Shown here: positions 1-64,000 of the stretch, piece by piece
Layout: every line of letters begins with the position of its first letter
Position numbering within the stretch: the first letter of the stretch is position 1
Source: a virus
Direction: 5' to 3' (one strand)
Length of the DNA: 64,000 nt
Virus record (IMG/VR): IMGVR_UViG_3300005590_000001
Span: 32,001 to 96,000 of that record
The notes under the pieces: generated by a model
Told to the model about the DNA's origin: nothing
Database searches by the model: none
Seen by the model: the letters and a program-made list of their open reading frames with translations, nothing else
Made by a program: the position numbers and the translations under genes

Positions 1-512
1 AGATTACCATGTTCATCCATAGAGTAAATTTCTTCACCGATGAATAGTTCATATCTCGTTTTCCATCCGCGTTTCGTAAGAATTTCAGTTTGCATATCCA
101 TGCAATGACCGTATAAATGGTAAGATTCACGATGAGAAGCTGGCCAATAAGCATGTGGATAATGACTTAAGAAACAACGAGCATCACATATCTGAATATC
201 CATTGTATCCTTAACCATGCCCTGTCCCCATACTTCTTCGCAAGCTTTCCAACTTGGATCATGATTACCTTTGATCAGGAAGTATTGTACACCAGACTTA
301 AGTTGACTTCTAAACTTGCCAGCGTGTCTGAAAGAGAAATCGCCGAGCAAATATAGAATATCACCTCTATTAATAGTAGAATTAATTTGACCAATTATAA
401 AAGTTTGCCAAGCATTAATATCTTTAAAGAAGGGATGATCCCCCATAACACCACGTCGTACAGGTAGAAGCACATCGTGGTCAATATGAACATCACTTAA
501 GAACCATTTCAT
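1..512 (-). CDS. calcineurin-like metallophosphoesterase (3' part outside window)
   Basis: Manual translation from ATG at 512: MKWFLSDVHIDHD...LYLLGDFS...LIKGNHD...FLSHYP...HLYGHC; DxH, GD, GNHD and GH motifs. Confidence 0.85.
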   Translation of the reverse strand, partial: MKWFLSDVHIDHDVLLPVRRGVMGDHPFFKDINAWQTFIIGQINSTINRGDILYLLGDFSFRHAGKFRSQLKSGVQYFLIKGNHDPSWKACEEVWGQGMVKDTMDIQICDARCFLSHYPHAYWPASHRESYHLYGHCMDMQTEILTKRGWKTRYELFIGEEIYSMDEHGN

Positions 513-514
513 TA

Positions 515-1402
515 TTAAAATTCCACATAAGGATTAGCAACGGAAATTATATTCGGCATTTTTAGATCATGCCAACAACGAATCATTTGCGGCCGATCAT
601 CAACCACTGCACACACATTGTACTTAGGACTTACAGAAGAAAAGAGCAATTCGGTTTTTATAATCGAGTCTCGGCGATTATCTCCGGCAGCTCTCATGAA
701 TAGATCGCTATACTCAATGTAATTATCTTTTAACCACCGTTCTGTCTCTGATCTTGCGGCCGAATCTCTACCGCTGAGTAATACCACCTGATAATTTCTA
801 GTTATGGCTAATGATGCAACCATATCAATAATAGTATCTCGTGGCTTATCATTGTAAACCTTATCCCACTCAAACGGCTTTCTATTATGCATCTCCGCAA
901 TAGTGCCGTCAATATCACAGATAATACATGATGGCAAATCTTTGTTAGGTTTGTAAAATTTATATCGGCCATCTTCAGACAGATATTTAAGCCACTGTCC
1001 CCATTGCCTATACAAAACTTGAGGACCAACGCCATTTGTCCGCGCCGTATCCCTTTTCTGTGCTTCCTCTAATTTAATGGGAAATTCTTTAATGGATACT
1101 TCGTATCCAAGAGATTGTAGTTTTGAAATCAACGATTTGCGGGAACCACTATGTAAATTAGTATCTGATATGACAATATCTTTTTGTATAACAGAACAAT
1201 GCTCAACTATCTTAAGATTAACGGCTGTAACAAAATTTTCCACAGAAGATTTAAATTTGTAAGTTGACCAATCTTTATGGCCAAACAAAGTAAATCTCAT
1301 ATTATCACGATTAATATTTATCGCACCTGTCTTACGACAATGCTCATCAGCCCATGTGCTTTTTCCAGAAGCACTAATTCCTACTGTCAGTATTGCTTTC
1401 AT
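515..1402 (-). CDS. pseT: polynucleotide 5'-kinase/3'-phosphatase (T4 PseT-like)
   Basis: P-loop GISASGKST, NRD, C-terminal HAD DIDGT ... SGR ... DDR. Confidence 0.92.
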   Translation of the reverse strand: MKAILTVGISASGKSTWADEHCRKTGAININRDNMRFTLFGHKDWSTYKFKSSVENFVTAVNLKIVEHCSVIQKDIVISDTNLHSGSRKSLISKLQSLGYEVSIKEFPIKLEEAQKRDTARTNGVGPQVLYRQWGQWLKYLSEDGRYKFYKPNKDLPSCIICDIDGTIAEMHNRKPFEWDKVYNDKPRDTIIDMVASLAITRNYQVVLLSGRDSAARSETERWLKDNYIEYSDLFMRAAGDNRRDSIIKTELLFSSVSPKYNVCAVVDDRPQMIRCWHDLKMPNIISVANPYVEF

Positions 1403-1814
1403 TTCGTTTACGTTCTTCCATCTTTCTTTTTACACATGTACGAATATCGGCGTTAACCGCTCGTAAATTATTATTTGCTAATTGCATTTTAATAAACGTC
1501 ATATTCTGACGCATATCTCCATACATTTTTTCTGTGGGTACTAACTTCATTAGATTATCAAGAGTTAGCCGTGGAGTAACAAATTCTTGAATCAAGTTAG
1601 ATTGACGCCTTTTCTTGTTATCATTGCCACGTTCAGCATCAATCATTAATTTCTGTGAAAGAATTTTAGCTTGAGTTCTAATATTAACTGTAGTAATCTG
1701 TGATAATGTATTAATATTATCTAAAAGAGATTGATATGCTTGCATAGCTTCAATATTACGAGTGTGTTTTGCTTTATTTAAATTTGAAAATATTTCTTGA
1801 ATTAAAACATTCAT
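1374..1814 (-). CDS. hypothetical protein
   Basis: ORF overlapping neighbours in a tightly packed operon. Confidence 0.6.
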   Translation of the reverse strand: MNVLIQEIFSNLNKAKHTRNIEAMQAYQSLLDNINTLSQITTVNIRTQAKILSQKLMIDAERGNDNKKRRQSNLIQEFVTPRLTLDNLMKLVPTEKMYGDMRQNMTFIKMQLANNNLRAVNADIRTCVKRKMEERKRNESNTDSRN

Positions 1815-2353
1815 TTTATATAACCCTTATTTTTTCGACATCGATCACAGTATGTAAATCTTCGTGCTTTAAGAATATCATCACAATCTTTGCATCTTTT
1901 AATCATTAAATGCATTGTTACACCAGTTGCATCATACATATCACAATTAACCATAAATTGGTGTAACGCATCAGATATCATAGTCGGCGGAATTTCATTC
2001 GCTTCAAATCTATTATTAATAATACCTTTATATTGACCCCAACAGACAATATCAAAACGATCGCTGCCAGCCCTAAATTCAATATGAGGATGATAATATT
2101 TAGACGTGGGTAAAGTTTTAATCTTTCCTAAAAAGATATGCTTACCCCTATAAGTTTGTGACGGAACAATAAATAGATTTACAGTTGTAGGAAAAGTTCT
2201 ACCCTGTATTTCAAATTTGAATGTTTTTCTTTTTGAGAGATTGAAAGAATTTCTACCATCATTAAAAGACCAGCCCTCGTTTAAGAGGGCCTCTATGTCT
2301 TTTTCCCATTTTTTAATTAATTCTTTATGTTCTTTTCGCATTTTTCTTTCCAC
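1811..2353 (-). CDS. E2/UBC-like domain protein with C-terminal Zn ribbon
   Basis: YYHPHI...DIVCWG resembles the E2 HPx...IC[LW] active-site motif; C-terminal CxxC...CxxC; lies next to E1 and JAB. Confidence 0.5.
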   Translation of the reverse strand: MERKMRKEHKELIKKWEKDIEALLNEGWSFNDGRNSFNLSKRKTFKFEIQGRTFPTTVNLFIVPSQTYRGKHIFLGKIKTLPTSKYYHPHIEFRAGSDRFDIVCWGQYKGIINNRFEANEIPPTMISDALHQFMVNCDMYDATGVTMHLMIKRCKDCDDILKARRFTYCDRCRKNKGYIK

Positions 2354-2603
2354 GAAATCTACGTTGGTAATAGGGTCTATCTACCATTACAGAAAATCCT
2401 GCAAAGTTTTGCAACTCAGGCTTCCCATCCCATTTTTCTTTATAAACAGGAGGCCAGTGTAGATTAAAAACTACTTGTAAAGTTCGAACATCATCCAGAT
2501 TTGCTTTCCCCATTTCTAAATGGTTAAGAAAATCAACAAGCCAATCATCATAATCGGCAATAATAGTTGAGTTCTTATCAAATCTAATCTTAATTTTCTT
2601 CAT
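2325..2603 (-). CDS. hypothetical protein
   Basis: ORF coupled to ThiF gene. Confidence 0.55.
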   Translation of the reverse strand: MKKIKIRFDKNSTIIADYDDWLVDFLNHLEMGKANLDDVRTLQVVFNLHWPPVYKEKWDGKPELQNFAGFSVMVDRPYYQRRFRGKKNAKRT

Positions 2604-3286
2604 TACTTCTTACCTTTGTTATCGTCTTCAAATTTAAGTTCTTCAAACAAACCAATCGGCAGATGAATTAGGAAATTCTTAAGAACATAACGGCCCATTA
2701 CGGCAGAAGTAAATTGTGAAACAAGCATAGATGCGGCAATATTTGCTCCATGTTTGATCATGGGGTTATGACAACCACCAGTATTTTGTACAGCTTTATC
2801 ACTATAGAAAGTATTGGCGTAACCTTCTTTTGATTCGTCGTCTACCAAAGCGAAAGTACGAATCTGTTCGCCAGCTACACGACTATCAAAGATAAATTTA
2901 GCCTTGTCTTTATAGAACTTGTAAAGCTTTTCTCTCATACTGAAAGTATCAACACACATGAAGAGAACATCATAAGAATCTTTATGGGGTCGCCACCTAT
3001 CATTGATATGTTTAATTTCAATATTTGGATTAATAGAATGCATTTCTTCCGCAGTACATTCAACTTTAGGTCTACCAATATCGGCAGTTTTATAACCCTG
3101 CGAAGTACAGTTGTGTTCCTCAACTGTATCAAAGTCATAAATTGTAATACTACCAACACCGTTGGCGGCAATTGTGCGTGCGATTTCTCGACCAACAGCC
3201 CCGACACCAACAATTAAAGCTTTAGTTTTGCTAACAATATCTTGATCAATAATTTCAGATTGACGAGAGTAACGATCATCAGACAT
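2603..3286 (-). CDS. ThiF/E1-like ubiquitin-activating adenylyltransferase
   Basis: RYSRQ, GVGAVG, DFDTVEEHN, GRPKVE, CVD; candidate catalytic Cys in GGCH. Confidence 0.9.
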   Translation of the reverse strand: MSDDRYSRQSEIIDQDIVSKTKALIVGVGAVGREIARTIAANGVGSITIYDFDTVEEHNCTSQGYKTADIGRPKVECTAEEMHSINPNIEIKHINDRWRPHKDSYDVLFMCVDTFSMREKLYKFYKDKAKFIFDSRVAGEQIRTFALVDDESKEGYANTFYSDKAVQNTGGCHNPMIKHGANIAASMLVSQFTSAVMGRYVLKNFLIHLPIGLFEELKFEDDNKGKK

Positions 3287-4392
3287 TATACAACTCCTTC
3301 ATAACCAAGTTCTTGAACTTCTTTAATATATTGCTCAAGAGCTTTTTGTAAAAAGTTAGGACGAACTTTATATTTACCACAGATATATGACTGCTTTAAC
3401 GGTGTTAATTCGTTAAAGACACATTTCAAACCACGGTAAACCTCTGGATGATCATCCATAATTATAGAACAATCATGATCATCAAACTTAGATTCAATGT
3501 TTGTCATATTTCTAAACATTCTGACCACTTCATTTTTTGGATGACTATAAAGTGTATCAAAATATTTATAATCAGCTTTATTTAATTGACACTTCTTTTC
3601 GGTAAGAAGACGTAAAGCAATTCGCCGACTGATAATTTCTTTTTTATCCTCAGCTTCTGGAATTGTTGCCCCGTTACTTATTGGGTAATAACCAGCATTA
3701 TGACTGTTAGGTTGATAATGTCCTACAACCCTACCAGTACCAATATTGTGATTGTATTGCTTTTTTCTGACACACTCTTTTAACTCTTTTAACCAATTGT
3801 CATGAAAAGCTTTATATTGTGAGAGAAATGACTCTTCAATATAAGAAATATTATATTGTTGAGCAGCTTCTTCAAGATCAAAAATGTATGAAGTTGGAAC
3901 AATCCAATTACCAACTATTACTTTTGCAGATTCAAGAGTTTGCTTTTGTCCAAGACGAGAGTCATACATAGTACGACAATAGTCTTTATTCTTTTTTGCC
4001 ACAATATACATGCAAGCGAAATCAGCATCCTCTTTAATTTTCTTAAAGTTATCCTCATCTACATTTGAAGGATTGGGAGATTCTCCGGGATGAGTATGAA
4101 TCCAAATACGTGAGAATGTAATAGGGTCCATTTTGTCATCGAACATACGAGCTTCTCGCCAATCAGTATATTCTTTCTCAAGAAATTCTGTATTGCCGCC
4201 GGTACATTCTTGGGGTACACACAAAACATCTACAACTCGGTGTATATCATCCTCACTATTTTTAGAAATTCCCATAAGAGATACTTCTAAAAATGATTCT
4301 GATTTTTCTCCACCACCCTGAACATTTTTTTCAATACAATTATCACGAAAGAATAAAACTTTCGCGAAAGCTTTTTCATCAAAAATAATCAC
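3286..4392 (-). CDS. JAB/MPN+ (JAMM) metalloprotease domain protein with C-terminal extension
   Basis: EVSLMG glutamate plus WIHTHPGESPNPSNVD = HxH-x7-S-x2-D JAMM motif. Confidence 0.85.
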   Translation of the reverse strand: MIIFDEKAFAKVLFFRDNCIEKNVQGGGEKSESFLEVSLMGISKNSEDDIHRVVDVLCVPQECTGGNTEFLEKEYTDWREARMFDDKMDPITFSRIWIHTHPGESPNPSNVDEDNFKKIKEDADFACMYIVAKKNKDYCRTMYDSRLGQKQTLESAKVIVGNWIVPTSYIFDLEEAAQQYNISYIEESFLSQYKAFHDNWLKELKECVRKKQYNHNIGTGRVVGHYQPNSHNAGYYPISNGATIPEAEDKKEIISRRIALRLLTEKKCQLNKADYKYFDTLYSHPKNEVVRMFRNMTNIESKFDDHDCSIIMDDHPEVYRGLKCVFNELTPLKQSYICGKYKVRPNFLQKALEQYIKEVQELGYEGVV

Positions 4393-4394
4393 TA

Positions 4395-5288
4395 TTAGTT
4401 ACCTTTTCGACAACTAGTACAGATGCTTTTCTCCGCACCTTTAGGAGTACGCACACCAACTGTACGTTTTTCACAAGTCTCACACACACTTAAGAAATGA
4501 GACAGATGAGGATATCCTGTGTGCTCATCTATATTCATTCCACTATTCACACATTTTTCACACAACCTAACATTAGATGTTGCACATGCAACAAATTCAT
4601 CTACTGGCCTAAGATCACCACATTCTTGACACTCATAACCAACCCATTTTGCAATTGGAGAATGAGCACCTTCTCGCCGACCAAGATTTTCATCCCCGCC
4701 GTATTTAGTAAGAACTTTTAATACTATATCAAAAGCATCTCCTAAGCGACAATTGGATGCAAATTTTTCGTACATTTTTCTGAAATCACCAAGACATAAA
4801 TTGTATGCTCCATTTACATAGGGATGAAACATACCATCCTTTTCAGTATTGTTTTCAGCTGGAACAACCTTGACGTGATTTTCACCTAAAGTACTGTAAC
4901 CAAAAATCATACTAATATCAAACTTACCGAAGTCAAAACTTTCTCCGGATACTACATCTTCCATAATGATATGTTTAGAACGTACTTTGAACAAGTTAGT
5001 ACGCACGCTTCTAATTCTTGTACAGTTTTCTCTAATGTAATTTAACTGATTTTCAATTTCATCATCAGTTAAAAACATTGATCGGCTTAATACATTTTGG
5101 AGATGATACATAGCATCTCTATTCGGAAGAGATTCTGCTAATATAGATAATGCCCCAATAAGCTCATCCATATTATTAACATCTGGTTTACGAATAGTTG
5201 CGAGTCTATCAAAATCAATTGTTTTAAAATGACGAAATTCGTTTCTATATACAGCTATGTGATCTTTTAAAATATCTTCTACTGCCAT
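4395..5288 (-). CDS. E2/UBC-like domain protein with C-terminal multi-CxxC Zn fingers
   Basis: MFHPYVNGAYNLCLGD matches the E2-type HPxV...xCLG; CQEC, CEKC, CETC, CTSC. Confidence 0.65.
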   Translation of the reverse strand: MAVEDILKDHIAVYRNEFRHFKTIDFDRLATIRKPDVNNMDELIGALSILAESLPNRDAMYHLQNVLSRSMFLTDDEIENQLNYIRENCTRIRSVRTNLFKVRSKHIIMEDVVSGESFDFGKFDISMIFGYSTLGENHVKVVPAENNTEKDGMFHPYVNGAYNLCLGDFRKMYEKFASNCRLGDAFDIVLKVLTKYGGDENLGRREGAHSPIAKWVGYECQECGDLRPVDEFVACATSNVRLCEKCVNSGMNIDEHTGYPHLSHFLSVCETCEKRTVGVRTPKGAEKSICTSCRKGN

Positions 5289-5299
5289 TAGTGAATCCT

Positions 5300-5338
5300 A
5301 AAAAGAAAACAAAGACGGGTATTTGCATACCCGTCTTT
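5300..5338 (-). terminator. intrinsic terminator downstream of Ubl-fusion gene
   Basis: Minus strand AAAGACGGGTAT-GCAA-ATACCCGTCTTT followed by GTTTTCTTTTT. Confidence 0.7.
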
Positions 5339-5355
5339 GAGATACGACAGAAAGA

Positions 5356-5970
5356 CTACTCTGCAGAAGTCTTCCACACATCAGATTTTGCGTCAGGAAC
5401 GCTACAGCCCATTCGAGCACAATAGTGTGATGCATCGCCCTTGAGACCAAGATAAGCGATTGCAGAAAACACATTGTAAACGTCAGGCTTAAGAAGCTGA
5501 GACAGAGCATAATTAGCCTCTGCACGCTGCTTATTCAGATCAGCAAGACGCTTCTCGGTAGCTTCAATCTCTCGGTTGAGAGAGCCAGAATCAGCCCGCA
5601 TCATACCAAGAACCTCAGCAACAACAGTCTTCTGAGCCTTACAAGCGGTTTCAAACTCTTCTTTCAAAACCTCACCGATAACACCGTCATTGATGGCAAG
5701 CTTACCTGCACCAAAATTGACAATGCTTTCGTAAGTCTTCGTTTGAAGAGCATCAACCTCATCAGCACCCTTCATATCACGCTGGGTAACAGTGATGATA
5801 TCACCATTGCCAAGAACCTGATCTTCAGCGGCATCCTGACGATTAACCCGAACAATAGAATTGCTGAAGTTAATACCCTGACCACTAACAAGCTTGCCAA
5901 CAGTCGTACCATCTTCAACATTCAGACCAACAGACGCACCAGTGGCCTTAACCAAGTTTACCCGAATCAT
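5356..5970 (-). CDS. ubiquitin-like (beta-grasp) domain fused via ...MKGA to a helical/coiled-coil domain
   Basis: N-terminal ~69 aa MIRVNLV...VEDGTTVGKL...IVRVN...VLGNGDIITVT..KGA has the ThiS/MoaD/Ubl pattern. Confidence 0.8.
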   Translation of the reverse strand: MIRVNLVKATGASVGLNVEDGTTVGKLVSGQGINFSNSIVRVNRQDAAEDQVLGNGDIITVTQRDMKGADEVDALQTKTYESIVNFGAGKLAINDGVIGEVLKEEFETACKAQKTVVAEVLGMMRADSGSLNREIEATEKRLADLNKQRAEANYALSQLLKPDVYNVFSAIAYLGLKGDASHYCARMGCSVPDAKSDVWKTSAE

Positions 5971-6017
5971 TTTAAACCTCCAATTGGAAAAAGGGGAAAA
6001 CTTAGAACTTACTCAAC

Positions 6018-6626
6018 TCAAGCAAGTTCTTTGCACACATTACAGACTTTGTCTTTTAAAATTACATCGTCGCACATTTCACAACGATTAACTTTAAAAA
6101 ATCTACCAAGTCCGTCTTTGATAGTTGCTTTTTGCAACATATCAATAATAATTTCTACACATAATCCTATATCATGTTTTTTTACAAGAGCATCTCTAAC
6201 ATGATGAGCAACACTACCCAAACACAAAAGAAGTTCTTTGCGGTGTGGATTTTCATGCGACATTTTATAAATGTTATAATGAGAACATCTTTCTTTATTG
6301 TTCGCATAATTAAAATCTATATTACCACCGGTTACAAACATTCCATGACGATGTGCTTGTAAAACTTTTTCAATATCAAAAAAGATTTTAAATTCACCAA
6401 AATTTAATTGTGTTACAGAACAGGTAATATTGCCAGTGTTAAATACAAAACCATAGACATCCTTTTTATATTCATGTCTAAAATAATAATCAATACCTCG
6501 TAATTCATTAATCCGTGTTAAGTGTCTAGCAAGATCATTAATTCTATAACCCGGTATCTTATCAGTTGGAAATCTATATAAGAAATCTTTTTTTGTTACT
6601 TTAATGCTTTCTGTATTAGTTTCCAC
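6018..6626 (-). CDS. E2-like/Zn-ribbon protein (divergent paralogue)
   Basis: NPH...LLLCLGS and C-terminal CEMC...CNVC, same layout as 1811 and 4395 ORFs. Confidence 0.4.
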   Translation of the reverse strand: METNTESIKVTKKDFLYRFPTDKIPGYRINDLARHLTRINELRGIDYYFRHEYKKDVYGFVFNTGNITCSVTQLNFGEFKIFFDIEKVLQAHRHGMFVTGGNIDFNYANNKERCSHYNIYKMSHENPHRKELLLCLGSVAHHVRDALVKKHDIGLCVEIIIDMLQKATIKDGLGRFFKVNRCEMCDDVILKDKVCNVCKELA

Positions 6627-6818
6627 TTGCGAGGCTGACCTTTCTTTTTACCATGTTCATACATCAAACCAGAAAATTTATTACGCATAGAAATAATTGG
6701 CGAAACTCGCGTAGATCCATTATCTACAAAAGGTCTATTAGATTTAGTTTCAGCACACCTTAAATCTCTTTCATCTTTCTGAGTCTTCCACCAAGGAACT
6801 TCAAGAACTTCAATTTCA

Positions 6819-7103
6819 TTACTCATTATCTTCACCACAATTTGCAAGGAAAAATGCACGACCAAGAGCATGTTTCACGCCCTCTTTTTTAATGAACAAT
6901 TCATTAGGTCTACAAAAAGCTTCACCAACAAACTCTTTATCTCCTTTGCGTAAAATTACAGATGTAGAACCACCCTTATTGCTAAGAATTGGTTCTGTTA
7001 AATTATGTGTCTTACCCTTTTGATCAGTAATTCTTTCAATATAATTACGATAATGCCGTACGTATACTGACCATCCAAGTGCACGAACTTCTTCGACTGT
7101 CAT
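6819..7103 (-). CDS. hypothetical phage protein
   Basis: GG.T...GEAFC...F.KKEG...AL.RA pattern common in small phage proteins. Confidence 0.6.
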   Translation of the reverse strand: MTVEEVRALGWSVYVRHYRNYIERITDQKGKTHNLTEPILSNKGGSTSVILRKGDKEFVGEAFCRPNELFIKKEGVKHALGRAFFLANCGEDNE

Positions 7104-7426
7104 TTTTTACACCTTTCTTTGGAAAGATTAGTAATCTCTTCTTCAAATTGACCAGATTCTTTTTCTGCAAGTTCTCTTTCTGCGGAAGTCATCTGTGTAA
7201 ATTTAACCATTTCTCTACAAGAATTCATTACATCTGTCATATCAAATAATTCGCCAGTCATAATTGCTATTTTATAGCAATCAAATGTTGGAGAAACAGC
7301 ACCAACACCGTCAATCTTTAATAGCATTCTAGCGTCATCTTCTCTAAATTTACGATTAGATATAATATAAAATGAATTAGGGGCTCTCATCCTCCGTACT
7401 TTTACTTGAAGTTTTAACATAATCAC
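7100..7426 (-). CDS. hypothetical protein
   Basis: ORF in operon. Confidence 0.55.
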   Translation of the reverse strand: MIMLKLQVKVRRMRAPNSFYIISNRKFREDDARMLLKIDGVGAVSPTFDCYKIAIMTGELFDMTDVMNSCREMVKFTQMTSAERELAEKESGQFEEEITNLSKERCKK

Positions 7427-7588
7427 CTAACCTTTCACCCAACCAAAATAGAAATATAAACAGGGCGCAATATGATGCCGTGATAGATCCAGAGTTTATA
7501 CCGGCCGGTTCACCAAGTCGTATTGTTATATCACACCCTACAGGAATTAAACACATTGTAAAAAATAACAATGTTTGACATACGTTTT

Positions 7589-9226
7589 TTACCAACATCC
7601 TATCCTTTCTCTAATTTCGGCGAGAGTAGTTTCATTCTGAATCTCACCATTACGAAAGACAGTTTGTAATTCATTACCAAGAGCTTCTTCTTCTTGGGTT
7701 ACATCCTCCACCAAATAGTATTTACCGTTAGTATCTTTTCTGACACACAGTAAACCTTTGGCCGACTTTTTAAATCCAGAATGTCCATCGGCACGTTTAT
7801 TTTTATTAGTCTTAGGATCTTTAAAGATGGATATAACTTGATCATTGATCACACAAGATGTGGCCTTACATGCAATGCCGAATGTATCTCGCGTAACATA
7901 CTGATATGTAAAACTGCCGAAGCCAAACACTACATTAGTACTAGCGAACTTTTGTTCAACCAGTCTCGTAATAATATTCTTAGCCTTATCATAATTAATC
8001 GAATCGCCGTAGATAAGTCCAATCTTAGGATTCAATTCTTTGTAACCCTTAGAATTAACGGTACTGCCAAAAATTTCATCAAGCACAGCAACACTACCTA
8101 TTGCTTCTTCTCTTGTAATTTCGCCATTTGCCGTCAGAAATCTACCATCGTCGGTTTGGGCACATTCTATTTGCTCGGAATATGTCATCTCATTCATTTT
8201 ACCAAATTGATAATTTGAATTATGATGTACCCTCGTAATTCTGTAACCGGCAACAATATGTCTAGGATCTCCACTGTCTGGTCTGATTACTAGCTTACCA
8301 TCCCGAGCAAGAATTTCATCTTTGAGCGCAGGTAAAAGTTTAGTTAAAACTCTCCAGTAATCATAGGTATCGCTAACTACTGACAGGATGCCTTTAGGAA
8401 ACCTCTTGAAGAGTTCTTTAAACCATTTTAGTTCGGCATCGTAACGTTCTTCTTCAGAAGTCAAGTTGTTAAAACTTGCCATTCCAATCTGCATAATAGA
8501 ATGTTCAGTTGCCGGAACGCTACCACCGACGAGTTCTTTTTCAATATCGGCACTATAAAATTCTTCTAGGAATTCAATACCGGGAATCGTATCAGTACCA
8601 TAAAAACTTAGAAGATGTGCGGCACCACTAGCACCGGCAGCTTCCATACCAAACAAACCACGCATAGAAAAATCATGACCTTGCCAAGGTACAAAGTTTG
8701 GATCGCCAGTTGCTTCGGCAAATTCATTTAACATTTGTCGAATATGATTAGCAGTAGTAGCTGAAGTCATAGGACCCCAAACAACATTTTGTTCAATGGT
8801 TTCTAAGTATCCCGGCAACCACGGAAAATCTTTATGAGTACTAACCATAGTGGTGAATGGAACTTTAGTCGGACACTTAGATCCTTCTGGCAGTGCTTTA
8901 ATATGGATCGGTAGATAACCAAGTTTGTGTAATTGCCGCAAATTATCAATAGGGTAATCGATTTCTTCTACACCAAGACAATGCTTAAGGATTCTACTAA
9001 ATCTATTGACGGCGTCGTTTTCATCAAGATCGAAGAAGTATTTGTTCCAATAATCTATTAAGTAGTGTTTAATGAAATATTGTAGGCCGAAAACTACAAC
9101 CTCATCTACATTTTCAACTCGCGAATTACGTGCTGTTGTGTTATTGTATACTTTGGTAACTCCATCAGCTACCATTTTAGGATGGAGACACTTATAAAAG
9201 TCTGCCGCACTAAGAGCGCTTTTCAT
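7589..9226 (-). CDS. nadV: nicotinamide phosphoribosyltransferase family (Nampt/Namat-like)
   Basis: DFYK, HDFSMRG, GTDT, PATEHS, SVVSDTYD, IRPDSGDP, GDSI, KKSAKG. Confidence 0.93.
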   Translation of the reverse strand: MKSALSAADFYKCLHPKMVADGVTKVYNNTTARNSRVENVDEVVVFGLQYFIKHYLIDYWNKYFFDLDENDAVNRFSRILKHCLGVEEIDYPIDNLRQLHKLGYLPIHIKALPEGSKCPTKVPFTTMVSTHKDFPWLPGYLETIEQNVVWGPMTSATTANHIRQMLNEFAEATGDPNFVPWQGHDFSMRGLFGMEAAGASGAAHLLSFYGTDTIPGIEFLEEFYSADIEKELVGGSVPATEHSIMQIGMASFNNLTSEEERYDAELKWFKELFKRFPKGILSVVSDTYDYWRVLTKLLPALKDEILARDGKLVIRPDSGDPRHIVAGYRITRVHHNSNYQFGKMNEMTYSEQIECAQTDDGRFLTANGEITREEAIGSVAVLDEIFGSTVNSKGYKELNPKIGLIYGDSINYDKAKNIITRLVEQKFASTNVVFGFGSFTYQYVTRDTFGIACKATSCVINDQVISIFKDPKTNKNKRADGHSGFKKSAKGLLCVRKDTNGKYYLVEDVTQEEEALGNELQTVFRNGEIQNETTLAEIRERIGCW

Positions 9227-9485
9227 TCTTTGACCTCTCTTCTAAATCAAGTTGACCAAGAGTGTGACCTAAAGCTGTAACGGTCATAAAAATTGTAAAT
9301 AGTAAAAATAGATTTGTTAAAGATGCATAAATAACATATGACCAAAAAGTTAAATCAGAAAATGCTAATTTACATAATAGTGCAATGTTTGCAAAGACAC
9401 CAACCAAAGAAAGAATAAACGATAAAATGCCAACTAAAACCATTACTATGTTAAATGTATCACTATACTTTTTAATTTCTACCAT
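9210..9485 (-). CDS. membrane protein
   Basis: two hydrophobic segments. Confidence 0.55.
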   Translation of the reverse strand: MVEIKKYSDTFNIVMVLVGILSFILSLVGVFANIALLCKLAFSDLTFWSYVIYASLTNLFLLFTIFMTVTALGHTLGQLDLEERSKNEKRS

Positions 9486-10378
9486 GTTAAAAACTCACTT
9501 ATGTGGATTGCATTAACTCCAACTTGATTTAATGATGTCAAAACTTGATGATCATCATCTACTACGGTTACGTCTCGTTTGTCCAACTTCCTCGAACGAA
9601 TGATAGAAAGCGCTTCCACATATTTATAACGTTTATTACCAACGAAGAAACGATTTTCTTTAGGAATAAAAGGGGCGTGCTTATCAAGCCACTCCTCTTT
9701 TTCTCGTAAACTTTGGCTATTAGGCATGGCAGAAAGAATGTAAACGTTATCACGATTAAGAATGCGGTCCAAAACTGGTTGAACGGGTCTAGCATACTTA
9801 AAATATTCCCCATCTGTAAAATTAATGTTGCCGTTTTCATCTAACGGCATGTGTTGATATGCCGCAAGCGTACCATCCATATCAAAGAAGATATGTTTGT
9901 TGGTATAGTATGGAACGTCAACGACATCATCACAGTATTCAAGTAATCTGTGGTAGCAACGATTTTTAATAATTGCTTTCTTAATAATCGCCGATTCAGG
10001 TACTGTTCTTTCTCGCTGCTTATTTCGTTCTAAGCAAACTGCAAGTGGCGTGTCAATATTAACAAGTACAATTTGATACTCACCGATCTGATCAACTTCA
10101 CTCATCAATCTCGCATTATACTTATTATTGATACCACCACCGTCAAAGAATATTGTACTATATTTTAATGATTTAGCGGCGTTTATAAGCTGTTGTTCTG
10201 CTCTTTCTACACTTAATTGATGTAGAGCTTCGGGAAATGCTGGATTATATAAAGGGTTTTGTTTTTTGATTTCATCAGCGGATATAATAATTGGGTCGAA
10301 AAAATTATCTAACCTATTTTGTATCCAAGTTGTTTTACCGGCACCCGGCAAACCGAACATAAAGTAAACGGTTCTCAT
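9479..10378 (-). CDS. AAA_33-type kinase fused to HAD 5'(3')-nucleotidase domain
   Basis: GLPGAGKTT; FFDMDGTL...ILSA...VDDD. Confidence 0.8.
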   Translation of the reverse strand: MRTVYFMFGLPGAGKTTWIQNRLDNFFDPIIISADEIKKQNPLYNPAFPEALHQLSVERAEQQLINAAKSLKYSTIFFDGGGINNKYNARLMSEVDQIGEYQIVLVNIDTPLAVCLERNKQRERTVPESAIIKKAIIKNRCYHRLLEYCDDVVDVPYYTNKHIFFDMDGTLAAYQHMPLDENGNINFTDGEYFKYARPVQPVLDRILNRDNVYILSAMPNSQSLREKEEWLDKHAPFIPKENRFFVGNKRYKYVEALSIIRSRKLDKRDVTVVDDDHQVLTSLNQVGVNAIHISEFLTW

Positions 10379-11172
10379 TTTGAGTACTCCAAACCTTTTC
10401 TACTATAAATATTTGTAATACCAGATTCGTATAGAGTATCTACACCCTTAGAAAGTATCAAGTGTGAGCAATATAAATCTACACATTTGGGTTTGGTATT
10501 CTTATGTATTGCTTCGGCCGCGAGCTTAAATGTCATACCGCCGTCGCAAATATCATCTACTATTAGACATCTTTGCCCTTGTAAGTCTTTAAATTTACTT
10601 CTTGCTAAGGGTTCAGACATGGTAATATAGCCAGTTTCAGGATCTCGTTGTTTAAGTAAAACAAAATCCTTGTTTGTTCGTAAAATATATCTTTTTGCGG
10701 CAGATTCGTCTGGATAAATTGTGTAATCATATTTATATTGTTTAATAATTCTACGAATAATATGATCGGGTGATTGAACAGTAATGAAACCCTCAAGTAC
10801 ATCATGCCAACAGTGTAAATCAAAGCATATAATTTTATTTACATAATTACGCATTAAACCTACAAAAGTAAATAATGCAAATGTATTATTGTTATTTATT
10901 GATTTGTCTTGTCTGGCATAAGGTAAGTATGGAGCATGTAATGTAATTACTAAATCTGGACAATATGATCTGAGCAAGTCGCAAAGCTGACAAATATGAA
11001 AGATTTCTGATTCATTTTCAAATTGCCAATCAATTTTTACATGTTTATCGGCAACAATTTGTAAACACATTTCTGCAGAAAGATGCCAAACTTGACTAGT
11101 TTTGTCGGGAAAAACGGTGGGTTGAATGACATGACTGTCAATACTAATCATCTTTTTTATCCTGTTGAACAA
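10375..11172 (-). CDS. prs: ribose-phosphate pyrophosphokinase family (Prs/Adps-like)
   Basis: FPD, PYLPYARQD, DLH, LIVDDICDGGMTF PRTase motif. Confidence 0.9.
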   Translation of the reverse strand: MFNRIKKMISIDSHVIQPTVFPDKTSQVWHLSAEMCLQIVADKHVKIDWQFENESEIFHICQLCDLLRSYCPDLVITLHAPYLPYARQDKSINNNNTFALFTFVGLMRNYVNKIICFDLHCWHDVLEGFITVQSPDHIIRRIIKQYKYDYTIYPDESAAKRYILRTNKDFVLLKQRDPETGYITMSEPLARSKFKDLQGQRCLIVDDICDGGMTFKLAAEAIHKNTKPKCVDLYCSHLILSKGVDTLYESGITNIYSRKGLEYSK

Positions 11173-11365
11173 GTATAGAACTTACAAAAAGCATACCAAC
11201 TAACAATGTTATATTAATCGCAATCAAAGCTGGGATAACAATATCTTTTTCCATACCCATATCTTGAATTAGATAGTGTTGACCAACAACGCTTCCAGCC
11301 ATAGCTAAAATTGATGATCCAAAACAAAACAATACGATTAAAGCTTTCATTATTTTATGCATCAT
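11144..11365 (-). CDS. small membrane protein
   Basis: two hydrophobic helices. Confidence 0.5.
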   Translation of the reverse strand: MMHKIMKALIVLFCFGSSILAMAGSVVGQHYLIQDMGMEKDIVIPALIAINITLLVGMLFVSSILVQQDKKDD

Positions 11366-11609
11366 ATATCCTTTTAAGGCTAAAAATTATTAAACACAAT
11401 ATTAAAATACAATCTATTATCGGCCAAGCTAGTAAGTGTACTGAAGTAGCCATAAAACAAAACGGTCCATCATCCTCATTATTTCTATTACATTCAAGCC
11501 AATGCCACATTGGAACACATTTATATAACCGCCAGTAACCAAAAATGTAAATTAGATGTAATATAACACCGGTTAGATGTATAAAGGCGATATACTGATA
11601 ATAATTCAT
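11355..11609 (-). CDS. small membrane protein
   Basis: two hydrophobic helices. Confidence 0.5.
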   Translation of the reverse strand: MNYYQYIAFIHLTGVILHLIYIFGYWRLYKCVPMWHWLECNRNNEDDGPFCFMATSVHLLAWPIIDCILILCLIIFSLKRIYDA

Positions 11610-11621
11610 TAAGTTATATCC

Positions 11622-11765
11622 TTAAATTGCATTACGACACTCTTGCATACAAAAGACACAACAATCGCATAATGATAGATGATCATCTTCTATTTCTTCG
11701 CGATAAGGACATGTATGCAATTCTAGATTTTCATTTTGACATGATTCATTGTCTTCACAAGACAT
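11622..11765 (-). CDS. small Cys-rich protein (47 aa)
   Basis: Manual translation MSCEDNESCQNENLELHTCPYREEIEDDHLSLCDCCVFCMQECRNAI; GGGGAG RBS upstream. Confidence 0.6.
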   Translation of the reverse strand: MSCEDNESCQNENLELHTCPYREEIEDDHLSLCDCCVFCMQECRNAI

Positions 11766-11798
11766 TTAGATTCTCCCCCTTAAATTAACTACTCATAA

Positions 11799-11824
11799 TA
11801 GCCGAGGTCGGATTCGAACCGACA
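11799..11824 (-). pseudogene. orphan tRNA 3' fragment (T arm + acceptor strand)
   Basis: GTCGG-TTCGAAT-CCGAC-CTCGGCT-A with no 5' half. Confidence 0.6.
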
Positions 11825-11829
11825 AGGAT

Positions 11830-11904
11830 TGACACTGGAGAGATTCGAACTCTCAACTCACTGCTTCTAAGGCAGCGTCCTCTTGCCTATTGGGATACAG
11901 TGCC
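11830..11904 (-). tRNA. trnL: tRNA-Leu(UAG), short variable loop, no encoded CCA
   Basis: GGCACTG/CAGTGTC acceptor, GCTGC-CTTAGAA-GCAGT anticodon arm, GAGAG-TTCGAAT-CTCTC T arm. Confidence 0.85.
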
Positions 11905-11981
11905 GTTTATAAACTTTTTTTAATTAATTATGGTATACATGCGTAATATATTATATACACATTTACCATAAGGAATTAATT

Positions 11982-12647
11982 ATGAAATATACAAAAGAAT
12001 TATTAGAACCAATTGTTCGAGAATGCACATCTATAAGACAAGTTTTACAGAGACTAGGACTCAAAGAAACTGGCGGAAATTATTCAAATATTGGAAAAAG
12101 AATAGATAAACATGGTATTGATCGATCTCATTTTACTGGACAGGGACATATGAAGGGTAAAAAAGCATTAAATAGAAAATCAACTAAATATTACTTAGAT
12201 AATAAAGCTCATATACACTCCAATGCATTACGTTTACGATTACTTAACGAAGGATATTTCGAACACCAATGCCAAGGATGTGGTGCAAAAGAGTGGAGGG
12301 GTGATTCTATACCTCTAGAATTACACCATATTGATTGTAACCATCACAATAATAGCTTAGATAACTTAATGATTTTATGCCCAAATTGTCACAAATATGA
12401 ACATGATCAATTAAAAAAGAAATCTAAAAACCCTAAACATAAAAAAAAATGTAAAGACTGCACTGAGCAAATAAGAAAAGAGTCGTTGAGATGTAGATCA
12501 TGTGCGTCAAAATTACGACCGACTAAAATTAATTGGCCAGATACCAAATCTTTAAAGAAAATGGTATCTGAAACCAATTATTCTGTAGTTGCAAGATCTT
12601 TAAAAGTTTCTGATAACGCAATTAGAAAACGATTGAGAAATCATTAA
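11982..12647 (+). CDS. HNH homing-type endonuclease (antisense to surrounding genes)
   Basis: CQGC...LELHHID.NHHNN.LDNL.ILCPNCH; C-terminal HTH VSDNAIRK. Confidence 0.88.
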   Translation: MKYTKELLEPIVRECTSIRQVLQRLGLKETGGNYSNIGKRIDKHGIDRSHFTGQGHMKGKKALNRKSTKYYLDNKAHIHSNALRLRLLNEGYFEHQCQGCGAKEWRGDSIPLELHHIDCNHHNNSLDNLMILCPNCHKYEHDQLKKKSKNPKHKKKCKDCTEQIRKESLRCRSCASKLRPTKINWPDTKSLKKMVSETNYSVVARSLKVSDNAIRKRLRNH

Positions 12648-13921
12648 TGGTAAAGACTTTGCATACTACGATATGCAATATTTGTTGAACGATGACGTGC
12701 AAATCGGATTTCTACATCCTTAATAAGCTTTTTACCTTCAAAGGTAATATGCTTACGGGATTTTTCAAAATCCTTTTTCAATTCTTCAAGTTGTGAATTG
12801 TTTTTCACAAGTTCATCTTGTTGTTCTTTATAATTATCCTTTATAGACTTGATAGGATCTTTATCTTCATTTTCAGACCACATATCTACAGATGCCGCTT
12901 TATTATAACGGCCGAAATAACAATCACAGATATATTTGTAAAATTGCGGTGTTAGGATCCATTCAACTTTCGCCGTATTCTTACTAGTATATTCCTTGAT
13001 CTTACAAATTTGAAAACCAAAGTTATCAATGATGTATGGCTCATCTAATGTATCGTCATCAGGATCGAACGCTGAATTCAGATAAACATTTTTCTTCCAT
13101 ACCAACTTCTTATCGCCATCAAGTACCCAAATATCCACACAGTTATTACCGTAGTAACTTGAATTTGTACTTGATCCACAATTAAAGTAACTAATAAAGT
13201 CACTTGCACGCTGTTCATGCATATTAACTTCGCGAATTACTTCCATGACAATATCGATTGATATATTGTAAAGCTCTACAAGACTTTCTACAAGATCATC
13301 TTTAAAATCTTTATTCTCCAAAAGATCATCAATGATTTGTTCAATAACAGCTTTGGAAAGCGAATCATATTTTTTCAAATATCTGATCCGTGTTGGTCTT
13401 TCTAAAAGATTTGGGTTTACGCTAAGTTTATTAGCGGTTAGAATAAAGAAAATTTTTGCCTTAGGATCTTGCACGCCATCCATACATGAAAGCAAAGCAC
13501 CACGCTCATCTTCTGGAAAAACTTTCTCATATTCGTCAACTAAAACCACACAATCAAAATCAATGTTTGAAATAAACTGTGCAATATTTGGAATTTGATT
13601 CTGTACAAGAATTACCGGCAAGCCCAACTGATTACATAAAAGTTTTGCCGTAAACGTTTTACCAGTTCCTTTAAGGCCGCTTAACAGAATACCAAGATTC
13701 TTTTCTTTTTGAAAATGAAATTGTTTGATACATCTTTCAATGAAGGGTTGGTCAATATCATAAACCTTATCAGGCATTTCAAACTTCTCAAAAGTATGAG
13801 ATAGGTACGGCCCAACCAAAGGATTAAAATTTAACGTATAGACATGATTTTTAATTTCGGCACGGCGATATTCAGGAACATTTTTAATACCAACATCAGT
13901 TTCAATCCAAACTCTACTCAT
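12644..13921 (-). CDS. AAA+ ATPase
   Basis: GLKGTGKT Walker A, VLVDEYEK Walker B, LTAN, RPTR. Confidence 0.85.
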   Translation of the reverse strand: MSRVWIETDVGIKNVPEYRRAEIKNHVYTLNFNPLVGPYLSHTFEKFEMPDKVYDIDQPFIERCIKQFHFQKEKNLGILLSGLKGTGKTFTAKLLCNQLGLPVILVQNQIPNIAQFISNIDFDCVVLVDEYEKVFPEDERGALLSCMDGVQDPKAKIFFILTANKLSVNPNLLERPTRIRYLKKYDSLSKAVIEQIIDDLLENKDFKDDLVESLVELYNISIDIVMEVIREVNMHEQRASDFISYFNCGSSTNSSYYGNNCVDIWVLDGDKKLVWKKNVYLNSAFDPDDDTLDEPYIIDNFGFQICKIKEYTSKNTAKVEWILTPQFYKYICDCYFGRYNKAASVDMWSENEDKDPIKSIKDNYKEQQDELVKNNSQLEELKKDFEKSRKHITFEGKKLIKDVEIRFARHRSTNIAYRSMQSLYH

Positions 13922-14113
13922 TTTTATTAACCTTTAAAGATTTTGTAACAGAAAACAAACGGGCTGACCAAAAATCAGGTGACTGATTATACTCTTGACA
14001 ATATGAAGCAACTACTTTCTTTTCTATCTGCTCTTTAGTAAATTGCTCAGGTAAACCTCCATTAATAGTTATACATTCAACGGGTTTTTGTTTATAAGAC
14101 AAAACTACAATAT

Positions 14114-14950
14114 TCATGATTCTTCTTCCATATCCATATAATTGTCATCATCTTTAACAATTTGTTCAAGAACTTTAAAGTCCCAGCTTTTATGTTTGAA
14201 AGTATGCCAGCCGGGTTTGTTAATACGAACACATACTCCCTCTTTTGGGTGACGTGAATCTATTGGGTCTTCACCTTCTGTGAGTTTATCAATATAATCG
14301 ATTGCCATATCACGAACAGTTCTTATATCATCACCTTCAGGATGTAATCGTGTAAGTTCTGGAACATGTTTGATATTATGATGATTACACCATGATACAA
14401 CTTCGTCCCATGTCCAATCTACAGTTTTACCGTCAGCTAATACCCAAACAATTCTATATACATAGACATCGAATTCACCATCAGCACAACCATAAGTGTA
14501 GGTTATAGTATCACCATACTTTTTACGTAATTGTTTATTATTGCTACGTTTAGTTGGTTGACGTGGCATAATTGGCTGATTTGGACCTTCGAATCCAACC
14601 ACTTCATAGTAGACGATCATATGGTCTTCTAGAAATGGAATTATTTTCGCCGCCGCTTTAGCTCTCATATCTGGGCAATGATATCCCTCTTTCCCTTTGT
14701 CATTTAAGACAACTCTACGAGTACCATTCAGTACTTTTACCTCATTCTCAGATATGGGAATACCCAAACGACGAAGAAATCTCTCAAACCAATTAAGTTC
14801 TCGATTTGCGAGTACTCGACCAGTTCTTTGAGAAGTGTTATGTATTAAAATGTTGTTTGCATAAAAATTATTTGTTGCTGACACCGTTAGATCGTATCGA
14901 TCATTTTTCTTTCTTAGTTTGGTAATCTTGGTGATTTTCTTGTATTTCAT
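14114..14950 (-). CDS. split-intein C fragment (38 aa) + RNA ligase C-extein
   Basis: MKYKKITKI...YDLTV..TNNFYANNILIHN|T intein C-terminus, then YYEVVG, EGVCVR, FKHKS ligase motifs III/IV/V. Confidence 0.85.
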   Translation of the reverse strand: MKYKKITKITKLRKKNDRYDLTVSATNNFYANNILIHNTSQRTGRVLANRELNWFERFLRRLGIPISENEVKVLNGTRRVVLNDKGKEGYHCPDMRAKAAAKIIPFLEDHMIVYYEVVGFEGPNQPIMPRQPTKRSNNKQLRKKYGDTITYTYGCADGEFDVYVYRIVWVLADGKTVDWTWDEVVSWCNHHNIKHVPELTRLHPEGDDIRTVRDMAIDYIDKLTEGEDPIDSRHPKEGVCVRINKPGWHTFKHKSWDFKVLEQIVKDDDNYMDMEEES

Positions 14951-14999
14951 TGGTTTTCTGTGTAATAAATTACACGACTCCATGTACTTGAGGTGTAAG

Positions 15000-15851
15000 A
15001 TGAATTGTGAAAAATGTAACTTTAAAGCTCAAAAAAGAGGTCAATTAGGTATCCATAAGAAGACGTGTAAAAAATGGAAAAAGTTTTGTAGGAAAATGAC
15101 ATTACAAAAATTTGATTTTTTATATAATCACTTAAAAATGTCTGCGATAGATATTCAAAAAGCATACAAACTCAACTCATACGCAATTGTGTACACATTA
15201 ATGAAGAAGGTTGGATTCAAATGTAGGACTTTGTCTGAATCTGCGAAAATTTGTAGAAAGAAAGTCAAACATCACAACTTTAGTAAAAATCACCCGTCTA
15301 GAAAGAGATGGGAGAAGAGGCTGTTAAAAGAAGAAGGTATCACTAATGTTTTCCAACGTGAATCAGTTAAAAGAAAATCTGTTCAAACTCTACTAAAAAA
15401 ATATGGTGTAGAATCACCATACAAAATTACAACTTCACGAGGGAAAAATATATATTCATCAATTCATAGAAAAGTTGTAACTATATGTCAAGAACTTGAC
15501 ATTGAGATTGCTATTGAGTTTAAGCTTCCTAAAAAATCTGGTCGATATTTTGCTTATGATATATTTATATCTAACACTAAAAAGATTATAGAAGTTTATG
15601 GAGATTATTGGCATGGAAATCCATTAATCTACAAACCGAATGATTTAATCCTTAAGGGGTCAAGCGGTGAAAAAATAGTGAAAGAAAAATGGGAATTTGA
15701 TGAACTTAAAAATCGACATGCTGTTTTAGCAGGTTATCAGGTGTTGATTATATGGGAATCAGATTTAGTTAAAGATATCAATAAATTGATATTAGACTAC
15801 TCATCTGATAAGCATAGATCTCCGATACTTAATTCATCAACTCTTCTATAA
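15000..15851 (+). CDS. free-standing endonuclease (Vsr/DUF559-like PD-(D/E)XK), antisense inside fractured ligase gene
   Basis: YDIFI...IIEVYGDYWHGNP...D..KN..A...GY.VL.IWESD; GAGG RBS before ATG 15000. Confidence 0.85.
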   Translation: MNCEKCNFKAQKRGQLGIHKKTCKKWKKFCRKMTLQKFDFLYNHLKMSAIDIQKAYKLNSYAIVYTLMKKVGFKCRTLSESAKICRKKVKHHNFSKNHPSRKRWEKRLLKEEGITNVFQRESVKRKSVQTLLKKYGVESPYKITTSRGKNIYSSIHRKVVTICQELDIEIAIEFKLPKKSGRYFAYDIFISNTKKIIEVYGDYWHGNPLIYKPNDLILKGSSGEKIVKEKWEFDELKNRHAVLAGYQVLIIWESDLVKDINKLILDYSSDKHRSPILNSSTLL

Positions 15852-16651
15852 ACTGAAAATTCTGGAAGCCAGACAGGATTATTTCCTGTAATGGTCAATT
15901 TAGAGCCATCATCGAACTCCAACTCGAACCATTCACCATCATTGGGAACATAATAAAATTCATCAATTGGGACATAGATATCCTGATGTGTGTTTAAATC
16001 ACGTGCTTTAATATGCACAGTAAGTTTAAGATCAACAATATCTCCGATTTTTTGTGTGCCCAATTCTAATGTTTGAACTTTGGTATTACGCTCTACACAA
16101 CCATGAACTTTATTTGTAATGATTAACTCATCACCAATATTTATCTTTTCAATATTATACCTAAGCTGTTCTGTATCACGATGCTCAGGAAAACATAGTT
16201 CTTTTTTCTTAGTTGGTTTTTGTGAAGAGTTTCGATGAGGGTTTCTGCGTGAAATATATTTGCAACAGATTGGTATTCCTGCAAACTCATCTATTTGATC
16301 GCCCTCTTTTAATGCAGACGTATCTCCGAAGTGATTTAGATAAGAAAGAGGACACCAGAATCCATGAGATCGGACGCCTCGAAATTTTTGTACGCGGACG
16401 CGGCGATTTGGATCGAACATACCGCCTTCATTTGCACCAGTTTCTGGATTCTTACGGCGGATCAAATCGTTCTTCGCCGCAAACTCTGCGGACAACTGCA
16501 ACTCACACGGGAAGTATAAACCCAATGCTTGGTCCGGAGTATCTTTGCCGACAATAATAGTTTCACCCATTACTGTGCCAACGGCTAAACTATGTACTTC
16601 TGGATCTGGGTGTGGAGTAACTGTAACTTTACACACTATTGCTTTGTGCAT
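15797..16651 (-). CDS. RNA ligase N-extein + split-intein N fragment (100 aa)
   Basis: tRNA-binding-like N-domain (HP...L.V; KFRGVRSHG), motif I TNKVHG immediately followed by CVERNTKV...TITGNNPVW...RVDELSIGD intein blocks. Confidence 0.85.
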   Translation of the reverse strand: MHKAIVCKVTVTPHPDPEVHSLAVGTVMGETIIVGKDTPDQALGLYFPCELQLSAEFAAKNDLIRRKNPETGANEGGMFDPNRRVRVQKFRGVRSHGFWCPLSYLNHFGDTSALKEGDQIDEFAGIPICCKYISRRNPHRNSSQKPTKKKELCFPEHRDTEQLRYNIEKINIGDELIITNKVHGCVERNTKVQTLELGTQKIGDIVDLKLTVHIKARDLNTHQDIYVPIDEFYYVPNDGEWFELEFDDGSKLTITGNNPVWLPEFSVYRRVDELSIGDLCLSDE

Positions 16652-16938
16652 TTTAAATCCTCAAAATATTGTTGACGTTCATTATCCAACTTTTCAAACT
16701 CTTTCATAATTTTTTTAGAATTTTTTACCCAATCGTTATACATAATATGATTAGGTCTTTCTTCAATCATTAATTGATAATCATAATGTATTTCCAACAT
16801 ATCTACCATTTTTTTTTCTAAGTTACGCAAATGAATATTTGTTTGTGAAAACTTAGGTTTTGAGAAACTAAAATGAAAATATACATCAACCCAAACAAAA
16901 ATCATTATAATGATAAGTATTGTTTTGAGCAATTTCAT
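16636..16938 (-). CDS. membrane-anchored hypothetical protein
   Basis: N-terminal hydrophobic helix. Confidence 0.5.
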   Translation of the reverse strand: MKLLKTILIIIMIFVWVDVYFHFSFSKPKFSQTNIHLRNLEKKMVDMLEIHYDYQLMIEERPNHIMYNDWVKNSKKIMKEFEKLDNERQQYFEDLKCTKQ

Positions 16939-16941
16939 TTA

Positions 16942-17937
16942 TCACTTCCCATACTTTCTAAAGATAGAAGAAATTTCATCAACAATAATAGAATCTAAAT
17001 CTTTATGCGCCCGCTCTATGTTGCCGTAATGAGATTCTAAACAATTCATTAGTAATGCCCGAATAAAATTTTCATTCGGTCGATCTGGTAATTTAGAAGT
17101 TTCTTTTAATCTTTCAAGTCTATGTTCAGCCTCTTGAAACCATCGAATTATTTCTTTTTCCGGCACCTCAGCATTACGGATAGCTTTCATCTTTGCTACT
17201 CGACCAGATTCTTGAAGATCTAAATCGCCGTGAGTAAGCATATATTCAGCTTGAGATACTAGACGATATACATGATATGCAAACTTAAGATCAAATCCAT
17301 GAATCTTTTGTGATTCAAATCTCTTACTTTTATTTACACCATCGACGTAAATCTCTAAGTATTTAGAATTACCAAGAGTTTGAGCTTCTGCAAATGTAGT
17401 ACTGTGTGGTATTCCAGCACTTTCTTCAAAGCTCCATATTAAAGCACAGCTTTTCTTTGCTTTCTTTAAATCAGTAAGTTGACCGTAAGCATATCCCTTA
17501 AACGTATTGAATAAACCTTTATGTAAAAAGCCGCGTCTATTTTCTCTAATGATTTCAAATGCTTGAGTGATATGTTTGATACATTCACGAGGAACAAATA
17601 GAGAGTCAATAATATTTGGATTATTTTTTCTTAGAAGCTGAAAATATTTAGCTATATTAAAGATTTGAAAGTCATAATGTTTCTTAGAAGATTTATCTTG
17701 CACATCATGTTGAAGCCAGTTATTAAAAACCTTAGTGTCAATATCAAAACCGTGTATTACATTTGGTTTGAAAAGATATTCTTTCGGCGGAATTGCAACG
17801 CCGTACATATCAAGGTCAGACCATTCCGTAGCAACACCATACGCTTGACTACCCATCACAGTTAGATAATGAGTATTACTTGGTAACCAAGTAGGTGGTT
17901 CAATTAGTTTCTTTTCTACTAAGTCTTGAAGTAACAT
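16942..17937 (-). CDS. Pol-beta-superfamily nucleotidyltransferase (phage YcgL/NrdC.11-like)
   Basis: GSQAYG..TEWSDLDMYGV, NPNIID.LF, K.AYH..RL. Confidence 0.82.
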   Translation of the reverse strand: MLLQDLVEKKLIEPPTWLPSNTHYLTVMGSQAYGVATEWSDLDMYGVAIPPKEYLFKPNVIHGFDIDTKVFNNWLQHDVQDKSSKKHYDFQIFNIAKYFQLLRKNNPNIIDSLFVPRECIKHITQAFEIIRENRRGFLHKGLFNTFKGYAYGQLTDLKKAKKSCALIWSFEESAGIPHSTTFAEAQTLGNSKYLEIYVDGVNKSKRFESQKIHGFDLKFAYHVYRLVSQAEYMLTHGDLDLQESGRVAKMKAIRNAEVPEKEIIRWFQEAEHRLERLKETSKLPDRPNENFIRALLMNCLESHYGNIERAHKDLDSIIVDEISSIFRKYGK

Positions 17938-18177
17938 TAATGACCATTCTTTTTTCTATAACTTTGCAACCGCATAAATGGAATAGCAATTATAAAACCA
18001 GCACATATTAATATAAGCATTAAAAGTGTTAAGTACCAGAATACCAAAAATGGTATTGGACAATCCCAATCCTCTGATGGAACTTTTGCATATTTTGATG
18101 GATATAATATAAAAAAACAAAGTCGGAATGTCCAAAACAATAAGAGTGGTCCCATCAGTATAAAAAATACTAATGTA

Positions 18178-18567
18178 TCAGACATTATTTAGGAATTCCT
18201 TAACCAAATTAATATCCGGCACATAACCGGCCGACTTCAAAGCATTACAAACAACACCGATTTTCTTACCGTCATTCTTAGGTAAAGCTTTCCCATCCAT
18301 CACTTTTTCAATATCGCCGATAGTCAATTTAGGAATAAATTCCTTCAGTAGTTCATTTTCCCTTTGTAATTTATTGTCAGGTTTGTGTGCAAGAGATTCT
18401 TCATTAGACTTAATGAGTTTATTGATTCGACTAAGTACAAACGAGTCAGTTGTATCATTTGCAGAATCGCACTCATAAAGGATTACACAATAGACATCAA
18501 TCGCTAATTGATTCTTAAGTTTACGTGCTTGTAATCTGTTTGCTTTAATAGTATCATATAGTGACAT
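18178..18567 (-). CDS. GatB/YqeY-like small helical protein
   Basis: LYDTIK...ARK.K...E.ELLKEFIPK pattern. Confidence 0.55.
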   Translation of the reverse strand: MSLYDTIKANRLQARKLKNQLAIDVYCVILYECDSANDTTDSFVLSRINKLIKSNEESLAHKPDNKLQRENELLKEFIPKLTIGDIEKVMDGKALPKNDGKKIGVVCNALKSAGYVPDINLVKEFLNNV

Positions 18568-19189
18568 TGTTTAACCTTTTAACTTCCTTACTATTGGCTT
18601 GCTCTTTGTGGGATAGAGTAATGTATTTGCCGTACTTACCATGATAAAAGAAACCACAACAATCATTATAAGATCCAGTAAATGGATAAAATACATCACA
18701 TGCGGTCGGTCTGAATATTTGATAGTGATATGTTAATTTGCTACTTGGAGAAGATTTTTTGCTTATCTGTTTTAGAGGTGAAGCTTTTACTCTATACCAA
18801 ATATTGTTATATTTATAAAATAATTGGTTATCAAGCTCAATCAAATTATACTGTTTCTTTTCACGGCGATATGGTTTGCGTTTAAATTTTTGTAAAGTTT
18901 GAGTCCTAGGGCAAACATAAAAACATAATCTCATGTAAGATTTTAGAAGTTCATCCTTAGAATCATACAACTTACCATCTTTAATGATAGTATCTTGATC
19001 TACGTACAACTCTATACAATAATCAGCACGTGATCTTTTCCAGCCTTTGTATTTAGTACAAATTTTAGAATAAACATTATCCCATTTTTGACCAATACTA
19101 CCTTTGAGAAGCTTTAGTACTTCATCAAATACAGTGTCACGTTTACCTTTATCTGGATAATAGTGAGGCTTACGCCATTGTTTACGCAT
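18554..19189 (-). CDS. hypothetical protein (start likely MRKQW)
   Basis: long ORF; GQKWDNVYSKIC motif. Confidence 0.55.
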   Translation of the reverse strand: MRKQWRKPHYYPDKGKRDTVFDEVLKLLKGSIGQKWDNVYSKICTKYKGWKRSRADYCIELYVDQDTIIKDGKLYDSKDELLKSYMRLCFYVCPRTQTLQKFKRKPYRREKKQYNLIELDNQLFYKYNNIWYRVKASPLKQISKKSSPSSKLTYHYQIFRPTACDVFYPFTGSYNDCCGFFYHGKYGKYITLSHKEQANSKEVKRLNNVTI

Positions 19190-19369
19190 GCTTTCTTTGG
19201 TCATGATAGTAAAATTAAAAATGCAAAGAATAAAAGCCAGCCAGAAATTGATTCCTGACCTAAGAATGAAGATATAACAGCAAGTACAGACAGACTGATA
19301 CAAAGTAAAGCTTTGGCCCATAGTCTATATAATGTAAATTTATTTTCGTCCATTGTATTTTCCTTTAAA

Positions 19370-19391
19370 TAACCCCGGGTGGACTTGAACC
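19370..19391 (-). pseudogene. orphan tRNA 3' fragment
   Basis: GG-TTCAAGT-CCACC-CGGGGTT-A, truncated inside the T stem next to the HNH upstream region. Confidence 0.5.
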
Positions 19392-19443
19392 TTTATTTTA
19401 AAGGTTCGACTGTAAATTGCGTAATATACGCTAGGAGGTTATA

Positions 19444-20073
19444 ATGACATATAAAGTATCTGATGATGATTTTAAATCATCAATTGAAAAATCAAACAAT
19501 ATAGGTGAAGCACTTAAAAATATGGGGTACACAACAGCATCACAAAATTATAGGATGTTCAATAAAAGAGTAAAACAATTAAATATTGATATTAGTCATT
19601 TTAATGCAAAACGCTGGGAGCGTAATAAGTTTATAAAAAAACCTATTGAAGAATTTCTTCAAAAGAATCGGTGTGTGAATAGTAGTAATCTAAAGAAAAG
19701 GTTGATTAATGAAGGCTTCTTAGAAAACAAATGTTATGAATGTAACATAACAGACTGGCAAAATAAAAAACTTGTAATGCATTTAGAACACAAAGATGGT
19801 GATCCTCTTAATAATGAATTAAGCAATTTAACTTTATTATGTCCTAATTGTCATTCACAAACAAGTACATATTGTCGTGGACAAAAAAGAAAAAAACACA
19901 CAAAAAACAAAAGAAATAAACCTAGATTTCATTTAAGAAAAGTTGAGCGTCCACCTCTTGAAGTTTTAGAACAAGATGTGAAAATTTTAGGTTATTTAGG
20001 TACTGGAAGAAAATATAAAGTTAGTGATAACGCTATTAGAAAATGGATCAAATATTATAAAAATAGCCCTTGA
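19444..20073 (+). CDS. HNH homing-type endonuclease (paralogue of 11982 ORF)
   Basis: CYEC...HLEHKDG..NNELSNL.LLCPNCH; VSDNAIRK. Confidence 0.88.
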   Translation: MTYKVSDDDFKSSIEKSNNIGEALKNMGYTTASQNYRMFNKRVKQLNIDISHFNAKRWERNKFIKKPIEEFLQKNRCVNSSNLKKRLINEGFLENKCYECNITDWQNKKLVMHLEHKDGDPLNNELSNLTLLCPNCHSQTSTYCRGQKRKKHTKNKRNKPRFHLRKVERPPLEVLEQDVKILGYLGTGRKYKVSDNAIRKWIKYYKNSP

Positions 20074-20134
20074 CGGGATCGAACCGCCGTATGCAACTCC
20101 AAAAGTTGCCGTCTTACCATTAGACGAAAGGGCA
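20064..20134 (-). tRNA. trnQ: tRNA-Gln(UUG)
   Basis: TGCCCTT/AAGGGCT acceptor, GCAAC-TTTTGGA-GTTGC, GGCGG-TTCGATC-CCGTC. Confidence 0.85.
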
Positions 20135-20142
20135 TCATTTTA

Positions 20143-20502
20143 TTAAATCGGCGGAATTGCAACTGCCAAACAACCAGCTTGGATAATATCATTCATGAGT
20201 TGCTGCCGTGCATCAAACAAACTATTCAGTAGAGTTTGAATGTCGTCCAATGCTTGTTGATCATCTTCAGACAATCCACCCTCATCCAGCCATTTTTGAA
20301 GAAGATCGTTTTGTTGCTGAATAAGAAGCAACATAAAATCGTTTAAGGCAATGAGTTGATCCAACTTATTCCAACAATACAAATAAGTACCCATTGGTGG
20401 ATCAATATTTGTTTCAATATACGGATCTGGAACTGGAGTAAGTTCTGCTTGTGGTTGAGAGAAAGCACAAAGTAGAGAAAGGAGAATAGCCGGTGTGTTC
20501 AT
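20143..20502 (-). CDS. putative secreted helical protein
   Basis: signal-peptide-like N terminus. Confidence 0.55.
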   Translation of the reverse strand: MNTPAILLSLLCAFSQPQAELTPVPDPYIETNIDPPMGTYLYCWNKLDQLIALNDFMLLLIQQQNDLLQKWLDEGGLSEDDQQALDDIQTLLNSLFDARQQLMNDIIQAGCLAVAIPPI

Positions 20503-20605
20503 TTAGTTTTTCCTGCATCAATAAAAGTAACAGTTAAGTATACGCCGACAACTAACATAGTACCGGCAACTAAAATTTGAGATAAGTTCATACTGAACTC
20601 CACAA

Positions 20606-20678
20606 TACTACCGGAAGGATTCGAACCCTCGACCATTTGGGTAGAAACCAAACGCTCTATCCACTGAGCTACGGTAGC
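20606..20678 (-). tRNA. trnR: tRNA-Arg(UCU)
   Basis: GCTACCG/CGGTAGT acceptor, TTTGG-TTTCTAC-CCAAA, GAGGG-TTCGAAT-CCTTC. Confidence 0.9.
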
Positions 20679-21825
20679 TTATTTTTAAAAAGTTTTCTAT
20701 CCACCCTTCTCTCCAAAGCCTCATACTTTTTTTCTATTTGAAATATAATGCTGAGAATTTGTGCCAACATCAGAAAGATTATACCCGGCCACATATGGTA
20801 TGGATATTTATCTGTGGATATTATTAGACTAATTCCACCAATAATTAGTAGAAGGATCCAAATATTTTTCATCATTGATATACAATCCACGCCATATACG
20901 GCGGACTTGCCAAATTACATAGAGGATGAAGATAGATACAAAGATATAAGTATCAATTTCCATCCTCGTGAAATTTGTGAACATTAAGAATTTCATACTG
21001 TTGCTGTTTCAAAGATTGAATGATGGCCTGTACTTGCGGCCCTCTGCAAATTTTAGCTCCGTAAGAATAATCTTCGAAGTCTTCATAGTAAATGTGTTCT
21101 CGATATGAGATTACGTAGAGAATCTTTTCATCGTCCATTTTCTTCAGACTCAGTTATTGTTTCTTCATCAAGTTGGATCCATTCAAAATGACTGGTAGTG
21201 GGATTATATCGGCCGACTCCAGCTTCTACAGCGTCTATTTCCCAAAGATCATTATTGATCGATAATGAAATATTACATACTATAAACCAGAATAAACTAG
21301 ATAAAAGTACTCCAAGTTCGAAATCTTGATCACGCATCTTCAGAATCTTCCTCAAAAAGAAAGTAACGAATCTTGTAAGCACCGAGATGAATATTTTCGG
21401 CTAAATATTTATCGGCGACTTCTTCGCAGTTAAAGGTTAGGAATTCATTTTTGTGTTCCAGAGGAATAACGACGGCGAATTGCTCTTCGTTCATAATAGA
21501 ATCCTTTTGGTTTGATAATATACGCATACTAGTCTACCACATTATAGTTTTCAAACATAAATATTATTCCAATTGCATCTATGAGAATATCCTAACATTC
21601 TCAAGTACCAAGGAATTTCAGGTAAATCTTCTGGTGTCAATCCCGGTTCCCAAAAATGGCAGTTATAAACACCCGGTATTCTAGTACCTCTATAATCACG
21701 GGCCTCTTCATTAAGACACCAAAGTGTTACTGCACCACGCAAAAAGAAACAGTCTGAACATGACTTCTTTTCAGCATCTGGTTTTTTAGATTCATGAATA
21801 AATCTTTGCATTGTTTACTCCAAAG

Positions 21826-22291
21826 TAGCACCGGTGGGAGTCGAACCCACATGGGGTATTCACCCCCTCAGATTTTAAGTCTGCATACCACTACAGTTTT
21901 CACTGCCTAAGTTTTTTACCCCTTTAATTCCTGCTGAACTTATCCGAGTTTCTATGAACTGAATCATATTCAGGGGTACAGGGTTTAGTTTGTGGTCTGG
22001 ACTATCCCTTTAGCTTTGCCTAAGCTTTAGCTAGGTGATTATAGTCTCTGCACCTTCTGTGTTGTCTGGCTTTATTTATCCCACTTGAATAAGTACCAGC
22101 TTAGGGTGTATCTAGAATTCCAACACAGCTTGGCTCAGGGTTCCCATACGAGTTAGCATAAAGCTAAGTCATCCTATTTGCTCACGCTCAAGGTTTTCTT
22201 CACGCTTAGGGTTCTCTGAATTTACACCATTTAGACATGGCTTTCACCATGAATGCACCTTATGATGCGTATGCCGTTCCGCCACGATGCC
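21826..22291 (-). tRNA. trnL: tRNA-Leu(UAA), intron-containing (exons 22291-22265 and 21883-21826)
   Basis: Spliced: GGCATCGTGGCGGAACGGCATACGCAT|CAGACTTAAAATCTGA-GGGGGTGAATACCCCA-TGTGGGTTCGACTCCCACCGGTGCTA, a full Leu cloverleaf with long variable arm. Confidence 0.88.
21884..22264 (-). mobile_element. group I self-splicing intron (381 nt, no ORF)
   Basis: P1: exon GCAU pairs with intron GUGC (U.G at the splice site); core GCAGAGACUA (22051-22042) and GAUAGUCC (P7 partner, ~22006-21999); terminal G. Confidence 0.85.
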
Positions 22292-23126
22292 ATTAATTAC
22301 TTATTTTCATTCTTTTTAATATCAACCATAGTATCTCCAAGCAATATCAATACTGCTACAGTAGTTGCACCACACAATAATCCAGATACAATACAGCCTG
22401 TTCCCGCAACTTCAGGATCTATTGCTAAGGTTTTTACTAAATATTCATGTAAGAAGGTTAAACCTAAAACAACAAATGGAAGGACCATAATAGATCCAAT
22501 CATTAACATTCGAATAAATATTTTCATACAGACTCCCCAAAAAGTTTCTCACAATCTTCAAAAGTAACTCTGATAGGATTTTTCTTGACCAGAGAAATCT
22601 CTACAAAAGTTCGATGAATTTTCTTAATCTTGATTTTACCGTACTCACTATGCTGTGCAATGGTACCAACTTTAAGTACTGGTGTTTGTGTTTTCATGAT
22701 AATGATATCAATCCCAATTCTAAAACCTCGAAACCTAAATCTGTCAACAGTTTTGATTGTTTTTCTAAATTGTCACACGGCCAATCTGGTTGATATGAAT
22801 ATACAGCTTCCATATCTTCGCTAAAATCTGGTATATCTAATCCTTCACCAGATTCATCTAAGTATCCATGTTTATCCCAAAATTCTTTTTTGGTTATACA
22901 CCAAGACAAAGTTTTCTTATCGCTTTTCATAATACCACCGCCGGGTTTCATTTCCCAGTGAGCGTCATCAATGAAAGGTAGGGCAACGAATCCTTCAAAG
23001 GGTAGCTTTTTTTCTCTTGCAGATTCAAATGCGGCTTTGACCCAACTTACAGCCTCTTTTGGAATACGTTCGGCACGAAGAGAGAATCCTTCCAACTCTT
23101 CGTACCAATCTTCAAACGTATCGTAC

Positions 23127-23501
23127 TTATAGCTCATTGATCTTAGCCAAAAGATCTGCTTCTGAAAGATTCTCAAGTGCAGCATCTTGCTTCCTTGAAA
23201 GAACTTCCAAATACTTATCTTTGAGTTCCTTACGAGCTTTAGCAGATCTAGCCTCTTCACTTTCCTGCTTTTTAACACTTAGTACATGAAGAACAAGATC
23301 AAATTGCAACTTGGTCAATTGATCTTCTTTAGTAGTCTCAGCAAGAAAATCTTCTTCTTCATTCTGTTTACGCTTACGGTTCAAAGCTTTGGCCATACGG
23401 TTAAGTTCAGCCATGCTGATATCCCACAAATCTTCTGTAGAAACCAAACCATGTTTGTCACTTTGAAATCGCAGCTTCAGACGTGTTGCTTTATCGAACA
23501 T
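23127..23501 (-). CDS. conserved large-phage hypothetical protein
   Basis: MFDKATRLKLRF...GL.STEDLWD motif, coupled to 691-aa gene. Confidence 0.7.
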   Translation of the reverse strand: MFDKATRLKLRFQSDKHGLVSTEDLWDISMAELNRMAKALNRKRKQNEEEDFLAETTKEDQLTKLQFDLVLHVLSVKKQESEEARSAKARKELKDKYLEVLSRKQDAALENLSEADLLAKINEL

Positions 23502-23513
23502 TTTAATTACCTT

Positions 23514-25589
23514 TCAAAATTTAACTTTAAGAGTACGTTGAAACTTACCGTCAACTTTAACGATAAGATGATTCCTTTGAGTGGATGAAAATCCTACTCC
23601 ACAAAGTTGCTCATCACTGTAATCAACTTTCATATTTGAAGCAAGTGCCTCAAAAACTTTTCTATGCGGATTCAAATCCTCCTGCAAAAATTCATTAAAG
23701 AAACCACGAGGACTATCCTCGTTTTTGCATCCTTCAAGAATGAAACAGTAATGCTTATTTCCAACTTGTTTTTCATGCCAGAAATTGGGACTAAACATCA
23801 TACATTTAACACGTGTAAACTGATTAGTATCTACTCCCCAAATACTACGTGTAGATTGATTAGATTGTAGAATGGGATTGATTGTAAATCCACCTTGTTT
23901 TTTATTGAACTCTACCTTGCATACATGAATAGATTGATGACCATCTAACGGCTTATCATATTCAAATTCATGAATCTCGCCATCACACTCAATTTGAGCT
24001 TTAAATCCAGCTTTAGAACGACCACTAAAATAATTATGCACATAGAATGTATAAGATCCACCTCTCATCTTTTCAGTATTGGGCCAATAAATATTTTCTA
24101 CCGCGACTCCTCTGGGTGTGATAATATCTACATCTAAAGTACCGCCGGTTTTATGCCATTTTGGATACTTGCATGTGTGGAATGCAATTTCTGAATTGTC
24201 TGGACAAATACAGTGAGCATCAAAATCTATGACATTATCATTATTTTCATTCCACTGAATAGAGAATCTCATTATACCATTTACATTACCACCAGCATTC
24301 TTAACATTTTCTTTAATTTGGCTATCGGCGATGTTACCATTGTATGACCATGAAAAATTATTACCCCATTTAAACATACTTGGAGCATCTTTATTAACTG
24401 GTGCAACAATATTCATAAGATTCCTTTCATGCCTACCCTCAAGCATGACTTGAATCTCACGAGCTTTTGGCACTACATTTTTGATAAAGTCTTCAATAGA
24501 GATCTCCTCAACCTTATCAAACTTTTTCACATCGGCGGATTTCTTCACTGCTCCACCCATCAATTCATCAAAGACGTCACCTTCTTTCATATGTTCTCTG
24601 ACGTCACGATTTACAAAGATGATATCATTGACGGATATATCGGAAATAGTAGCATGTCTACGTTGCAATGATTTCGCGAATCCCATTTCGGCGATTTTAT
24701 TACGGGCAGCTTCAATCATCGCCTTGGTATAAATAGGTTGCGGCCGTTTATAATTCGCCGGAGCTACAACTCTTTCAAACTGTCGTACAGCCTTATCAAT
24801 ATCTACACCTTCTGATAAGTTAATCAACAACGTACCAATTGCCGTATTCCTAATACGCTGTGCAGAGTTATCGAACATATTGTTCCAACAGTAAATCAAA
24901 CGATTTTCGCCGTCTACTTTTTCAAATTGTTTCTTTGCCTTAACAAAGTCCGAAACTGATTTTTTAAATTCATCTCCGCGGTATAAAGATCCTTGATCAA
25001 TAAGTTCCAGCACTGTTTCGCCAGCATCCAAAGAAAGTTCTTCCATAGAACGTTTGAATACTTGCAATGTAGCTTCCATATTAGAAAGCTTACGGTTACG
25101 TGCAGTTTTATCTGGCAGGGCCATACTGCGAGGAACTTCGGCAAAGAAGTGATACCATGTTTTAACAGTACCATCTTCCATCATTTGTTTGTTACTTGAA
25201 CACTGACCAAGAATACGTTCTGGTGAAATGAAAACATTCTTGATTGTACATGTGTCTACATATGCTTTCATTGCGTTAATGACTTCTTGATAAGGATATT
25301 GAGAAGTTTCAAAATCCCACAATGAAACCATTTTACCATTTTCAATGTAGACAATCCCGCCGTAGTTCTTCAAAAATGCTCGGCAACAAGAACAATCATG
25401 CTCTCTTCTTTCCTTGTAAATCTCATTAGTACCTGCTGGAAAAGAATCAAGGTAAATCTGCCAAAGTTTATCAGGATCAATATCGGCAATAAAAAGTTGA
25501 GTATTCGAAGCAGTCAATGTGTTGAAATGTGCATCGAAATCTTTTCGAAACGCTTTGAATGGGTCCATATCGTGTTCCTTTGCGGACAA
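23514..25589 (-). CDS. large conserved phage protein with YfaP/DUF2135-like domain
   Basis: HDCSCC; D.DAH; GGTLDVD...VENIYW...Y.FYVHNY. Confidence 0.65.
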   Translation of the reverse strand: MSAKEHDMDPFKAFRKDFDAHFNTLTASNTQLFIADIDPDKLWQIYLDSFPAGTNEIYKERREHDCSCCRAFLKNYGGIVYIENGKMVSLWDFETSQYPYQEVINAMKAYVDTCTIKNVFISPERILGQCSSNKQMMEDGTVKTWYHFFAEVPRSMALPDKTARNRKLSNMEATLQVFKRSMEELSLDAGETVLELIDQGSLYRGDEFKKSVSDFVKAKKQFEKVDGENRLIYCWNNMFDNSAQRIRNTAIGTLLINLSEGVDIDKAVRQFERVVAPANYKRPQPIYTKAMIEAARNKIAEMGFAKSLQRRHATISDISVNDIIFVNRDVREHMKEGDVFDELMGGAVKKSADVKKFDKVEEISIEDFIKNVVPKAREIQVMLEGRHERNLMNIVAPVNKDAPSMFKWGNNFSWSYNGNIADSQIKENVKNAGGNVNGIMRFSIQWNENNDNVIDFDAHCICPDNSEIAFHTCKYPKWHKTGGTLDVDIITPRGVAVENIYWPNTEKMRGGSYTFYVHNYFSGRSKAGFKAQIECDGEIHEFEYDKPLDGHQSIHVCKVEFNKKQGGFTINPILQSNQSTRSIWGVDTNQFTRVKCMMFSPNFWHEKQVGNKHYCFILEGCKNEDSPRGFFNEFLQEDLNPHRKVFEALASNMKVDYSDEQLCGVGFSSTQRNHLIVKVDGKFQRTLKVKF

Positions 25590-25601
25590 ATGAAAGTTCT
25601 G

Positions 25602-26006
25602 TTATTTGTAAAGTTGTGTTTTTAGATACACACAAGTATCGTGTGGCTTTTTCTTTAGAGATTCAAAAATTTCTTTTATACAAGATTCTTGTTCTGGAGG
25701 AATTTGGTTATCGTTAATAAAATAAGAGAGTTTTGATTCAATCACGATAAATGGTTTGGGACGCATCCAAGCACCATAGTCTTCATAAAGCCTTCTCTCT
25801 ACTTTTCGCTCTATTGTTTTTTGCGCAATAGTAATTTCAGCAGCATTTTTAGAGCATCTATAAAGACCTAGAAGCGACGGGCCGGTCTCATAATCCAAGT
25901 ATGAAGCTATATCTATAGAAAGATCATAATCTATTTTATTAATAAAATTCAACAGGATATAATTCTTAGCAACTGGATCCCAAACCAGTAATAAATCATC
26001 ATTCAT
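25602..26006 (-). CDS. hypothetical protein
   Basis: ORF with GGAG RBS. Confidence 0.55.
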   Translation of the reverse strand: MNDDLLLVWDPVAKNYILLNFINKIDYDLSIDIASYLDYETGPSLLGLYRCSKNAAEITIAQKTIERKVERRLYEDYGAWMRPKPFIVIESKLSYFINDNQIPPEQESCIKEIFESLKKKPHDTCVYLKTQLYK

Positions 26007-26283
26007 TATTACACTCCAAAAAAATAGACCCTCCTGCTTGTCAGCAGTCAGGTCTAGTGATAAGTAACCTATATCTTTATTTCAACGTGTACCTTAATAT
26101 AGCATGAAATCAGAAAAGTAGGTCAAATTTTGTCGGAATATCCGGCCGTTCTCAAAAATAGGAATGGCGGGGTCTGGGTCGTATCAGCGAAACCAGCAGA
26201 CCCCGCCTGAGAGGCCCGGAGCGCGTCGCATAGGCGTTATGAGTGCCGGGTGGTGCGTCACCACCTTAGCACCACCCGTCGCC

Positions 26284-26604
26284 TTAGCGGGCTTCTACGG
26301 AGCCTTGACTTCTCTCAAGAATTTCTTTTACTTTTTGTTTACGTTCTTTATGTTCTTTTTCTTTCTTATCATAAAGCTCATATATTGGTGTAATGTCATC
26401 AAAAACTTGTTCACACTTCAAACAGACCCTAATGGAATAAAATTTACTTGAAGTAAAAAAATCTGGTCTTAGTGATTTTTGACCCCTTTTTTCAAAACAA
26501 TCACACTCTATTTCGTAGAGAGACATAGTTTTGATAAGATAAAAATCATGTTGACACTCATCTGATTTGAAGAAACTTTTTATCCATGTAAAAAACTTAT
26601 TCAT
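26284..26604 (-). CDS. hypothetical protein
   Basis: ORF; C.H...VCLKC. Confidence 0.5.
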   Translation of the reverse strand: MNKFFTWIKSFFKSDECQHDFYLIKTMSLYEIECDCFEKRGQKSLRPDFFTSSKFYSIRVCLKCEQVFDDITPIYELYDKKEKEHKERKQKVKEILERSQGSVEAR

Positions 26605-28619
26605 GATATCTCCTGAATTTCTTTTTCAAACAGAATTCTATCTCTAACCTTCATCAGACAAAGCCCAAGCAAATTTTTACCCAACCACTTATCTGGGTCA
26701 CCTATCCTAGGATCATCGGCAGATAAACCAACACCCCAAATCTTATCATAAGGACTAGCTTCAATCAATACTGTATCATTAGTTGCTAGCAATCTTTCTT
26801 TAAGATCCTCATTCTGATTAAATTTCAACATATTAATGGAATTAACTATTTTTTTGTTAGATACACTCCACATATATTCATTGAAATTTTTTACCTGTCT
26901 TCCTAATTTTTTAACTTCATTTGGATCGTGTGTCTTTAAAATTCTTTCTTTAATTTGATGATCATCAAACAAATTTGCTTTCATAAACATCATAGCTTGT
27001 TCAGCAGATGTAAATTTACATTCCTCTCCACCAAGCATCATTTTAAAATTACATCTAAACCATTGACTTAAAAATCCATATTCTTCATTTACTCTGAAAA
27101 ATGTAATAAATTTTTTACCATTCCTCAAAGCAGATTTCATTCTTTTTTCTGTTTTCTTAAAGGTGTTATTTTTATTATACTTATCTCTTATATTTCCAAT
27201 TTCTACCTTAAGTATTTTTTCTTCCGGAGTCATTGTAAGAGATTTATAAAGACCCATACCATCTTTTATCAATATATCCTTATTGATATCATATTTGCTC
27301 AATTGAACACGATATACATGATCTAAAGCTTTACCCATTTCTGGTCCCGGCTTAGCACCAGCTTTAATCAAATCATAACCACTGACTTTTCGAGGCTCTT
27401 TGTCAAACAACACATTAAATTTAGACGCAGTCTCTTCTAAATTATGAATGAAGGCAACATGCTGATCATCTGGCAATTTATCACCGCGACCAAACATATC
27501 AGAGCGTACAAGCATCAACAATTCTGAAATATTTGTGCCAAACTCACTAAGTTTGAACGCTAATTTCTTAATATTTTTTGATGATAGTTTCATATTACTA
27601 TCAAGCATATGATACTTAGTTAAACCCTTAACTGGTCTAACATACATATTTGGAACACCAATCTGTTCAAAGAAATCATCAATAATATCATCGGCGATTC
27701 TTTCGTGATTGTGTGAAGCAATATGGCCTTTATGCAATTTGGTAGTTTTATACTTACCAATATCATGACACAATGCTGCAAAAAACATTTGAATACTATA
27801 ATCTGTATTAAAAATATTTCTTTGTGCAAGAATCGCATACATCATATCAACAACATGACATGTATGTGTGAAGACATCACCTTCTGGGTGATATTCTGAA
27901 TCTTGCGGCGTAAAAATCATTTGCTGAAGAGCAGGCGTATACGATAGCCAACCAGTATTATTCAAAAATTGCAATGCTCGACTCGGTTGAATAGAAGTTG
28001 CAATCTTTTTCCACTCTCCCCAGATTCTCTCTTTTGAGATTGTATAATAATCTCTATGCAGAATTTTAGAATATGTTATCAAATCTGCAGATGGTTCAAA
28101 TTGAAATCGTGCAAGAAATTGTGCCGCACGAAGAACACGCAATGGGTCTTCACAAAATTTTGCCGAAGTTGGATGCAAGATACCATCTTTAAGATTTTTT
28201 TGACCGCCGTAATGATCAATAATAGTGCCATCAAAACTCATCAACATAGAATTTATAGTAAAATCTCTACGAAGACAGGCTTCTTTTGTACTAGTATCTT
28301 TATCGGCGATTATTTTAAAATCTTTATGCGATGGTCCAGTGCTCTTTTCTCTTCTCGGCAAACTAAAATCAAATTCGCCGTCATCATTCGTCAACTTATG
28401 TACAAAAAAAGATTCGCCGTGAGAACTTACTTTACCATATTTTGACAAGGTCTCAACCAAATCTGCCGAATGAACATCATAGACCTCAACGTCCCAATCC
28501 TTTGGTTCATAACCAAGCAAAATATCTCTTACACAACCACCAGCCATAAACAATCTCGCCGAATAACCAGATTGTTTTAGCTCATTCTCAATTTTGAGAA
28601 GGGTCAAAGGAATATCCAT
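26601..28619 (-). CDS. cca: tRNA nucleotidyltransferase (CCA-adding) + HD domain + C-terminal NADAR domain
   Basis: GGCVRD..LG..PKDWD, RRDFTINS, EDPLRVLRA, ERIWGEW, HPEGDVFTHT, CHDIGK; C-terminal LSQW..SAEQAMM..KA..F..KKLGR..KF.QN..LIEASPYD.IWG.G..G.NLLG.LM.VR. Confidence 0.9.
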   Translation of the reverse strand: MDIPLTLLKIENELKQSGYSARLFMAGGCVRDILLGYEPKDWDVEVYDVHSADLVETLSKYGKVSSHGESFFVHKLTNDDGEFDFSLPRREKSTGPSHKDFKIIADKDTSTKEACLRRDFTINSMLMSFDGTIIDHYGGQKNLKDGILHPTSAKFCEDPLRVLRAAQFLARFQFEPSADLITYSKILHRDYYTISKERIWGEWKKIATSIQPSRALQFLNNTGWLSYTPALQQMIFTPQDSEYHPEGDVFTHTCHVVDMMYAILAQRNIFNTDYSIQMFFAALCHDIGKYKTTKLHKGHIASHNHERIADDIIDDFFEQIGVPNMYVRPVKGLTKYHMLDSNMKLSSKNIKKLAFKLSEFGTNISELLMLVRSDMFGRGDKLPDDQHVAFIHNLEETASKFNVLFDKEPRKVSGYDLIKAGAKPGPEMGKALDHVYRVQLSKYDINKDILIKDGMGLYKSLTMTPEEKILKVEIGNIRDKYNKNNTFKKTEKRMKSALRNGKKFITFFRVNEEYGFLSQWFRCNFKMMLGGEECKFTSAEQAMMFMKANLFDDHQIKERILKTHDPNEVKKLGRQVKNFNEYMWSVSNKKIVNSINMLKFNQNEDLKERLLATNDTVLIEASPYDKIWGVGLSADDPRIGDPDKWLGKNLLGLCLMKVRDRILFEKEIQEIS

Positions 28620-28846
28620 TATACTTCTTCTTGTGTAAATTTGTAGTTATGCGTACGCAAAAAGGTCAACAAATTAGGCAAGGTAACCAAACGAATCAAT
28701 GTCCCGTGCCTTCTAGAACCCTTCATTCGCTTTGCATCAATCCATTTTGCAACTGTTCTGGGTGCAACACCCATTATAGCTGCAATATCAGCACTTGTAA
28801 AGACAAATTTATTTACCGGAATTACCAAGAGATCTGATGAAAGCAT
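28619..28846 (-). CDS. helix-turn-helix (MerR/excisionase-like) DNA-binding protein
   Basis: VFTSADIAAIMGVAPRTVAKWID. Confidence 0.75.
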   Translation of the reverse strand: MLSSDLLVIPVNKFVFTSADIAAIMGVAPRTVAKWIDAKRMKGSRRHGTLIRLVTLPNLLTFLRTHNYKFTQEEV

Positions 28847-29222
28847 TATAAATCCTTTGTGCGCGACCCCGTTCTAGATTACTTGTAGCACACATAAAAG
28901 CTTCAAACCGTCTTTGTGTTTTATTGCAAACGACCTCTAGAAAACTTTCCCACGATTCAGATTCTGGGATATGAAACTTCGAATTACCCACGATAAACAA
29001 ATCTGGTAAAACATTCCACTCTTCAAGACCCGCATTCAAATCATTTAGAAATGCCATTGCTGGATCATATGATTTAAACCAAAAGGTATCTTTTACTCCT
29101 GAATTCACAATGATTTCACGTTCTTTTACCGTAAATGGTCGAAGATTAAGACGTTTATGCATATCTTCATTGAGAACCCTTGTCAGTCCACGAAAATCAT
29201 CTAATAGTAAAATCATTACCAA
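28809..29222 (-). CDS. hypothetical protein
   Basis: ORF; ILLLDDFR start. Confidence 0.5.
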   Translation of the reverse strand: MVMILLLDDFRGLTRVLNEDMHKRLNLRPFTVKEREIIVNSGVKDTFWFKSYDPAMAFLNDLNAGLEEWNVLPDLFIVGNSKFHIPESESWESFLEVVCNKTQRRFEAFMCATSNLERGRAQRIYNAFIRSLGNSGK

Positions 29223-29356
29223 TCCTCATCTTCATCTTCGTAATAATCATCCTCATCATCATAAAAATCTTCGTCTTCTTCGTCCCAATAATTATCTTCT
29301 TCATCCCAATCTTCTTCACCCTCAACCCAATCGTCTTCTTCATCAGTCATTGGCAT
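29216..29356 (-). CDS. hyperacidic 46-aa peptide
   Basis: Manual translation MPMTDEEDDWVEGEEDWDEEDNYWDEEDEDFYDDEDDYYEDEDEDW; GGAG RBS. Confidence 0.65.
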   Translation of the reverse strand: MPMTDEEDDWVEGEEDWDEEDNYWDEEDEDFYDDEDDYYEDEDEDW

Positions 29357-29634
29357 TGTTCATCTCCCGAAATTTAACAGTAAACTGAGAACCCCTTGGT
29401 CCACAACGTTTAATTTTAGTCTGAAATTTATCAGACAATTCTGCAGTTTTCATTTGTGCATCAACATAATTATTCAGAGGTTTTGTTTTGTTCCACTTCA
29501 TTTATATTAAATCCTTTGCTGAAAAAAGCATCAATGTCTTCTAAAGAAGACATATCAATTGCATTACCAAGCCGACGCAATTCATCCCAAATCAACTGTA
29601 TTTCAATTTCAAGTTCTGCTGAAGTTCTCATAAT

Positions 29635-29768
29635 TGGACCTGTTCGGAATCGAACCGAAGTCTTACCCGCTACTAGAATACCCGTAGTCTTTTGCTTGAG
29701 CATTTATCTACGTTACAGTCCCACCTGTAGATATCTATTTACACGAATAATCAAAACCAGTCAGGCCC
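29635..29768 (-). ncRNA. ssrA: tmRNA-like RNA, miniaturised (134 nt)
   Basis: GGGCCTG/CAGGTCC-A acceptor with G3.U70, stemless D loop ACTGGTTTTGA, helix 2a TTATTCGT/GCGGGTAA, GAC linker, TTCGG-TTCGATT-CCGAA T arm. Confidence 0.75.
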
Positions 29769-30106
29769 CAGTTCGGACAAACGTTATTCGCACGTTACAT
29801 GCTTAGAAAGAAATTCGAAAAATAAACCAAGATTTTCATCCTTGTAAAAAGGATCACACTTCATATTTGTAACATCAGGCATATTCTTATACCTTGCACG
29901 GTACAGATTATACGCCCATTGTCCACGCCGTAAATGATTTGGTGGATCTTGCGTATAAATCTCTATAACAAATTGACCAAGTTGTTCAGGAGTCATTCTG
30001 ATCCTTTATGTCTTCAAGAGTTTCTTGAGCCTTAGATGCCTTGCGTTGAAAATCTAACGCAATGATCATCAGTATAACAAACCAAAACAAAGGAGATTCA
30101 AACATA

Positions 30107-30841
30107 TTATCTGTATCCTAAATTTTGCAGGTGCTTAAATCTGTCGGCAAGATTATACGACGACTTACCGTTAAATGAAACAATCATAGGATGTGCCAAT
30201 CCTTTTTCTTTATAAGACAATAACAGCTGAGTCTGCTTTTTTGTCATTATATGCAAACATGTAGCAAAAGCATTTGCGTTTGGATTCTTTGCAAATGCGG
30301 CAACATAATATGGCAATATATTATATTTCTGCACATCTTTTACATTACGCGCAGCAACAAAATTAGTTAGAATAACAGCATCTTTGTCGGTAGATCTACT
30401 AAAATTTTCGATCCATTCTTGCATACATTGTGACAGATAACTACATGTATCCAAATATGCAAGATCTACCGTTGTTTGTCGTAAATGTGTTAGAGCTACA
30501 TTCAAATCAAAAGTGTTGACATCAGTTAACTTTTTGCCGAAAACAAAAACTTTTGTAAAACCCATTGATTCAAGAGTCTTACGTACTTCATCCACCTTAT
30601 TCTTATTGTATTCTACAGCAATGATCGCCGTGTCTAAATCTATCAACCCAAATTCAAGTGCTGATTTGATACAAACACATGTGGTGGATGGCAAACAAAA
30701 AAAACATTTGAAAACTCTTTGACGATATTGCGTCTTAACCGCCGCAAACAGACCCTGAGTAATTTTTTTCTTAATAGGTCTATCTTTAGTTGTGTCAAAC
30801 ATTCTACCACCTATTAACAGGAACAACCGTGCAAGTACCAT
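30107..30841 (-). CDS. hypothetical protein, possibly SAM-dependent methyltransferase fold
   Basis: IIAVEY and VDLAYLD segments only. Confidence 0.35.
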   Translation of the reverse strand: MVLARLFLLIGGRMFDTTKDRPIKKKITQGLFAAVKTQYRQRVFKCFFCLPSTTCVCIKSALEFGLIDLDTAIIAVEYNKNKVDEVRKTLESMGFTKVFVFGKKLTDVNTFDLNVALTHLRQTTVDLAYLDTCSYLSQCMQEWIENFSRSTDKDAVILTNFVAARNVKDVQKYNILPYYVAAFAKNPNANAFATCLHIMTKKQTQLLLSYKEKGLAHPMIVSFNGKSSYNLADRFKHLQNLGYR

Positions 30842-31054
30842 CCGCCGTATTCAATTGAAGCTTAATGGTTTCACCATATTTAATGAAATTTTCAGCTACT
30901 TTCTTTACAAGTTCTTTCTCATCTTCTGTAAGATGATCAATCGCAGGATCAAGACAATTAGGTGTTTTTACTATAAACTGAATTGAGATTGGTTCTGGAC
31001 ACTCTTGACTTCCCGGTTTACCCGGTGACGGAAATTCTCCAGCTGCATTAAACA

Positions 31055-31297
31055 TCAACAGACTTCCTTGATAATGACATAATCAGTTTCTGTTACGCCA
31101 AAATATTTCTTGTTCACCTCAAACTCAATATCATCGTAACGACCAACAAATTTGAAAGCATATTCACCAGCTTCTTGCAAAGTATCAAAGACATGATTAT
31201 GATAATCACTAAAAGCTTCATCTTCTAAAAATAAGACAGCTGGTTCTTCTGTTGATTCAGAATAATTGTCACCGGAGAAAACTGCATATTGCATCAT
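31055..31297 (-). CDS. hypothetical protein
   Basis: start MMQYAV immediately downstream of tRNA fragment. Confidence 0.5.
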   Translation of the reverse strand: MMQYAVFSGDNYSESTEEPAVLFLEDEAFSDYHNHVFDTLQEAGEYAFKFVGRYDDIEFEVNKKYFGVTETDYVIIKEVC

Positions 31298-31312
31298 TAC
31301 TCTCACACAAAA

Positions 31313-31777
31313 CTGGCCCAGCAGGATTCGAACCTGCAACCTAGCGATTTTAATCCCTTTATAAATCGAAATAATGGTAAAATTTTTTATGTTATACCAA
31401 AATTTGTGTAATACATTTAGGAGGAATCTATGAAAAAAAATATCAAAAAACAATGTAAAACACACGGATTAACTGATTTTATTTTAGAAGGACGTGGCTA
31501 TTATCGTTGTAAAAAATGTAGAAGTGCGTCTGTAACAAAATATCGCACAAAAATGAAAATTAAAGCTGTTCAATATAAAGGCGGTAAGTGTGAACGCTGT
31601 GGATATGATCGTAGCATTGCTGCATTAGAATTTCACCATAAAGATCCAACACAAAAAGATTTTGAAATTTCAACAACTGGTTGTACTAGATCATGGGAAA
31701 AAATAAAAGCGGAAGTCAATAAATGTGAATTATTGTGTGCTAACTGCCATCGCGAAATTCATAATTGAGCTACGCCA
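31313..31777 (-). pseudogene. tRNA (Asn-like) split and disabled by HNH insertion
   Basis: 3' part AATCGCTAGGTTGCAGGTTCGAATCCTGCTGGGCCAG (31313-31349) and 5' part TGGCGTAGCTCAATT (31763-31777) flank the HNH ORF. Confidence 0.6.
31430..31768 (+). CDS. HNH endonuclease
   Basis: GGKCERCGY...ALEFHH.DP..K...KC.LLCANCHREIH. Confidence 0.88.
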   Translation: MKKNIKKQCKTHGLTDFILEGRGYYRCKKCRSASVTKYRTKMKIKAVQYKGGKCERCGYDRSIAALEFHHKDPTQKDFEISTTGCTRSWEKIKAEVNKCELLCANCHREIHN

Positions 31778-32053
31778 TTGATGAATTATAATTCATTATC
31801 AACTGTCAAGATTATTCTATAAGTAACACCATCCACTTCAAACAAAAGTTCTGGCATGCATAAAGTACCTCTACCAACCAAACCAACATTAGCCCCACTT
31901 TTTTCAAGTAAAGGCTTAATAGATGTTTTAAGCAGATTCATAGCCAGCTTATTTCTCTGCTCTCTTTGCTCAGCATGTTTTCTATCACGTTCCCGCTCTG
32001 CCGGTGTTCTATTATCTCCAAACATTATATTCTCCTCTTAACATTCATATCCA

Positions 32054-32533
32054 TCAACCTGCATTTTCTTTACCTTTCATATTCCATTCTGGAGAACCAA
32101 CTGAATACTGTAAAACCAAATAAGCTAATTCATATTTGTCACGACGCTGTCCCGGTTTTAAATCTCTCAAATTATCTCTAAGATCTGCCATTTTTACATA
32201 AAGAGCTATATAACTAGCTCTTAAAAGTAACCTCTGAATGTATGAAGCATACGACATATCTGACTTATTATGTGTCAATAAATGCAGATCCTTCATAATG
32301 CCATCAGTCAAAATTGGACCACAACCGGCCAATACAAAAACGCGTCGAATGTTTTCTTCTGTCTGATCAGTGTCTTCTAAGACATCATGCAGGAATGCAG
32401 TTGCTTTAAAACGCTCATCATTTAATGATGCCGCAACACGTTTTGGATGTGTGATGTATGGATCGCCGTTCCATCTTGTCTGATCCTGATGTGCTTTTGT
32501 AGCAAATTCTTCAATGATTTTCAAGTTGATCAT
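32054..32533 (-). CDS. HD-domain hydrolase, (p)ppGpp hydrolase/Mesh1-like
   Basis: AH..Q.R..G.PYITHP..VA...A.LHDVLEDT...VK.AD..DNL. Confidence 0.82.
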   Translation of the reverse strand: MINLKIIEEFATKAHQDQTRWNGDPYITHPKRVAASLNDERFKATAFLHDVLEDTDQTEENIRRVFVLAGCGPILTDGIMKDLHLLTHNKSDMSYASYIQRLLLRASYIALYVKMADLRDNLRDLKPGQRRDKYELAYLVLQYSVGSPEWNMKGKENAG

Positions 32534-33023
32534 TATGTCTCAGTCTTGTATAGTGAATATTAACCACTTTTCCATCGTCCAAAGTTACTTTAATATTCCC
32601 GAATAATGAACTTTCCCAACCCTCAACAATGCACTGATGTCCTTCATATATTCCACTAGTAATAACCATTTCTTGGTGATACTTAATGGAATTAAAATGT
32701 AATTTATTTTCATATTGTTCATATTTAAAAACAGCCACTGATACAATTATCAGCAATAGACAAATGCTGATAATTATATCAAACATTGATATATTATACT
32801 TCATCAATCTTTTTTCCTCCAATTCTATTTCTTCTCGACAAACCTCTTTATTTACAGAAATAAAACGAACATTCTTATTTTGATCAAGGGCGGCAATGTT
32901 TACACCACATCTGTAAATTACAGTCGGTGAATCTTCAAACAGCACACGACAATATCTACGGCCGTCACCCAATTGAAAATCTTTTCCGACTGGTACGTCA
33001 ACCGCTTTCATCAAAGTGGCCAA
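32511..33023 (-). CDS. membrane-spanning hypothetical protein
   Basis: central TM helix. Confidence 0.5.
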   Translation of the reverse strand: MATLMKAVDVPVGKDFQLGDGRRYCRVLFEDSPTVIYRCGVNIAALDQNKNVRFISVNKEVCREEIELEEKRLMKYNISMFDIIISICLLLIIVSVAVFKYEQYENKLHFNSIKYHQEMVITSGIYEGHQCIVEGWESSLFGNIKVTLDDGKVVNIHYTRLRHNDQLENH

Positions 33024-33386
33024 TCATCAATAGGATCATAACCATAACACTCTTCAATGGGAAGACCACGGTACATATCCCACATATGCCTTATGCAACC
33101 ATACATAAAGAAAATATATAGGATTGTAACAAATGTATCAGAAATCCACAACATTATTCCTCTTTCGTTACTTTAACCCGAACAACTTTATCCAATGGAA
33201 AGAAAATGTTATATGGCGATTGTGCTGTGTTATCACGAATGATCAACAAACCATCTTTAAATTTAATTTGATTTTCGTCACTATCCCTTATTTTAACAAC
33301 CTCTGTTTGAAGCTCATCGTTAACTAAATATTGCACATCGATACTTTTCATAGCCATATTTCCTTCATCAAAATAAAATTACAAAA

Positions 33387-33458
33387 TGGGACATGAAGGA
33401 TTCGAACCTCTACCTGTAGGGTTACAGCCTAGCATGCTACCAATTACACCGATACCCC
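33387..33458 (-). tRNA. atypical tRNA-Tyr(GUA)-like, short variable loop, mismatches
   Basis: GGGGTAT/ATGTCCC acceptor, CTGTAAC loop, TTCGAAT T loop; C8, mismatched stem ends. Confidence 0.55.
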
Positions 33459-33735
33459 TATTTTTTTTAGTGTTCTACATGTCTTCAAGCCGCTTCATAA
33501 TCCGTTCTGCGAGTGCCTCTTTAGTGTCTGAACCATACTTAGTCCAGACAATATCAGAGTTATCAAGAATGGACACTACGGCTTTGATCTTGTCTGACTT
33601 GGTGGGAAGACCAAACATCTGATCTTCCCATTCACGATTATGTTCTTCACATAAATCATTCCAAACAGTTTTTTCTTGACAGATAGAACCGTCATCATTT
33701 TTTACACCACAAATACCCATATTTAGCTCCTAAAA

Positions 33736-33808
33736 TAGCGAGTCAAGGAGTCGAACCTTGTGTACCACCTTATAAGGATGGCCCTCAAAACCGTCGAGGA
33801 CACTCGCC
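33736..33808 (-). tRNA. trnI: tRNA-Ile(UAU)
   Basis: GGCGAGT/ACTCGCT, CCATC-CTTATAA-GGTGG, CAAGG-TTCGACT-CCTTG. Confidence 0.75.
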
Positions 33809-34842
33809 TTATTGTGATACAAGTTCTTTACAAACCTGATGATAAACCTTTAGCCAAAACTTAGGCCAATCATAGTACGGGAATATCCCACGGAAAACAC
33901 GATATTCCTCCTCCAACATTTCTTCGTGATCTGCAATATGCTCAGCACGTTTTGCCGGATCAGTCGTGTGATGTCTCATTTTCCAAAACTTTTTCCCACC
34001 GTGTGTCTGTAATAAATTCTGTTGGCCGAGTATATTTCACCTCTTGATACCCAGCCTTCAGCATTTTTTCTTTAAACTCAGTAGTGTGCATGCTGCTGTA
34101 TGTACAACTGCCGATCAAAAAACAAAACAGAAAACATACAATTATGAAACACCACACCACCGATGCTTGATCACTCATCAAATTCTTTCCTTTCCATTTT
34201 CTTAACTCTGCAACCCGTCTTAATATCAACATACAAAGAACCGTTCTTATTCTTCGCAATATTAGCCTGAACCACCTCCAAATGATGTGTACGTGACATC
34301 ATTTCTGGTTCACCATTTTTCTTTTTACCACCTGTAGGCCATTTTTCAACAACCTGAACACGACCATTCTTTGAATGAGAAATAACTGAAAAGCGTGCGT
34401 CATTCATCGGGATTCGATCCTTTTACTGACTTATAGAAGAAAAGACAATCAACATCTCAATTGTGATGTGTGGGTCGGCGTTGCGGACAATTGCTATTTA
34501 CGTGCTTGATAAATACCTGCATCCGCACAACTTTCTGCAAAACGTTCATATAATTCAACGACATTTACTTGCTCCAATACCATCAGAGCCCCAAGCACAG
34601 CTCGCCCAGTTTCCAAAACTCTTCTTGCTTCAGATAACCCAACATCCTCAGAGCCGTCCATATCATCAGACATGTCTCTAAGAGATACATCAAAATCTTT
34701 TATTAACTGTTCTGGAATCATAGAATGCTCCATACCAAAAACAAAAAGAGAATCATTAACATTCCAAAGTACCATCGGTAAATGGATTTTGCAATTTCGC
34801 CGACCATATCATTTTCCCTTATAAATTAGGAAAGACGAGACC

Positions 34843-34881
34843 AAAAAAAATCCCCGTTGACCGGGAGGGCCAACGGGGATT
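34843..34881 (-). terminator. intrinsic terminator
   Basis: ATCCCCGTTG...CAACGGGGAT + T-run on minus strand. Confidence 0.8.
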
Positions 34882-35528
34882 AAAGAACACACTCTTAACT
34901 TCGTGGGGGTCGCTAAGAGGTTGGAACAAAGGTCGGAACTTATGATGCTATTGTTCCATTCACATCATAACTTCTTGCGGAAGCTTACAATAAAATCCTC
35001 AGATTTGCGGTCCTTAAACTTTATGGTAATGTTCCTCAGTAAGTCTAGCTCAATGTCACAAGGATCTATGAACCGTATTGACCCACCTAGCCTTTTGGAT
35101 CGAAGCATGCACTGTGATCATCCCTTTTATTATTGATAATATATAATAAAGGGATAAACCACAGCTTAAGCTGTGTGTCTCTTTTCGCACATTAGGCCGT
35201 TCCCTAAGTGGCTTATTCTTGGGAACTGTTCTAACTCTAATAATATAAAGCGCCGCATACTATTCCAGTTTGCCAAACTGTATTAAAGTATGATCCCGGC
35301 TTACACGGGATAGGGCCTTGCTTCGCACTATTGTGCTTCAGTACCATCACAAGATGGCATTAGAGGCGAAACGACAAGTATTTCAAACACCCGCTACTTA
35401 ACCTACCACACTGCGTGATTATGCTTTACATCCTGATGCTGATAGTCCATCAGAACAACAACATAATCTTTACATCATTTCACAAGTGTTCAAAATACCA
35501 ACTGTTCCCGTCTTTAACGGTCACATCA

Positions 35529-35936
35529 CTATGCAGTAGGATCAAAGTCCTTAGGAACTTCCGTATCCTTCACCTCATCCCAATTCAGACCCAACTGCTC
35601 AACAGCTTCACGAGGATTATATGAAACAATCTGAATCAATGGAACAAGTTTCATCAGATTACCGTCCTCGCCAACGGTCTTAGCCCAAGCATGTGCCAAA
35701 CCAACATTACCAAGCTGCTTCTTAGCTTCGGCTTCCAGCCTACGCACTCGACGCAACTCAGAAACACAAGTTTCAACACGAGCCGAACCATCACGTAAAA
35801 CTGAAACAACCCGTTCGGCAGCAGCTTTCGCTTCTTCCTCACGCCGTGCTTCAATTGCCTTGTTGATTGCGTCCGTTGACGTTGCAGTCACCTGATTTTC
35901 CAAAGCAGTCAAGAACACATTCTTATCAAAGTTCAT
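35529..35936 (-). CDS. helical/coiled-coil protein
   Basis: ORF with AAAGG RBS; resembles the C-domain of the Ubl fusion at 5356. Confidence 0.65.
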   Translation of the reverse strand: MNFDKNVFLTALENQVTATSTDAINKAIEARREEEAKAAAERVVSVLRDGSARVETCVSELRRVRRLEAEAKKQLGNVGLAHAWAKTVGEDGNLMKLVPLIQIVSYNPREAVEQLGLNWDEVKDTEVPKDFDPTA

Positions 35937-35976
35937 AACACAAACCTTTCAAAAACACTGAAAATGTCCCAAGAAC

Positions 35977-36864
35977 TTACTTGGAACAACGAGCAAGAGC
36001 CTGATCCACATACTTTTCAGCATGATCGTTTTTACCGAAACGGCGGAGTATCTGAGCAACACGCATCATTATCAACCGCTTAGAAGTACCTTTACGGTGT
36101 GCCTTAATCACGTATTGTGATAAAGTCTTCTCACCGTACCAATTGACAGTCTTCTTTGATTTACTAATAGTAGAAGATGATAAGGTCACAATCTTCATCA
36201 TCCTTTCTTTGTTGGAAAAAACAGAAACTCTGTCGGAAGGAAGCACATATGAGTTTGATGGTTTAATTACACCATTGATATCAGCCACAAACTCTTTACC
36301 CCAATCTACCCAAAAGGCAACAGAGAACAAAGTTGCGATGGTTTCATTGTATCGACACTTATATTCGCGGAAATCTCCGTCATTAAACCTGATTGATACA
36401 GTTTCTTTAGATGGCTCTATCGTTTCAAAATGAATATGAGAGCCATGTGGAACCGTAGAATACGGCTTAAACTCAACACCATTTACTTTGATTCTGAGTT
36501 TTTGTTCTGTCCAGCTTTTACCATAAATACGGCTAAACAACATAGCCATATTTTCATTCGGCAACCATTTATGTAAACTACAGACATCGGTGTCATAAGA
36601 CACATAAATGTATTCAGCATTTTCTTTTTGCTCTTTGACATAAAGCGTTCTACTATTGATAGCCCAGACCTTTGCCGGATTAAGCCTTGTTTGCTTCCTC
36701 ACAGTAAAAGTCATTGTGGGGTTAACGTAAATTTCGAAATTTGTACTAAAGAGGTACGGCCTCTTTATTCGAATCAATACTTCGAGAGCCTCAGAACATT
36801 TATCTGAATCAACTTTTACAGTTGACATTTCACCATCAGTTCTGCAATACTTGATTGTCAGCAT
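35977..36864 (-). CDS. protein with tandem ubiquitin-like (beta-grasp) repeats
   Basis: two repeats ending IKVNG....STVPHGSHIHF and ADING....YVLPSDRVSV; GGAG RBS before ATG 36864. Confidence 0.55.
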   Translation of the reverse strand: MLTIKYCRTDGEMSTVKVDSDKCSEALEVLIRIKRPYLFSTNFEIYVNPTMTFTVRKQTRLNPAKVWAINSRTLYVKEQKENAEYIYVSYDTDVCSLHKWLPNENMAMLFSRIYGKSWTEQKLRIKVNGVEFKPYSTVPHGSHIHFETIEPSKETVSIRFNDGDFREYKCRYNETIATLFSVAFWVDWGKEFVADINGVIKPSNSYVLPSDRVSVFSNKERMMKIVTLSSSTISKSKKTVNWYGEKTLSQYVIKAHRKGTSKRLIMMRVAQILRRFGKNDHAEKYVDQALARCSK

Positions 36865-36879
36865 TGAAATTCTCCAAAA

Positions 36880-36952
36880 TAGGACCGGCAGGACTTGAAC
36901 CTGCAACCTCCCGGTTAAAAGCCGGGAGCTCTACCAATTGAGCTACGATCCC
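36880..36952 (-). tRNA. trnK: tRNA-Lys(UUU)
   Basis: GGGATCG/CGGTCCT, CCCGG-CTTTTAA-CCGGG, GCAGG-TTCAAGT-CCTGC. Confidence 0.92.
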
Positions 36953-37281
36953 AAGTTTCTACCATCGAATGATTTTACCGTTTTCAATTTGCCAACACTC
37001 AGCACAGTTTGGATCTTCTTCCCGTTGTCGCTCTAATTCCTCTTCTAAAGTTTCCCGTTCCTTGTGTTTGATGTCAAATTCCGCCGTAACCAAAACACCA
37101 ACATCAGTTTGTGTCTTTTGTGGTGAAAGTCCCAGCATTGCCAATTCAATGAATACTTCATCATGCTGACCCTGCTTTGCCATGAACTTAAATATCATGT
37201 GCTTCGATCCTTTCAAGAACTTTCTTTGCGTGTTCAGGTTCAAGAACCACGTAGGCTTCTGTTATCAGGCCATAACTCTGT

Positions 37282-37545
37282 TTACTTTCCACGTTCCATT
37301 GCTGGGAACCACCAGTTCACCAATGTATCTGGATACAGAAAATCAGCAATATGTGTTGGTGCAACGTAAGTATCATACGATGTTTCAGTCCACAAACAAT
37401 TGACAACAAATCCAGAATCATCGTTACGCAAGATCATTTCTGGAATCTTAACATAAACGCGATCTGAATCATCATCCTTGATTTCGAAATTTGCACCGAT
37501 TGGAACAGACTCAACTGGGGTAGTGATCGTGTCTCGTTTTGGCAT
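37282..37545 (-). CDS. hypothetical protein
   Basis: start MPKRD inferred. Confidence 0.45.
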   Translation of the reverse strand: MPKRDTITTPVESVPIGANFEIKDDDSDRVYVKIPEMILRNDDSGFVVNCLWTETSYDTYVAPTHIADFLYPDTLVNWWFPAMERGK

Positions 37546-38947
37546 GGACTTTTTCCCGTTTGTTGTATTGATTGGCGATATTCTGTGCCTGATCACGACT
37601 CAATCCATAATCAGTAAATTTGCCGGTTATGGTATCTTTGACACAGAAGTAAACATGACTTGCTGGTTCAGGAATCGCTTTGTATCGACGCATAATCACC
37701 CTTCATAAGTCCATCTCCGGTAAATCCAAAGTGTTGACACAAACATGCGTGTCAAATTCCGACACAAATATGGCACCACGCTCAGACTGAGACAAATAAT
37801 CTTTATTCGCTCGATGGCACACAAGACAATGACTTGTGTGATGTGACAATTCTGCACCACATGTGCATTGAAATCGCCGACAATCGACACAAGTCGATTC
37901 AAGACTCAATGGTACTCCACACCTTATGCATTCTGGCACGACTATACCCCTTCTTAGCCTCTTCTTCTTTGATCCATTTGATGATCAACTCACACATTTC
38001 CTGCCGAGTTATTTTGCCGTCCATCAAATCCACAAGCGTAGACAATTGGATCGGAATCATTGTCCCACCGAACTTTTCCAGTCCAGCATCTGTTATTTGC
38101 TTGTATGCTGACACAATGTTCTCCCTTTGTAAGTCAGGTGACACAACATTCGCCGATAATGTGTCAGTTGAATATCCGCCGAACTACAATCCTATCTGTA
38201 CTTCTTCAGAGACTCGTATAAAGTCCCAGTTTAAGTTCTGACAGGCTTCGTAGGCAGATTGAGGGTTCCAACCGTGCTGAATTAAAACCTCTTCTGCGAC
38301 AATCTGAGGGACCTGAAACGGTCTCCAAACTTTGCAATTTTCAGCCTCATTGAGAGTCAGCAAAAGATAGAGGGTCATTCAGAAATTCCCGTGTTTTATG
38401 CCGTGAGCGACCTTTTGAGCTAGACCAACCATAAGCAATTGTAGTGCTCAAATCAATGAACTCATAAGAGCTAATAAAGCCCTCTATCCATTCATCAAAC
38501 ACAACAAGAAACTCCTAAAAGAAAGACATTAAGCACACTCTGTATAGTGTTGTGTTAAGGGGTGGATTTTGCTTTGTTCTGTGAAAAACTCCACACTCAC
38601 ACCAAAAAACCCCCAAAAACAGGCGTTTTTTCGCAACTTTTGCCTCAAACTCAATCACTTTTGCACGATTTTATTTGGTCAAAAGGCGACAAAGGTGCGG
38701 CCACAAAAACACGGGGCTTTTTGACATTTTGTCATTTCGACAAGAAAATTCCCCAAGAGGGTAGTCAAAATTTCCCCGGGGGGTGGTCTCAACTGAAAAT
38801 CAAAAACACGGGAGTTTTGCACGAAAATGTACTTGGCCTCACTTGGCCTCACAACGGTCGGACTTAGAACGTAAAAATTCTTAATCCTACCCTATCCGTT
38901 ATCCCGTTTGCTTTGCGGACTTCTGTTGTTTGCAGAAGCCCCGTCGT

Positions 38948-39319
38948 TCAGATTTCTTCGATCTGCTTTCGCAGTCGTTGGTAACGAGCTTTCGACATCG
39001 GCCGACTTCCCCACCTCGAAATACTTTCGGCAGTCTTACGAAAGAACCGCAGAATTTCTTCTGATCGGATGTATTCGGATTCGAACATTCCCTGAGCAGC
39101 AGACAGGTCCGCCTGAATATCAACATCTTCCATGAAGCGTTCACGCATTTGCCCAATGCGATTCAATTCTCGATTAGCATCCGACTTCCGCCGATAAATC
39201 CTCAAGATCACATCCCCCGGATTCTCACCGAAAACTTCCAGAAAAACACAAGCTTCCTGTTCCGTATCAGATTTCCGGATGATGCTTTCCAGAGTATGCA
39301 ACTGCATTTGATTCTCCAA
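38948..39319 (-). CDS. hypothetical protein
   Basis: ORF; internal GGAG precedes the second Met (MQLH), the probable true start. Confidence 0.55.
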   Translation of the reverse strand: MENQMQLHTLESIIRKSDTEQEACVFLEVFGENPGDVILRIYRRKSDANRELNRIGQMRERFMEDVDIQADLSAAQGMFESEYIRSEEILRFFRKTAESISRWGSRPMSKARYQRLRKQIEEI

Positions 39320-39358
39320 AACTGAACGAATGTGAAGTTTAACACGAGCGAATGCGAG

Positions 39359-39431
39359 TCAGCCATGCTGGATTCGAACCAGACCTACCCAATAAACGGT
39401 GGGCAATGCTACCAATTACACCACAGGCTGA
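39359..39431 (-). pseudogene. degenerate tRNA-like element
   Basis: GGTGTAATTGGTAGCAT D arm and CTGG-TTCGAAT-CCAG T arm, but bulged acceptor and 8-nt anticodon loop. Confidence 0.5.
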
Positions 39432-40422
39432 TTACGGCAGGGAAAAATTCGTCCCAACCACTGCCGTAGAACAAACGGGACTACCCCTGAATTACAGGAG
39501 AAAAGAACAGACGGCGGAAATCCAGAAGTTAGTGTCCACTGAACCCATATATGTTTTTAGATTCCGAGTGGCTATTGTAGGATTTCGGCTATCTTGCCGA
39601 TAGAAACGGCGACTGATCCCAATCAATCAGAACGCGGGAATGTTGGATATCGCTGGACTCACCCGTAGGCTTTTGAGGATTCCCGAATTACTTCGCCGTG
39701 ATACTGTCTAATCAATACTCGGCCGAATATTGACACAGCACAAAAGTCGGCAAATCGCCGACAAACAAAATCGAACCGAGCCATTACCAAATGAGCCATT
39801 ATAGCCGATTCTAGTATAGTCGGAACATTCTCAAACTGATATCAATCTGAGAAGTCCTCTAGAATACTGACTGAGTAGGGAATCGAACCCTCAACTCGGT
39901 TCTTTCCAAAATCGCCGAACAAAAATTCTTGCAGTATTGCCGCAATAGCTTTTATCGGCGAAATCCCAAGGTGCAAGACTATCAGCATCAACCAACAAAA
40001 TGCACCTTATGCCTTACCACTGATCCAAACAGGGATCACTTATCGGCTATCCGCCAATGTTATGCAACCGGAATGCCAGTCTCAAAATGATGACTGCAAT
40101 TCGGATTGTCGCAAGTGACTTCGCAATTCAAGCACAGTTTGTTTGCTGCACCTAATTGCATCGGTCGCTGAATCGAGTGTAATTCTGCCGATCCAGCCGC
40201 CGATTCTCTGTCAACAACCTCTTGAGCGTCAGTTGAATTATTGAACGGACCCCACAATGTTGCACTACCATTAGCATTAACAACTGTGACGAACCAATCT
40301 CTATTCAAATGACTATCCAACATGAAACACTCCTCAGAAACACAGCTTGCGAATGTCCGCCGATTGTTCTCTTTTCATGTAAATCCCGCCCGGCAAATGC
40401 CGGGCGGAATCCCAGACAACGC

Positions 40423-41058
40423 CTAGCTGTCGTCTTCGTCTTCGCCGAAATCGCCGAAGTCGAAATCGCCCATGACTTCGCCTGCGAGATTCGGTGCCCG
40501 CTTGCTGCGAAGATTGGTGTACTTCTTGACATTCTGTCGCAAAGCTACGGCAGCCTGTTCGTACAGATCCTCAGTGATATCGGTGAAACCAATATCCCGC
40601 AGACCCTCAACAGGATGAGCCACACGATCTTCGCCATCAAACGAATACTTGATGGAACTGGCGTCCTTTTCCATCGCGTTTCGAACTACCGTGTTCACGC
40701 CGCTTGTTCCGCGACCATCCACGATTCCGCCGAAGAACTTACGGCAGACCCCTTCGTAGATCTGATTCCGAGCGAATTCCAACGCACGATTCCACTGATC
40801 GCGGAAGATGTTACGTGGAATACCACCCAAACGCTTGTCCGGCAGCTTGCCATCCCAGCCGATCATTCGGCAGGCAACTTTCGGATTGGTCTCTCCGTTG
40901 ACCAGACAAAACGACGCAAAGTGCTGAAGCACGTATGCGTTAAACACTGGCGGGTCAACCGTTTCGTAATCACGAACACCCGGCTTTTCCCGCATTGCAG
41001 CAATGGAATTTTCCAAAGCTGCCGCGTACCATTCCTCAGTCTGTTTCGACACAGCCAT
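40423..41058 (-). CDS. hypothetical protein with acidic tail
   Basis: GAGGAG RBS; hairpin after stop. Confidence 0.7.
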   Translation of the reverse strand: MAVSKQTEEWYAAALENSIAAMREKPGVRDYETVDPPVFNAYVLQHFASFCLVNGETNPKVACRMIGWDGKLPDKRLGGIPRNIFRDQWNRALEFARNQIYEGVCRKFFGGIVDGRGTSGVNTVVRNAMEKDASSIKYSFDGEDRVAHPVEGLRDIGFTDITEDLYEQAAVALRQNVKKYTNLRSKRAPNLAGEVMGDFDFGDFGEDEDDS

Positions 41059-41607
41059 GAGAAAATCTCCTCAAAATGAGGTGAACAAAACTGTCCGACT
41101 ACTACGATTCGCCGAACAAAAATTCAGACAGAATGTCTTCGGTAATCGTACGATCACTCCTGACTTTCCGCCGTTTCTGTTTCCATGACAATCCCATTGA
41201 GGAACCATCAGAAAACCAATCCGTTACTTCGTCACCGAAGAACACTTTTGGAATGACCGTGCCATTCCATGCCGCGAACCGGACACACAAACGACCGTTC
41301 TCACGAAACAGGTCAGCAATCGCACACTTTTCGTGACTTTTGCCGTTAGATTCAACGATTGTGAACCGCCGGTTTTCCGCTTTTCGCGGGATTTTTAACC
41401 GTTTTCGCACCGTTTTCTCCGTTTTGTTGTCGTTGTCGTTGTTTGTGGTTGTCTCTGTCGCCACCCTATAAGCTATGGAGGGCACGTTGTCCGGTTTTTC
41501 TGGCAGGATTTGACGCTGTAATTTTGAACACTGTACAAACGTTGTGCGGACACTTGAAAGGTGTACAGTGTACAAGCGTAAGGTGTGCAAATGTGAGGTG
41601 TACAGAG

Positions 41608-43616
41608 GTGGGGTCGACAAGTGTTAAGTGTACAAATGTTCATCTGTCGCGGACATTTGTCCCGCGACCGCCTGTACAGTGTACAAACGATCAGGAGAAC
41701 AAATGTTCAGTCAAACAAACCGCTCCCCTGTACAAGCGTACAGGGGAGGGTTGCTGTACAGATGTCAACTGTCTCTGCGATGGTTCAAACCACCATGCCG
41801 CCGATGACTGGGCACCTGTCCAGTGTATTGGAACATTGTACATTCGTCCATGCAGACGTGGTCCTCCATTTTCTTCTCTAGACTCTTGTACAGGTCCTTC
41901 AGGCGAGCGAAGTACGCTGAACGCTTGATCCGCCTGAACTTATGATCAGCGGCAATTCCGAGATCAGCGTCGCCGTTCTTTCGTAGACAATTGTACAGTG
42001 CCACGCGGCGGAACTTCTGATCGACATTCGGGAACATGCTGGACAGATGATCAGTGTGTTCGATCTGACTCTGCAAAAGAGCCAACTGGTTATCTGTCCA
42101 GTTCAGCGAATCGTCCATCATCATCTCATGAAGTGGAAACTTGTTCAGCTTGCCGTATTCGTCGTGAGTTCGGCGGACTGTATTCATGTACAGGTCCACG
42201 TGCTTCTCACGAGACTGACGATTCAGCATAGTGTACAAAGTTACACCGATGAACTTCAGGTTTCGCAGTGAACGGGTGTACACTACTTCCTGTGGTCTGG
42301 ACGATTGTCCAATTTGAATCCACGTCGGTTTCTGCTGGACAAATGTCCCGAAGATTCCGGTGGATTCTTCGTAACTGATCGGATGTTCAAGCGGACCTTC
42401 GAGCGAGGTCATTTTACTGAACTGACGTATATATGATTCGCTGCGGGACCGAATACTGAACTCGTGTCCAGTTTCCAAACATCTGAATCGAATTTCTTTC
42501 ACCTTGCGATTCTGTACAGTGTTCTTTTGATCAGTACGTCGGCTGACCGTTTCCATATCGACCACGTGGATTTTACTGTCCACACGTTCAACTGTACGTG
42601 CGACCAGATAGGCTTTTCCGCGGTCAGTCGGATCGAACCACCTGCACAGTGTTGAACAATTGTTCATCAAAAACGCTCGCTGGCAGGCGTCCTCAATATC
42701 ATCTCCGCTGAAAATTTGATCAGGGAGTTGCAACCCACTGGACACGCGTCCATCTCGCTGCTGATCCGGATTGAACATCTTTCCGCCCCGACCATGATTC
42801 GCGGTCCCGTCAGTGGAATGATGTACAGTAGTCCGTTCTCGCATCGAATTCAGCTTGGTGGACACGCGTTCACCCCGCTTCCGGTTCTGTGCATTGCAGA
42901 AATCGGCCACAAACGGATCACTGATCGCACGTATAGTGGTCAGAATCTTGATCTGTTCATCTGTATAGTGAATCCCGTTGTCGAGATTCGGTTCAGGTGA
43001 ACAATTGGACAGTGCCACGAACAAGCACCTTGCAGCACGAAGCGGCATTGTACATCTGTACACTGTCGGTCGTGCCATGAATCCGGTGCGTGTCCTGTAC
43101 AGTGTGAACCGAAGCATACGCTGGTCAGTTGTCCACGCGTTGTCCATATTGAGCATATGTTCAGCACAGTACCAATGATCAGTAACGTCATCGACCCACG
43201 CTGGACATTCGCTGTCCATAGACAGATGTTCAGCCATATCGGCGACTGAACCGATGTACACTGGAATTCCGGTATCTTCTGCCGCACGAATTGTGGGGAG
43301 CTGGCGGAATGCCTGCATTGACATTTGTTCACGTGTAACGCCTGTCATGGAAACGCCGGTTGGGAAACTGTTCATCTGTACACTCCTCAAAACAAGAGAG
43401 AAACGGTCGGCTGAACACATGTCCAGCCGCCCGGCAGACTGCCGGGAAACCCATTGTAGCAAGCTGTCCGGCAAAATCCACACAATTCGGGAAAGATTTT
43501 TACTGGAATATTGAACACTGTACAGACTATCAATGTACAAAGTGACACTGTACAAGAGTGGGGTGGACATCTTTGCACTGTACAAATGTTCTCTCTCGCG
43601 GACATTTGTCCCGCGA
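41608..43616. repeat. ~60-bp imperfect direct repeats (41608-41667, 43558-43616) bracketing a TGTACA-saturated block
   Basis: GTGGGGT.GACA......TGTACAAATGTTC...TCGCGGACATTTGTCCCGCGA in both copies. Confidence 0.85.
41765..43375 (-). CDS. hypothetical protein (~536 aa)
   Basis: long ORF; GAGGAG RBS 7 nt before ATG 43375. Confidence 0.7.
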   Translation of the reverse strand: MNSFPTGVSMTGVTREQMSMQAFRQLPTIRAAEDTGIPVYIGSVADMAEHLSMDSECPAWVDDVTDHWYCAEHMLNMDNAWTTDQRMLRFTLYRTRTGFMARPTVYRCTMPLRAARCLFVALSNCSPEPNLDNGIHYTDEQIKILTTIRAISDPFVADFCNAQNRKRGERVSTKLNSMRERTTVHHSTDGTANHGRGGKMFNPDQQRDGRVSSGLQLPDQIFSGDDIEDACQRAFLMNNCSTLCRWFDPTDRGKAYLVARTVERVDSKIHVVDMETVSRRTDQKNTVQNRKVKEIRFRCLETGHEFSIRSRSESYIRQFSKMTSLEGPLEHPISYEESTGIFGTFVQQKPTWIQIGQSSRPQEVVYTRSLRNLKFIGVTLYTMLNRQSREKHVDLYMNTVRRTHDEYGKLNKFPLHEMMMDDSLNWTDNQLALLQSQIEHTDHLSSMFPNVDQKFRRVALYNCLRKNGDADLGIAADHKFRRIKRSAYFARLKDLYKSLEKKMEDHVCMDECTMFQYTGQVPSHRRHGGLNHRRDS

Positions 43617-43675
43617 GCACGTTAGAATCTGTGCCCACGGGCAGCCCGATTGCTGCCCGTTCTTACTTTTGAGAA

Positions 43676-44116
43676 TCAGCGTCGTTTGCGGCGTACTATT
43701 CTTTTGCAATCACACTTGCGTGCGGCGGCAAGAGCGGTTTTCTTGTCGATTCCCATTTCTTGCAATTCTTTTGCTTTGTCGAGAATCGACTGCATTCTGT
43801 ATTGGAATTCTTGTCTAGCTGGCGGGATATTCGTGCCATGATAATTAACCTTAATTTCATTTCCCGCTGGATACAACGATGCACCTTCTGGAACTCCCAG
43901 ATATGAGAATTCTCCATTGTGACGGAATGGTCTGTATCGTTGACGATCCTGTGCGAGATTCGGAAAGATTCCGAAAATCGTATATGTGTTTCGCTCATCT
44001 GACAGCAGATCACCAGCGTGAGACGCTGTGTATATTACGCGTTTGACGCCTTCGCGGTCTTTGAAGACGAAAACGAAATCGTACTTATGGTGACGGTAAT
44101 TTGCAGGAAACAACAT
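43676..44116 (-). CDS. hypothetical protein
   Basis: AGGAG RBS. Confidence 0.6.
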   Translation of the reverse strand: MLFPANYRHHKYDFVFVFKDREGVKRVIYTASHAGDLLSDERNTYTIFGIFPNLAQDRQRYRPFRHNGEFSYLGVPEGASLYPAGNEIKVNYHGTNIPPARQEFQYRMQSILDKAKELQEMGIDKKTALAAARKCDCKRIVRRKRR

Positions 44117-44475
44117 TATTCAAACTCCTAAAACAGAGAAGGGAAACCACCCGCAGGATCCTGCGGGTGGTGGTCGTCAAGTCTTACAATCTTTCGATTG
44201 AGTGTATTACTTCATGCGGATCTGGATTTGATTCTGCCTTTCCGCGACACTGGATACAAACGTCCAGAATAGCATGGTCGAAAACTTTACCATCCTGCTG
44301 ACTGACTCCGGAAAAACAGACCCGGTATTTTTTCGGGCAGAGATTACAAACGTGGCATTTTCCCGGATACATCCGGTCAAGATAATTCAGAATTGCATCG
44401 TTTGATAGCATTTCGTCACCTTCAGTTGAATGAAGACCACCCGCGGGACGTCCCGCGGGTGGTGGTCGCCAGATT

Positions 44476-44952
44476 CTACAGTTTCTCGATTGCGATCTCT
44501 GCCAAATTGGCATACGGATTGCCAATCCACAACTGAATGCCAGCATGCTTCGCTGTCAGCAGAGCCTGTTCATGCGTGAATTCACGCTCTTCGATTCCCC
44601 CGTTTTCCACAATTTGGACCACGATTTTCCCGTTAATGGGAAATACCATAATTCGCCGATTTTCATCGGCGACGATTCCGAAGCGATTGTCCCATCGTGA
44701 AAAGTGGGTGATTGCATACGGCGCAGCCTTGTCTTGATCCCTCAGTTCAAGATATCCCTTGGCGGTGATTTCGTTCAACTTTTCCTTGACACCATTGACA
44801 GCCATCGGACGACCAGTCTTGTCGTTGGGAAAAAATGTTCCCATTGTCCGCATTGCGGGTGGCTTTCCGTTCTCGAAAACGAATTTGCAGTAAACGTCCA
44901 AGAATCGCGCCTGTCGTTCCGTAAGTTTGTTTTCCGTTGCCTTGCGTTTCAT
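44476..44952 (-). CDS. LexA-like N-terminal DNA-binding domain protein lacking an obvious S24 peptidase
   Basis: LTERQARFL.......NGKPPAMR.MG......V...L..I..KGYL. Confidence 0.7.
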   Translation of the reverse strand: MKRKATENKLTERQARFLDVYCKFVFENGKPPAMRTMGTFFPNDKTGRPMAVNGVKEKLNEITAKGYLELRDQDKAAPYAITHFSRWDNRFGIVADENRRIMVFPINGKIVVQIVENGGIEEREFTHEQALLTAKHAGIQLWIGNPYANLAEIAIEKL

Positions 44953-45009
44953 CGTGTGAACTCCTGAAAAGAGAATGTTTGACGCGGTCGATTGCCGCGT
45001 TCTGCCCCT

Positions 45010-45037
45010 ATTCTAGCGACTGTTCTAGGATCGTCAA
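45010..45037 (-). promoter_or_regulatory. sigma70-like promoter upstream of LexA-like gene
   Basis: TTGACG-16 nt-TAGAAT. Confidence 0.5.
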
Positions 45038-45133
45038 CAATAAAATTTTACTTTTGTGCAATGGACAAAATCACAGCTTGTTCCCATTTATAGGAATCTA
45101 AATTGTCACTATTGAGAATCCCGAAATTGAGAG

Positions 45134-45599
45134 GACCATTCCTATTTATAAGAATCTCGAAAATCGCGGACATTTGTCCCGCGATCACGCATTTCCTTTT
45201 ACAAAGAAAAGAGCATCGGCCGATCTCCGATGCTCTTGGTCGTTTCGTTCAATCCTGCTTCCGGACCCTCAGGATCGTCGCTTCAGGGTATTCACTCCGA
45301 AACTTGTTCCGGGCATGCTGCTCGGATGACGCCTGAGTGACAAAATAAATTCCGTCAGCATTCTCGACACTGTACCGGGCATAAAGCTCCGGCCGATAAA
45401 CCCGTTCCTTTGTGTTCATGTTGTCTTTCCTTGTAAATCAGGAAACAAAGCGAATCACAGCGAAGTGCTGTGAACTGACACCATATTAACGAGTGAATTC
45501 CGGTTGTCAACATAGCCTTATAAGAATTTTTTACTCCCAATTTTGGGAAGACCATTCCTATTGATAAGAATATATTCGCTCGCGGACATTTGTCTCCGC
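45134..45599. repeat. direct repeat GACCATTCCTATT.ATAAGAAT...CGCGGACATTTGTC (45134-45184, 45550-45599)
   Basis: two intergenic copies ending in the same GGACATTTGTC element as at 41647/43596. Confidence 0.75.
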
Positions 45600-45674
45600 T
45601 CGAAAACGCATAAACGCCCAAGAGATCTTGGACGAGAAAAGCCCGCGGGTTTCCCCGCGGGCTGGGTTCAGTTC

Positions 45675-46112
45675 TTATTCCAGTGGTCCGAGTTCATTCA
45701 CATCCCGAAAAATTGGCTGACACAATCGGAATTCTTGCTGTGTGCCATTCGGCCAGATTCTAAACTTCGCTCCCTCCTTCTCTCTGCAATCCATGCATAC
45801 GTTCCACATCGAATCGTTAATGTCATCATTATCAATCATCATCCCAACCCACATTCGGGTGCCGGTCAATCTGCTTCGCAGAAAATTGCGGATGATAGCA
45901 CTAGATACTGACGGGCCAGCTTTTGCTACAGGGTTGATATGGAACCACCGTACCCTGAGACCCACCTTGGTGGTTTCATAGGCAAGACACCCCGCCATTG
46001 CTCCATCAGGATACGCCATCACAACATAGTGCATATCCTGCGTCAGGAGTGATGCAGGAGCGCCCATATATTCGGCGACAGTGTCAGCAACTTCGAAATA
46101 TTCAAAAACCAT
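45675..46112 (-). CDS. hypothetical protein (possible GNAT-like fold)
   Basis: start MVFEY after GGAG; GCLAY...RVRWFHINP. Confidence 0.45.
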   Translation of the reverse strand: MVFEYFEVADTVAEYMGAPASLLTQDMHYVVMAYPDGAMAGCLAYETTKVGLRVRWFHINPVAKAGPSVSSAIIRNFLRSRLTGTRMWVGMMIDNDDINDSMWNVCMDCREKEGAKFRIWPNGTQQEFRLCQPIFRDVNELGPLE

Positions 46113-46170
46113 GAGCGTTCTCCAAAAAACACCCGCGGGTTTCCCCGCGGGTGTCGATTCAGACCCAACC

Positions 46171-46461
46171 TTACAATTCAACTTCTGTCCGTGCTACGGT
46201 GTCAGCATTGAAACGGGCATGAATGCGGGCACCACCCGTTGTGCGGTCAACGCTGCATTGCATTGTGTGTGGCAATGCTGACTGAAACGCCGTGATAAAC
46301 GCGTCACAATCAACAACGTGAAACCCGATCACATTCCGGCTGATCCCGTCAGGGAATTGCAATTCCCAGACATCCGAATCCAGCACGGAAGCATATCCAG
46401 CACGGCGCAAAGTAGCGGCAAGCTGAATTTCACTTCGGTCGTCCACAATAGAAACGAGCAT
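46171..46461 (-). CDS. hypothetical protein
   Basis: ORF between hairpin repeats. Confidence 0.55.
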   Translation of the reverse strand: MLVSIVDDRSEIQLAATLRRAGYASVLDSDVWELQFPDGISRNVIGFHVVDCDAFITAFQSALPHTMQCSVDRTTGGARIHARFNADTVARTEVEL

Positions 46462-46645
46462 ATCAAACCCCTAAAAGAGACCCGCGGGTTTTCCCGCGGG
46501 TGGTGTGAAACTGCCTCACGCGAGGTAGTCGATAACTTCTTCAATCTTGGTCACTGTCCACTCTGACAACAAAACCAAGCCCCAAATTGGCATCACAAAC
46601 GCCAGCACAACTGACACTCCGATCAGAATCGGCAACTCAAACAAA

Positions 46646-46918
46646 TCACGCATCTTTCAACTCCCGTGGCCAGATAATGCTGACCGCATAATCGGCATCC
46701 CAACCGATTCGATTATTGGAAATCACAATTTGCCAGACTGCTTTGCGATTCTTCCGGGCATACCGTCGACGCTCCACGATGAACGTCTGACCCGCAAAGC
46801 TGATCTGCCTAGGTTGTCGGCGGAATTCGCTAAACTTGAAGACGACTGACCGGCCATCTTGGTGCTTCAATCCCCAGTGAGTATCGCTGGGATCCTGCGA
46901 AATATATCGCGTTGCCAT
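46646..46918 (-). CDS. hypothetical protein
   Basis: start MATRY inferred. Confidence 0.5.
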   Translation of the reverse strand: MATRYISQDPSDTHWGLKHQDGRSVVFKFSEFRRQPRQISFAGQTFIVERRRYARKNRKAVWQIVISNNRIGWDADYAVSIIWPRELKDA

Positions 46919-46977
46919 AATGTTGTTCCCTTTTGGGAAAGTATTGTTCGCTGTGACCGTCACAGCACTGAGCACCA

Positions 46978-47005
46978 ATTATAACATCGGCAGGAACAAT
47001 CGCAA
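46978..47005 (-). promoter_or_regulatory. sigma70-like (extended -10) early promoter
   Basis: TTGCGA-16 nt-TATAAT with TGn. Confidence 0.5.
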
Positions 47006-47426
47006 GGCTTTAGTTTTATTTTCTCGTTTGTGTCGTAAGTAGTTGGGACATAACGGCTTAGGGCGGGGTTTTTCATTCTCAAAAATGGTTTTGTGGGGAG
47101 GGCCGGAATCGCCGGGGCCTCAACACACGAACTTCAGCACTTTCCCCACAACATCCGCGGACATCTGCGGGCAACCCCAATAAAAAAGGCCATGTCACCT
47201 TATGATGACACAGCCCTATCATTGTTCAACATCCTCTAAATTTTTTTACTCGTTTTGGTCCAAAGTCCTAAAAACAACTGATGATGTTTCATTATGTACA
47301 TACACAATGTCGCCACAGCCCCAACTTCCAGCCTTGATGACTTTGGACTCTTTGTATCCATCTTTTCCAATATAAGAAGTAACTTTGAGATCCTTTTTCA
47401 ACTCTTTCTTCGGAAATCTAGGTATT

Positions 47427-47864
47427 TTACGCATTTGCATCGGTCGCTTCCCCTTCCCCAACGTTCATTGGGCTGCTATCGAGATCATATCCCGGAGAAT
47501 TACCGTCCCAATGAACGTTGTACCACTCATTTTTAGACATAATCTTCTCAGCCTGTGACTTTGATATGTTGTAACGTGCCATTAAGTCAGACACCTCACT
47601 GCCTCTAGCAGCAGAACGCCGTACTTTCTGGGCCTTACAAAACATAGAATAGCGATACTCTGCCTTCTCGGCCCGTGCTTTCGCGCGGACCTTCGAATCT
47701 GAAGTCCGCGCGCCTTTAATTACTGGTGTAGTCAAAGCTCTTTCACCAAGCCATCCACGTTTTGCACGCTTCACAAGTATATCTCTCGTGAGTTCAGGGT
47801 GAATTCGAGAATCTTCGAGCCAGTCCTCTATAGCCTTATCTGCACCAAATGCTTGCAAGTTCAT
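47427..47864 (-). CDS. putative DNA-binding protein
   Basis: R.KRGW..ERALTTP and C-terminal HTH-like segment. Confidence 0.5.
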   Translation of the reverse strand: MNLQAFGADKAIEDWLEDSRIHPELTRDILVKRAKRGWLGERALTTPVIKGARTSDSKVRAKARAEKAEYRYSMFCKAQKVRRSAARGSEVSDLMARYNISKSQAEKIMSKNEWYNVHWDGNSPGYDLDSSPMNVGEGEATDANA

Positions 47865-48103
47865 CTTTTCTCCTAATTATTTTATAAAAATTTACCGAAA
47901 GTAAGAAAATCGTAAATATTTTAAAAATTTCGGGTAATAATAAGTGTACGGCGATTCGGACATCTGCCGACTACAAATAATTACGCAAATTTTCAGGAGA
48001 ATATTAAAAATGTCCGCAAAAATTATTTATGGTAACGTTGAACTGGTTATACAGGAAACCCCAGAACTAGAGCGAAGCGTAGCTTCGGACTTACAGAGAG
48101 AAG

Positions 48104-48580
48104 ATGAAAGAAGTGATGATGAACGAGAACGAGCTATTACGTCTAACACAGTACGTAGCTGAACAACTTAAGCATACCTTTACATTTGATATTTACGATA
48201 GTGATGATATTGAGCAAGAAGTATACTTTCTTATATTGGAAGCAGCACGAAAATATGATTCGGCGAAATCCACCCCGGAACAATTCTTTTATCACTTTGT
48301 ACGCAATAGATTGATAACATTGAAAAGAGATCGTTACTTCAATGAGCAAAGCGCTGAGAACAAGAAACGGCTGATGACCGCCGGGAGTCTTTCTATTGAT
48401 GTAGAGGATGAGCATAAATTGTTCGCCGATACTAATTTCTTAAATATTGTAGATGAGAAAATAGTGGCAAATTTACGCGAAGATTTTTTAAGAATGAAAG
48501 ACGGCGTTTCTATTCCACATCATTCACGGCAAAAGGTACTAGCTGCTATGAGAGTAATCGCTGAATCGGAGGAAGTGTAG
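48104..48580 (+). CDS. phage sigma70/ECF-like sigma factor
   Basis: DDIEQEVYFLILEAARKYD..K......F..FVRNRL..LKR region-2 pattern. Confidence 0.65.
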   Translation: MKEVMMNENELLRLTQYVAEQLKHTFTFDIYDSDDIEQEVYFLILEAARKYDSAKSTPEQFFYHFVRNRLITLKRDRYFNEQSAENKKRLMTAGSLSIDVEDEHKLFADTNFLNIVDEKIVANLREDFLRMKDGVSIPHHSRQKVLAAMRVIAESEEV

Positions 48581-49440
48581 TGTCAATTAAAAAAGGGCGA
48601 ATGACGGATGAGGAAAAACGGCAGATAGAAAAATTGATTCCATATCACACATATGAAGAAGTCGGAGTTAAATTAAACCGTAGTCCTAATACTGTTCGCC
48701 GATACTGTCAACGTAATGGGATCACGCGGGACAAAGTTTCTAACGAAAAGAATATTGAAACGAAGATTAAAGAATCGGCACAATTTGCTCCTTTAGCTAA
48801 ACAAATGGGTTCCGCCGAAATAGATGCCGTCATTAATATTTATGAACAAATGATGCGGCAATTTGGATCAGATGTTACTTTCTCAGAAGAGCAGCAGATT
48901 TTAGACTATGCTAAGGCCGCTTGTCTTTTAGATAGAGCTATGACGCGCGAATTAGTATTACTGCAAGATATAGAGAAAATGACCAAAGAGGTACAATCCC
49001 TTGAAGCTTCCTTATCTAAGTTAAAACAAGGAACGCGCGATGATGATTTCGACGAACAAGAAGATTTATTGATGGAAAAGATTGATAGCGCTAACATTGA
49101 GAAAGCAACTGCTCAAGATGAATTAAAAACTATTCGTGCTAATCAAAATACTTTTTTCAAAATTAAACAAGATCTCTTAGATAAGATGAATTCTACTCGT
49201 AAAGCAAGGGCAAGCGAGTTGACAAAGGCTAATGAGTCCCTAGCTGATCAATTAGCATACATGCAAAAGAATCCGGCGTACCGCCGGGAATTAGGATTAA
49301 AGATGGAAAAGAATAGGCTGGGTATGAAAGAAGAATATATACGATTGTCTGAATTATATAAGTATCCTGATGGTATGGAAGACCGGCCGGTATTGAATTC
49401 AGAAATAGTTGAAGAATTAAAGAAAGAAGGCAAATTATGA
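48580..49440 (+). CDS. HTH + coiled-coil protein (possible terminase small subunit)
   Basis: N-terminal HTH EEVGVKLNRSPNTVRRY; upstream of packaging genes. Confidence 0.45.
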   Translation: MSIKKGRMTDEEKRQIEKLIPYHTYEEVGVKLNRSPNTVRRYCQRNGITRDKVSNEKNIETKIKESAQFAPLAKQMGSAEIDAVINIYEQMMRQFGSDVTFSEEQQILDYAKAACLLDRAMTRELVLLQDIEKMTKEVQSLEASLSKLKQGTRDDDFDEQEDLLMEKIDSANIEKATAQDELKTIRANQNTFFKIKQDLLDKMNSTRKARASELTKANESLADQLAYMQKNPAYRRELGLKMEKNRLGMKEEYIRLSELYKYPDGMEDRPVLNSEIVEELKKEGKL

Positions 49441-50465
49441 AAATTTTAATTACCGGCGTTACAGGTCAAGTCGGTGCTTTGGCAGCTAAAAGATATTTAG
49501 ATAATAAACATACCGTTGTAGGTTTACATAGACGCTCATCTAATATGTGGCGTTTAAAGGAATTAGGAATTTCGCCGATTTTAGAATCGGGTGATATCAC
49601 CGATGCTACCTCTATGTTTAATATTATCAATAATCACCGGCCGACTGTAATTTTTAATACGGCCGCCGCTTCTCATGTCGGCGAATCTTTCAAAACTCCC
49701 GATGTAGCATTACAGCACACAGGAGCCGCCGTTCTCAATCTATTGGAAAGTGTACGCAAGGTCGGTGATTGGTATCGGCCGATAATAGTTCATTGCAGTT
49801 CTTCCGAGATGTTTGGTTCTAACTTTTCCTTTGTAAATCAGGAAGGTAAACTTGAGCATTCCAATTTAGATTTGCTAGCCAACAAACAACTGCCGAATGG
49901 TGCTTTTCAAGATGAAAATACACCTTTAGCTGCTAACTCTCCATATGCAGCTGCAAAAATTTATGCTCACAATATATGTGATTTATATAGGCGTTCATAT
50001 GGGATGCATATTATCACACCAATCTTTTTTAATATGGAATCATCTTTAAGAACAGAGGATTTTGTTACCCGTAAAATTACTTCTTATATCGGTAAATTAG
50101 AAGCTGGGTTAACAAACAATTTTTTATTCTTAGGAAATCTTGATGCTAGGAGAGACTGGTCTCATGTTAATGACAGTCTAACCGCTGTAGATTTAATGAT
50201 AGAAAAACAAAAATTTGAAGATTTTGTTGTTTGTTCTGAAAAAACACATACCATTAAAGAATTTTGTAATCAAGCATTTGGGCTTGTCAATAAAAATTAT
50301 ATGGATTATGTCAGAGTTAGTGAAAAGTTTTTCCGTCCGTGTGAAGTTCCGTATTTATTAGGATCTTCTAAAAAGTTAAAAAGTTTAGGATGGACTCAAG
50401 AAAATACTTTTGATGATTTAGTTCAAGAAATGGTACAAACTGATGTACGAAGAAGTGGGAAATAA
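49437..50465 (+). CDS. gmd: GDP-mannose 4,6-dehydratase
   Basis: ITGVTGQ, SHVGESF, SSSEMFG, SPYAAAK, FVTRKIT, LGNLDARRDW. Confidence 0.92.
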   Translation: MKILITGVTGQVGALAAKRYLDNKHTVVGLHRRSSNMWRLKELGISPILESGDITDATSMFNIINNHRPTVIFNTAAASHVGESFKTPDVALQHTGAAVLNLLESVRKVGDWYRPIIVHCSSSEMFGSNFSFVNQEGKLEHSNLDLLANKQLPNGAFQDENTPLAANSPYAAAKIYAHNICDLYRRSYGMHIITPIFFNMESSLRTEDFVTRKITSYIGKLEAGLTNNFLFLGNLDARRDWSHVNDSLTAVDLMIEKQKFEDFVVCSEKTHTIKEFCNQAFGLVNKNYMDYVRVSEKFFRPCEVPYLLGSSKKLKSLGWTQENTFDDLVQEMVQTDVRRSGK

Positions 50466-50642
50466 AATGAACAGCAATATGCATATATTTAAGGGGACAA
50501 TTGACTTGTGCCTCAAGATGATTCAAGAATTGCAATCATCTAAGCAAGCTCGCTTAGTTGGTTTGGTAGAAGATTGCTCTTCTGGTAATAATTATGTTTT
50601 AATGTATCGAAACCCAAAAGAAATTCATGTGAAATAGAAAGA

Positions 50643-51371
50643 ATGGATTGGCTAGATTTTAGTATAAATCAAAATAATATTGGTATTCTTATTGGTACTT
50701 TGGGCTCTGCTTGGGCCGCATGGTTAACTTTTAAGAATAAACAAGGTGTTAACGTAGTTAACAAATTTGAATTATTATTAGAATCGGAGTCTAAATTAAT
50801 TGCCACTTTATGTAGTGAGATGGAAAACTTAAAAAAAGAACTTTTCGAATCACAAAAAGAAATTAATGGTTTAAATATTTTATTACTAACCGAACGTGAA
50901 AAATTAATACATTTGAATCATTTGGTAAATTCACAATTTAATTCTATTAAGGCACTACAAAAATTTTGTGAATATATTCCAACTCCAACTTGGTTAAAAA
51001 AGCCACCTAATTTAGAGGCGGGTGAAGAATATTCACGTATGTTGTTTATTAATCAAGCTTATGAAGAACAGTGGCATATTTCTAAACAATCTTATATAAA
51101 TAAAACGGATATTGAGCTCTGGCCAAAAGTAGTAGCGGATTTGTTTGCCGTAAATGATTTGGAGGTTGCGAATAAATGTATAAGTATTATCACTAAAGAG
51201 CTTGTTCCGCTTAAACCATTTGAAAAGTCTAACAACTCTGAAATGAAAGAGTGGTTAATATGGAAATTTCCTGTAATGATAGACGATACAATAACTGTTG
51301 GAGGCATAGCAATTGACCTTGAAAACAAAAACTTTAAACAGAACTATATTCTTCCACCAAGAGGAGAATGA
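50643..51371 (+). CDS. TM + coiled coil + PAS-like domain protein
   Basis: N-terminal TM; P.PTWLK...FINQAYE...YINKTD.ELWP..VA..F..ND.EV...KFP...VGGIAID. Confidence 0.65.
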   Translation: MDWLDFSINQNNIGILIGTLGSAWAAWLTFKNKQGVNVVNKFELLLESESKLIATLCSEMENLKKELFESQKEINGLNILLLTEREKLIHLNHLVNSQFNSIKALQKFCEYIPTPTWLKKPPNLEAGEEYSRMLFINQAYEEQWHISKQSYINKTDIELWPKVVADLFAVNDLEVANKCISIITKELVPLKPFEKSNNSEMKEWLIWKFPVMIDDTITVGGIAIDLENKNFKQNYILPPRGE

Positions 51372-51888
51372 CGGTTGCTCGGTTGATTATAAAACCGTTT
51401 CAAATTTTATTAAAGATTTATATGAGCTTAATTTAGAAAATTCTAAACCTATTGACATATATTTGATTAATGTTGATGGTGGTGATTGGGGTTTTGGCAT
51501 GAGCATGTATTCTGATATACGTAATAGTGATTCCCCAATTACTATTTATGGTTCTGGCCTAATAGGAAGTATGGGTACAATTATTATGCAAGCTGCTGGT
51601 TTAAGATTTTTATGTAAGGATACATTTTATCTAGTACATACCGGTAGTTTTTCTTTTGACGGAGAAGCTAAGTGTGGTATAGCTTGGGCGGAATTAAATA
51701 AATTGATGTATAAAAAAATGATTGAAATATATGCAGCACGATGCATAAATGGAGAATATTTTAAAGAACGTAGTTCATCTTTGAGTAAAGTTAAAAGTTA
51801 TTTAGATCAAAAAATTAAAACAAAGACAGATTGGTATATGACAGCTGAGGAAGCTGTGTATATGGGATTTGCTGACGGAATTTACTAA
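51313..51888 (+). CDS. clpP: ClpP-like protease
   Basis: PIDIYL..GG, GSMGTIIMQA, LVH, DWYMTAEEAV.MGFADG. Confidence 0.8.
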   Translation: MTLKTKTLNRTIFFHQEENDGCSVDYKTVSNFIKDLYELNLENSKPIDIYLINVDGGDWGFGMSMYSDIRNSDSPITIYGSGLIGSMGTIIMQAAGLRFLCKDTFYLVHTGSFSFDGEAKCGIAWAELNKLMYKKMIEIYAARCINGEYFKERSSSLSKVKSYLDQKIKTKTDWYMTAEEAVYMGFADGIY

Positions 51889-52850
51889 TGGCGAAAAAAC
51901 GGCGCGGACGTAGGCGTAAATTATACAAACCTTCAACTCTTAAAGAATTGAAGTTGAATAGCAATAAGCGGCGTTATAATAAACGTTATCTTATGACCCG
52001 TAATAAGGTTTTGGCCCGAGATAACTTTACATGCCAACTTTGTGGACTGAAGGGTGTTAAGCTTGAGGTTCACCATATTCAATTGTATTCAAAGCACGTT
52101 TCTCTTCGCCGTAATCGCCGTAATCTTATATCTTTGTGTAAACAATGTCACGATGATATTAAAAATAAGGAAACATACTACAAGCCTATATTTCAAGCTA
52201 AGGTTGCCCGTAATACACGCCTTTATCGTCAGCGGAAAATTACACATGAAGAGCGAATGAAAGAATTAAGAAAGCACCAAGAACTCCCAAATAGTTTCGC
52301 CGAATACGAATATTTAGATCCTAATAAAGTTACTAAACAAAAGTATGAAGAACATTATTTACGCAAAACATGGCGTGGAATGAAATATCGAACCATGAAT
52401 AAGAATAGTAAATCATATGAGAGATATGGCGGTAGGGGCATTAAGATCTTCAAAGCTTGGTTAGATTTTGATACTTTCCGTCAATATGTCGAAACCCACT
52501 TGGGTGATCGGCCGAATGGATATTCTATTGATAGAATTGATAATGACGGCGATTACAGACCCGGAAATATTCGGTGGGGTACAAATGAAGTACAGGGTCA
52601 AAATAGAGACACTACAGTTTTAGATGAAGCAATGGCGTCCGCCATCTTCATTTTATATCATAAATATCATTTAAAACAAGTAAGAATTGCTGAAAAGATG
52701 GGGTTAAATAGTCCTACTATTATTTCGAATGTCACACGATTTAAAACTTGGCAAAATGTAACTCATAAATACATTTCAATTGTTAAGAAAAAATCGTTGA
52801 AAGAACAAATAGCAATTTACAAACAAGAAATAAAACATCAAATATCATGA
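51888..52850 (+). CDS. double HNH-domain endonuclease
   Basis: RDNFTCQLC..LEVHHI..NLISLCKQCH; YGGRGI..W...SIDRIDNDGDY.PGN.RW. Confidence 0.85.
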   Translation: MAKKRRGRRRKLYKPSTLKELKLNSNKRRYNKRYLMTRNKVLARDNFTCQLCGLKGVKLEVHHIQLYSKHVSLRRNRRNLISLCKQCHDDIKNKETYYKPIFQAKVARNTRLYRQRKITHEERMKELRKHQELPNSFAEYEYLDPNKVTKQKYEEHYLRKTWRGMKYRTMNKNSKSYERYGGRGIKIFKAWLDFDTFRQYVETHLGDRPNGYSIDRIDNDGDYRPGNIRWGTNEVQGQNRDTTVLDEAMASAIFILYHKYHLKQVRIAEKMGLNSPTIISNVTRFKTWQNVTHKYISIVKKKSLKEQIAIYKQEIKHQIS

Positions 52851-53527
52851 AGTTAGAAAATCAAAACTTTGGTAAACTTACTGTTATATCAAAAGATCCT
52901 AACAATAAAAATAATTGGATTTGTTTGTGCGCGTGTGGGAAACAAAAATCTATATATCAGGGGTCTTTGACCAGAAAAAGAGGTAATGTTACTTCGTGCG
53001 GATGTAATCCCAGTAGGAAACACAAGGATTTAACAGGTCGTACTTTTCATTATTGGACAGTAATCAATATACAAACTAAACGTAGAAACAGAATGATCTA
53101 CTGGAATTGTCGCTGTAAGTGTGGTGTGGAAAGATCCGTAAGAGCTGGTGATTTATTAAATAATACATCTAAATCTTGCGGATGTTGGAATCTTGAAGCA
53201 GCTTCGAAAAAATGGAGTAAAGAAAAAAATCCATCATGGAATCCCGATCTATCTAATGAAGAACGTTTACAGAAAAGAAATATTAATGAATTTAGAAATT
53301 GGCGGAAAGCTATTTATCATAGGGACAATTACACTTGTCAAAAATGTTTTCAACAAGGTGGATCTTTAAATGCTCATCATCTTGATGGTTGGCATTGGTG
53401 CGTAGATCGTAGATTTGATATTGATAATGGTGTTACTCTTTGTCGTTTGTGTCATTTAAAATTTCATAAACGTTTCGGTCGCAAAAACAACACCAAAGAA
53501 CAATTTAATAGGTTTATTAATGTTTAA
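52847..53527 (+). CDS. HNH endonuclease with N-terminal W.C.C.CG repeats
   Basis: FGKLTVI, WICLCACG, SCGC x2, RDNYTCQKC...AHH...NGVTLC..CH. Confidence 0.88.
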   Translation: MKLENQNFGKLTVISKDPNNKNNWICLCACGKQKSIYQGSLTRKRGNVTSCGCNPSRKHKDLTGRTFHYWTVINIQTKRRNRMIYWNCRCKCGVERSVRAGDLLNNTSKSCGCWNLEAASKKWSKEKNPSWNPDLSNEERLQKRNINEFRNWRKAIYHRDNYTCQKCFQQGGSLNAHHLDGWHWCVDRRFDIDNGVTLCRLCHLKFHKRFGRKNNTKEQFNRFINV

Positions 53528-53984
53528 ATTAATCGTAGATACTAGGGAAAAAAAGCCGTTTGATTTTATCGGCATACATAATAGAACTATTTCCCGTAAA
53601 CTAGATACCGGCGATTATTCTATTGAGGGATACGAAGATAAGATAACTATCGACCGTAAAGCTACAAGCGCCGAATTAGCAATTTGTTTAGGATCTGCTA
53701 AAGTTAGATTCTATAAGGAATTAGAAAGGATGAGAAGTTTTGACGAAGCTTATATTGTCTGCGCTTTTCCACTTTCTCACATTCATTGCTTTCCTACGCA
53801 TTCAGGAATCCCTCGCAAATTCCAACGCAGAGTTAGGATTAAACCTGCTTTTCTACTTAAAAGTATTAGAGAGATTGAAGAAGAATACGGCGTCGAGTTT
53901 ATCTTTTGTGAAGATAGAGATATGGCCGAATACGAAACTTACAGTATATTAAAAAACTATTATGAGAATAACCAAAGACGTTAA
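53520..53984 (+). CDS. ERCC4-domain nuclease
   Basis: IVDTREK, LDTGDYS, IDRK, RFYKELERM. Confidence 0.85.
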   Translation: MFKLIVDTREKKPFDFIGIHNRTISRKLDTGDYSIEGYEDKITIDRKATSAELAICLGSAKVRFYKELERMRSFDEAYIVCAFPLSHIHCFPTHSGIPRKFQRRVRIKPAFLLKSIREIEEEYGVEFIFCEDRDMAEYETYSILKNYYENNQRR

Positions 53985-56025
53985 AAGTAAACTAAAAGGA
54001 ACATTCCTCTATAACAAGACTAGTAATGAAATTATAGAGAAGATTAAAGGTGATGCTAGGTGGAACATTCTCGCCGATGACGATTCCTTGTATAATCCTC
54101 TCTTTAATTTACCGGATGAGGGTATGGAAGATTTTGCGAGGTATGTATCGTATTTAATGTCTCACCCGGATTATTTTTATTTAATGATTCGTTTATTATT
54201 TAATATGGATTCATATCCATTTCAATGTATGATTATTCGAGAAATGTACAATCACCGTTTCCCGATGTTAATCGGTTCTCGTGGTATGGCTAAAACAAGC
54301 ACGCTGGCTTTATATACCATTATTAGAATGATTACAATTCCCGGCACAAAAGGCGTTGTTACTGGTGCTGGTTTCAGACAAGCAAAACTGGTCTTTGAGT
54401 ATATTGAAAATGTCTGGAATAGATCGGCAGCTCTAAGATCAATTTATAAAGGTGGTAAAAATGGACCGGTACACGGGGCAGACGCTTGGTCTTTTCGTCT
54501 TGGTGAGTCTATTGTGTGGGCTTTACCTGTTGGCCATGACGGTAGTAAAATTCGTGGGTATCGTGCTAACTTCCTTATCAGTGACGAATTTGCGTCGATG
54601 AATAAAACGGTCTTCGAAGAAGTTATCTCTCCGTTCCTTTCCGTATCTTCAGACCCAATCGGACAAATGGACCATGAAAAGAGTCTTAAGGTGTTTAAAC
54701 ATCTTGGTGCAGATATCAGTGAAAAGGATCTCGTGAATGATATTTTACAGAACCAATTAATTCTTAGTGGTACGGCATATTATAAGTTTAATCACTTTTA
54801 TGAATATTTTGCTAAATGGCACCGAATTTTAATGACCGGCGGAGATCCTGAGAAACTCGAAGAAATATTTGGAGATGATGCATCTGCTAGTCATAATTGG
54901 AAAGATTATTCCTTACTCCGTATTCCTGTTGGTCTTGTTCCAGAAGGTTTCTTAGATAAGTCTCAGATTCAGCGTATTAGAACTCATACGGCAAAAGATG
55001 TTTTCCTTAGAGAGTATGGAGCTTGTTTTGTAGATGATAGTGATGGATTTTATAGACAAAGTCTTATTCAGAATTGCACCGTTACTCCTGACAAAAAAAT
55101 AGAGATTGATGGAGCCGAAGTTAAATTCTCACCCATGTTATACGGCGATCCTCAAAAACGTTATGTCTTTGGTATTGATCCCGCATACGAGGGTGATAAT
55201 TTTGCCATTGTTGTTCTTGAAGTTGAAGAACACTACCGCAAGATAGTACATGTATGGACTACACAAAGCAAAGATCATAGACAAAGACTTAAGGATGGTG
55301 TGATTACCGAAGTTGATTATTTCTATTATTGTGTTAGAAAAATCCGTGATTTGATGTCACGTTTTCCTTGTGCTTATATCGCTATGGATACATTTGGTGG
55401 TGGTAAAGCAATTATGGAAGCTTTCCGCGATACCAGCAGAGCTAAAGAAGGTGAGCGCGCTATCCTGCCAGTGAAAGATCTTGATAATAAACCTGTGGAA
55501 ACAGACTTTATTGTCGGCGACCATATTCTTCATATGATTACTCCTACCTCAGAATGGAACGAGACGGCTTATCATGATCTTAAGAAAGATATGGAAGCCA
55601 GAACTATTCTATTTCCTTATGATGATAACTTAAATGCAGGTTTGGCCGAATACTATGATGAGTCTTTAGGAGAGGCTAAAACACTTTATGATACTTTGGG
55701 TGATTGTGTTTATGAAATAGAAGAGCTTAAAAAAGAATTAACTACGATTATGATTGTAGAAACTCCAGCTGGACGCACAAAGTTTGTTATCGCTGGTGAT
55801 CAGCTTAGCACAGGAACTAAAAAAACAGACTTACATAAAGACCGTGTTTCGGCTTTAATTATGGCTAATTATGTTGCGCGCAATTTTTCTTCTTCGTCTG
55901 CCCGTCCAATTAACCCTGACGTGGGTACGATGCATGGGTTTCTACAACGCTCGGACAAGGGTACCATGTATTACGGCAGACCTGAAATCGCCGAAAAATT
56001 GAGCAACCTCTATAGAAATGTGTAA
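53962..56025 (+). CDS. terL: terminase large subunit
   Basis: SRGMAKT Walker A, RG.R...ISDE Walker B, SGT, REY, FGIDPA nuclease, KDRVSAL. Confidence 0.9.
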   Translation: MRITKDVKSKLKGTFLYNKTSNEIIEKIKGDARWNILADDDSLYNPLFNLPDEGMEDFARYVSYLMSHPDYFYLMIRLLFNMDSYPFQCMIIREMYNHRFPMLIGSRGMAKTSTLALYTIIRMITIPGTKGVVTGAGFRQAKLVFEYIENVWNRSAALRSIYKGGKNGPVHGADAWSFRLGESIVWALPVGHDGSKIRGYRANFLISDEFASMNKTVFEEVISPFLSVSSDPIGQMDHEKSLKVFKHLGADISEKDLVNDILQNQLILSGTAYYKFNHFYEYFAKWHRILMTGGDPEKLEEIFGDDASASHNWKDYSLLRIPVGLVPEGFLDKSQIQRIRTHTAKDVFLREYGACFVDDSDGFYRQSLIQNCTVTPDKKIEIDGAEVKFSPMLYGDPQKRYVFGIDPAYEGDNFAIVVLEVEEHYRKIVHVWTTQSKDHRQRLKDGVITEVDYFYYCVRKIRDLMSRFPCAYIAMDTFGGGKAIMEAFRDTSRAKEGERAILPVKDLDNKPVETDFIVGDHILHMITPTSEWNETAYHDLKKDMEARTILFPYDDNLNAGLAEYYDESLGEAKTLYDTLGDCVYEIEELKKELTTIMIVETPAGRTKFVIAGDQLSTGTKKTDLHKDRVSALIMANYVARNFSSSSARPINPDVGTMHGFLQRSDKGTMYYGRPEIAEKLSNLYRNV

Positions 56026-56046
56026 TAGTTATTAACACGTACTTTA

Positions 56047-58074
56047 ATGAGGATTACAATGAGCAATGAAATTAGTCGTATAACTGCAGCGTGCAATAAG
56101 GCTGCTTTAGAAGGTGCCGGAGCGCAGAATACTGTTACATCAGCTATAGGCTCTTCTTTCTTAACTGGAAATGTTCAGGTACGATCAAATGAATATAAAC
56201 GGAGTGATTATACATATTGGAGACCTTCAGAACGCATTCCTCAGCCATCAGATCATAATGAGGTTGTTAGAGCTTGTTCTGATGTTTATAACAATATTGG
56301 GATTGTCCGTAACATTGTAGATTTAATGGCTGATTTTGCCATTAAGGGTTTTGATTGGACGCATACTAATAGATCGGTAGAACTTTTCTATAAGAACTGG
56401 TTTAAGTATATTGACGGTCCTAATTTCATTGAACGATTCTGTGTCTCATTATTACGAGATGGTTCAGCTCCTGTATATAGAGAACTAAGCAAAATTCCTA
56501 CTGATATTGCTAGAGACTGGAAGCGTGCTAGAAGTGCGGAGTTTCAAAGCTTTGAATCTAATAAGTTGACTTTGCCTAAAAGTTATACTATTATTAGTCC
56601 GATGTTCCTATTTGATCATGATCCTACCAGTAATACTTTTGCGAAAAAGCCAGTCTTAAGAGTACAACCACCAAGGGGTCCGCTTGTTTTGGGTGATAAT
56701 TCTAATCATGAGCAGATCTTAAGAACTACAAATCCCGGCGCCTTCCGTGCTTATAAGAGTATACCCGCTGATTTACGAGAAAAGAAGATAGTGCAGGATG
56801 GTAAGGATATTGATATTTATCATTACCGGAAAAATGACTGGGAATTATGGTCATTACCTGTAATTTACTCTATCTTAGAGCCACTAATTATGCTGCAGAA
56901 AATGCACCTGTGTGACTCTTCTGCTTTAGATGGTGCTATTTCGAGTGTTAGATTGTGGCGTGCTGGTTACATTGATCAGAATAACGCCTTGAATTCTATT
57001 ATTCCGTCGCCGGAAGTTTTAAAGAAAATTCGAGATATTGTTCTAAATAATATTCACGGCGGTGTCCTAGATATATTTTGGGGTCCGGATTTGGACTTTA
57101 AAGAATCTAGCACTAATGTACACGACTTCTTAAAGCCTGATAAATATACTCATATTATGAATATGATCTATGACGGCATGGGCATCCCTCCAGCTTTGAT
57201 TGGTGGAGGAGCCGCTAGTTCCACTACAGGATTTACTAATAACTTCATTTCTATGAAAATCTTTGTTGAAAGATTAAATTATATTCGTATGAAGTTAAAA
57301 GAATTCTTAATGACTGAATCTAAAGTTGTTCAGTCGGCGATGGGATTTAGTACTCCGGCCGTCCCAGTATTTGAAGATGCGATTGTTTCCGACGAAAACA
57401 ACTATCATTCTGTACTTATTGAACTTTATGACCGTGACGTTATTTCTTTAGAAACTATGCGAGAAGAGTTTAATAAGTTAAATCATATTGAACAATCTCG
57501 TGTTCGGAAAGAATATAAACGGCGAGATAAGGAACTCTTACCGCCGAAGACCGGCCGGTATTATCAAGCTATTGATCAAGATCCTGAACCGGAAGTGGTT
57601 CCATCAGCACCTAAAAAGAATAGTGAAGCACCACCCGATAAAGGTGGTAGACCAAATAATTCCAATGACACAAAAAAAAGAAAGCCGAAAGTTGTTAACC
57701 CAACCTCAGCCGCCGATATGCTTCAAGCTCAATCTTGGGCAAGAGAAGCTTTAGATAAAATTGGCGATATTGTGTCACCCATTTACTTACAACTTAAGAA
57801 AAAGACTAGCGCTCGGCAACTTACAGATAAAGAATCTGCCGAATTAGAAGATTTAAAATTAGGTGTTTTGTTATATTTCTCTCCTTGTAAGTCGTTTTCT
57901 ACCAAATGTGTCAGTGAAGCTTTAAATAATATTCCTAATATAGATCAAGCTAAATCCTTACGGGATAACCTTTTAAAAGAGGTTCCTGCTAAATTTAATA
58001 GGGAAATTAATAAAGATGACACAAGAAAAGCTGCTGCAGCGGCCTATGTTATGACAAAAATGACACAAAATTAG
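56047..58074 (+). CDS. portal protein
   Basis: follows terL; IVRNIVDLMADF, GIPPALIG, size. Confidence 0.75.
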   Translation: MRITMSNEISRITAACNKAALEGAGAQNTVTSAIGSSFLTGNVQVRSNEYKRSDYTYWRPSERIPQPSDHNEVVRACSDVYNNIGIVRNIVDLMADFAIKGFDWTHTNRSVELFYKNWFKYIDGPNFIERFCVSLLRDGSAPVYRELSKIPTDIARDWKRARSAEFQSFESNKLTLPKSYTIISPMFLFDHDPTSNTFAKKPVLRVQPPRGPLVLGDNSNHEQILRTTNPGAFRAYKSIPADLREKKIVQDGKDIDIYHYRKNDWELWSLPVIYSILEPLIMLQKMHLCDSSALDGAISSVRLWRAGYIDQNNALNSIIPSPEVLKKIRDIVLNNIHGGVLDIFWGPDLDFKESSTNVHDFLKPDKYTHIMNMIYDGMGIPPALIGGGAASSTTGFTNNFISMKIFVERLNYIRMKLKEFLMTESKVVQSAMGFSTPAVPVFEDAIVSDENNYHSVLIELYDRDVISLETMREEFNKLNHIEQSRVRKEYKRRDKELLPPKTGRYYQAIDQDPEPEVVPSAPKKNSEAPPDKGGRPNNSNDTKKRKPKVVNPTSAADMLQAQSWAREALDKIGDIVSPIYLQLKKKTSARQLTDKESAELEDLKLGVLLYFSPCKSFSTKCVSEALNNIPNIDQAKSLRDNLLKEVPAKFNREINKDDTRKAAAAAYVMTKMTQN

Positions 58075-58116
58075 TCTTTTATAAAAAAATTGTGTAATTA
58101 TTTACAGAGGTAAATT

Positions 58117-59445
58117 ATGAAAATTTTCAAGGCTGAAGCTGAGATTGCAGATCTCATAAAAAATAATTCAACGGCGGTTTATGCCCCGATTATCTCATTA
58201 CAAAATAAAGATGAGCTTTCTGCTGACCGTAAAAAAGTTCTTGCGGCTTTTAGCCTTGATAAAAATTTTGATGTTTATTTCATTAATAGCATTTTAGCTA
58301 GTGTTGGTGTTAACAAGAATGATGATGTATTCTTAGCTTCTGAATTATGGGCAGCTAAAGATACTCCGGTATACAAACAATTCAATTATATGCACAATGA
58401 AAAAGATATCATTGGGTGTATCATTAAAAGTGCTGCTGTAGATTCTAATGGCCAACCTATCGTAGATGCTTCTAAAGCTAACGAAATAAACGATGTAATA
58501 ACACAAGCAGTCATTTGGACTTATTGGGATGATCCTCAGCTTTCAAAAAGAATGTCTGAGATTATTCAACGAATAGAGGCTAACGAACTATTTGTATCAA
58601 TGGAATGTTTATTCCATGAGTTTGATTACCAATTAACTAATGCATCTGAAACTAAAATTGTAAATCGTAATAACGATACCGCCTTTTTAAGTAAACACTT
58701 GAAAGTTTATGGTGGTTCTGGTCAATATGACGGTTATGAAGTTTCAAGAGTATTAAGAAATTATGTATTTAGCGGCAAGGGTCTTGTTGACAATCCTGCC
58801 AATCCTAGAAGTGTAATCGATTTTACCGTAACCAAAGCATCTAATCAGGAGAATATAATGACCTTAGATGAATTGCAGGCCGAGCTTGATCGAACAAAGG
58901 CAGAATTGAAAAATGTTAATGATGAATTTGCCGCGTTCAAAACAGCGCAAGCCAGTGATGCTGATCACAAAGCTGAAGTTGATGGCTTAAATAAGCAAAT
59001 CGCAGAACTTAAGCGAGTAATTGATGAGTATCAAGATAAATTTGACACTGCTAAAGCAGAAGCAACCTCAAAGGTTGACGAAGTGGTTAAGCTGTATGAA
59101 GCAGCTAAAGCAGAAAATGTTGAATTAAAAACAGAAGCTGTTAAGGCAGCTCGAATTGCTAAACTTGTCGCTGTGAAAGTCAGCGAAGATCGAGCATCGG
59201 AAATTTGTGCAACGTTTGCCGGTGTTAGTGATGAACAGTTTGATGAATTAGTGAAAACTTACGCCGCTCTTTCAAAACAGTCTGCTGCTCCTAACTTTGA
59301 TAAAGTTGAAGCTGAACAGGATGAATCATCTGAAGCTGAGTCTAAAAAAGACGATAAAGAGATGGAAGAATCTGAAGCTGAGACTAAATGTAAGTCAATT
59401 GCAGCTGAAATTGGCGAAATTCTTTCTTTGAATACTAAGGAGTAA
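58117..59445 (+). CDS. prohead protease/scaffold protein
   Basis: NKNDDVF, NYMH..IIG, VSMEC, FSGKGLV.NPANP; coiled-coil C-terminus. Confidence 0.75.
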   Translation: MKIFKAEAEIADLIKNNSTAVYAPIISLQNKDELSADRKKVLAAFSLDKNFDVYFINSILASVGVNKNDDVFLASELWAAKDTPVYKQFNYMHNEKDIIGCIIKSAAVDSNGQPIVDASKANEINDVITQAVIWTYWDDPQLSKRMSEIIQRIEANELFVSMECLFHEFDYQLTNASETKIVNRNNDTAFLSKHLKVYGGSGQYDGYEVSRVLRNYVFSGKGLVDNPANPRSVIDFTVTKASNQENIMTLDELQAELDRTKAELKNVNDEFAAFKTAQASDADHKAEVDGLNKQIAELKRVIDEYQDKFDTAKAEATSKVDEVVKLYEAAKAENVELKTEAVKAARIAKLVAVKVSEDRASEICATFAGVSDEQFDELVKTYAALSKQSAAPNFDKVEAEQDESSEAESKKDDKEMEESEAETKCKSIAAEIGEILSLNTKE

Positions 59446-59448
59446 ATA

Positions 59449-59916
59449 ATGGCTCTTAAGCACCAGATTCAAGTTCTTGAATATGATTTAAGCCGATACA
59501 TGCAGACTGCCGGAACTCGCGGTGGAGTTGTGTGCTTGGCTAATACTGGTACGTTCACTCCGGACATGGATCATCAGGACAATGTTGTGTCCTATGCAGC
59601 TGATCCTTCTGGTAAAGAACCCGTTGGACTGTTAATGCATACAGTTCGTTCCTACGATGTAACTGAAGTTGGTCAGAACTTCCAGAATCTGGATGTTGTT
59701 CCTCTGAACTCTAAAGTTACTCTTATGCGAAAAGGTACCTGTTCTACAGACATGGTTGATCCTTCTCGTTTATCTAGCATTGTTCCCGGTCCTGCGTATT
59801 TGACCGGTTCAGGTTTCTTATCTGATGAAGTTAGCGCGATGAACCCACAGGTCGGACGGTTTATGTCCTCTGCTGATTCTGATGGCTTCGTTAAAGTTTC
59901 TGTTCACCTTGACTAA
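59449..59916 (+). CDS. head decoration/cement protein
   Basis: position between scaffold and capsid; size. Confidence 0.6.
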   Translation: MALKHQIQVLEYDLSRYMQTAGTRGGVVCLANTGTFTPDMDHQDNVVSYAADPSGKEPVGLLMHTVRSYDVTEVGQNFQNLDVVPLNSKVTLMRKGTCSTDMVDPSRLSSIVPGPAYLTGSGFLSDEVSAMNPQVGRFMSSADSDGFVKVSVHLD

Positions 59917-59933
59917 ATTGGAGAATTGACATA

Positions 59934-60944
59934 ATGTCGAAATTATTTAGTGAAATTTCTGAAGAAACTAAAGAAGTTTTGAAGTCTACGGCTTCACGCG
60001 ATGAAGCAGTGCGCGCCAAAGCTATCACTCAGTTTCTTGAAGCTGTCGAACTCCCGATTCGACAGGGTGTGATGGATGGTGAGAATACCGGTGGTATTTT
60101 CAATGTCACACAAATCCCTGCTGGAACAACCCCTGAATTCCCGATTGACTTTGTCGAGCCGGGTACTGAAGGACAATTCTTAGCGTGGACAAATCCGGGT
60201 AAAGGTTATATTCCTGCGATCGCAATCAACGGTTCGAAAATCGTTGGTCAGATCATCGGATCTACCTTTGCTGTTGAATACGATCTGGAATACGCACGTA
60301 ATGCACGATGGGATATTCTGGCTCGTCTTTCTGAAGTCTTCATGGCGTCTTTCGTCAAGAAGCGTAACGATGATGGTTGGCATACGCTTTTAGCTGCTGC
60401 TGCCGGTCGTGGTATGTTGGTTTATGATCCGGCTGCTTCAGCTGGTTCGTTCTCGAAGAAGCTTTTCTCTCTGCTACGATGCTCAATGGCTCGTAACGGT
60501 GGTGGAAATCAGACTTCCTTGAAGAAATCCCGAGCCACCGATGTATATATTTCTTGTGAGGGTGTCGAAGAAATCCTGAACTGGGACCTGTCTCAAGTTC
60601 CTGATTCTGTTCGAGCACAGCTTTATAATATGAGCAATGGTCAAGATACTGTTGTGGATATTTTAAAGACTCGCGTTCATGAAATGTATGAACTTGGTGT
60701 TGGCCAAGAATATCAGACTTACTACTCTACCAATCTTGGTGGATCTCTAGAAAGTTCCGATACTGAACTTGGTATTGCTCTAGACCTTGCAAATCGTGAC
60801 TCTTTTATCTTTGCCTTTACTCAGCCTCTAGAGGTTTACGAAGATCCTGCTCTGCATAGATCTCAAATGGGTGGATGGTATGGATGGGAACGTTACAGCG
60901 TTTTAGTTCTTGACAATCGACGAATTCTTCCTATCAGCTTCTAA
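59934..60944 (+). CDS. major capsid protein
   Basis: synteny, 336 aa, strong RBS, terminator after. Confidence 0.8.
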   Translation: MSKLFSEISEETKEVLKSTASRDEAVRAKAITQFLEAVELPIRQGVMDGENTGGIFNVTQIPAGTTPEFPIDFVEPGTEGQFLAWTNPGKGYIPAIAINGSKIVGQIIGSTFAVEYDLEYARNARWDILARLSEVFMASFVKKRNDDGWHTLLAAAAGRGMLVYDPAASAGSFSKKLFSLLRCSMARNGGGNQTSLKKSRATDVYISCEGVEEILNWDLSQVPDSVRAQLYNMSNGQDTVVDILKTRVHEMYELGVGQEYQTYYSTNLGGSLESSDTELGIALDLANRDSFIFAFTQPLEVYEDPALHRSQMGGWYGWERYSVLVLDNRRILPISF

Positions 60945-60973
60945 GAAAGCTGGGGAAAATTAATAAAAGATTT

Positions 60974-61014
60974 GGGCCTACGCAACTCTGATGGGGTGTG
61001 ATAGGCCCATTTTT
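60974..61014 (+). terminator. intrinsic terminator after capsid gene
   Basis: GGGCCTA...TAGGCCC-ATTTTT. Confidence 0.65.
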
Positions 61015-61107
61015 ATATCATTAATTATAAGGTATTATTGAATTATGAACTCGAATATCATTCAAAGACTCGGGAACTTCCGAGAGAAACTGTGGGGGTG
61101 GAAATAG

Positions 61108-62232
61108 ATGACGACATACTACGCGACACACAATGCAGCGGGCGGCGGTGCCGGCACATCTGTCGGTGACCCGTTCACTTTGCAGGAACTGTTCGACACT
61201 GTCACCAATTCCGATCTAGGGTTGATCTGCAACACCGGCACGTATACCCCATCGGCTCAGATTGATGTGGATAACGGTGCAAATGTTGGCACGGTTTCTG
61301 CGCGAACCCAAATCCGCGGTGCCGCATCGGATGGCACCGACGATGGGACAATTGCGACGATCAGTGGAAGCAGTCTCGGAGCATCCACCGATCTGATCAG
61401 TATTGACATCAACTACTATTACATCGCAAATCTAAGGATCACTGGAGCGACGCGATACAACGTCTACAGCGATTCGGATGGCAGCATCTGGGAAAACTGC
61501 CGGCTGGACAACGCGACCAGTCATGGATTCTGGCAGCAGACGAATCTTGACACCACCATCTTCAAGGTATGCGAAATCGACAACAACGGCGGTGCAGGAT
61601 ACACCGGCGGCTTCGACTCGCGAGGCTGTGGGATATGGGAGTCGTGCAGTATTCACGACAATGGCAGCTTTGGACTGAAACTCACTCCCGTCGGGAGAAT
61701 GATCGACACGATTGTCTTCAAGAACGGCGGCGATGGCGTGCGGATAGATATGAATTCGCACAGTACTGAAAACGGTGCGATCATTAACTGCACAATTGAT
61801 GGCAACACTGGAGACGGCATTGAAAGTGTGAACTCCACAATCGCGTCTGATTCGATGTCGATCGCCGATACGATCATCAGTAACAACGGAGGGTATGGGA
61901 TCAACCTCAACAGTACTCCACTGACGGGGTTCCAACTCAGGTTGCTGTGTGTCCCGACCAGCACAGGTGCAAATTCATTGGGGCAAATTGATGCTGGAAG
62001 CCTGCCTGCGGACACGGTGACAGATAACCCGGACTTTGTGGACAGAACAACGGGCGGCAGCGAGGACTACACGCCACAAGGCACAGGGCTGAAAGTGACG
62101 CGGTCTCCAATCAGTGGTGTCGGCGGCGACAGCTATAAGTGGGTTGGGGCAATTCAACCAGATACAGCATCGAGCGGTGGTGGCCTATTGGGGGTGACTG
62201 CTGCGTCTATGTCGGGAGGCATGAGAGCATGA
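61108..62232 (+). CDS. right-handed parallel beta-helix (pectin-lyase-like) protein
   Basis: repeated C.I.NN.G.G / I..N.GDGI motifs. Confidence 0.75.
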   Translation: MTTYYATHNAAGGGAGTSVGDPFTLQELFDTVTNSDLGLICNTGTYTPSAQIDVDNGANVGTVSARTQIRGAASDGTDDGTIATISGSSLGASTDLISIDINYYYIANLRITGATRYNVYSDSDGSIWENCRLDNATSHGFWQQTNLDTTIFKVCEIDNNGGAGYTGGFDSRGCGIWESCSIHDNGSFGLKLTPVGRMIDTIVFKNGGDGVRIDMNSHSTENGAIINCTIDGNTGDGIESVNSTIASDSMSIADTIISNNGGYGINLNSTPLTGFQLRLLCVPTSTGANSLGQIDAGSLPADTVTDNPDFVDRTTGGSEDYTPQGTGLKVTRSPISGVGGDSYKWVGAIQPDTASSGGGLLGVTAASMSGGMRA

Positions 62233-62660
62233 CAGCAATTCTTGCAGGATCAACTGACCAATCAGTCGACGTGTTCATCGCGGACTCGTCGTCATCAGTC
62301 GGGGCGGGCCTCACGGGGCTTGTCTACAACACATCGGGCCTCACGTGCTACTACCGCAAGGGGGCCACAGGGACTATGACCGCGTTGTCGCTGGCAACAC
62401 AGACGGTTGGTGGTGCCCATTCGGACGGGGGGTTTGTCGAGATCGACGCCACAAATGCTCCGGGTCTCTATCGTCTGGATCTCAGCGACACAATTGTTGC
62501 GGCTGAAGGACGGGCCAGTCTATACCTGCACGGTGCGGCGAACATGGCACCATGCGTTGATCGAATTGACTGTGTGCCGATCCCGTCCAACGTCAAGCAG
62601 ATCAATGACGTGGCAATCACGGGCGATGGTTCTTCCGGTGACAAGTTCGGGGTTGACTGA
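62229..62660 (+). CDS. hypothetical virion-associated protein
   Basis: ATG overlaps previous TGA; EID....PGLYRLD. Confidence 0.6.
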   Translation: MTAILAGSTDQSVDVFIADSSSSVGAGLTGLVYNTSGLTCYYRKGATGTMTALSLATQTVGGAHSDGGFVEIDATNAPGLYRLDLSDTIVAAEGRASLYLHGAANMAPCVDRIDCVPIPSNVKQINDVAITGDGSSGDKFGVD

Positions 62661-64000
62661 TGGCGAACGACGTTCTTGAACCAATCTTCGGCGATGTGTG
62701 GGGCGACGTGTGGGAGCAGGATGCTCGCCCCGCGTCATGGCCGGATTACATGGCCAACCGGAAGATCACCGGCCTGACGACGATCACACCAAAGATCAAG
62801 TGCCAACTTGTCAGCGGCACGATGCCATTTGCGGTGCAGGTGTCTGCCGAGCAGACCACGTATGACGCATCCGGAAACCCCTATTTCGATTTGCACTACG
62901 AGTGGGACTTTGGCGACCCGTCCTCCACGGAAATCTTCTACTCGAAGATGACAGGGCAGTACCTCAATTCCAACAGTGATCAGATTACGCCTGACGCGAC
63001 GCACCTTTATCGCAGTGACGGCAGCTACACAATCACGCTGACGGTCAAGGGAATCAACGAGTACGGGCAGACGGTTTCCGCCAGTACAACGAGCATCCTG
63101 ACGCTCGGCGACTACGAGATATTCATGGGCGGTGCGACAGGCGGCACGTTCACGCTCACGGTCGATGGACAGACAACCTCGGCGATCGCTTATGACGCTA
63201 CGATGGCAACCATCGTCACCAATCTGGAAGGCCTGAGTACGGTCGGCAGCGGCAACGCAAGAGACACAGGGCGAGGGACGTTTGAGCTGTGCGGTGACTT
63301 GGCTGGCGACACGCTGACGGTCTCGGCGAATTTCGGCAGTCTGACAGGTGTTGGAACTGGCGACTCTGCACCTCAGTTGATTGAGCGGGCAACAAGTGCG
63401 ACGGCATCGAGTATCACGGTTGCGGATCTAACGGGGTGGACACAACGCTGGTTCGATCCAAGTGCTGGAACGAATGGCGATGGGTTGTCGTCTGCTAGTC
63501 CGTGGAATGACGCCAGTGAGGCGTTCGATCATTTGAGTTCCAGCGTCAACTCATCGGACAAGGCGTGGCTGTGGCTGGCAACCGATTCGACGTGGGAGAT
63601 CGAAGCAAACCGGATACCGATGGAGAGTGTCAGTGGGAGAGTCATTGCCGCGTACGGTTCTGGGGCGAAACCGATCATCAAGAATGAAACAGGAAGTTTC
63701 ACGTTCAATGTTGAGTTGTTCTACTTCGCTCTACCGTACTCGTCAGGCGGAAACCTGACGGAATCAGAATTTAAGATCATCGGGTGCGACCTTCGCGGGA
63801 CACGAACAAGTGCCATTGCGTGTGTGCAAATTACACAGACAAACAATGGCACCAGCACAACACCTCGCACATGGTTTCGTGATGGTTTGATCGCTGATTG
63901 CGACTTCACCCGAACTGCTGGAAGTGGTCAGCTTTATCGCACGGATGGTACAGAGACTGTTCACAATGTTGTGAGTTGGGACACCGACTATGACGGGGGT
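62660..64000 (+). CDS. PKD-domain protein (runs off window)
   Basis: Manual translation MANDVLEP...HYEWDFGDP...ATHLY...G.YTITLTV. Confidence 0.7.
   Translation, partial: MANDVLEPIFGDVWGDVWEQDARPASWPDYMANRKITGLTTITPKIKCQLVSGTMPFAVQVSAEQTTYDASGNPYFDLHYEWDFGDPSSTEIFYSKMTGQYLNSNSDQITPDATHLYRSDGSYTITLTVKGINEYGQTVSASTTSILTLGDYEIFMGGATGGTFTLTVDGQTTSAIAYDATMATIVTNLEGLSTVGSGNARDTGRGTFELCGDLAGDTLTVSANFGSLTGVGTGDSAPQLIERATSATASSITVADLTGWTQRWFDPSAGTNGDGLSSASPWNDASEAFDHLSSSVNSSDKAWLWLATDSTWEIEANRIPMESVSGRVIAAYGSGAKPIIKNETGSFTFNVELFYFALPYSSGGNLTESEFKIIGCDLRGTRTSAIACVQITQTNNGTSTTPRTWFRDGLIADCDFTRTAGSGQLYRTDGTETVHNVVSWDTDYDGG

Follow-up and report, generated by a model that had tools for sequence, protein, structure and literature searches.

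An uncultured phage (IMG/VR record IMGVR_UViG_3300005590_000001, 171,987 bp) encodes an apparently complete set of ubiquitin-like conjugation genes, composed of a ubiquitin-like protein (Ubl), an E2-like protein, a JAB peptidase and an E1. This cassette probably constitutes a working phage-encoded tagging cascade of the E1-E2-deubiquitinase type, expressed together with non-structural genes. The interpretation is supported by the agreement of folds, catalytic motifs (C172 of the E1, C165 of the E2, the JAMM site and the G68-A69 end of the Ubl), conserved synteny and the lack of sulfur-transfer partners, while conjugation, its targets and its role are inferred.

The record has direct terminal repeats, a completeness rating of 100%, and genes for terminase, portal and tail proteins, so that the cassette can be regarded as phage-owned, in agreement with an earlier note on this DNA. 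It is located in a non-structural region, with polynucleotide kinase, phosphoesterase and NAMPT genes as neighbours; the phage also carries five tRNA genes and a tRNA nucleotidyltransferase. The seven open reading frames (ORFs) listed in that note were all found, with the same ends and co-oriented, and the cassette ORFs lie on the minus strand throughout, packed tightly or overlapping (Table 1). The absence of nearby sulfur-transfer genes, also claimed there, extends beyond the unrelated neighbours, as no PP-loop ATPase, cysteine desulfurase or rhodanese was found in the whole record. When the cassette was compared with the PADLOC models, only generic E1 and JAB models were matched.

Table 1. 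Features of the cassette and its borders. Coordinates are those of the window, the whole analysed stretch of 64,000 nucleotides (positions 32,001 to 96,000 of the record).
Feature	Coordinates	Strand	Length	Description
orfA	6018..6626	-	202 aa	Accessory E2-like; L-C135-L-G and one C-terminal CxxC...CxxC zinc ribbon
orfB	5356..5970	-	204 aa	Ubl precursor (putative)
orfB, Ubl domain	5764..5970	-	residues 1-69	Beta-grasp; ends K67-G68-A69
orfB, C-terminal tail	5356..5763	-	residues 70-204 (135 residues)	Linker, 64-residue helix and small helical end
Terminator-like hairpin	5310..5339	-		13-bp stem, 6 G-C pairs, T-rich tail; directly past the Ubl gene
orfC	4395..5288	-	297 aa	Core E2 fused to zinc-finger array; predicted UBC ~73-217, zinc array ~218-297
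orfD	3286..4392	-	368 aa	JAB/JAMM metallopeptidase; catalytic part ~1-160 and C-terminal extension
orfE	2603..3286	-	227 aa	Minimal single-domain E1 (ThiF/MoeB type); Pfam ThiF
orfF	2325..2603	-	92 aa	Small protein; start overlaps E1 stop
orfG	1811..2353	-	180 aa	Accessory E2-like; H-P-H...V-C104-W-G and one CxxC...CxxC zinc ribbon
orfH	1374..1814	-	146 aa	ORF overlapping orfG stop

The Ubl assignment of orfB was confirmed at the level of the fold. Its residues 1-63 were modelled by AF2 in a beta-beta-alpha-beta-beta layout with pLDDT 95-98, and Foldseek returned 91 PDB matches at E<=1e-3, with SUMO, NEDD8 and ubiquitin in the top rows (probability 1.00, target TM 0.6-0.68, rmsd ~2.6 A). Profile matches were to SAMP2 (1.3e-3), PF1061 and ThiS-like proteins. 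Across 26 homologues G68 is the sole invariant column, mostly followed by alanine, and the tails after G-A range from 0 to 135 residues: many stand-alone homologues end at ...GA or add 1-12 residues, and most family members are free-standing Ubls with few residues past this point. A conserved G-A end with variable tails is typical of Ubl precursors that undergo processing, although processing is inferred here from sequence comparison.

The tail of orfB is predicted to start with a flexible linker (pLDDT 53-63 at residues 70-100) and to be well folded afterwards (91-97 at residues 110-200), and its end carries a conserved G-C-x-V-P...W-x-T-S motif. It is kept at 31-35% identity in the related contigs L003, L004, L006 and L010, and is absent from other viral and bacterial Ubls. 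Regarding the hairpin downstream of the gene, five terminator-like sites were observed in the region against 4.5 expected from shuffled sequences; since this is about the expected number, its function is inferred solely from stem length and position.

The core E2 candidate, orfC, gave an AF2 model with pLDDT 87.6 and pTM 0.80. The best 24 Foldseek rows were all E2 enzymes (probability 0.5-0.98), VIA-align gave Z 6.1-7.4 and rmsd 3.5-4.3 A over 108-129 aligned residues, and E2s occupied the top 18 rows (Z 5.5-6.6) of an unbiased search of 48,161 chains. The three structure searches agree on a UBC fold for the predicted model; the Z values are middling, so the support rests on the consistency of the rows. 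Structural neighbours of orfC also include the UBC domain of UBE2O, crystal constructs of E2-RING fusions and, in the unbiased search, UEV and RWD folds, while BubB ranked only 24th there (Z 5.2).

Among 1.84 billion representatives 133 relatives of orfC were found, with the family pattern HP[HY]-x8-C-x-G, which in orfC reads H155-P156-Y...C165-L-G167. None of H155, P156, C165, G167 or the Cys pairs varies among 65 relatives. The spacing of 10 residues from H-P-x to the Cys is like that of HPN...C in canonical E2s, with Tyr or His at the third motif position instead of the canonical oxyanion Asn, and in hhalign the HPH...C165 of the E2-Zn family aligns with the HPN...Cys of a Pfam-confirmed UQ_con E2. 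No curated model covers this E2: orfC matched nothing in Pfam UQ_con (PF00179) at E<=0.1 and did not reach the gathering score, and only three of the 65 relatives matched it (best E 1.3e-4).

The C-terminal part of orfC contains four conserved CxxC pairs, with profile matches to a FYVE domain (1.8e-4), a CesA RING-type finger (9e-4) and PHD/RING fingers (0.02-0.2); Pfam zf_RING-like scored 14.3 bits, under its cut-off of 27. The length of the array differs among relatives. By these matches the array is likely of the binuclear treble-clef type seen in RING, FYVE and PHD fingers, without a firm assignment to RING as opposed to FYVE, PHD or tandem zinc ribbons. Its fusion to the E2 suggests that an E3-like module may be built in.

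The earlier note had counted three E2-like proteins. The core one stands as a modelled UBC fold, and the other two, orfA and orfG, only as remote profile homologues and not as close paralogues; pairwise BLASTP showed no significant likeness for either. Compared with the E2-Zn family by hhalign, orfA gave E 1.1e-4, with C-x-G and the first CxxC in register, and orfG gave 84% probability and E 7.6e-6. The accessory set of orfA, orfG and their homologues (A6) matched the E2 profile (A2) at 96%, E 2.1e-9, over 155 columns, and the A2 family HMM finds orfG in the phage genome (E 0.0023). The link of orfA to the E2 family is thus inferred from profile-profile comparison only. The C-x-G motif, and with it the putative catalytic Cys, is kept without change across the six accessory proteins. 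Homologues of orfA include one protein that is 48% identical and L004 771-1316 (E 2.7e-12), and L004 4819-5352 occupies the same place after the E1 as orfG, with the same motifs.

The JAMM protease proposed for orfD has the full site, E36 and H99-T-H101-x7-S109-x2-D112, intact here and invariant in six homologues. The score against Pfam Prok-JAB was 16.6 bits, under the gathering cut-off of 25; PADLOC JAB models were matched down to 1e-6, and profile matches were to Rpn11 (1.4e-4) and AMSH. The C-terminal extension of ~200 residues aligns only with proteins of L003, L004 and L006, which by these alignments makes it specific to this phage clade.

The E1 assignment of orfE was supported by a Pfam ThiF match of 6.7e-30 (104.4 bits, cut-off 28.1). 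The closest PDB sequence matches are adenylation domains of ubiquitin E1 and MoeB; in NCBIfam, ThiF and MoeB models rank best, though all score far under their cut-offs. There is no curated model for the family, and current annotation therefore labels this E1 as 'thiamine biosynthesis protein'. Invariant residues are R8, Q9, G27-x-G29-x-x-G32, D51, K74, D113 and C172, the last of them across phage and bacterial homologues. C172 lies ~59 residues past the Mg-binding Asp, which we take to be the position of the crossover-loop Cys of MoeB and ThiF; a thioester role is inferred. The protein is a lone adenylation domain without a UFD or Cys domain to recruit an E2.

The small ORF noted next to the E1, orfF, is conserved, with homologues directly 3' of the E1 in two related contigs, L003 (E 3.5e-8) and L006 (E 6e-6). 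It gave no lead in Pfam, PHROG, PADLOC, NCBIfam or Atlas, and only its position suggests that it belongs to the system. For orfH there was no family match and no homologue among the related loci, and it is uncertain whether it is part of the cassette.

The order Ubl, E2-Zn, JAB, E1 was found in all 27 IMG/VR viral contigs retrieved via the E1 (E1 identity 27-54%), and again in the phage-like contigs L003, L004 and L006; the gene order is conserved in >30 viral contigs that carry the cassette. Extra E2 paralogues recur in L003, L004, L010, L026 and L034, and NAMPT is also nearby in L003. In bacteria, a related E1 is encoded at no fewer than 407 loci. Synteny was scored on the best 80 of these, nearly all from Planctomycetota: the four genes were in order in 40 of the 80, and most of the others were cut by contig ends. 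Five Planctomycete genomes checked contained 2-6 copies of the E2-Zn gene each, with 90-96% nucleotide identity, and the bacterial relatives of the cassette adjoin tyrosine/serine recombinases and IS elements. Rather than being a singleton, the system is part of a large family without curated models, present in diverse uncultured phages and as multi-copy integrative cassettes in Planctomycetota, and no description of this family was found in the literature.

From these data the following mechanism can be proposed. The Ubl would be made as a 204-residue precursor, and the hairpin 3' of its gene may raise Ubl dosage relative to the enzymes. The JAB would cut at K67-G68-A69 to release two products, the beta-grasp tag of 68 or 69 residues and a helical fragment of 135 residues. 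The minimal E1, presumably a MoeB-like homodimer, would adenylate the C-terminus created by this cut, which may then be held on C172 as a thioester before the tag is handed to C165 of the UBC-fold E2. The zinc-finger array could act as a built-in E3 or substrate adaptor for transfer to target lysines, and the two shorter E2-like/Zn-ribbon proteins may provide alternative target specificities or serve as cofactors. The JAB could also reverse the mark. Such a cascade would offer a compact E3-containing prokaryotic system, in which the E1 has 227 aa, the E2-zinc-finger hybrid 297 aa and the tag 69 aa, the E3 role being inferred. Host proteins are the most likely targets, for takeover or counter-defence, a guess that rests on the location of the cassette among NAD-salvage and RNA-repair genes.

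The same chemistry could instead be directed at competing phages or elements, as a Bil-type mobile-element weapon for superinfection exclusion. Experiments on bacterial Ubl conjugation are only recent and mainly concern its use as an anti-phage weapon: the Ubl cascades of both Bil and type II CBASS act against phages, and the protein tagged by Bil is one of the phage tail (PMC10557695, PMC11601603). That the characterised bacterial cascades have this function, and that the multi-copy bacterial relatives sit beside recombinases and IS elements, as is typical of accessory conflict systems, both fit a weapon of this kind. However, the cassette is found amid genes of host-takeover or counter-defence type and not within a recognisable moron or lysogeny module, many large and apparently lytic-type viral contigs keep it, and the PADLOC matches do not go beyond the generic models, which leaves this explanation unlikely. 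If the phage runs its own complete cascade, the same chemistry is present on both sides of the conflict.

Two further explanations dispense with conjugation, and little credence can be given to either. The set could be a sulfur-carrier or another non-conjugating adenylation system, in which the product of the E1 is an acyl-adenylate or thiocarboxylate of the Ubl, as with ThiS, MoaD or TtuB, for example for tRNA or nucleotide thiolation, with the Cys/Zn proteins as sulfur-relay or RNA-binding partners. The minimal ThiF/MoeB-type E1 with its best NCBIfam rows, the SAMP2 and ThiS-like matches of the Ubl, and the heavy tRNA investment of the phage are consistent with this, but the sulfur-transfer enzymes searched for are missing from the genome, the partner protein has a modelled UBC fold and the E2 motif with no sulfurtransferase fold, and a JAB accompanying Ubl precursors of variable tail suits conjugation and processing. 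Alternatively, the E2-like proteins could bind Ubl without catalysis, in the manner of UEV/RWD domains, or the Ubl domain might never be released from orfB; the result would be a non-covalent module for regulation or assembly, like lambda tail-assembly protein I with its JAB. Lambdoid and T1-like phages do pair a Ubl fusion with a JAB in the absence of E1 and E2 (PMC1779556), UEV and RWD folds are among the neighbours of orfC, and the conserved tail of orfB is predicted to fold well. Inactive UEV/RWD proteins lack the Cys, though, and the C-x-G Cys is invariant in the 65 core relatives and the six accessory proteins; moreover, an active-looking E1 is always present alongside the cassette in the viral contigs found, and the free-standing state of most family Ubls does not fit an unreleased one.

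A phage-run conjugation cascade remains the preferred reading. A more extended version of it, in which phages are the main reservoir, the E2-E3 hybrid and two alternative E2s tag host proteins (e.g. defence or translation factors) during infection, the released 135-residue fragment is a second effector, and the multi-copy Planctomycete cassettes are domesticated or selfish derivatives, is possible but only tentative.

None of the known systems compared was identical to the cassette. Prokaryotic operons with E1, E2, RING, JAB and Ubl genes were predicted by Burroughs, Iyer and Aravind 2011 (as cited in PMC10557695). An example was found in a Pirellulaceae genome (L117), with a YukD-like Ubl, a UQ_con E2, ThiF, JAB and Prok-RING_1. 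Both operons combine the same five activities, the RING-like one being inferred in the phage, L117 comes from the same phylum as most bacterial relatives, its HPN...C aligns with HPH/HPY...C165, and a treble-clef zinc module, a putative one in the phage, accompanies the E2 in each. In contrast, L117 has a separate Prok-RING protein where the phage zinc module is fused to the E2, and the phage proteins reach no Pfam UQ_con, Prok-RING or YukD; the phage cassette also differs in its ThiS/SAMP2-like Ubl with a G-A end, in an E1 of 227 aa versus 331 aa, and in being phage-borne.

Bil shares the four-gene order Ubl, E2, JAB, E1, separate E1 and E2 genes, and a Ubl precursor trimmed by the JAB (PMC10557695, PMC11601596), the trimming being inferred in the phage. 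An identity with BilABCD was nevertheless rejected, as orfE, with 227 aa, consists of one adenylation domain only. Further differences are the lack of a zinc-finger fusion in BilB, the absence of any significant sequence relationship, and the owner, which is the host in one case and the phage in the other. In Bub (6E/DUF6527) the E2, BubB, is diverged, and the E1 is linked or fused to a peptidase of the CEHH type (PMC11601596, PMC10557695); Bub was rejected because the phage peptidase is a JAB and the E1 matches Citrobacter BubCD solely over the adenylation domain (1.3e-5). Type II CBASS Cap2/Cap3 was excluded as well, on gene layout and model scores: E1 and E2 are separate genes here, versus an E2-E1 fusion acting on a CD-NTase, PADLOC E1-E2 models match the E1 part only (3.7e-14), and Cap3 scored 16.4 bits (cut-off 200). 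For PRTRC (TIGR03735-03742), also discarded, TIGR03736 scored 26.7 bits against a cut-off of 144.75 and the other models gave no match.

The archaeal SAMP/UbaA/HvJAMM1 and Thermus TtuB/TtuC systems likewise have a minimal MoeB-like E1, a ThiS/MoaD-like Ubl and a JAMM peptidase, but they work without an E2 and also function as sulfur carriers, whereas the phage cassette always includes a Cys protein of predicted UBC fold and lacks sulfur-transfer partners. Protein I of lambdoid/T1 phages joins a Ubl to a C-terminal domain and has as its partner the JAB-containing protein K, which is predicted to cut past the terminal Gly of the Ubl (PMC1779556); these genes lack E1 and E2 and belong to tail assembly, unlike the non-structural phage cassette with its full activation machinery. 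Eukaryotic UBE2O and BIRC6, and engineered E2-RING fusions, also place a UBC and a substrate- or E2-activating module in one polypeptide, with no homology to orfC past the UBC fold; the zinc array of orfC is short, differs in number and has no assigned subtype. The E2 of the cassette is also relevant to the question of how E2 and RING-like modules were first joined.

The co-oriented run of ORFs described in the earlier note was found in full on the minus strand, and the feature is real. The window covers positions 32001-96000 of an IMG/VR record of 171,987 bp that has direct terminal repeats, a completeness rating of 100% and genes for terminase, portal and tail proteins. The cassette therefore belongs to a genuine and complete phage genome, which also carries genes for NAMPT, polynucleotide kinase and tRNA nucleotidyltransferase, as well as five tRNAs. 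The cassette ORFs are tightly packed or overlapping, and their G+C content (0.34-0.385) is the same as that of the surroundings. Terminator-like sites, including the hairpin that follows orfB, were no commoner in the scan as a whole than in shuffled sequences. Searches of Pfam, PHROGs, PADLOC and NCBIfam returned only chance-level matches for orfA, orfC, orfF, orfG and orfH, and Atlas gave no lead for orfF.

Cassette ORFs and the associated hairpin, with positions in the window
Feature	Position	Strand	Size	Remark
orfA	6018-6626	-	202 aa	
orfB (Ubl)	5356-5970	-	204 aa	
orfC (E2)	4395-5288	-	297 aa	
orfD (JAB)	3286-4392	-	368 aa	
orfE (E1)	2603-3286	-	227 aa	
orfF	2325-2603	-	92 aa	
orfG	1811-2353	-	180 aa	
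orfH	1374-1814	-	146 aa	
Hairpin	5339-5310	-	13-bp stem	T tail, directly after orfB

The G+C content of the window is mostly 0.31-0.38, with jumps to 0.45-0.50 at 38000-48000 and to 0.48-0.57 at 60000-64000, the latter being where the tail genes start; this is a large compositional jump within one phage genome. A NAMPT gene is found upstream of the cassette, within 1-3 kb, in the window (7589-9226) and also in L003 (3508-5118), a distantly related contig (44% identity) where an insertion next to NAMPT carries an HNH/NUMOD homing-endonuclease gene.

The proposed E1 and JAMM protease genes were both corroborated. The orfE product matches Pfam ThiF (6.7e-30); among proteins of solved structure, ubiquitin E1 adenylation domains and MoeB come closest to it in sequence, and R8, Q9, GxGxxG, D51, K74, D113 and C172 are invariant among six phage and bacterial homologues. 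It is a lone domain, without UFD, Cys domain or zinc motif. Curated models match orfD weakly (Prok-JAB, 16.6 bits; PADLOC, 1e-6), but the JAMM site, E36 with H99-x-H101-x7-S109-x2-D112, is complete and invariant, and a profile search led to Rpn11 and AMSH. From about residue 160 on, orfD has an extension present only in its nearest phage relatives. As single-protein queries, neither orfD nor orfC retrieved close relatives in IMG/VR.

The reading of orfB as a Ubl fusion also holds. Residues 1-63 of its AF2 model, built with 26 homologues, adopt a beta-grasp layout (pLDDT 95-98); after them come a flexible linker, a helix of 64 residues and a short helical C-terminal part. Foldseek gave 91 PDB matches at E<=1e-3, with SUMO, NEDD8 and ubiquitin as the top matches listed, and the sequence profile matches SAMP2. 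The sole invariant column among orfB homologues is G68, followed in most by Ala; the homologues end at G-A or carry 1-12 extra residues, while a tail of about 135 residues is conserved in the phage clade of the window. Judged from the alignment alone, stopping or varying after G-A is the look of processed Ubl precursors.

No curated model matches orfC, a word-based protein search found no protein but itself, and neither tblastn with orfC nor blastn with positions 1400-7000 gave a match in 50,697 phage records. An exhaustive HMMER search retrieved 133 relatives, in whose alignment H155, P156, C165 and G167 are invariant, together with four or more CxxC pairs (up to ten in bacterial relatives). 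AF2 modelled orfC confidently (pLDDT 87.6, pTM 0.80), the best 24 Foldseek matches to the model are all E2 enzymes, and E2s also fill the first 18 places in a Foldseek-independent search of 48,161 representative chains. Since the VIA-align Z values are middling (6.1-7.4 over 108-129 residues), the UBC reading rests on the uniformity of these matches, on HPx and Cys lying 10 residues apart, like HPN...C, on matches of three relatives to Pfam UQ_con, and on hhalign, which places the family's HPH...C165 on the HPN...Cys of a Pfam-confirmed Planctomycete E2. The last 80 residues match FYVE, CesA-type RING, PHD and RING fingers by profile, with the subtype not resolved. The E2-like/zinc assignment of this ORF was borne out.

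The same assignment for orfA and orfG stood by profile comparison but not by pairwise BLASTP, in which orfA, orfC and orfG had no significant similarity. Word-based protein searches gave two proteins for orfA and one for orfG. Against the E2-Zn family, orfA and orfG gave E-values of 1.1e-4 and 7.6e-6, and the two aligned with their homologues matched it across 155 columns (96% probability, E 2.1e-9), a stretch that takes in the C-x-G motif as well as the first zinc knuckle. The family HMM also detects orfG in the phage genome. In the phage-like contig L004 the arrangement is the same as in the window, with one E2 paralogue upstream and one after E1, and extra E2 copies also occur in contigs L003, L010, L026 and L034.

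The reading as a complete phage-owned Ubl conjugation set is supported within the limits of sequence analysis, and a genuine conjugation cascade is the best-supported reading, although none of its steps has been shown. JAB would mature the orfB precursor at G68/A69, and E1 would adenylate the new Ubl C-terminus, possibly forming a thioester on C172, before the tag passes to C165 of the E2. The fused zinc array could serve as a built-in adaptor or E3, the accessory E2s may broaden specificity, and the mark would be reversed by JAB. The same genes could instead form a sulfur-carrier system, for which a host could supply the missing sulfur-transfer enzymes. This alternative is weakened by the partner protein of UBC fold. 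It is also weakened by what the complete phage genome lacks: where the earlier note had reported no sulfur-transfer genes nearby, the whole genome has neither a PP-loop ATPase nor a cysteine desulfurase nor a rhodanese.

Conserved synteny, proposed as a check in the earlier note, was found. An IMG/VR scan with the E1 alignment detected 27 contigs (18-191 kb), all of which keep the order Ubl, E2-Zn, JAB, E1, as do three further phage-like contigs, one with NAMPT near the cassette as in the window. Related E1 genes occur at at least 407 loci in species-representative bacterial genomes; the best 80 are nearly all from Planctomycetota, a group not mentioned by Iyer 2006, and 40 have the full four-gene order, most of the others being cut by contig ends. 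The E2-Zn gene is present in 2-6 copies per genome in five Planctomycetes; in one complete genome, the copies compared share 90-96% identity across about 4 kb and lie beside recombinases and IS elements. In a quick, midpoint-rooted E1 tree with several long branches, which is indicative only, the window clusters (SH-aLRT 100) with L003, L004, L006 and L010, low-GC contigs that share its Ubl tail and JAB extension, and several viral lineages fall outside the Planctomycete group.

The role may be host takeover or counter-defence, or it may be a defence-like one in competition with other elements, and the analysis does not decide between them: the gene neighbourhood points to the former, the bacterial relatives (mobile and present in several copies) and the example of Bil to the latter.

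Bil has the same four activities and the same gene order as the phage cassette, and membership was rejected on its defining multidomain E1, which the cassette's E1 fails. Also rejected were Bub (the cassette peptidase is a JAB, not CEHH), type II CBASS (no E2-E1 fusion) and PRTRC (26.7 bits against a cut-off of 144.75). An operon type with E1, E2, RING, JAB and Ubl was reportedly predicted by Burroughs et al. 2011, and is the nearest described kind. One example, at 1394-5753 of L117 (a Pirellulaceae MAG, G004:C3), encodes a YukD-like Ubl, a UQ_con E2 (50.7 bits), ThiF, JAB and Prok-RING_1, adjoins a GNAT acetyltransferase gene, and is distinct from the E2-Zn cassette in the same genome. Its E2, RING and YukD-type Ubl are separate and Pfam-recognisable, whereas in the phage the zinc array is fused to the E2. 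No phage-encoded E1/E2/JAB/Ubl system was described in the literature searched, although prior mention (e.g. in Burroughs et al. 2011) is not excluded. The cassette is a variant form of an already known kind of system, here borne by a phage. Its E2-zinc-finger fusion is unusual, and it has three E2-type genes and a Ubl precursor with a conserved, cargo-like tail.

An analogous co-oriented block was observed in the cultured Flavobacterium phage FpV4 (KT876724.1, 1104-5115) and in cr85_1 (MT774390.1, 1499-5214), an uncultured crAss-like phage with phiCrAss001 as its annotation reference. The first protein has an N-terminus ending in ...K-S-G-G or ...K-S-G-A and then a long tail; the second (371-420 aa) contains Y-M-H-S-H...C-[IL]-G, and a JAB with HxHx7SxxD (annotated 'metalloprotease') and then ThiF (annotated 'thiamine biosynthesis protein') follow. 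Significant similarity to the cassette profiles is confined to the E1 (3e-30 and 8e-27); the other comparisons were not significant (E 0.057-0.65), though the motifs line up, and a possible connection to the cassette family is only a lead.

The chromosome of Planctomicrobium sp. SH527 has six dispersed E2-Zn copies. In the four copies compared (L120-L123, about 8300-12500 of each locus), the cassette and about 1.5 kb upstream are 90-96% identical DNA. The repeat often stops precisely where the E1 gene does, while one pair runs through a tyrosine recombinase gene; IS (rve) elements are adjacent. The SH527 cassette has the look of a small mobile unit, integrative or of another kind. About 1-4 kb upstream of E2-Zn, and upstream of the Ubl gene too, three plus-strand ORF families (about 320, 130 and 100 codons, stop-to-stop) without Pfam match recur in 24-26 of 80 Planctomycete loci (L037-L116); the bacterial cassette may include them as further components. 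Among the viral contigs, L034 (3-7726) has three tandem E2-Zn genes and then a 1337-codon open frame containing JAB. Other viral variants (L011/L012, 2345-7651; L027/L029) have E2-Zn genes of 724-804 codons, JAB genes of 480-660 codons, and Ubl genes with differing long extensions.

Follow-up and report, generated by a model that had tools for sequence, protein, structure and literature searches.

In the window (the whole stretch analyzed here: 64,000 nt with a G+C content of 38.6%, at bases 32001-96000 of an IMG/VR virus record that is 171,987 bp long and bears direct terminal repeats), a minus-strand gene for a phage tRNA-Leu(UAA) is split by a 381-nt group I intron between nt 27 and 28 (Table 1). 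The anticodon loop CUUAAAA lies uninterrupted within exon 2, whose 3' part runs from the T arm through CGGUGCU to the discriminator A, with CCA not encoded, and no ORF of 40 aa or longer was found inside the intron. ARAGORN reports five other tRNAs in the window and misses tRNA-Leu(UAA); Rfam at its gathering thresholds also misses both gene and intron. Since the intron interrupts the anticodon stem and not the loop, standard tRNA finders pass over the gene. Elsewhere in the window, a tRNA at 33387-33458 (minus strand) is found by Rfam (46.8 bits) and not by ARAGORN, and a tRNA-Ile(UAU) at 33736-33808 (minus strand) is called by ARAGORN and absent from the Rfam gathering list. A blastn search of the locus against isolated phages returned no match, and no close cultured relative of the phage was found (<48% amino acid identity). 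A nicotinamide/nicotinate phosphoribosyltransferase-like gene at 7589-9226 (minus strand; PF04095, PF18127) suggests NAD salvage by the phage.

Table 1. Elements of the split tRNA-Leu(UAA) gene, listed along the transcript in window coordinates.
Feature	Position	Strand	Description
Exon 1	22291-22265	-	nt 1-27: acceptor 5' strand, D arm, A26, U27; reads GGCAUCGUGGCGGAACGGCAUACGCAU; ends ...ACGCAU
P1	22268-22255	-	exon G24-C25-A26-U27 (22268-22265) with guide G7-U8-G9-C10 (22258-22255); U27.G7 wobble (22265, 22258) at the 5' splice site; extended by C+1 (22264) pairing with G6 (22259); loop AUAA
Group I intron	22264-21884	-	381 nt, without ORF; starts CAUAAGGUGC, ends GGUAUG
P2 hairpin	22251-22236	-	CAUGGU-GAAA-GCCAUG, GNRA loop L2
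P3 5' strand	22228-22225	-	GGUG, pairs with CACC
P4-P5 domain	22219-22135	-	P4: UCAGAG (22219-22214) with CCCUGA (22140-22135), one A.C mismatch; J4/5 AA, J5/4 AA; P5: 11-nt tetraloop-receptor motif CCUAAG (22210-22205)/UAUGG (22148-22144) plus an extension of ~50 nt
P6 and P6a	22134-22052	-	P6 GCC/GGU; P6a CUGUGUUG/CAACACAG, perfect 8 bp; distal extension
P7 5' strand	22046-22041	-	GACUAU
P3 3' strand	22037-22034	-	CACC
P8 hairpin	22033-22011	-	UAGCU...AGCUA; pairs covary in the family
J8/7 and P7 3' strand	22010-22000	-	J8/7 AAGGG; P7 3' strand AUAGUC (22005-22000)
P9 domain	21996-21887	-	closing helix ACCAC (21996-21992)/GUGGU (21891-21887); internal hairpins, the inner one GCAGU-GAAA-ACUGU (21906-21893) bearing GNRA loop L9
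Terminal (omega) G, 3' splice site	21884	-	after AU, before CAGAC
Exon 2	21883-21826	-	nt 28-73: rest of anticodon arm, long variable arm, T arm, acceptor 3' strand, discriminator A; starts CAGACUUAAAAUCUGA

The anatomy of the intron is established. All parts of a group I core are present, namely P3 through P8, the P3/P7 pseudoknot and J8/7; J7/3 is only AA, L2 and L9 are both GAAA, and an 11-nt receptor lies in P5, with none seen in P8. P7.1 and P7.2 are absent. In a permissive Rfam scan of positions 21500-22600, the general group I model RF00028 matches 21977-22274 on the minus strand at 36.2 bits (E 2.3e-7 for the 1.1 kb searched), a score below the gathering score of 50; that this model performs poorly on bacterial and phage tRNA introns is also stated by Williams (Williams 2020, bioRxiv 10.1101/2020.01.27.920355). 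The MFE z-score of the whole intron (-0.2) is uninformative. At ~180 nt longer than its compact relatives, the intron carries peripheral extensions that fold with modest stability (z -0.6 to -2.0). P10 comprises only 1 bp, which is not exceptional, given that P10 spans 1-3 bp throughout the relatives in all site classes.

A far stronger signal comes from a model built on phage tRNA introns. An exact core 18-mer (GCAGAGACTATAATCACC) occurs at 19 IMG/VR loci, mostly split tRNA genes, and five of these, all with introns in the anticodon loop and with the window excluded, were used to build covariance model R1. On the minus strand of the window, R1 aligns with 21880-22270 over all model positions (1-216) with 99.7 bits (E 5.7e-24), and the two ends of the match coincide exactly with those of the model, which includes 6 nt of exon 1 and 4 nt of exon 2. 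Over the rest of the genome R1 found no other copy. A second RF00028 match in the same genome, outside the window (L359; G000:C1:4486-4667, plus strand; 21 bits), is probably spurious, as it skips 110 core positions, overlaps a minus-strand ORF and is unmatched by R1.

Family membership and covariation within the family are likewise established. In a model-based alignment of 21 matches, which was fitted to R1 and thus somewhat favors the pairing figures, 96.1% of cells are paired versus 31-44% in slid controls; in 32 of the 36 pairs both partners have changed, and none of 500 shuffles reaches the observed values. Compensatory changes occur at all seven P2 pairs. The closing helix of P9 covaries (ACCAC/GUGGU, ACUAC/GUAGU, GUAAC/GUUAU), and P6 reads GCC/GGU in the window versus GCG/CGU in relatives, again a compensatory change. 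Only two modelled pairs fail in the window intron, one at the P2 base (U.U) and one in P4 (A.C); its P9 hairpin, present in the sequence, was placed in an insert by the covariance-model alignment. MAFFT alignments (A1-A4) placed P4-P6 of the window intron wrongly, and the model-based ones were used in their stead. Judged by sequence and structure, the intron is homologous to tRNA-hosted group I introns of the bacterial and phage type.

Comparison with the anticodon-loop introns of phage tRNAs (IMG/VR L003, L018, L019, L020 and L021) sharpens this picture. The core is homologous (R1, 99.7 bits), and the invariant P3, P7 and J8/7 segments are common to both, as is the ending made up of P9 hairpin, closing helix and terminal G in succession. 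The differences concern the site (27/28 in the window versus 33/34, 34/35 or 35/36), the guide (GGUGC versus GGGUC or GAG), a distinct J2/3 (UCUAAA) and the longer extensions of P5, P6 and P9, which bring the window intron to 381 nt versus ~200 nt.

The family is not confined to single tRNA genes. Four R1 matches lie in one phage tRNA cluster (L434: 1172-1391, 2492-2687, 3860-4060 and 5531-5733), and L430 and L021 contain two each; a single cluster can thus include several family introns over a few kb. Protein-coding genes of viral contigs are also split by R1 family introns (89-129 bits; L471:2719-2927, L368:7766-7967, L442, L381 and L440, also L007/L009/L016), one example having the exon context ...GGTAAA|intron|AAAGGCGC.... 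Two intron-split tRNAs with anticodon UCA (L366:577-773 and L429:4973-5191), called SeC(tca) by ARAGORN and 93-94 nt long when joined at 34/35, may be UGA-reading tRNAs.

The splice junction was located by joining each upstream U to each downstream G around the core (6105 combinations) and requiring an ARAGORN tRNA across the joint. Because the default threshold proved too permissive, with 77 solutions, it was raised; nine joins survive at 110% and a single one at 115% (-ps115), U 22265 joined to C 21883, which places the intron between nt 27 and 28. The joined exons form an 85-nt class II tRNA, called tRNA-Leu(taa) by ARAGORN, with a 7-bp acceptor stem ending in G1.U72, a D arm of sequence UGGCGGAA..GG.A.ACGC typical of tRNA-Leu, a 3-bp D stem (GCG/CGC), A26, a 5-bp anticodon stem (UCAGA/UCUGA), the 7-nt loop CUUAAAA with U33 and anticodon UAA, a long variable arm and a T arm. 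The permissive Rfam scan additionally yields a partial tRNA-like match over exon 2 (21827-21907). As intron and exon 2 both begin with CA, comparison of DNA alone leaves the junction ambiguous by 2 nt; U27|C28 is the only choice that puts a U at position -1 and a G at the end of the intron.

Uninterrupted target alleles are established as well. The exact joined sequence ACGCATCAGACTTAAAATCTG occurs without interruption in phage tRNA-Leu(UAA) genes at 87 IMG/VR loci, and the nearest of these alleles (L150 and L149) match the joined exons at 97% identity across the junction, over 37-41 nt. Two interrupted-looking tRNA-Leu(UAA) genes (L024:~12300-12361, minus strand; L066:6977-7040, plus strand) break off after the variable arm and lack any group I signal within 2 kb; they were set aside and may be truncated genes or integration scars. 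The T loops of exon 2 in L014 and L019 read AUCGUGG and AUCGUGA, versus the usual UUCGAAU of such phage tRNA-Leu genes.

No other tRNA-Leu(UAA) was found in the 172-kb genome, and TTA is its commonest Leu codon (28.5% of Leu codons in 18 long ORFs, and 49% together with TTG). Because the gene is the sole one for tRNA-Leu(UAA) and TTA the commonest Leu codon, the phage likely needs this tRNA. A 672-aa ORF at 26601-28619 (minus strand) combines the head of a CCA-adding enzyme (PF01743), an HD domain and a C-terminal NADAR domain (PF08719, E 1e-49), and lies near tRNA genes without encoded CCA.

The initial annotation had described a group I intron of 381 nt following ...ACGCAU in a tRNA-Leu(UAA) divided at 27/28, the base of the anticodon stem, with the loop intact in exon 2. 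Its class is borne out by the RF00028 and R1 scores (36.2 and 99.7 bits) together with the family covariation, and its site by the sole ARAGORN survivor of the 6105 joins and by the 97% identical uninterrupted alleles; intron, preceding exon end and loop are found as described when the minus strand is read. P1 (GCAU/GUGC), P7 (here GACUAU/AUAGUC) and the terminal G (21884) named there are all found, and the expectation that standard finders would miss the gene holds for ARAGORN and for Rfam at its gathering threshold.

How unusual the site is was gauged with a second motif (ATAGTCCAGACNACAAAC), present at no fewer than 120 IMG/VR loci, through a census of junctions by brute-force search over 135 instances. 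Among the matches listed, 65 instances fall at 34/35 (59 of them in tRNA-Leu UAA), 21 at 33/34, 6 at 35/36 and 2 at 27/28 (the window and L354); 9 are ambiguous within the loop, 2 are ghost solutions and 30 received no assignment. All of the ~105 resolved family members among the matches listed, except the 27/28 cases, thus lie in the loop (33/34, 34/35 or 35/36), and the window intron falls outside the range of loop positions, 31/32 to 38/39, that characterizes bacterial and phage tRNA introns. About two-thirds of the 30 unassigned loci were inspected; most of them lie in protein genes, are truncated or are loop-sited tRNA introns missed by the test.

Recurrence of the site is established by other scans, which place the introns of L014/L015 at 27/28 as well, for a total of three phage lineages (the window, L014/L015 and L354), and the intron of L013 at 25/26. 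L354:623-845 (plus strand) holds an intron of ~199 nt, and L014:5497-5895 (minus strand)/L015 one of ~375 nt; as these introns start with U, the 5' splice site could follow one or the other of two neighboring U residues, and ARAGORN favors the second in L354. The three lineages have in common the exon context ACGCAU|CAGACUUAAAAUCUGA and the guide GGUGC, as well as a 5' module comprising guide, P2 and J2/3 (UCUAAA). This module is 78-91% identical among the three introns versus 42-58% to other family members, and the remainder of their cores is no closer to one another than to other members. In L013 (10321-10566, plus strand; IMGVR_UViG_3300048691_000182) a family intron of 222 nt (R1, 148 bits) divides a phage tRNA-Leu(UAA) at the junction GACAU|...UAUUUG|AACAGACUU. 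As in the window, this intron interrupts the same isoacceptor outside the loop and draws its P1 (GACAU/GUGUC) from D-stem nucleotides, but it sits two nt upstream, has a different guide and a 5' module only 49% identical.

For each site the guide matches the local exon: GCAU/GUGC at 27/28, GACAU/GUGUC at 25/26, GACU/GGUC at 33/34 and CUU/GAG at 34/35. The core tree is poorly resolved; it does not group the 27/28 introns, nor is a clade rejected (p-AU 0.2), and it does not tell whether the 27/28 site arose once or repeatedly. No flanking genes are common to the 27/28 loci, which share no cassette. A metagenome scan with the pattern ACGCAT-N4-9-GGTGCATT, which was too loose, gave no true intron among the 80 matches listed, and a narrow 3'-junction pattern run on genome contigs gave four chance matches in protein genes and no bacterial example.

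The initial annotation had taken the stem position to imply an independent invasion. An unrelated invader is not what R1 indicates, for it places the intron in the family of loop-sited phage tRNA introns. The guide and 5' module differ from those of loop introns and are common to the 27/28 introns, and a tRNA intron retargeted to a new site within one family accounts for the data better than a separate origin. We consider it quite probable that the phage tRNA-Leu(UAA) is split at U27|C28 by an ORF-less group I intron from a lineage whose guide was retargeted from the anticodon loop to the stem.

Splicing would then proceed by the standard two-step group I route. In the precursor, the guide GGUGC is predicted to pair with G24-C25-A26-U27 of exon 1, forming P1 with its U27.G wobble. 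Because P1 uses these four nucleotides, the D-stem pairs G10-C25 and C11-G24 cannot coexist with it, and two D-stem pairs would be open for as long as P1 exists. Free guanosine bound at P7 would attack after U27; the terminal G would then enter the same pocket, and the 3'-OH of U27 would attack before C28. The ligated exons (...ACGCAU-CAGACUUAAAAUCUGA...) would constitute an 85-nt tRNA without CCA, which the phage CCA-adding enzyme could supply, and exon 2 would open directly with four of the five anticodon-stem pairs as a hairpin. We infer catalysis and the competition with the D stem, as well as the exact position at which the exons are ligated in vivo. We know of no test of competition between P1 and a D stem for any group I intron.

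A more speculative extension, which we regard as improbable, holds that the placement is no neutral accident: the move out of the loop makes maturation depend on the competition between P1 and the D stem and destroys a nuclease target, so that the intron would act as an immunity or timing device for the only decoder of UUA and UUG. The lost target would be the DNA and RNA of the intact D-stem/anticodon-stem region of tRNA-Leu genes, and candidate nucleases would be the free-standing HNH endonucleases scattered in the tRNA region of this phage or host anticodon-arm nucleases.

Other accounts of the locus weigh against retargeted self-splicing to different degrees. Mere chance, with unrelated tRNA-like fragments flanking DNA that is no intron, could appeal to the sub-threshold Rfam score and to nothing further; it is effectively refuted by an R1 E-value of 5.7e-24 with exact boundaries, by the unique junction of the brute-force search and by homologous split genes in other phages. 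The same low Rfam score, together with the A.C in P4, the U.U in P2, the large peripheral insertions and the weak thermodynamic signal, would suit an intron that is real by descent and has lost splicing, leaving a dead tRNA-Leu with a decaying intron. We rate this as unlikely, if deserving of some weight, given that the core helices are all intact, as are J8/7, the terminal G and the U.G wobble of P1, the exons still give a high-scoring tRNA, the gene is the sole tRNA-Leu(UAA) of a TTA-rich genome, and three divergent phages retain the site together with intact cores.

The intron might also be removed otherwise than by unaided self-splicing at U27|C28, through a protein helper (maturase or chaperone), through phage RNA-repair enzymes or at a neighboring splice site. 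The need for P1 to compete with the D stem, the 1-bp P10, the 2-nt ambiguity that comparison of DNA leaves and the presence of a CCA-adding enzyme in the phage would all be compatible with such a route. Yet only U27|C28 gives a U at -1 with a G at the intron end, an equally short P10 is widespread in the relatives, and neither an intron ORF nor a conserved neighbor gene common to the 27/28 loci was found, making this route very improbable in our estimate. Self-splicing of a retargeted tRNA intron remains the preferred reading.

Known bacterial tRNA group I introns belong to subgroup IC3 and include the tRNA-Leu(UAA) introns of Anabaena, other cyanobacteria and plastids ("Leu.3Ug"), the tRNA-Ile intron of Azoarcus, and those of tRNA-fMet and tRNA-Arg (Williams 2020; Hausner et al. 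2014, PMC3984707); all four classical tRNA intron types are IC3 (Williams 2020). With these the window intron shares a tRNA host, even the same isoacceptor as in Leu(UAA), an ORF-less compact design with P1-P9 and without P7.1/P7.2, GAAA loops L2 and L9, the 11-nt receptor in P5, U-1 and the terminal G. It differs in its phage host, in its location at 27/28 of the anticodon stem and not in the loop, and in a P1 that takes nucleotides of the D stem and nt 26 and 27, whereas the bacterial IC3 introns use nucleotides of the anticodon stem-loop. The architecture appears IC3-like, resembling the Azoarcus/Anabaena type of tRNA intron. The P4-P6 stretch of the Azoarcus intron, which we take to read CCUAAGCG...CGUAUGG...GAGCCAAGC...GAAGGUG.AGAGACUA, is strikingly similar to that of the window intron and is offered as a lead only.

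Group I introns and other interruptions outside the anticodon loop offer partial parallels. The intron of tmRNA (cited in Williams 2020), whose site is the T-loop of a tRNA-like domain, is likewise a group I intron in a tRNA-shaped RNA, by its description, though in another host RNA and position. Archaeal bulge-helix-bulge introns (PMC4090602) also occupy many tRNA positions, including stems, and are missed by gene finders, but they are cut by a protein endonuclease and joined by a ligase and contain no ribozyme core, in contrast to the complete group I core of the window intron. In phages, all group I introns known at the time of the review by Hausner et al. (2014) were in protein genes, and Devoto et al. 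(2018, bioRxiv 10.1101/356790) described "enigmatic" introns in tRNAs of Lak phages, presenting them as the first to be reported from phage tRNAs. Williams (2020) surveyed 5292 introns, all in the anticodon loop, with a method that tests eight loop positions only, so stem sites were outside its search space. No group I intron located in a tRNA stem came up in our literature search, the tRNA sites described being confined to the anticodon loop; such absence is not proof of novelty.

The 27/28 lineage and its 25/26 sister indicate that a change of guide can retarget tRNA ribozymes into stems, with P1 borrowing D-stem nucleotides. They offer a natural test case for exon structure as a constraint on group I splicing and for intron movement by guide change (reverse splicing). 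They also imply that phage tRNA inventories are systematically incomplete: at their defaults, ARAGORN and Rfam both overlook the sole tRNA-Leu(UAA) of this phage, although it serves the commonest Leu codon there. Phage tRNA group I introns, unknown in the 2014 review (PMC3984707), are common, with one core motif alone marking at least 120 IMG/VR loci.

Follow-up and report, generated by a model that had tools for sequence, protein, structure and literature searches.

A short tmRNA-like phage gene with a conserved folded inner domain

Phage-encoded tmRNAs that consist of the tRNA-like domain (TLD) only are already known. Mycobacteriophage DS6A carries one, entered in the tmRNA Website as 'Standard, no CDS' under tmID 11587 (Mao et al. 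2009, via the passages on this phage in PMC4131195 and PMC11915505). According to these passages, a DS6A-like TLD-only molecule is a strong inhibitor of E. coli tmRNA, possibly because it titrates SmpB (PMC4131195, PMC11915505). TLD-only tmRNA accepts a nascent peptide in vitro, as stated in a passage of PMC3895274 that cites Shimizu and Ueda (2006). In the curated tmRNA database, 'Standard, no CDS' entries number only 9 and phage entries 79; candidates with large internal deletions were rejected by its authors (PMC11915505). Tag-less phage tmRNA fragments are hardly annotated, with DS6A as the one described case, and our literature search found no published description of a structured form of 118–146 nt. 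We report an intermediate, structured form of this kind from a phage genome, together with ~50 further genes recovered by a restrictive pattern.

The RNA gene and its phage setting

The window, the whole 64,000-nt stretch of DNA analyzed here, corresponds to bases 32001–96000 of a 171,987-bp IMG/VR virus record with direct terminal repeats (IMGVR_UViG_3300005590_000001). The stretch is present in three marine-sediment metagenome DNA runs. It encodes a terminase (only ~25% identical to Bacillus siphophage terminases), a portal protein, five to six tRNAs, a nicotinamide phosphoribosyltransferase (NAMPT), and a CCA-adding enzyme.

The window also harbors a 134-nt tmRNA-like RNA with a complete tRNA-like domain, running on the minus strand from G1 at 29768 to the discriminator A73 at 29635 (29635..29768, matched by Rfam RF00023 and our family model R2); all of its parts given below lie on this strand. 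The 5' strand of the acceptor stem, GGGCCUG (29762..29768), pairs with CAGGUCC at 29636–29642 in seven pairs including G3.U70, and the 3' strand together with A73 spans 29635..29642. A stemless D-loop analogue, ACUGGUUUUGA (29751..29761), aligns with the tmRNA consensus D loop at high posterior probability. Helix 2a comprises eight pairs (RNA positions 19–26 with 99–106), its 5' strand at 29743..29750 pairing with 29663–29670. The conserved GAC at the junction of helix 2a and the T arm (29660..29662) was recognized by both the Rfam alignment and a tmRNA-specific pattern, and the T arm UUCGG-UUCGAUU-CCGAA (29643..29659; 5-bp stem, loop UUCGAUU) is paired in 100% of the family described below. 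AUU follows A73, showing that the CCA end is not encoded.

The Rfam tmRNA model RF00023 aligns with the RNA from end to end (38.4 bits, E-value 9.5e-14 in an 801-nt search, 4.8e-15 when the whole genome was searched), placing the T arm, the stemless D loop, helix 2a, and GAC, that is, the SmpB-binding region, at high posterior probability. The score is below the curated gathering threshold of 47 because ~235 RF00023 model positions, representing the message and the pseudoknots, are deleted. The tmRNA-specific pattern matched once in the window versus 0/100 shuffles. ARAGORN did not call the 134-nt RNA, although it called five tRNAs in the window. The family model R2 scored the RNA at 135.7 bits and found one copy in the genome. 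An initial annotation, made from the sequence alone and naming covariance models and ARAGORN as checks, had listed the hallmarks of the tRNA-like domain and proposed a very short tmRNA-like phage gene. The hallmarks were all borne out by the RF00023 alignment, the pattern, and the stem pairing, at exactly the coordinates given, and the gene is genuine, with ~70–72 nt between the strands of helix 2a.

The RNA is tightly packed between small minus-strand ORFs, starting 16 nt after the stop codon of one (29784–29996) and ending 3 nt before the ATG (29631) of a downstream 53-aa ORF, which suggests that it is probably cut from a polycistronic transcript. Promoter and terminator scans gave results at chance level. 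At 29629–29645 (minus strand), the only SD-like AGG of the 53-aa ORF sits in the acceptor stem, so that excision of the RNA would remove the ribosome-binding site of this ORF. On the same strand, ~1 kb downstream of the RNA, lies the CCA-adding enzyme gene (26601..28619; PolyA_pol head, HD, and NADAR domains in Pfam; PHROG tRNA nucleotidyltransferase at 3e-66), whose product is a candidate supplier of the missing CCA end. Its C terminus is fused to the NADAR domain (Pfam 1e-49), so that tRNA-end repair and an ADP-ribose-processing domain are combined in an unusual way. SmpB, a full-length tmRNA, RF-1/ArfB domains, and peptidyl-tRNA hydrolase (Pth) were all absent from the phage genome, and the RNA must therefore use host factors.

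Several further features of the window were recorded. The NAMPT gene is located at 7589–9226, and a 606-aa ORF at 41765–43585 had no PHROG match. An Rfam tRNA at 33387–33458 (minus strand, 46.8 bits) was missed by ARAGORN, and the tRNA-Ile(UAU) that ARAGORN called at 33736–33808 (minus strand) reached only 38.9 bits in Rfam. A Twister-sister ribozyme-like match at 35237–35328 (minus strand; 29.2 bits against a cut-off of 34, E-value 0.004) recurs in the close relative (L004, 1785–1876). The G+C content is 47–52% at 40001–48000 and 60001–64000 and 33–39% in the rest of the genome; these stretches may be recently acquired blocks.

A conserved inner fold in a family of short RNAs

Between the strands of helix 2a, the inner 70 nt fold as a three-way junction of helix 2b, hairpin A, and hairpin B. 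We compared two foldings, one with the tRNA-like domain constrained and one with the inner 88 nt folded freely, and both returned the identical junction (z = −2.3 for the free fold). Helix 2b joins RNA positions 32–39 with 87–95, its 5' strand (29730..29737) pairing with 29674–29682 around one bulge; the 3' strands of helix 2b (29674–29682) and helix 2a (29663–29670) together occupy 29663..29682. Hairpin A (29714..29729, RNA positions 40–55) has a 5-bp stem and the hexaloop GUGGGA, and hairpin B (29683..29712, RNA positions 57–86) has a 5-bp stem and a 20-nt A-rich loop, both appearing in either fold. The hairpin-B loop contains AUAAAU-GCU and a possible 3-bp mini-stem, UGC/GCA. The pseudoknots PK1–PK4 have no counterpart in the window RNA, whose inner hairpins are just two, both simple. 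A search for a pseudoknot between loops A and B, as an analogue of PK1, found pairing between invariant columns only, and covariation was absent.

The closest relative is a 27.6-kb viral contig with a 96% identical CCA-adding enzyme and a 134-nt gene carrying two differences. This contig was the only related phage locus recovered with the CCA-adding enzyme as query, and a blastn search of 50,697 phage records with the 601-nt region gave no match. We then scanned public collections with a pattern limited to a portion of the T loop with GAC and, across a gap, the tmRNA-type D loop with GGG, which leaves the 3' strands, acceptor complementarity, G3.U70, A73, and the 5-bp T stem unspecified. With a gap of 40–100 nt, it matched 7 viral contigs, 43 metagenome contigs, and 13 genome contigs. 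A complementary acceptor stem, G3.U70, A73, and a 5-bp T stem were found in 7/7 viral, 36/43 metagenome, and 9/13 genome matches, and the acceptor stem was a perfect 7 bp in all but one of these (6 pairs). The remaining matches look like chance. The scan thus yielded ~50 further tmRNA-like genes of 86–146 nt, mostly 118–146 nt, in viral contigs, metagenomes, and metagenome-assembled genomes (MAGs). The generic pattern with a gap of 101–131 nt found nothing, and a pattern based on loop B gave four new matches in viral contigs, all of which were judged chance by model R1.

Model R1, built from the window RNA and its near twin only, scored six unrelated metagenome and viral sequences at 61–88 bits (L051 at 88 bits, the five others at 61–69 bits). 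We define the 118–146-nt family by the tRNA-like domain, helices 2a and 2b, and hairpin B with its A-rich/GCN loop, and treat hairpin A as a trait of the core group; the R1 scores and pair counts place the window RNA within the family. G1-C72, G2-C71, and G3.U70 are invariant in 40/40 members. Every member also has intact, unvarying identity elements for alanyl-tRNA synthetase (AlaRS), SmpB-binding region, and EF-Tu-binding arms. GC-richer members with the same architecture scored 59–64 bits in RF00023, above the cut-off of 47. Across 25 family loci, ARAGORN placed the short tmRNA correctly in one (L037) and made dubious long calls in two.

In the core alignment (11 sequences), 93.7% of cells in the proposed pairs were standard pairs, compared with 62% in shuffles and 31–48% with slid partners. 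Both sides had changed in 32/38 pairs, including all of those in helix 2a (8/8), helix 2b (8/8, compensatory), hairpin A (5/5), and the hairpin-B stem (5/5). The wide set (40 distinct sequences) gave 92.5% paired cells versus 61% in shuffles and at most 50% with slid partners. Both alignments were fitted to the model, which favors the structure, yet the margin over the slid controls is still large. In the near-identical relative, the sole internal difference turns U38.G88 of helix 2b into U38-A88. Loop sequences are also retained: loop A keeps its sequence in the core set (consensus GUGGUA; GUGGGA in the window), and loop B shows, family-wide, an A-rich run, GCN, a few bases, and then GCAAA or similar. 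An unstructured leftover is ruled out for the inner region by the conserved three-way junction with its compensatory changes. The initial annotation, which had pictured almost no mRNA-like domain, overlooked that the inner 70 nt form a covariation-supported domain throughout the family; the middle part of the RNA is, judged from these alignments, no tag message but a folded domain that has been conserved. The same annotation had allowed that relatives might be full-length and the short form a recent deletion. The near-identical relative also has the short form, and the short size recurs in distant relatives (~50 genes), so the short length is, by this comparison, conserved and not the outcome of a recent deletion.

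Many family members adjoin tRNA arrays, and phage-like genes flank some of them. On one 24-kb contig, for instance, an array of 32 tRNA genes is immediately preceded by a short tmRNA-like gene of 146 nt (L048, 7317–11409). The neighbors at two other loci (L007, 2086–2979; L049, 1774–2244) include an RlaP-type RNA-repair nucleotidyltransferase and a SpoU-family RNA methyltransferase, which hints at an RNA repair or modification context there. None of the flanking proteins was common to the window and other family loci.

Short forms also occur beside cellular tmRNAs. Three Anaerolineales MAGs and one Cytophagales MAG hold a normal tmRNA of 369–426 nt (124–142 bits) and, on another contig, a short copy scoring 59–64 bits. 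Contig pairs from these orders (L068/L075, L069/L073, and L071/L074) carry short copies of 123–149 nt above the Rfam cut-off, and the short copy on L073 adjoins a run of tRNA genes. Compared in the Cytophagales MAG and two of the Anaerolineales MAGs, the short and the full copy differ in acceptor stem and helix 2, which indicates that the short forms are a separate lineage and not deletions of the resident tmRNA gene; this lineage is probably mobile. In a 0.6-Mb Saccharibacteria MAG, the best tmRNA match is a short form of 133–136 nt (64 bits; L072, 1501–1636) on an 89.8-kb contig (L060/L072). Neither a full-length tmRNA nor SmpB was detected in this MAG, which is either an incomplete bin or a cell relying on the short form.

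The putative tag frame and the proposed role

The window RNA contains a putative tag frame of GCU, 11 further codons, and UAA (29663..29701, minus strand), encoding AQAKDYGYSSSG. AUAAAU precedes GCU and the UAA lies within the 3' strand of helix 2a, as the initial annotation had described. The idea of a tag frame found no support in relatives, which do not conserve it. When 30 family members were anchored on the conserved GCN of the hairpin-B loop and stops were counted before the 3' end, an in-frame stop was present in 14/30, compared with 16/30 and 12/30 in the other two frames, and two of the 30 lacked stops in all three frames. In L051, the closest distinct relative, an in-frame stop is missing, and a 1-nt indel immediately after GCC separates two members that are close to each other, L049 and L054. 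Because stops are not in excess and indels break the frame, the family has no conserved reading frame, and we rejected the tag frame as a trait of the family. By chance, about half of all RNAs of such size would be expected to have an open frame of 12 codons.

Moderate confidence attaches to our preferred reading, that the RNA is an alanine-charged, SmpB-binding competitor of the host tmRNA that adds no degradation tag; we consider this its most likely role, ahead of a working short template. The RNA would be a compact tmRNA derivative, expressed and processed like a tRNA, in which the tRNA-like domain and a full-length helix 2 are kept and a small three-way junction replaces the message and four pseudoknots. 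RNase P, cutting at G1, and 3' trimming would release it from the polycistronic minus-strand transcript, after which the CCA-adding enzyme of the phage or the host would complete the end. Host AlaRS would then alanylate it through G3.U70 and A73, and host SmpB and EF-Tu would bind the charged RNA. Since all 40 members keep G3.U70, selection seems to have acted on alanine charging and not just on shape. By competing with the host tmRNA for SmpB and stalled ribosomes, the RNA could take the stalled peptide but would provide no conserved degradation tag, so that phage proteins would be spared SsrA-directed proteolysis, or host trans-translation would be blunted. Sequestration of SmpB or AlaRS, or rescue without a tag, had been suggested from the sequence alone, and the TLD-only form of DS6A offers a published precedent, together with the similar molecule that inhibits E. 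coli tmRNA. Against a pure decoy stands the fact that a tRNA-like domain of ~80 nt would suffice, as in DS6A; an extra 70-nt domain with conserved loops under selection suggests that the RNA does something beyond acting as a decoy. The inner domain may hold the RNA on the ribosome, show a vestigial resume site, or bind another factor. The 12-codon frame with its stop, and the pyrimidine at −5 and purine at −4, speak against the tag-less reading in the window member.

These last features would be expected of a working minimal tmRNA, with which the phage would run its own ribosome rescue without proteolysis by adding a non-degron tail, a reading we hold doubtful. The tRNA-like domain would move to the P site, the hairpin-B loop would enter the mRNA channel, and GCU would be decoded; 12 codons would then be read, with melting of hairpin B and helix 2, and translation would terminate at UAA. 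Placement of the resume codon guided by SmpB favors a pyrimidine at position 85 and a purine at position 86, and AUAAAU, with U at −5 and A at −4, resembles the AUAGUC of E. coli in this respect (PMC8363625). This context keeps the idea alive that the window member may function as a short template. The frame and its stop exist, GCN after an A-rich run is conserved family-wide, the possible UGC/GCA mini-stem parallels the U88-A100 hairpin of E. coli tmRNA (PMC8363625), and natural tags of 2 aa are known (PMC11915505). The single frame difference in the near-identical relative, GGG to GGA, is synonymous, but it is equally explained by structure, as it is the change from G.U to A-U in helix 2b. 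Members with UA(A/G) at −5 to −3 have an in-frame stop in 4/5 cases, a result that is not significant, and the stop counts, the two members that are stopless in all frames, the missing stop in L051, and the indel between L049 and L054 argue against a template. Equivalents of PK1 or helix 5 were likewise not demonstrated. That the whole family represents a natural minimal trans-translation RNA, its hairpin-B resume site (A-rich run and GCN) being placed in the A site by SmpB, seems to us slightly less credible again. If it were true, phages would run their own rescue, ending tagless or with a short non-degron tail, and all four pseudoknots and helix 5 would be dispensable in nature.

The close packing between small ORFs and the position of the SD-like AGG within the acceptor stem would also suit a tRNA-like punctuation signal that directs RNase P and 3' processing between cistrons, or stabilizes the upstream message, with no role on the ribosome. 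Processing needs shape only, however, whereas G3.U70, A73, the tmRNA-type D loop, GAC, and helix 2a are present in 40/40 diverse members in unrelated contexts, and we regard this explanation as improbable. Even harder to credit is a decaying remnant of a full-length phage tmRNA left by a recent internal deletion, or an attachment-site leftover from a host ssrA. Full-length tmRNAs are indeed found in phages, and integration into ssrA is common (PMC9004378, PMC11915505), but attachment sites carry the 3' part only and the tRNA-like domain here has both ends. Distant relatives have RNAs of the same size and fold, with compensatory changes, the short copies differ in acceptor stem and helix 2 from the cell's tmRNA in MAGs with both forms, and the genome is a 172-kb record with direct terminal repeats. 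Pair covariation in the core and wide sets largely refutes this origin.

The finding suggests that phages, in taking over their hosts, recurrently target trans-translation or use it as a tool. The family offers natural minimal tmRNA scaffolds for assessing the contributions of helix 2, the resume region, and the pseudoknots, and a family covariance model would recover genes that are now annotated as intergenic space.

Comparison with known systems

Relative to bacterial SsrA RNA (RF00023), the window RNA shares the acceptor stem with G3.U70, A73, the stemless D loop, GAC, the T arm, and helix 2, as well as, where the resume region lies, GCN after an A-rich run. It differs in length (134 nt versus ~350–420 nt) and in having no PK1–4, helix 5, conserved tag frame, or degron. 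The 2-aa tags of Fermentibacterota demonstrate that rescue can persist with hardly any tagging left (PMC11915505); these tmRNAs are otherwise full and cellular, with validated resume and stop codons, and in this the window RNA is unlike them.

The initial annotation had compared the RNA with message-less tmRNAs of protist mitochondria. In jakobid and oomycete mitochondria and in Mallomonadaceae plastids, tmRNA has been cut down to the tRNA-like part with no tag frame, and it is conserved together with SmpB and serves the organelle's own SmpB (PMC11915505). These organelle RNAs are permuted or ~65 nt long, whereas the window RNA belongs to a phage that lacks SmpB, and it carries an additional structured domain. 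The comparison holds as an analogy and as that alone, the closer precedent being found in phages, with DS6A. Like the DS6A molecule, the window RNA is phage-encoded, has the tRNA-like domain of tmRNA with alanine identity, and contains no conserved tag CDS; it would probably act via host SmpB, and a molecule similar to that of DS6A inhibited E. coli tmRNA in the passages cited above. In these passages, DS6A tmRNA is described as little beyond the tRNA-like domain. The 134-nt window RNA, in contrast, happens to have a 12-codon frame and keeps a full helix 2 (2a and 2b), to which two conserved hairpins are added, ~70 extra nt under purifying selection.

Follow-up and report, generated by a model that had tools for sequence, protein, structure and literature searches.

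An early gene of a 172-kb uncultured phage is saturated with TGTACA sites in its coding DNA and both flanks

The stretch analysed here (the window) is a 64,000-nucleotide segment of a 171,987-bp uncultured phage genome, in which an open reading frame of 536 aa (P0001) lies at 41765-43375 on the minus strand and is bounded by direct repeats of about 115-150 bp (41516-41667 and 43503-43616, 77–96% identical in segments). Its coding DNA carries 12 copies of the palindrome TGTACA and 25 one-mismatch hexamers. TGTACA occurs 37 times in the window, where dinucleotide shuffles give 16 per 64 kb, and 26 of these copies lie between 41532 and 43584, where under 1 is expected; these represent 26 of the 61 copies in the whole genome. 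About 32 one-mismatch variants (TGTCCA/TGGACA, TGTTCA/TGAACA) lie in the same interval, so that about 58 sites are present in a module of 2.1 kb. An unbiased scan of all hexamers ranked this as the strongest local cluster in the genome (24 in 2 kb against a background of 0.44), whereas elsewhere in the genome TGTACA is not avoided (35 copies against about 43 expected).

Upstream of the gene, a phased array at 43511-43590 (minus strand) carries hexamers every 15 bp (TGTACA at 43579, 43549, 43534 and 43519; TGTCCA/TGGACA at 43564; TGTTCA/TGAACA at 43512) and aligns with the upstream arrays of two related loci, L003 and L004 (related loci are designated L and proteins P). At 43596-43616 lies a palindrome, termed B (TCGCGGGACAAATGTCCGCGA), which consists of a GC clamp around a hexamer pair, marks the cassette boundary and is identical in L003; three copies occur in the window, at 41647, 43596 and 45163. 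A hairpin after the upstream gene (43637-43660, minus strand) is kept in L003 through compensatory changes. A promoter-like extended -10 element for the 536-aa gene (TGCTACAAT) was identified at 43453-43461 (minus strand) with a CGGACA variant hexamer in the spacer; relatives have TTGACA-17-TATAAT at this position, and L096 has TGTACA inside the -35/-10 spacer. The 5' leader (43412-43446, minus strand) contains a conserved hairpin, CCCGGCAGTCTGCCGGG, followed by the hexamer pair TGGACA-TG-TGTTCA, which can also form an RNA hairpin, while a further TGTACA at 43377-43382 lies between the ribosome-binding site (GAGGAG) and the ATG; in L093 and L096 a hexamer overlaps the start codon. A DnaA box near the promoter-like element (TGTGGATTT) is not conserved in L003.

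Downstream, a terminator-like hairpin with TGTAC/GTACA in its stem lies just after the stop codon (41723-41748, minus strand), followed by a field at 41516-41708 (minus strand) comprising the dyad GAACATTTGTTC, TGTACACTGTACA, the second copy of palindrome B (41647-41667) and an eight-unit 15-bp array. This field is a paralogue of the upstream array, and L005, a relative with 94% identical DNA, has one extra 15-bp unit here. Although the alignments suggested concerted evolution of the two arrays, this was rejected because paralogues and orthologues are equally alike (64–71%). A second promoter-like element (AGCTTATAGGGTGG), conserved in L003, lies at 41461-41474 (minus strand) ahead of the next gene. 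A search of Rfam returned nothing in the module.

Two genes upstream, at 44476-44952 on the minus strand, a 158-aa protein showed a match to the LexA-type DNA-binding domain (Pfam PF01726, E 7.6e-7), and a profile of its family hit the LexA DNA-binding domains 3k2z, 1lea and 3jso. It lacks the S24 self-cleaving domain, as its C-terminal 80 aa match no peptidase family, and it is the only such gene in the genome. The same position is kept in L003 and L093-L096, and the gene lies two genes upstream in every locus with enough context. A family hexamer lies 8–10 nt upstream of the -35 of the LexA-type gene in L003, L093 and both L096 copies. The third copy of palindrome B (45163-45185) lies upstream of the LexA-type gene cassette and holds the only GNACA-NN-TGTNC dyad in the genome outside the module, the other 9 of 10 lying within it.

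The initial annotation had reported a repeat-bounded module of roughly 25 TGTACA copies and paired dyads, and this observation held and proved stronger than described, with all of the listed dyads present at the stated coordinates. Two details needed correction: the direct repeats are longer than the approximately 60 bp given, and the dyads are simply two hexamers 8 bp apart, the basic unit being the hexamer TGT[A>C,T]CA, with weak and unoriented flanks around its palindromic core. Through the coding sequence single hexamers are spaced on average 36 bp apart, more evenly than random (CV 0.68, P 0.001), with a largest gap of 105 bp. No single period runs across the whole module, only local spacings of 7, 8, 15, 30 and 45 bp being found. 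Pairs at 8 bp outnumber pairs at 7 bp by 35 to 12, but only 6 of 57 neighbouring hexamer spacings in the window module are 8 bp, and three quarters or more of the hexamers are solitary.

Amino-acid composition, which had been named beforehand as the explanation that would undo the observation, does not account for it. Synonymous shuffles of the ORF gave a mean of 3.5 and a maximum of 8–9 TGTACA against 12 observed, and codon-order shuffles gave 0.76. Of the 13 peptide contexts in P0001 that could encode TGTACA, 12 do so, and the figures for relatives are 12/15, 16/18, 18/19, 20/20 and 17/19 (5/11 in the family member P0003), against 28 of 249 in the other ORFs of the phage. The sites also showed excess conservation: there were 0 changes in 156 TGTACA columns against 130 in 2165 elsewhere, and in the coding sequence, compared with L005, there was no change in any of the 222 hexamer columns (72+150) against 67 changes in 1389 other columns. 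The gene itself is under purifying selection (pN/pS 0.16 against L005).

All seven diverged family members for which DNA was analysed, down to 22–25% protein identity, carry the same field, with 97 TGTACA in coding DNA against 7.4 expected. Each of L003, L006, L093, L096, L097 and L098 has 16–28 TGTACA in the gene plus flanks and 0–6 elsewhere. Over seven coding sequences, both orientations of the asymmetric variants were enriched alike (TGGACA 6.7x and TGTCCA 7.6x; TGAACA 9.4x and TGTTCA 6.6x), which points to double-stranded DNA rather than RNA. A full HMMER scan of 1.84 billion representatives found only P0003 and P0004 as relatives of the protein; scans of viral, metagenome and genome collections added only near-identical copies, while searching with P0004 opened its own subfamily. 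A pattern scan of viral contigs for TGTACA-N9-TGTACA-N9-TGTACA gave 77 hits, nearly all tandem or other simple repeats and many lying inside ORFs, of which only the unrelated phage contig L021 shares the word set.

The 536-aa protein is an orphan. No match was found in Pfam, PHROGs, PADLOC or the ESM Atlas (searched twice), nor in PDB profile searches with 3 and with 13 sequences, and 13 family members gave no Pfam, PHROG or PDB match. Two AlphaFold2 predictions were unusable (mean pLDDT 36.7 and 36.1).

Taken together, these data support the contention that the module is a docking field on double-stranded DNA for a sequence-specific protein that reads TGTACA and tolerates TGTCCA and TGTTCA. 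The analysis itself establishes that the sites are selected at the DNA level, are conserved across the family, are strand-symmetric and overlap promoter-like elements; that a protein binds them, which protein it is, that the outcome is repression, and any promoter, terminator or replication activity of the module are inferences from sequence. The interpretation offered in the initial annotation, a protein-coating array overlaid on a gene, was supported in part: its core, an array selected at the DNA level, is well supported by synonymous-site choice, excess conservation of the sites, even spacing, strand symmetry and conservation in every family member, the link to LexA is half right, and sequence does not discriminate among the roles proposed there (sponge, centromere, origin, decoy), although nothing supports a nuclease decoy. 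Our preferred but tentative reading is that the field nucleates a cooperative protein coat, which would occupy the promoter, leader and start-codon region of the gene, bridge or loop the two flanking arrays, and block RNA polymerase along the gene, acting as a dedicated silencer or timer for this early gene and the operon behind it. The regulatory placement of the hexamers is consistent with this, with the arrays sitting directly upstream of two tandem promoter-like elements. The most probable binder would be the LexA-type winged-helix protein, since LexA proteins bind TGT-type half-sites with N4 or N8 spacing (PMC3323433), with the 536-aa product as the alternative or a partner. However, solitary hexamers do not fit a classical LexA dimer on two half-sites, the promoter of the LexA-type gene carries only one hexamer rather than a dyad, and a promoter operator alone would suffice for repression, such that about 37 costly sites inside the coding sequence are not explained by need. 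The field also lies over the big gene rather than over the LexA-type gene, hinting that the product of the former is tied to the sites.

The main rival, which we consider possible but less likely, is an iteron-type replicon module, in which the field would be the replication origin plus control ('inc'-like) sites and the initiator, either the 536-aa or the winged-helix protein, would repress itself. In its favour are the single cluster in the genome, the variation in unit number between close relatives, the promoter overlap expected of an autoregulated Rep protein, and the fixed period of the direct-repeat arrays, which is 15 bp here and 22–24 bp (consensus ACATTTGTACAYCCTTA) in the P0004 subfamily, where they sit in a 450–545-bp non-coding spacer reaching 75–80% AT and look more like an origin. 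In addition, L021 has its array about 1.6 kb from a P4-type primase gene, and the module lies 4–6 kb from the GC-skew minimum and the divergent gene switch, although the skew minimum simply follows gene orientation. Against this, the module in this phage is among the most GC-rich DNA of the genome (about 50% against 36%) with no evident AT-rich unwinding stretch (maximum 70% AT over 40 bp), and no Rep, helicase-loader or primase domain was found in the family searches. No paper linking TGTACA to iterons was found in the literature.

The remaining explanations are all improbable. A centromere- or anchor-like complex would pair or tether phage DNA through the arrays on both sides of the gene, as parC1 and parC2 flank parAB of pB171 (order parC1-parA-parB-parC2; PMC4270457) or as tubC is bound by the winged-helix protein TubR, and a winged-helix candidate does lie nearby; however, no ParA, ParM or TubZ-type NTPase motif or Pfam hit was found in the 536-aa protein or its neighbours, no sign of a plasmid-prophage lifestyle was found, and centromeres are not known to fill coding sequences. 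Control by host LexA, or a host LexA sponge, is suggested by two exact GAAC-N4-GTTC and six GTAC-N4-GTWC matches in the module, but the dominant word is the single hexamer, only 10–25% of hexamers sit in N4 pairs, 7-bp pairs also occur, and the phage brings its own LexA-type protein. A mobile cassette with the direct repeats as recombination ends, or a restriction or decoy function (TGTACA is the BsrGI word), is disfavoured by the syntenic position being kept in all relatives with no empty site found, and by the absence of a recombinase or nuclease domain. Least likely is an RNA-level signal, such as UGUACA as a site for a MazF-type UACA nuclease or for RNA-RNA pairing, since, although hexamers lie in the transcript in all three frames and the leader pair and 3' region fold well (z -2.8 and -8.2), both orientations of the asymmetric variants are equally enriched, phased arrays lie upstream of the promoter-like elements, and the coding region folds no more than neighbouring genes (mean z -1.05 against -0.9 to -1.8).

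Binding-site arrays such as operators, iterons and centromeres are normally short and non-coding, whereas here a whole gene carries one, at a cost visible in its codons and amino acids, and the arrangement is kept in every relative for which DNA was analysed, from several unrelated metagenomes. It offers a natural case for studying how far a coding sequence can be bent to hold a second, DNA-level message, how a peptidase-less LexA-type protein is used by a large phage, and how early-gene cassettes of uncultured large phages are switched; if the field is an origin, it would name the initiator system of a phage group in which none is known. A more speculative view, possible but less likely than not, is that an entire gene has been shaped, at synonymous and amino-acid level, to serve also as a roughly 2-kb cis-acting chromatin-like element, a self-linked binding field that titrates or times its own regulator or fires replication, kept for the whole life of the gene family with sites turning over while their density is held. 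This would be dual coding on a scale not described for phage genes.

Several known systems share parts of this architecture. In the PeSL regulatory cassettes of T4-type phages (PMC2839356), repeated stem-loop plus sigma-70-like promoter units in direct orientation bound orphan early genes, and corresponding sequence features are present on both sides of the gene and at a third cassette, with promoter-like and terminator-like character inferred from sequence; PeSLs, however, carry no binding-site arrays and do not extend into the genes. The YefM-YoeB and Axe-Txe operators (PMC1802561) share the core word TGTACA, read by a small dimeric repressor, but comprise two boxes 12 bp apart (centre to centre) at one promoter, whereas no 12-bp spacing occurs here and the genome has no Phd/YefM gene (no PF02604 match), so that YefM/Phd was rejected as binder; a literature search pairing TGTACA with phage returned, as judged from the listing, only papers on operators of this toxin-antitoxin type and incidental mentions. 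With the LexA boxes of Gram-positive bacteria (GAAC-N4-GTTC; PMC3323433) the module shares a neighbouring protein with a true LexA DNA-binding domain and, in its 8-bp hexamer pairs, exactly this half-site spacing and the TGT/ACA core, but the protein has no cleavage domain, most sites are single hexamers, and they lie in one gene body rather than in promoters of a damage regulon, so that these are not SOS boxes in the usual sense. Iteron replicons with arrays on both sides of, or inside, the initiator gene (P1 incC-repA-incA, lambda ori in gene O, SPP1 oriL in gene 38) likewise form one self-contained, co-inherited unit of binder gene and repeated sites, with arrays on both sides and a promoter overlapping sites, yet they have 4–14 sites of 17–19 bp within 100–300 bp next to AT-rich DNA and a recognisable Rep fold, whereas here hexamers fill 1.6 kb of coding DNA. 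Finally, in the stoperators of cluster A mycobacteriophages (L5 repressor gp71; PMC5712189), one phage repressor binds an operator at a promoter and also many related sites inside transcribed DNA, where binding lowers downstream expression; stoperators, however, are asymmetric 13-bp sites oriented with transcription, mostly intergenic and spread over the whole genome (24 in L5), whereas the present sites are 6-bp palindromes, about 58 of them confined to one 2.1-kb gene module and mostly inside coding DNA.

The 171,987-bp IMG/VR virus record, of which bases 32001-96000 form the window, has a GC content of 36%, and its 'direct terminal repeat' is only an exact 108-bp overlap (genome positions 1-108 and 171880-171987), which probably reflects assembly overlap and is more likely to indicate a circular or permuted assembly than true terminal repeats. 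Window 38600-47800 is a GC-richer block (45-54%) of small minus-strand genes, each with its own hairpins and sigma-70-like promoters, which ends at a divergent gene switch near 47.9 kb; the TGTACA module lies inside this early-type block. The second strongest hexamer cluster of the genome is in the same block (window 44140-46500; CCCGCG, 13 in 2 kb, and also CCGCGG and ACCCGC) and comes from GC hairpins between the neighbouring small genes. An odd tRNA-like element on the minus strand at 39359-39430 matched the Rfam tRNA model at 29.4 bits, just over the threshold.

TGTACA occurs 26 times between 41532 and 43584, and 35 times in the other 170 kb. A scan of every hexamer for local clustering placed this cluster first in the genome (24 in 2 kb against a background of 0.44). 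One-mismatch forms were enriched in a graded way (TGTACA 58x, TGTCCA 23x, TGGACA 14x, TGTTCA 10x, TGAACA 9x and TGATCA 5x), while forms with G or C at the centre were near background, and the word is therefore TGT[A>C,T]CA. TGATCA, a second palindromic TG..CA word, occurs 5 times in the module (window 41690-43180), with CTGATC/GATCAG 11 times (about 5x). The observation made in the initial annotation held, in that all of the dyads it listed are present, and 9 of the genome's 10 GNACA-NN-TGTNC dyads are in the module. The dyads are, however, simply two hexamers 8 bp apart; pairs 7 bp apart and spacings of 15, 30 and 45 bp also occur, and no single period runs through the module.

Read on the minus (gene) strand, a hairpin follows the upstream gene and is kept in a relative through compensatory changes, and after it come palindrome B (TCGCGGGACAAATGTCCGCGA), six units of a 15-bp array, an extended -10 (TGCTACAAT), and a leader with a conserved hairpin and a hexamer pair. 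GAGGAG, TGTACA and ATG mark the translation start of the 536-aa ORF, and a terminator-like hairpin follows its stop codon. Next come a dyad, TGTACACTGTACA, a second palindrome B and eight array units and, last, a second promoter-like element (AGCTTATAGGGTGG) ahead of the next gene. The two flanks are paralogous over about 115-150 bp. Arrays change by whole units: in the close relative L005 (5600-8100, compared with window 41516-41642) the downstream array has one extra 15-bp unit, and one TGCACA of the window is TGTACA there. A third palindrome B stands upstream of the cassette of a LexA-type gene, where a different repeat, GATTCYTATAAATRGGAA-like, is present in two to three copies (window 45075-45155) between palindrome B and the TTGACG-16-TAGAAT promoter, and may be the docking array of another factor.

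The enrichment is more than a consequence of protein composition. The 12 TGTACA in the ORF use all three frames (8 as xTG-TAC-Axx, 2 as TGT-ACA and 2 as xxT-GTA-CAx), whereas synonymous shuffles gave 3.5 (maximum 8-9 in 5000 and 3000 trials) and codon-order shuffles gave 0.76. Of 13 peptide contexts able to encode the word, 12 do so, against 28 of 249 in 127 other long ORFs of the same genome (Fisher P 4e-10); for the Leu/Val-Tyr frame alone, the figures were 8 of 8 against 3 of 115. In comparison with L005, a relative with 94.4% identical DNA, none of the 156 TGTACA positions differs, while 130 of 2165 other positions do (P 6e-5); within the ORF, 72 TGTACA positions and 150 variant-hexamer positions show no change, against 67 of 1389 elsewhere. 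The gene itself is under purifying selection (pN/pS 0.16). Sites are also spread more evenly than expected by chance (CV 0.68 against 0.98, P 0.001, largest gap 105 bp), and the same trend holds in two relatives.

The 536-aa protein is an orphan, and no usable structure was obtained. Its relatives are 96% copies (loci L004, L005, L084 and L085), the protein P0003 at 51% (locus L003, syntenic with window 38.6-49.1 kb) and the protein P0004 at 28%, and a search with P0004 gave ten more proteins at 41-55% identity to it. The database gene calls P0002 (596 aa) and P0009 (739 aa) begin 60 codons (L004:3-182) and about 85 codons (L097:2101-2355) too early, respectively, the extra residues being a read-through of the upstream TGTACA array. 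Every locus with DNA available for comparison shows the same enrichment: in L003 all 17 TGTACA of a 12.2-kb contig lie in the gene and its flanks, in L006 TGTACA is the top hexamer (16 against 0.94 expected), and further relatives have 26 in the module and 1-6 elsewhere (L093-L095), 28 and 0 (L096), and 24 and 0 (L097). Use of encodable contexts in the relatives is 12/15, 16/18, 18/19, 20/20 and 17/19, with 5/11 in P0003. Three site columns are shared across the two subfamilies (columns 149, 221 and 673 of the family alignment A5), all at conserved Val/Leu-Tyr residues, while sites occupy 47 distinct columns in all, so that sites turn over while density is held. Over seven ORFs, TGTACA occurs 97 times against 7.4 expected, and the asymmetric variants are enriched alike in both orientations (TGGACA 6.7x and TGTCCA 7.6x; TGAACA 9.4x and TGTTCA 6.6x), which fits recognition of double-stranded DNA rather than an RNA signal. 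The coding RNA is not unusually folded.

In the P0004 subfamily the gene has a canonical TTGACA-17-TATAAT promoter sequence, with TGTACA in the spacer in L096 and near-cognate hexamers there in L093 and L006; a further hexamer lies at about +15 to +20, and one overlaps the start codon. The leader pair keeps its pairing through changes on both sides and has a G-U pair on the sense strand, and so may also act as an RNA hairpin. Downstream of the gene, this subfamily has a 450-545-bp non-coding spacer, which holds a true terminator, the B-type hairpin, and five or six repeats with a 22-24-bp period (ACATTTGTACAYCCTTA) in DNA reaching 75-80% AT.

Two candidates for the inferred binder stand out. 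The first is the 158-aa protein encoded at 44476-44952, which matches Pfam LexA_DNA_bind; a profile of five family members hit real LexA DNA-binding domains (3k2z at 8.5e-9, 1lea and 3jso), and its recognition helix reads PNAVKGHL where E. coli LexA reads PNAAEEHL. It is the only such gene in the genome, has no peptidase domain, and keeps its place two genes upstream of the big gene in the window's phage, L003, L093-L095 and L096, the last of which carries two paralogous LexA-type genes in tandem cassettes (L096:1295-3127), each with a TGTTCA hexamer 8-9 nt upstream of its -35. LexA proteins read TGT-type half-sites as CTGT-N8-ACAG or GAAC-N4-GTTC (PMC3323433), and the 8-bp hexamer pairs have the N4 geometry and outnumber 7-bp pairs 35 to 12 across seven modules. 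A family hexamer lies 8-10 nt upstream of the -35 of the LexA-type gene in four lineages, and 24 nt upstream in the window. The second candidate is the big protein itself, since the field is co-extensive with its gene in every lineage, which is the usual mark of a binder and its sites inherited as one unit, as with lambda ori in gene O or P1 repA between its iteron sets. Sequence alone does not choose between the two and, as all comparative loci belong to one phage lineage, neither does synteny. The only other protein family known to us that reads TGTACA, YefM/Phd (PMC1802561), is absent from the genome, and its 12-bp spacing does not occur.

We are highly confident that the module is a protein-docking field on DNA kept by selection, and the initial annotation's interpretation is supported in part, its core inference of an array for protein binding overlaid on a gene being well supported. 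Selection on the DNA itself, conservation across the family and strand symmetry are established by the sequence comparisons, whereas occupancy by a protein, the identity of that protein and any effect on expression are inferred from sequence alone. As to mechanism, we tentatively favour a cooperative repressive coat, which would be nucleated at the arrays and 8-bp pairs, extend over the closely spaced internal hexamers, occlude the promoter and start region, bridge the two arrays, and block transcription through the gene.

The main rival, which we consider possible but doubtful, is an iteron-type origin with control sites. The 22-24-bp AT-rich iterons of the sister subfamily argue for it, as does L021, an unrelated phage contig (GC 54%) that shares no protein with the window's phage but has, at 8150-8440 and near the contig end, a continuous array of about 21 units at 7/8-bp spacing built from the same words (TGTACA, TGAACA, TGGACA and TGTTCA), about 1.6 kb from a PriCT_1 + DUF3987 (P4-type) primase gene. 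Against this reading, the module is among the most GC-rich and least meltable DNA in this genome, and no initiator-type domain was found. Centromere, host-LexA, RNA-level and mobile or restriction readings are less likely.

In form, judged from sequence alone, the flanks of the gene resemble the stem-loop plus promoter cassettes (PeSLs) that bound orphan genes in T4-type phages (PMC2839356). The repressive coat that we favour would be closest in spirit to the L5 repressor with its stoperators (PMC5712189), but with palindromic sites concentrated in one gene.
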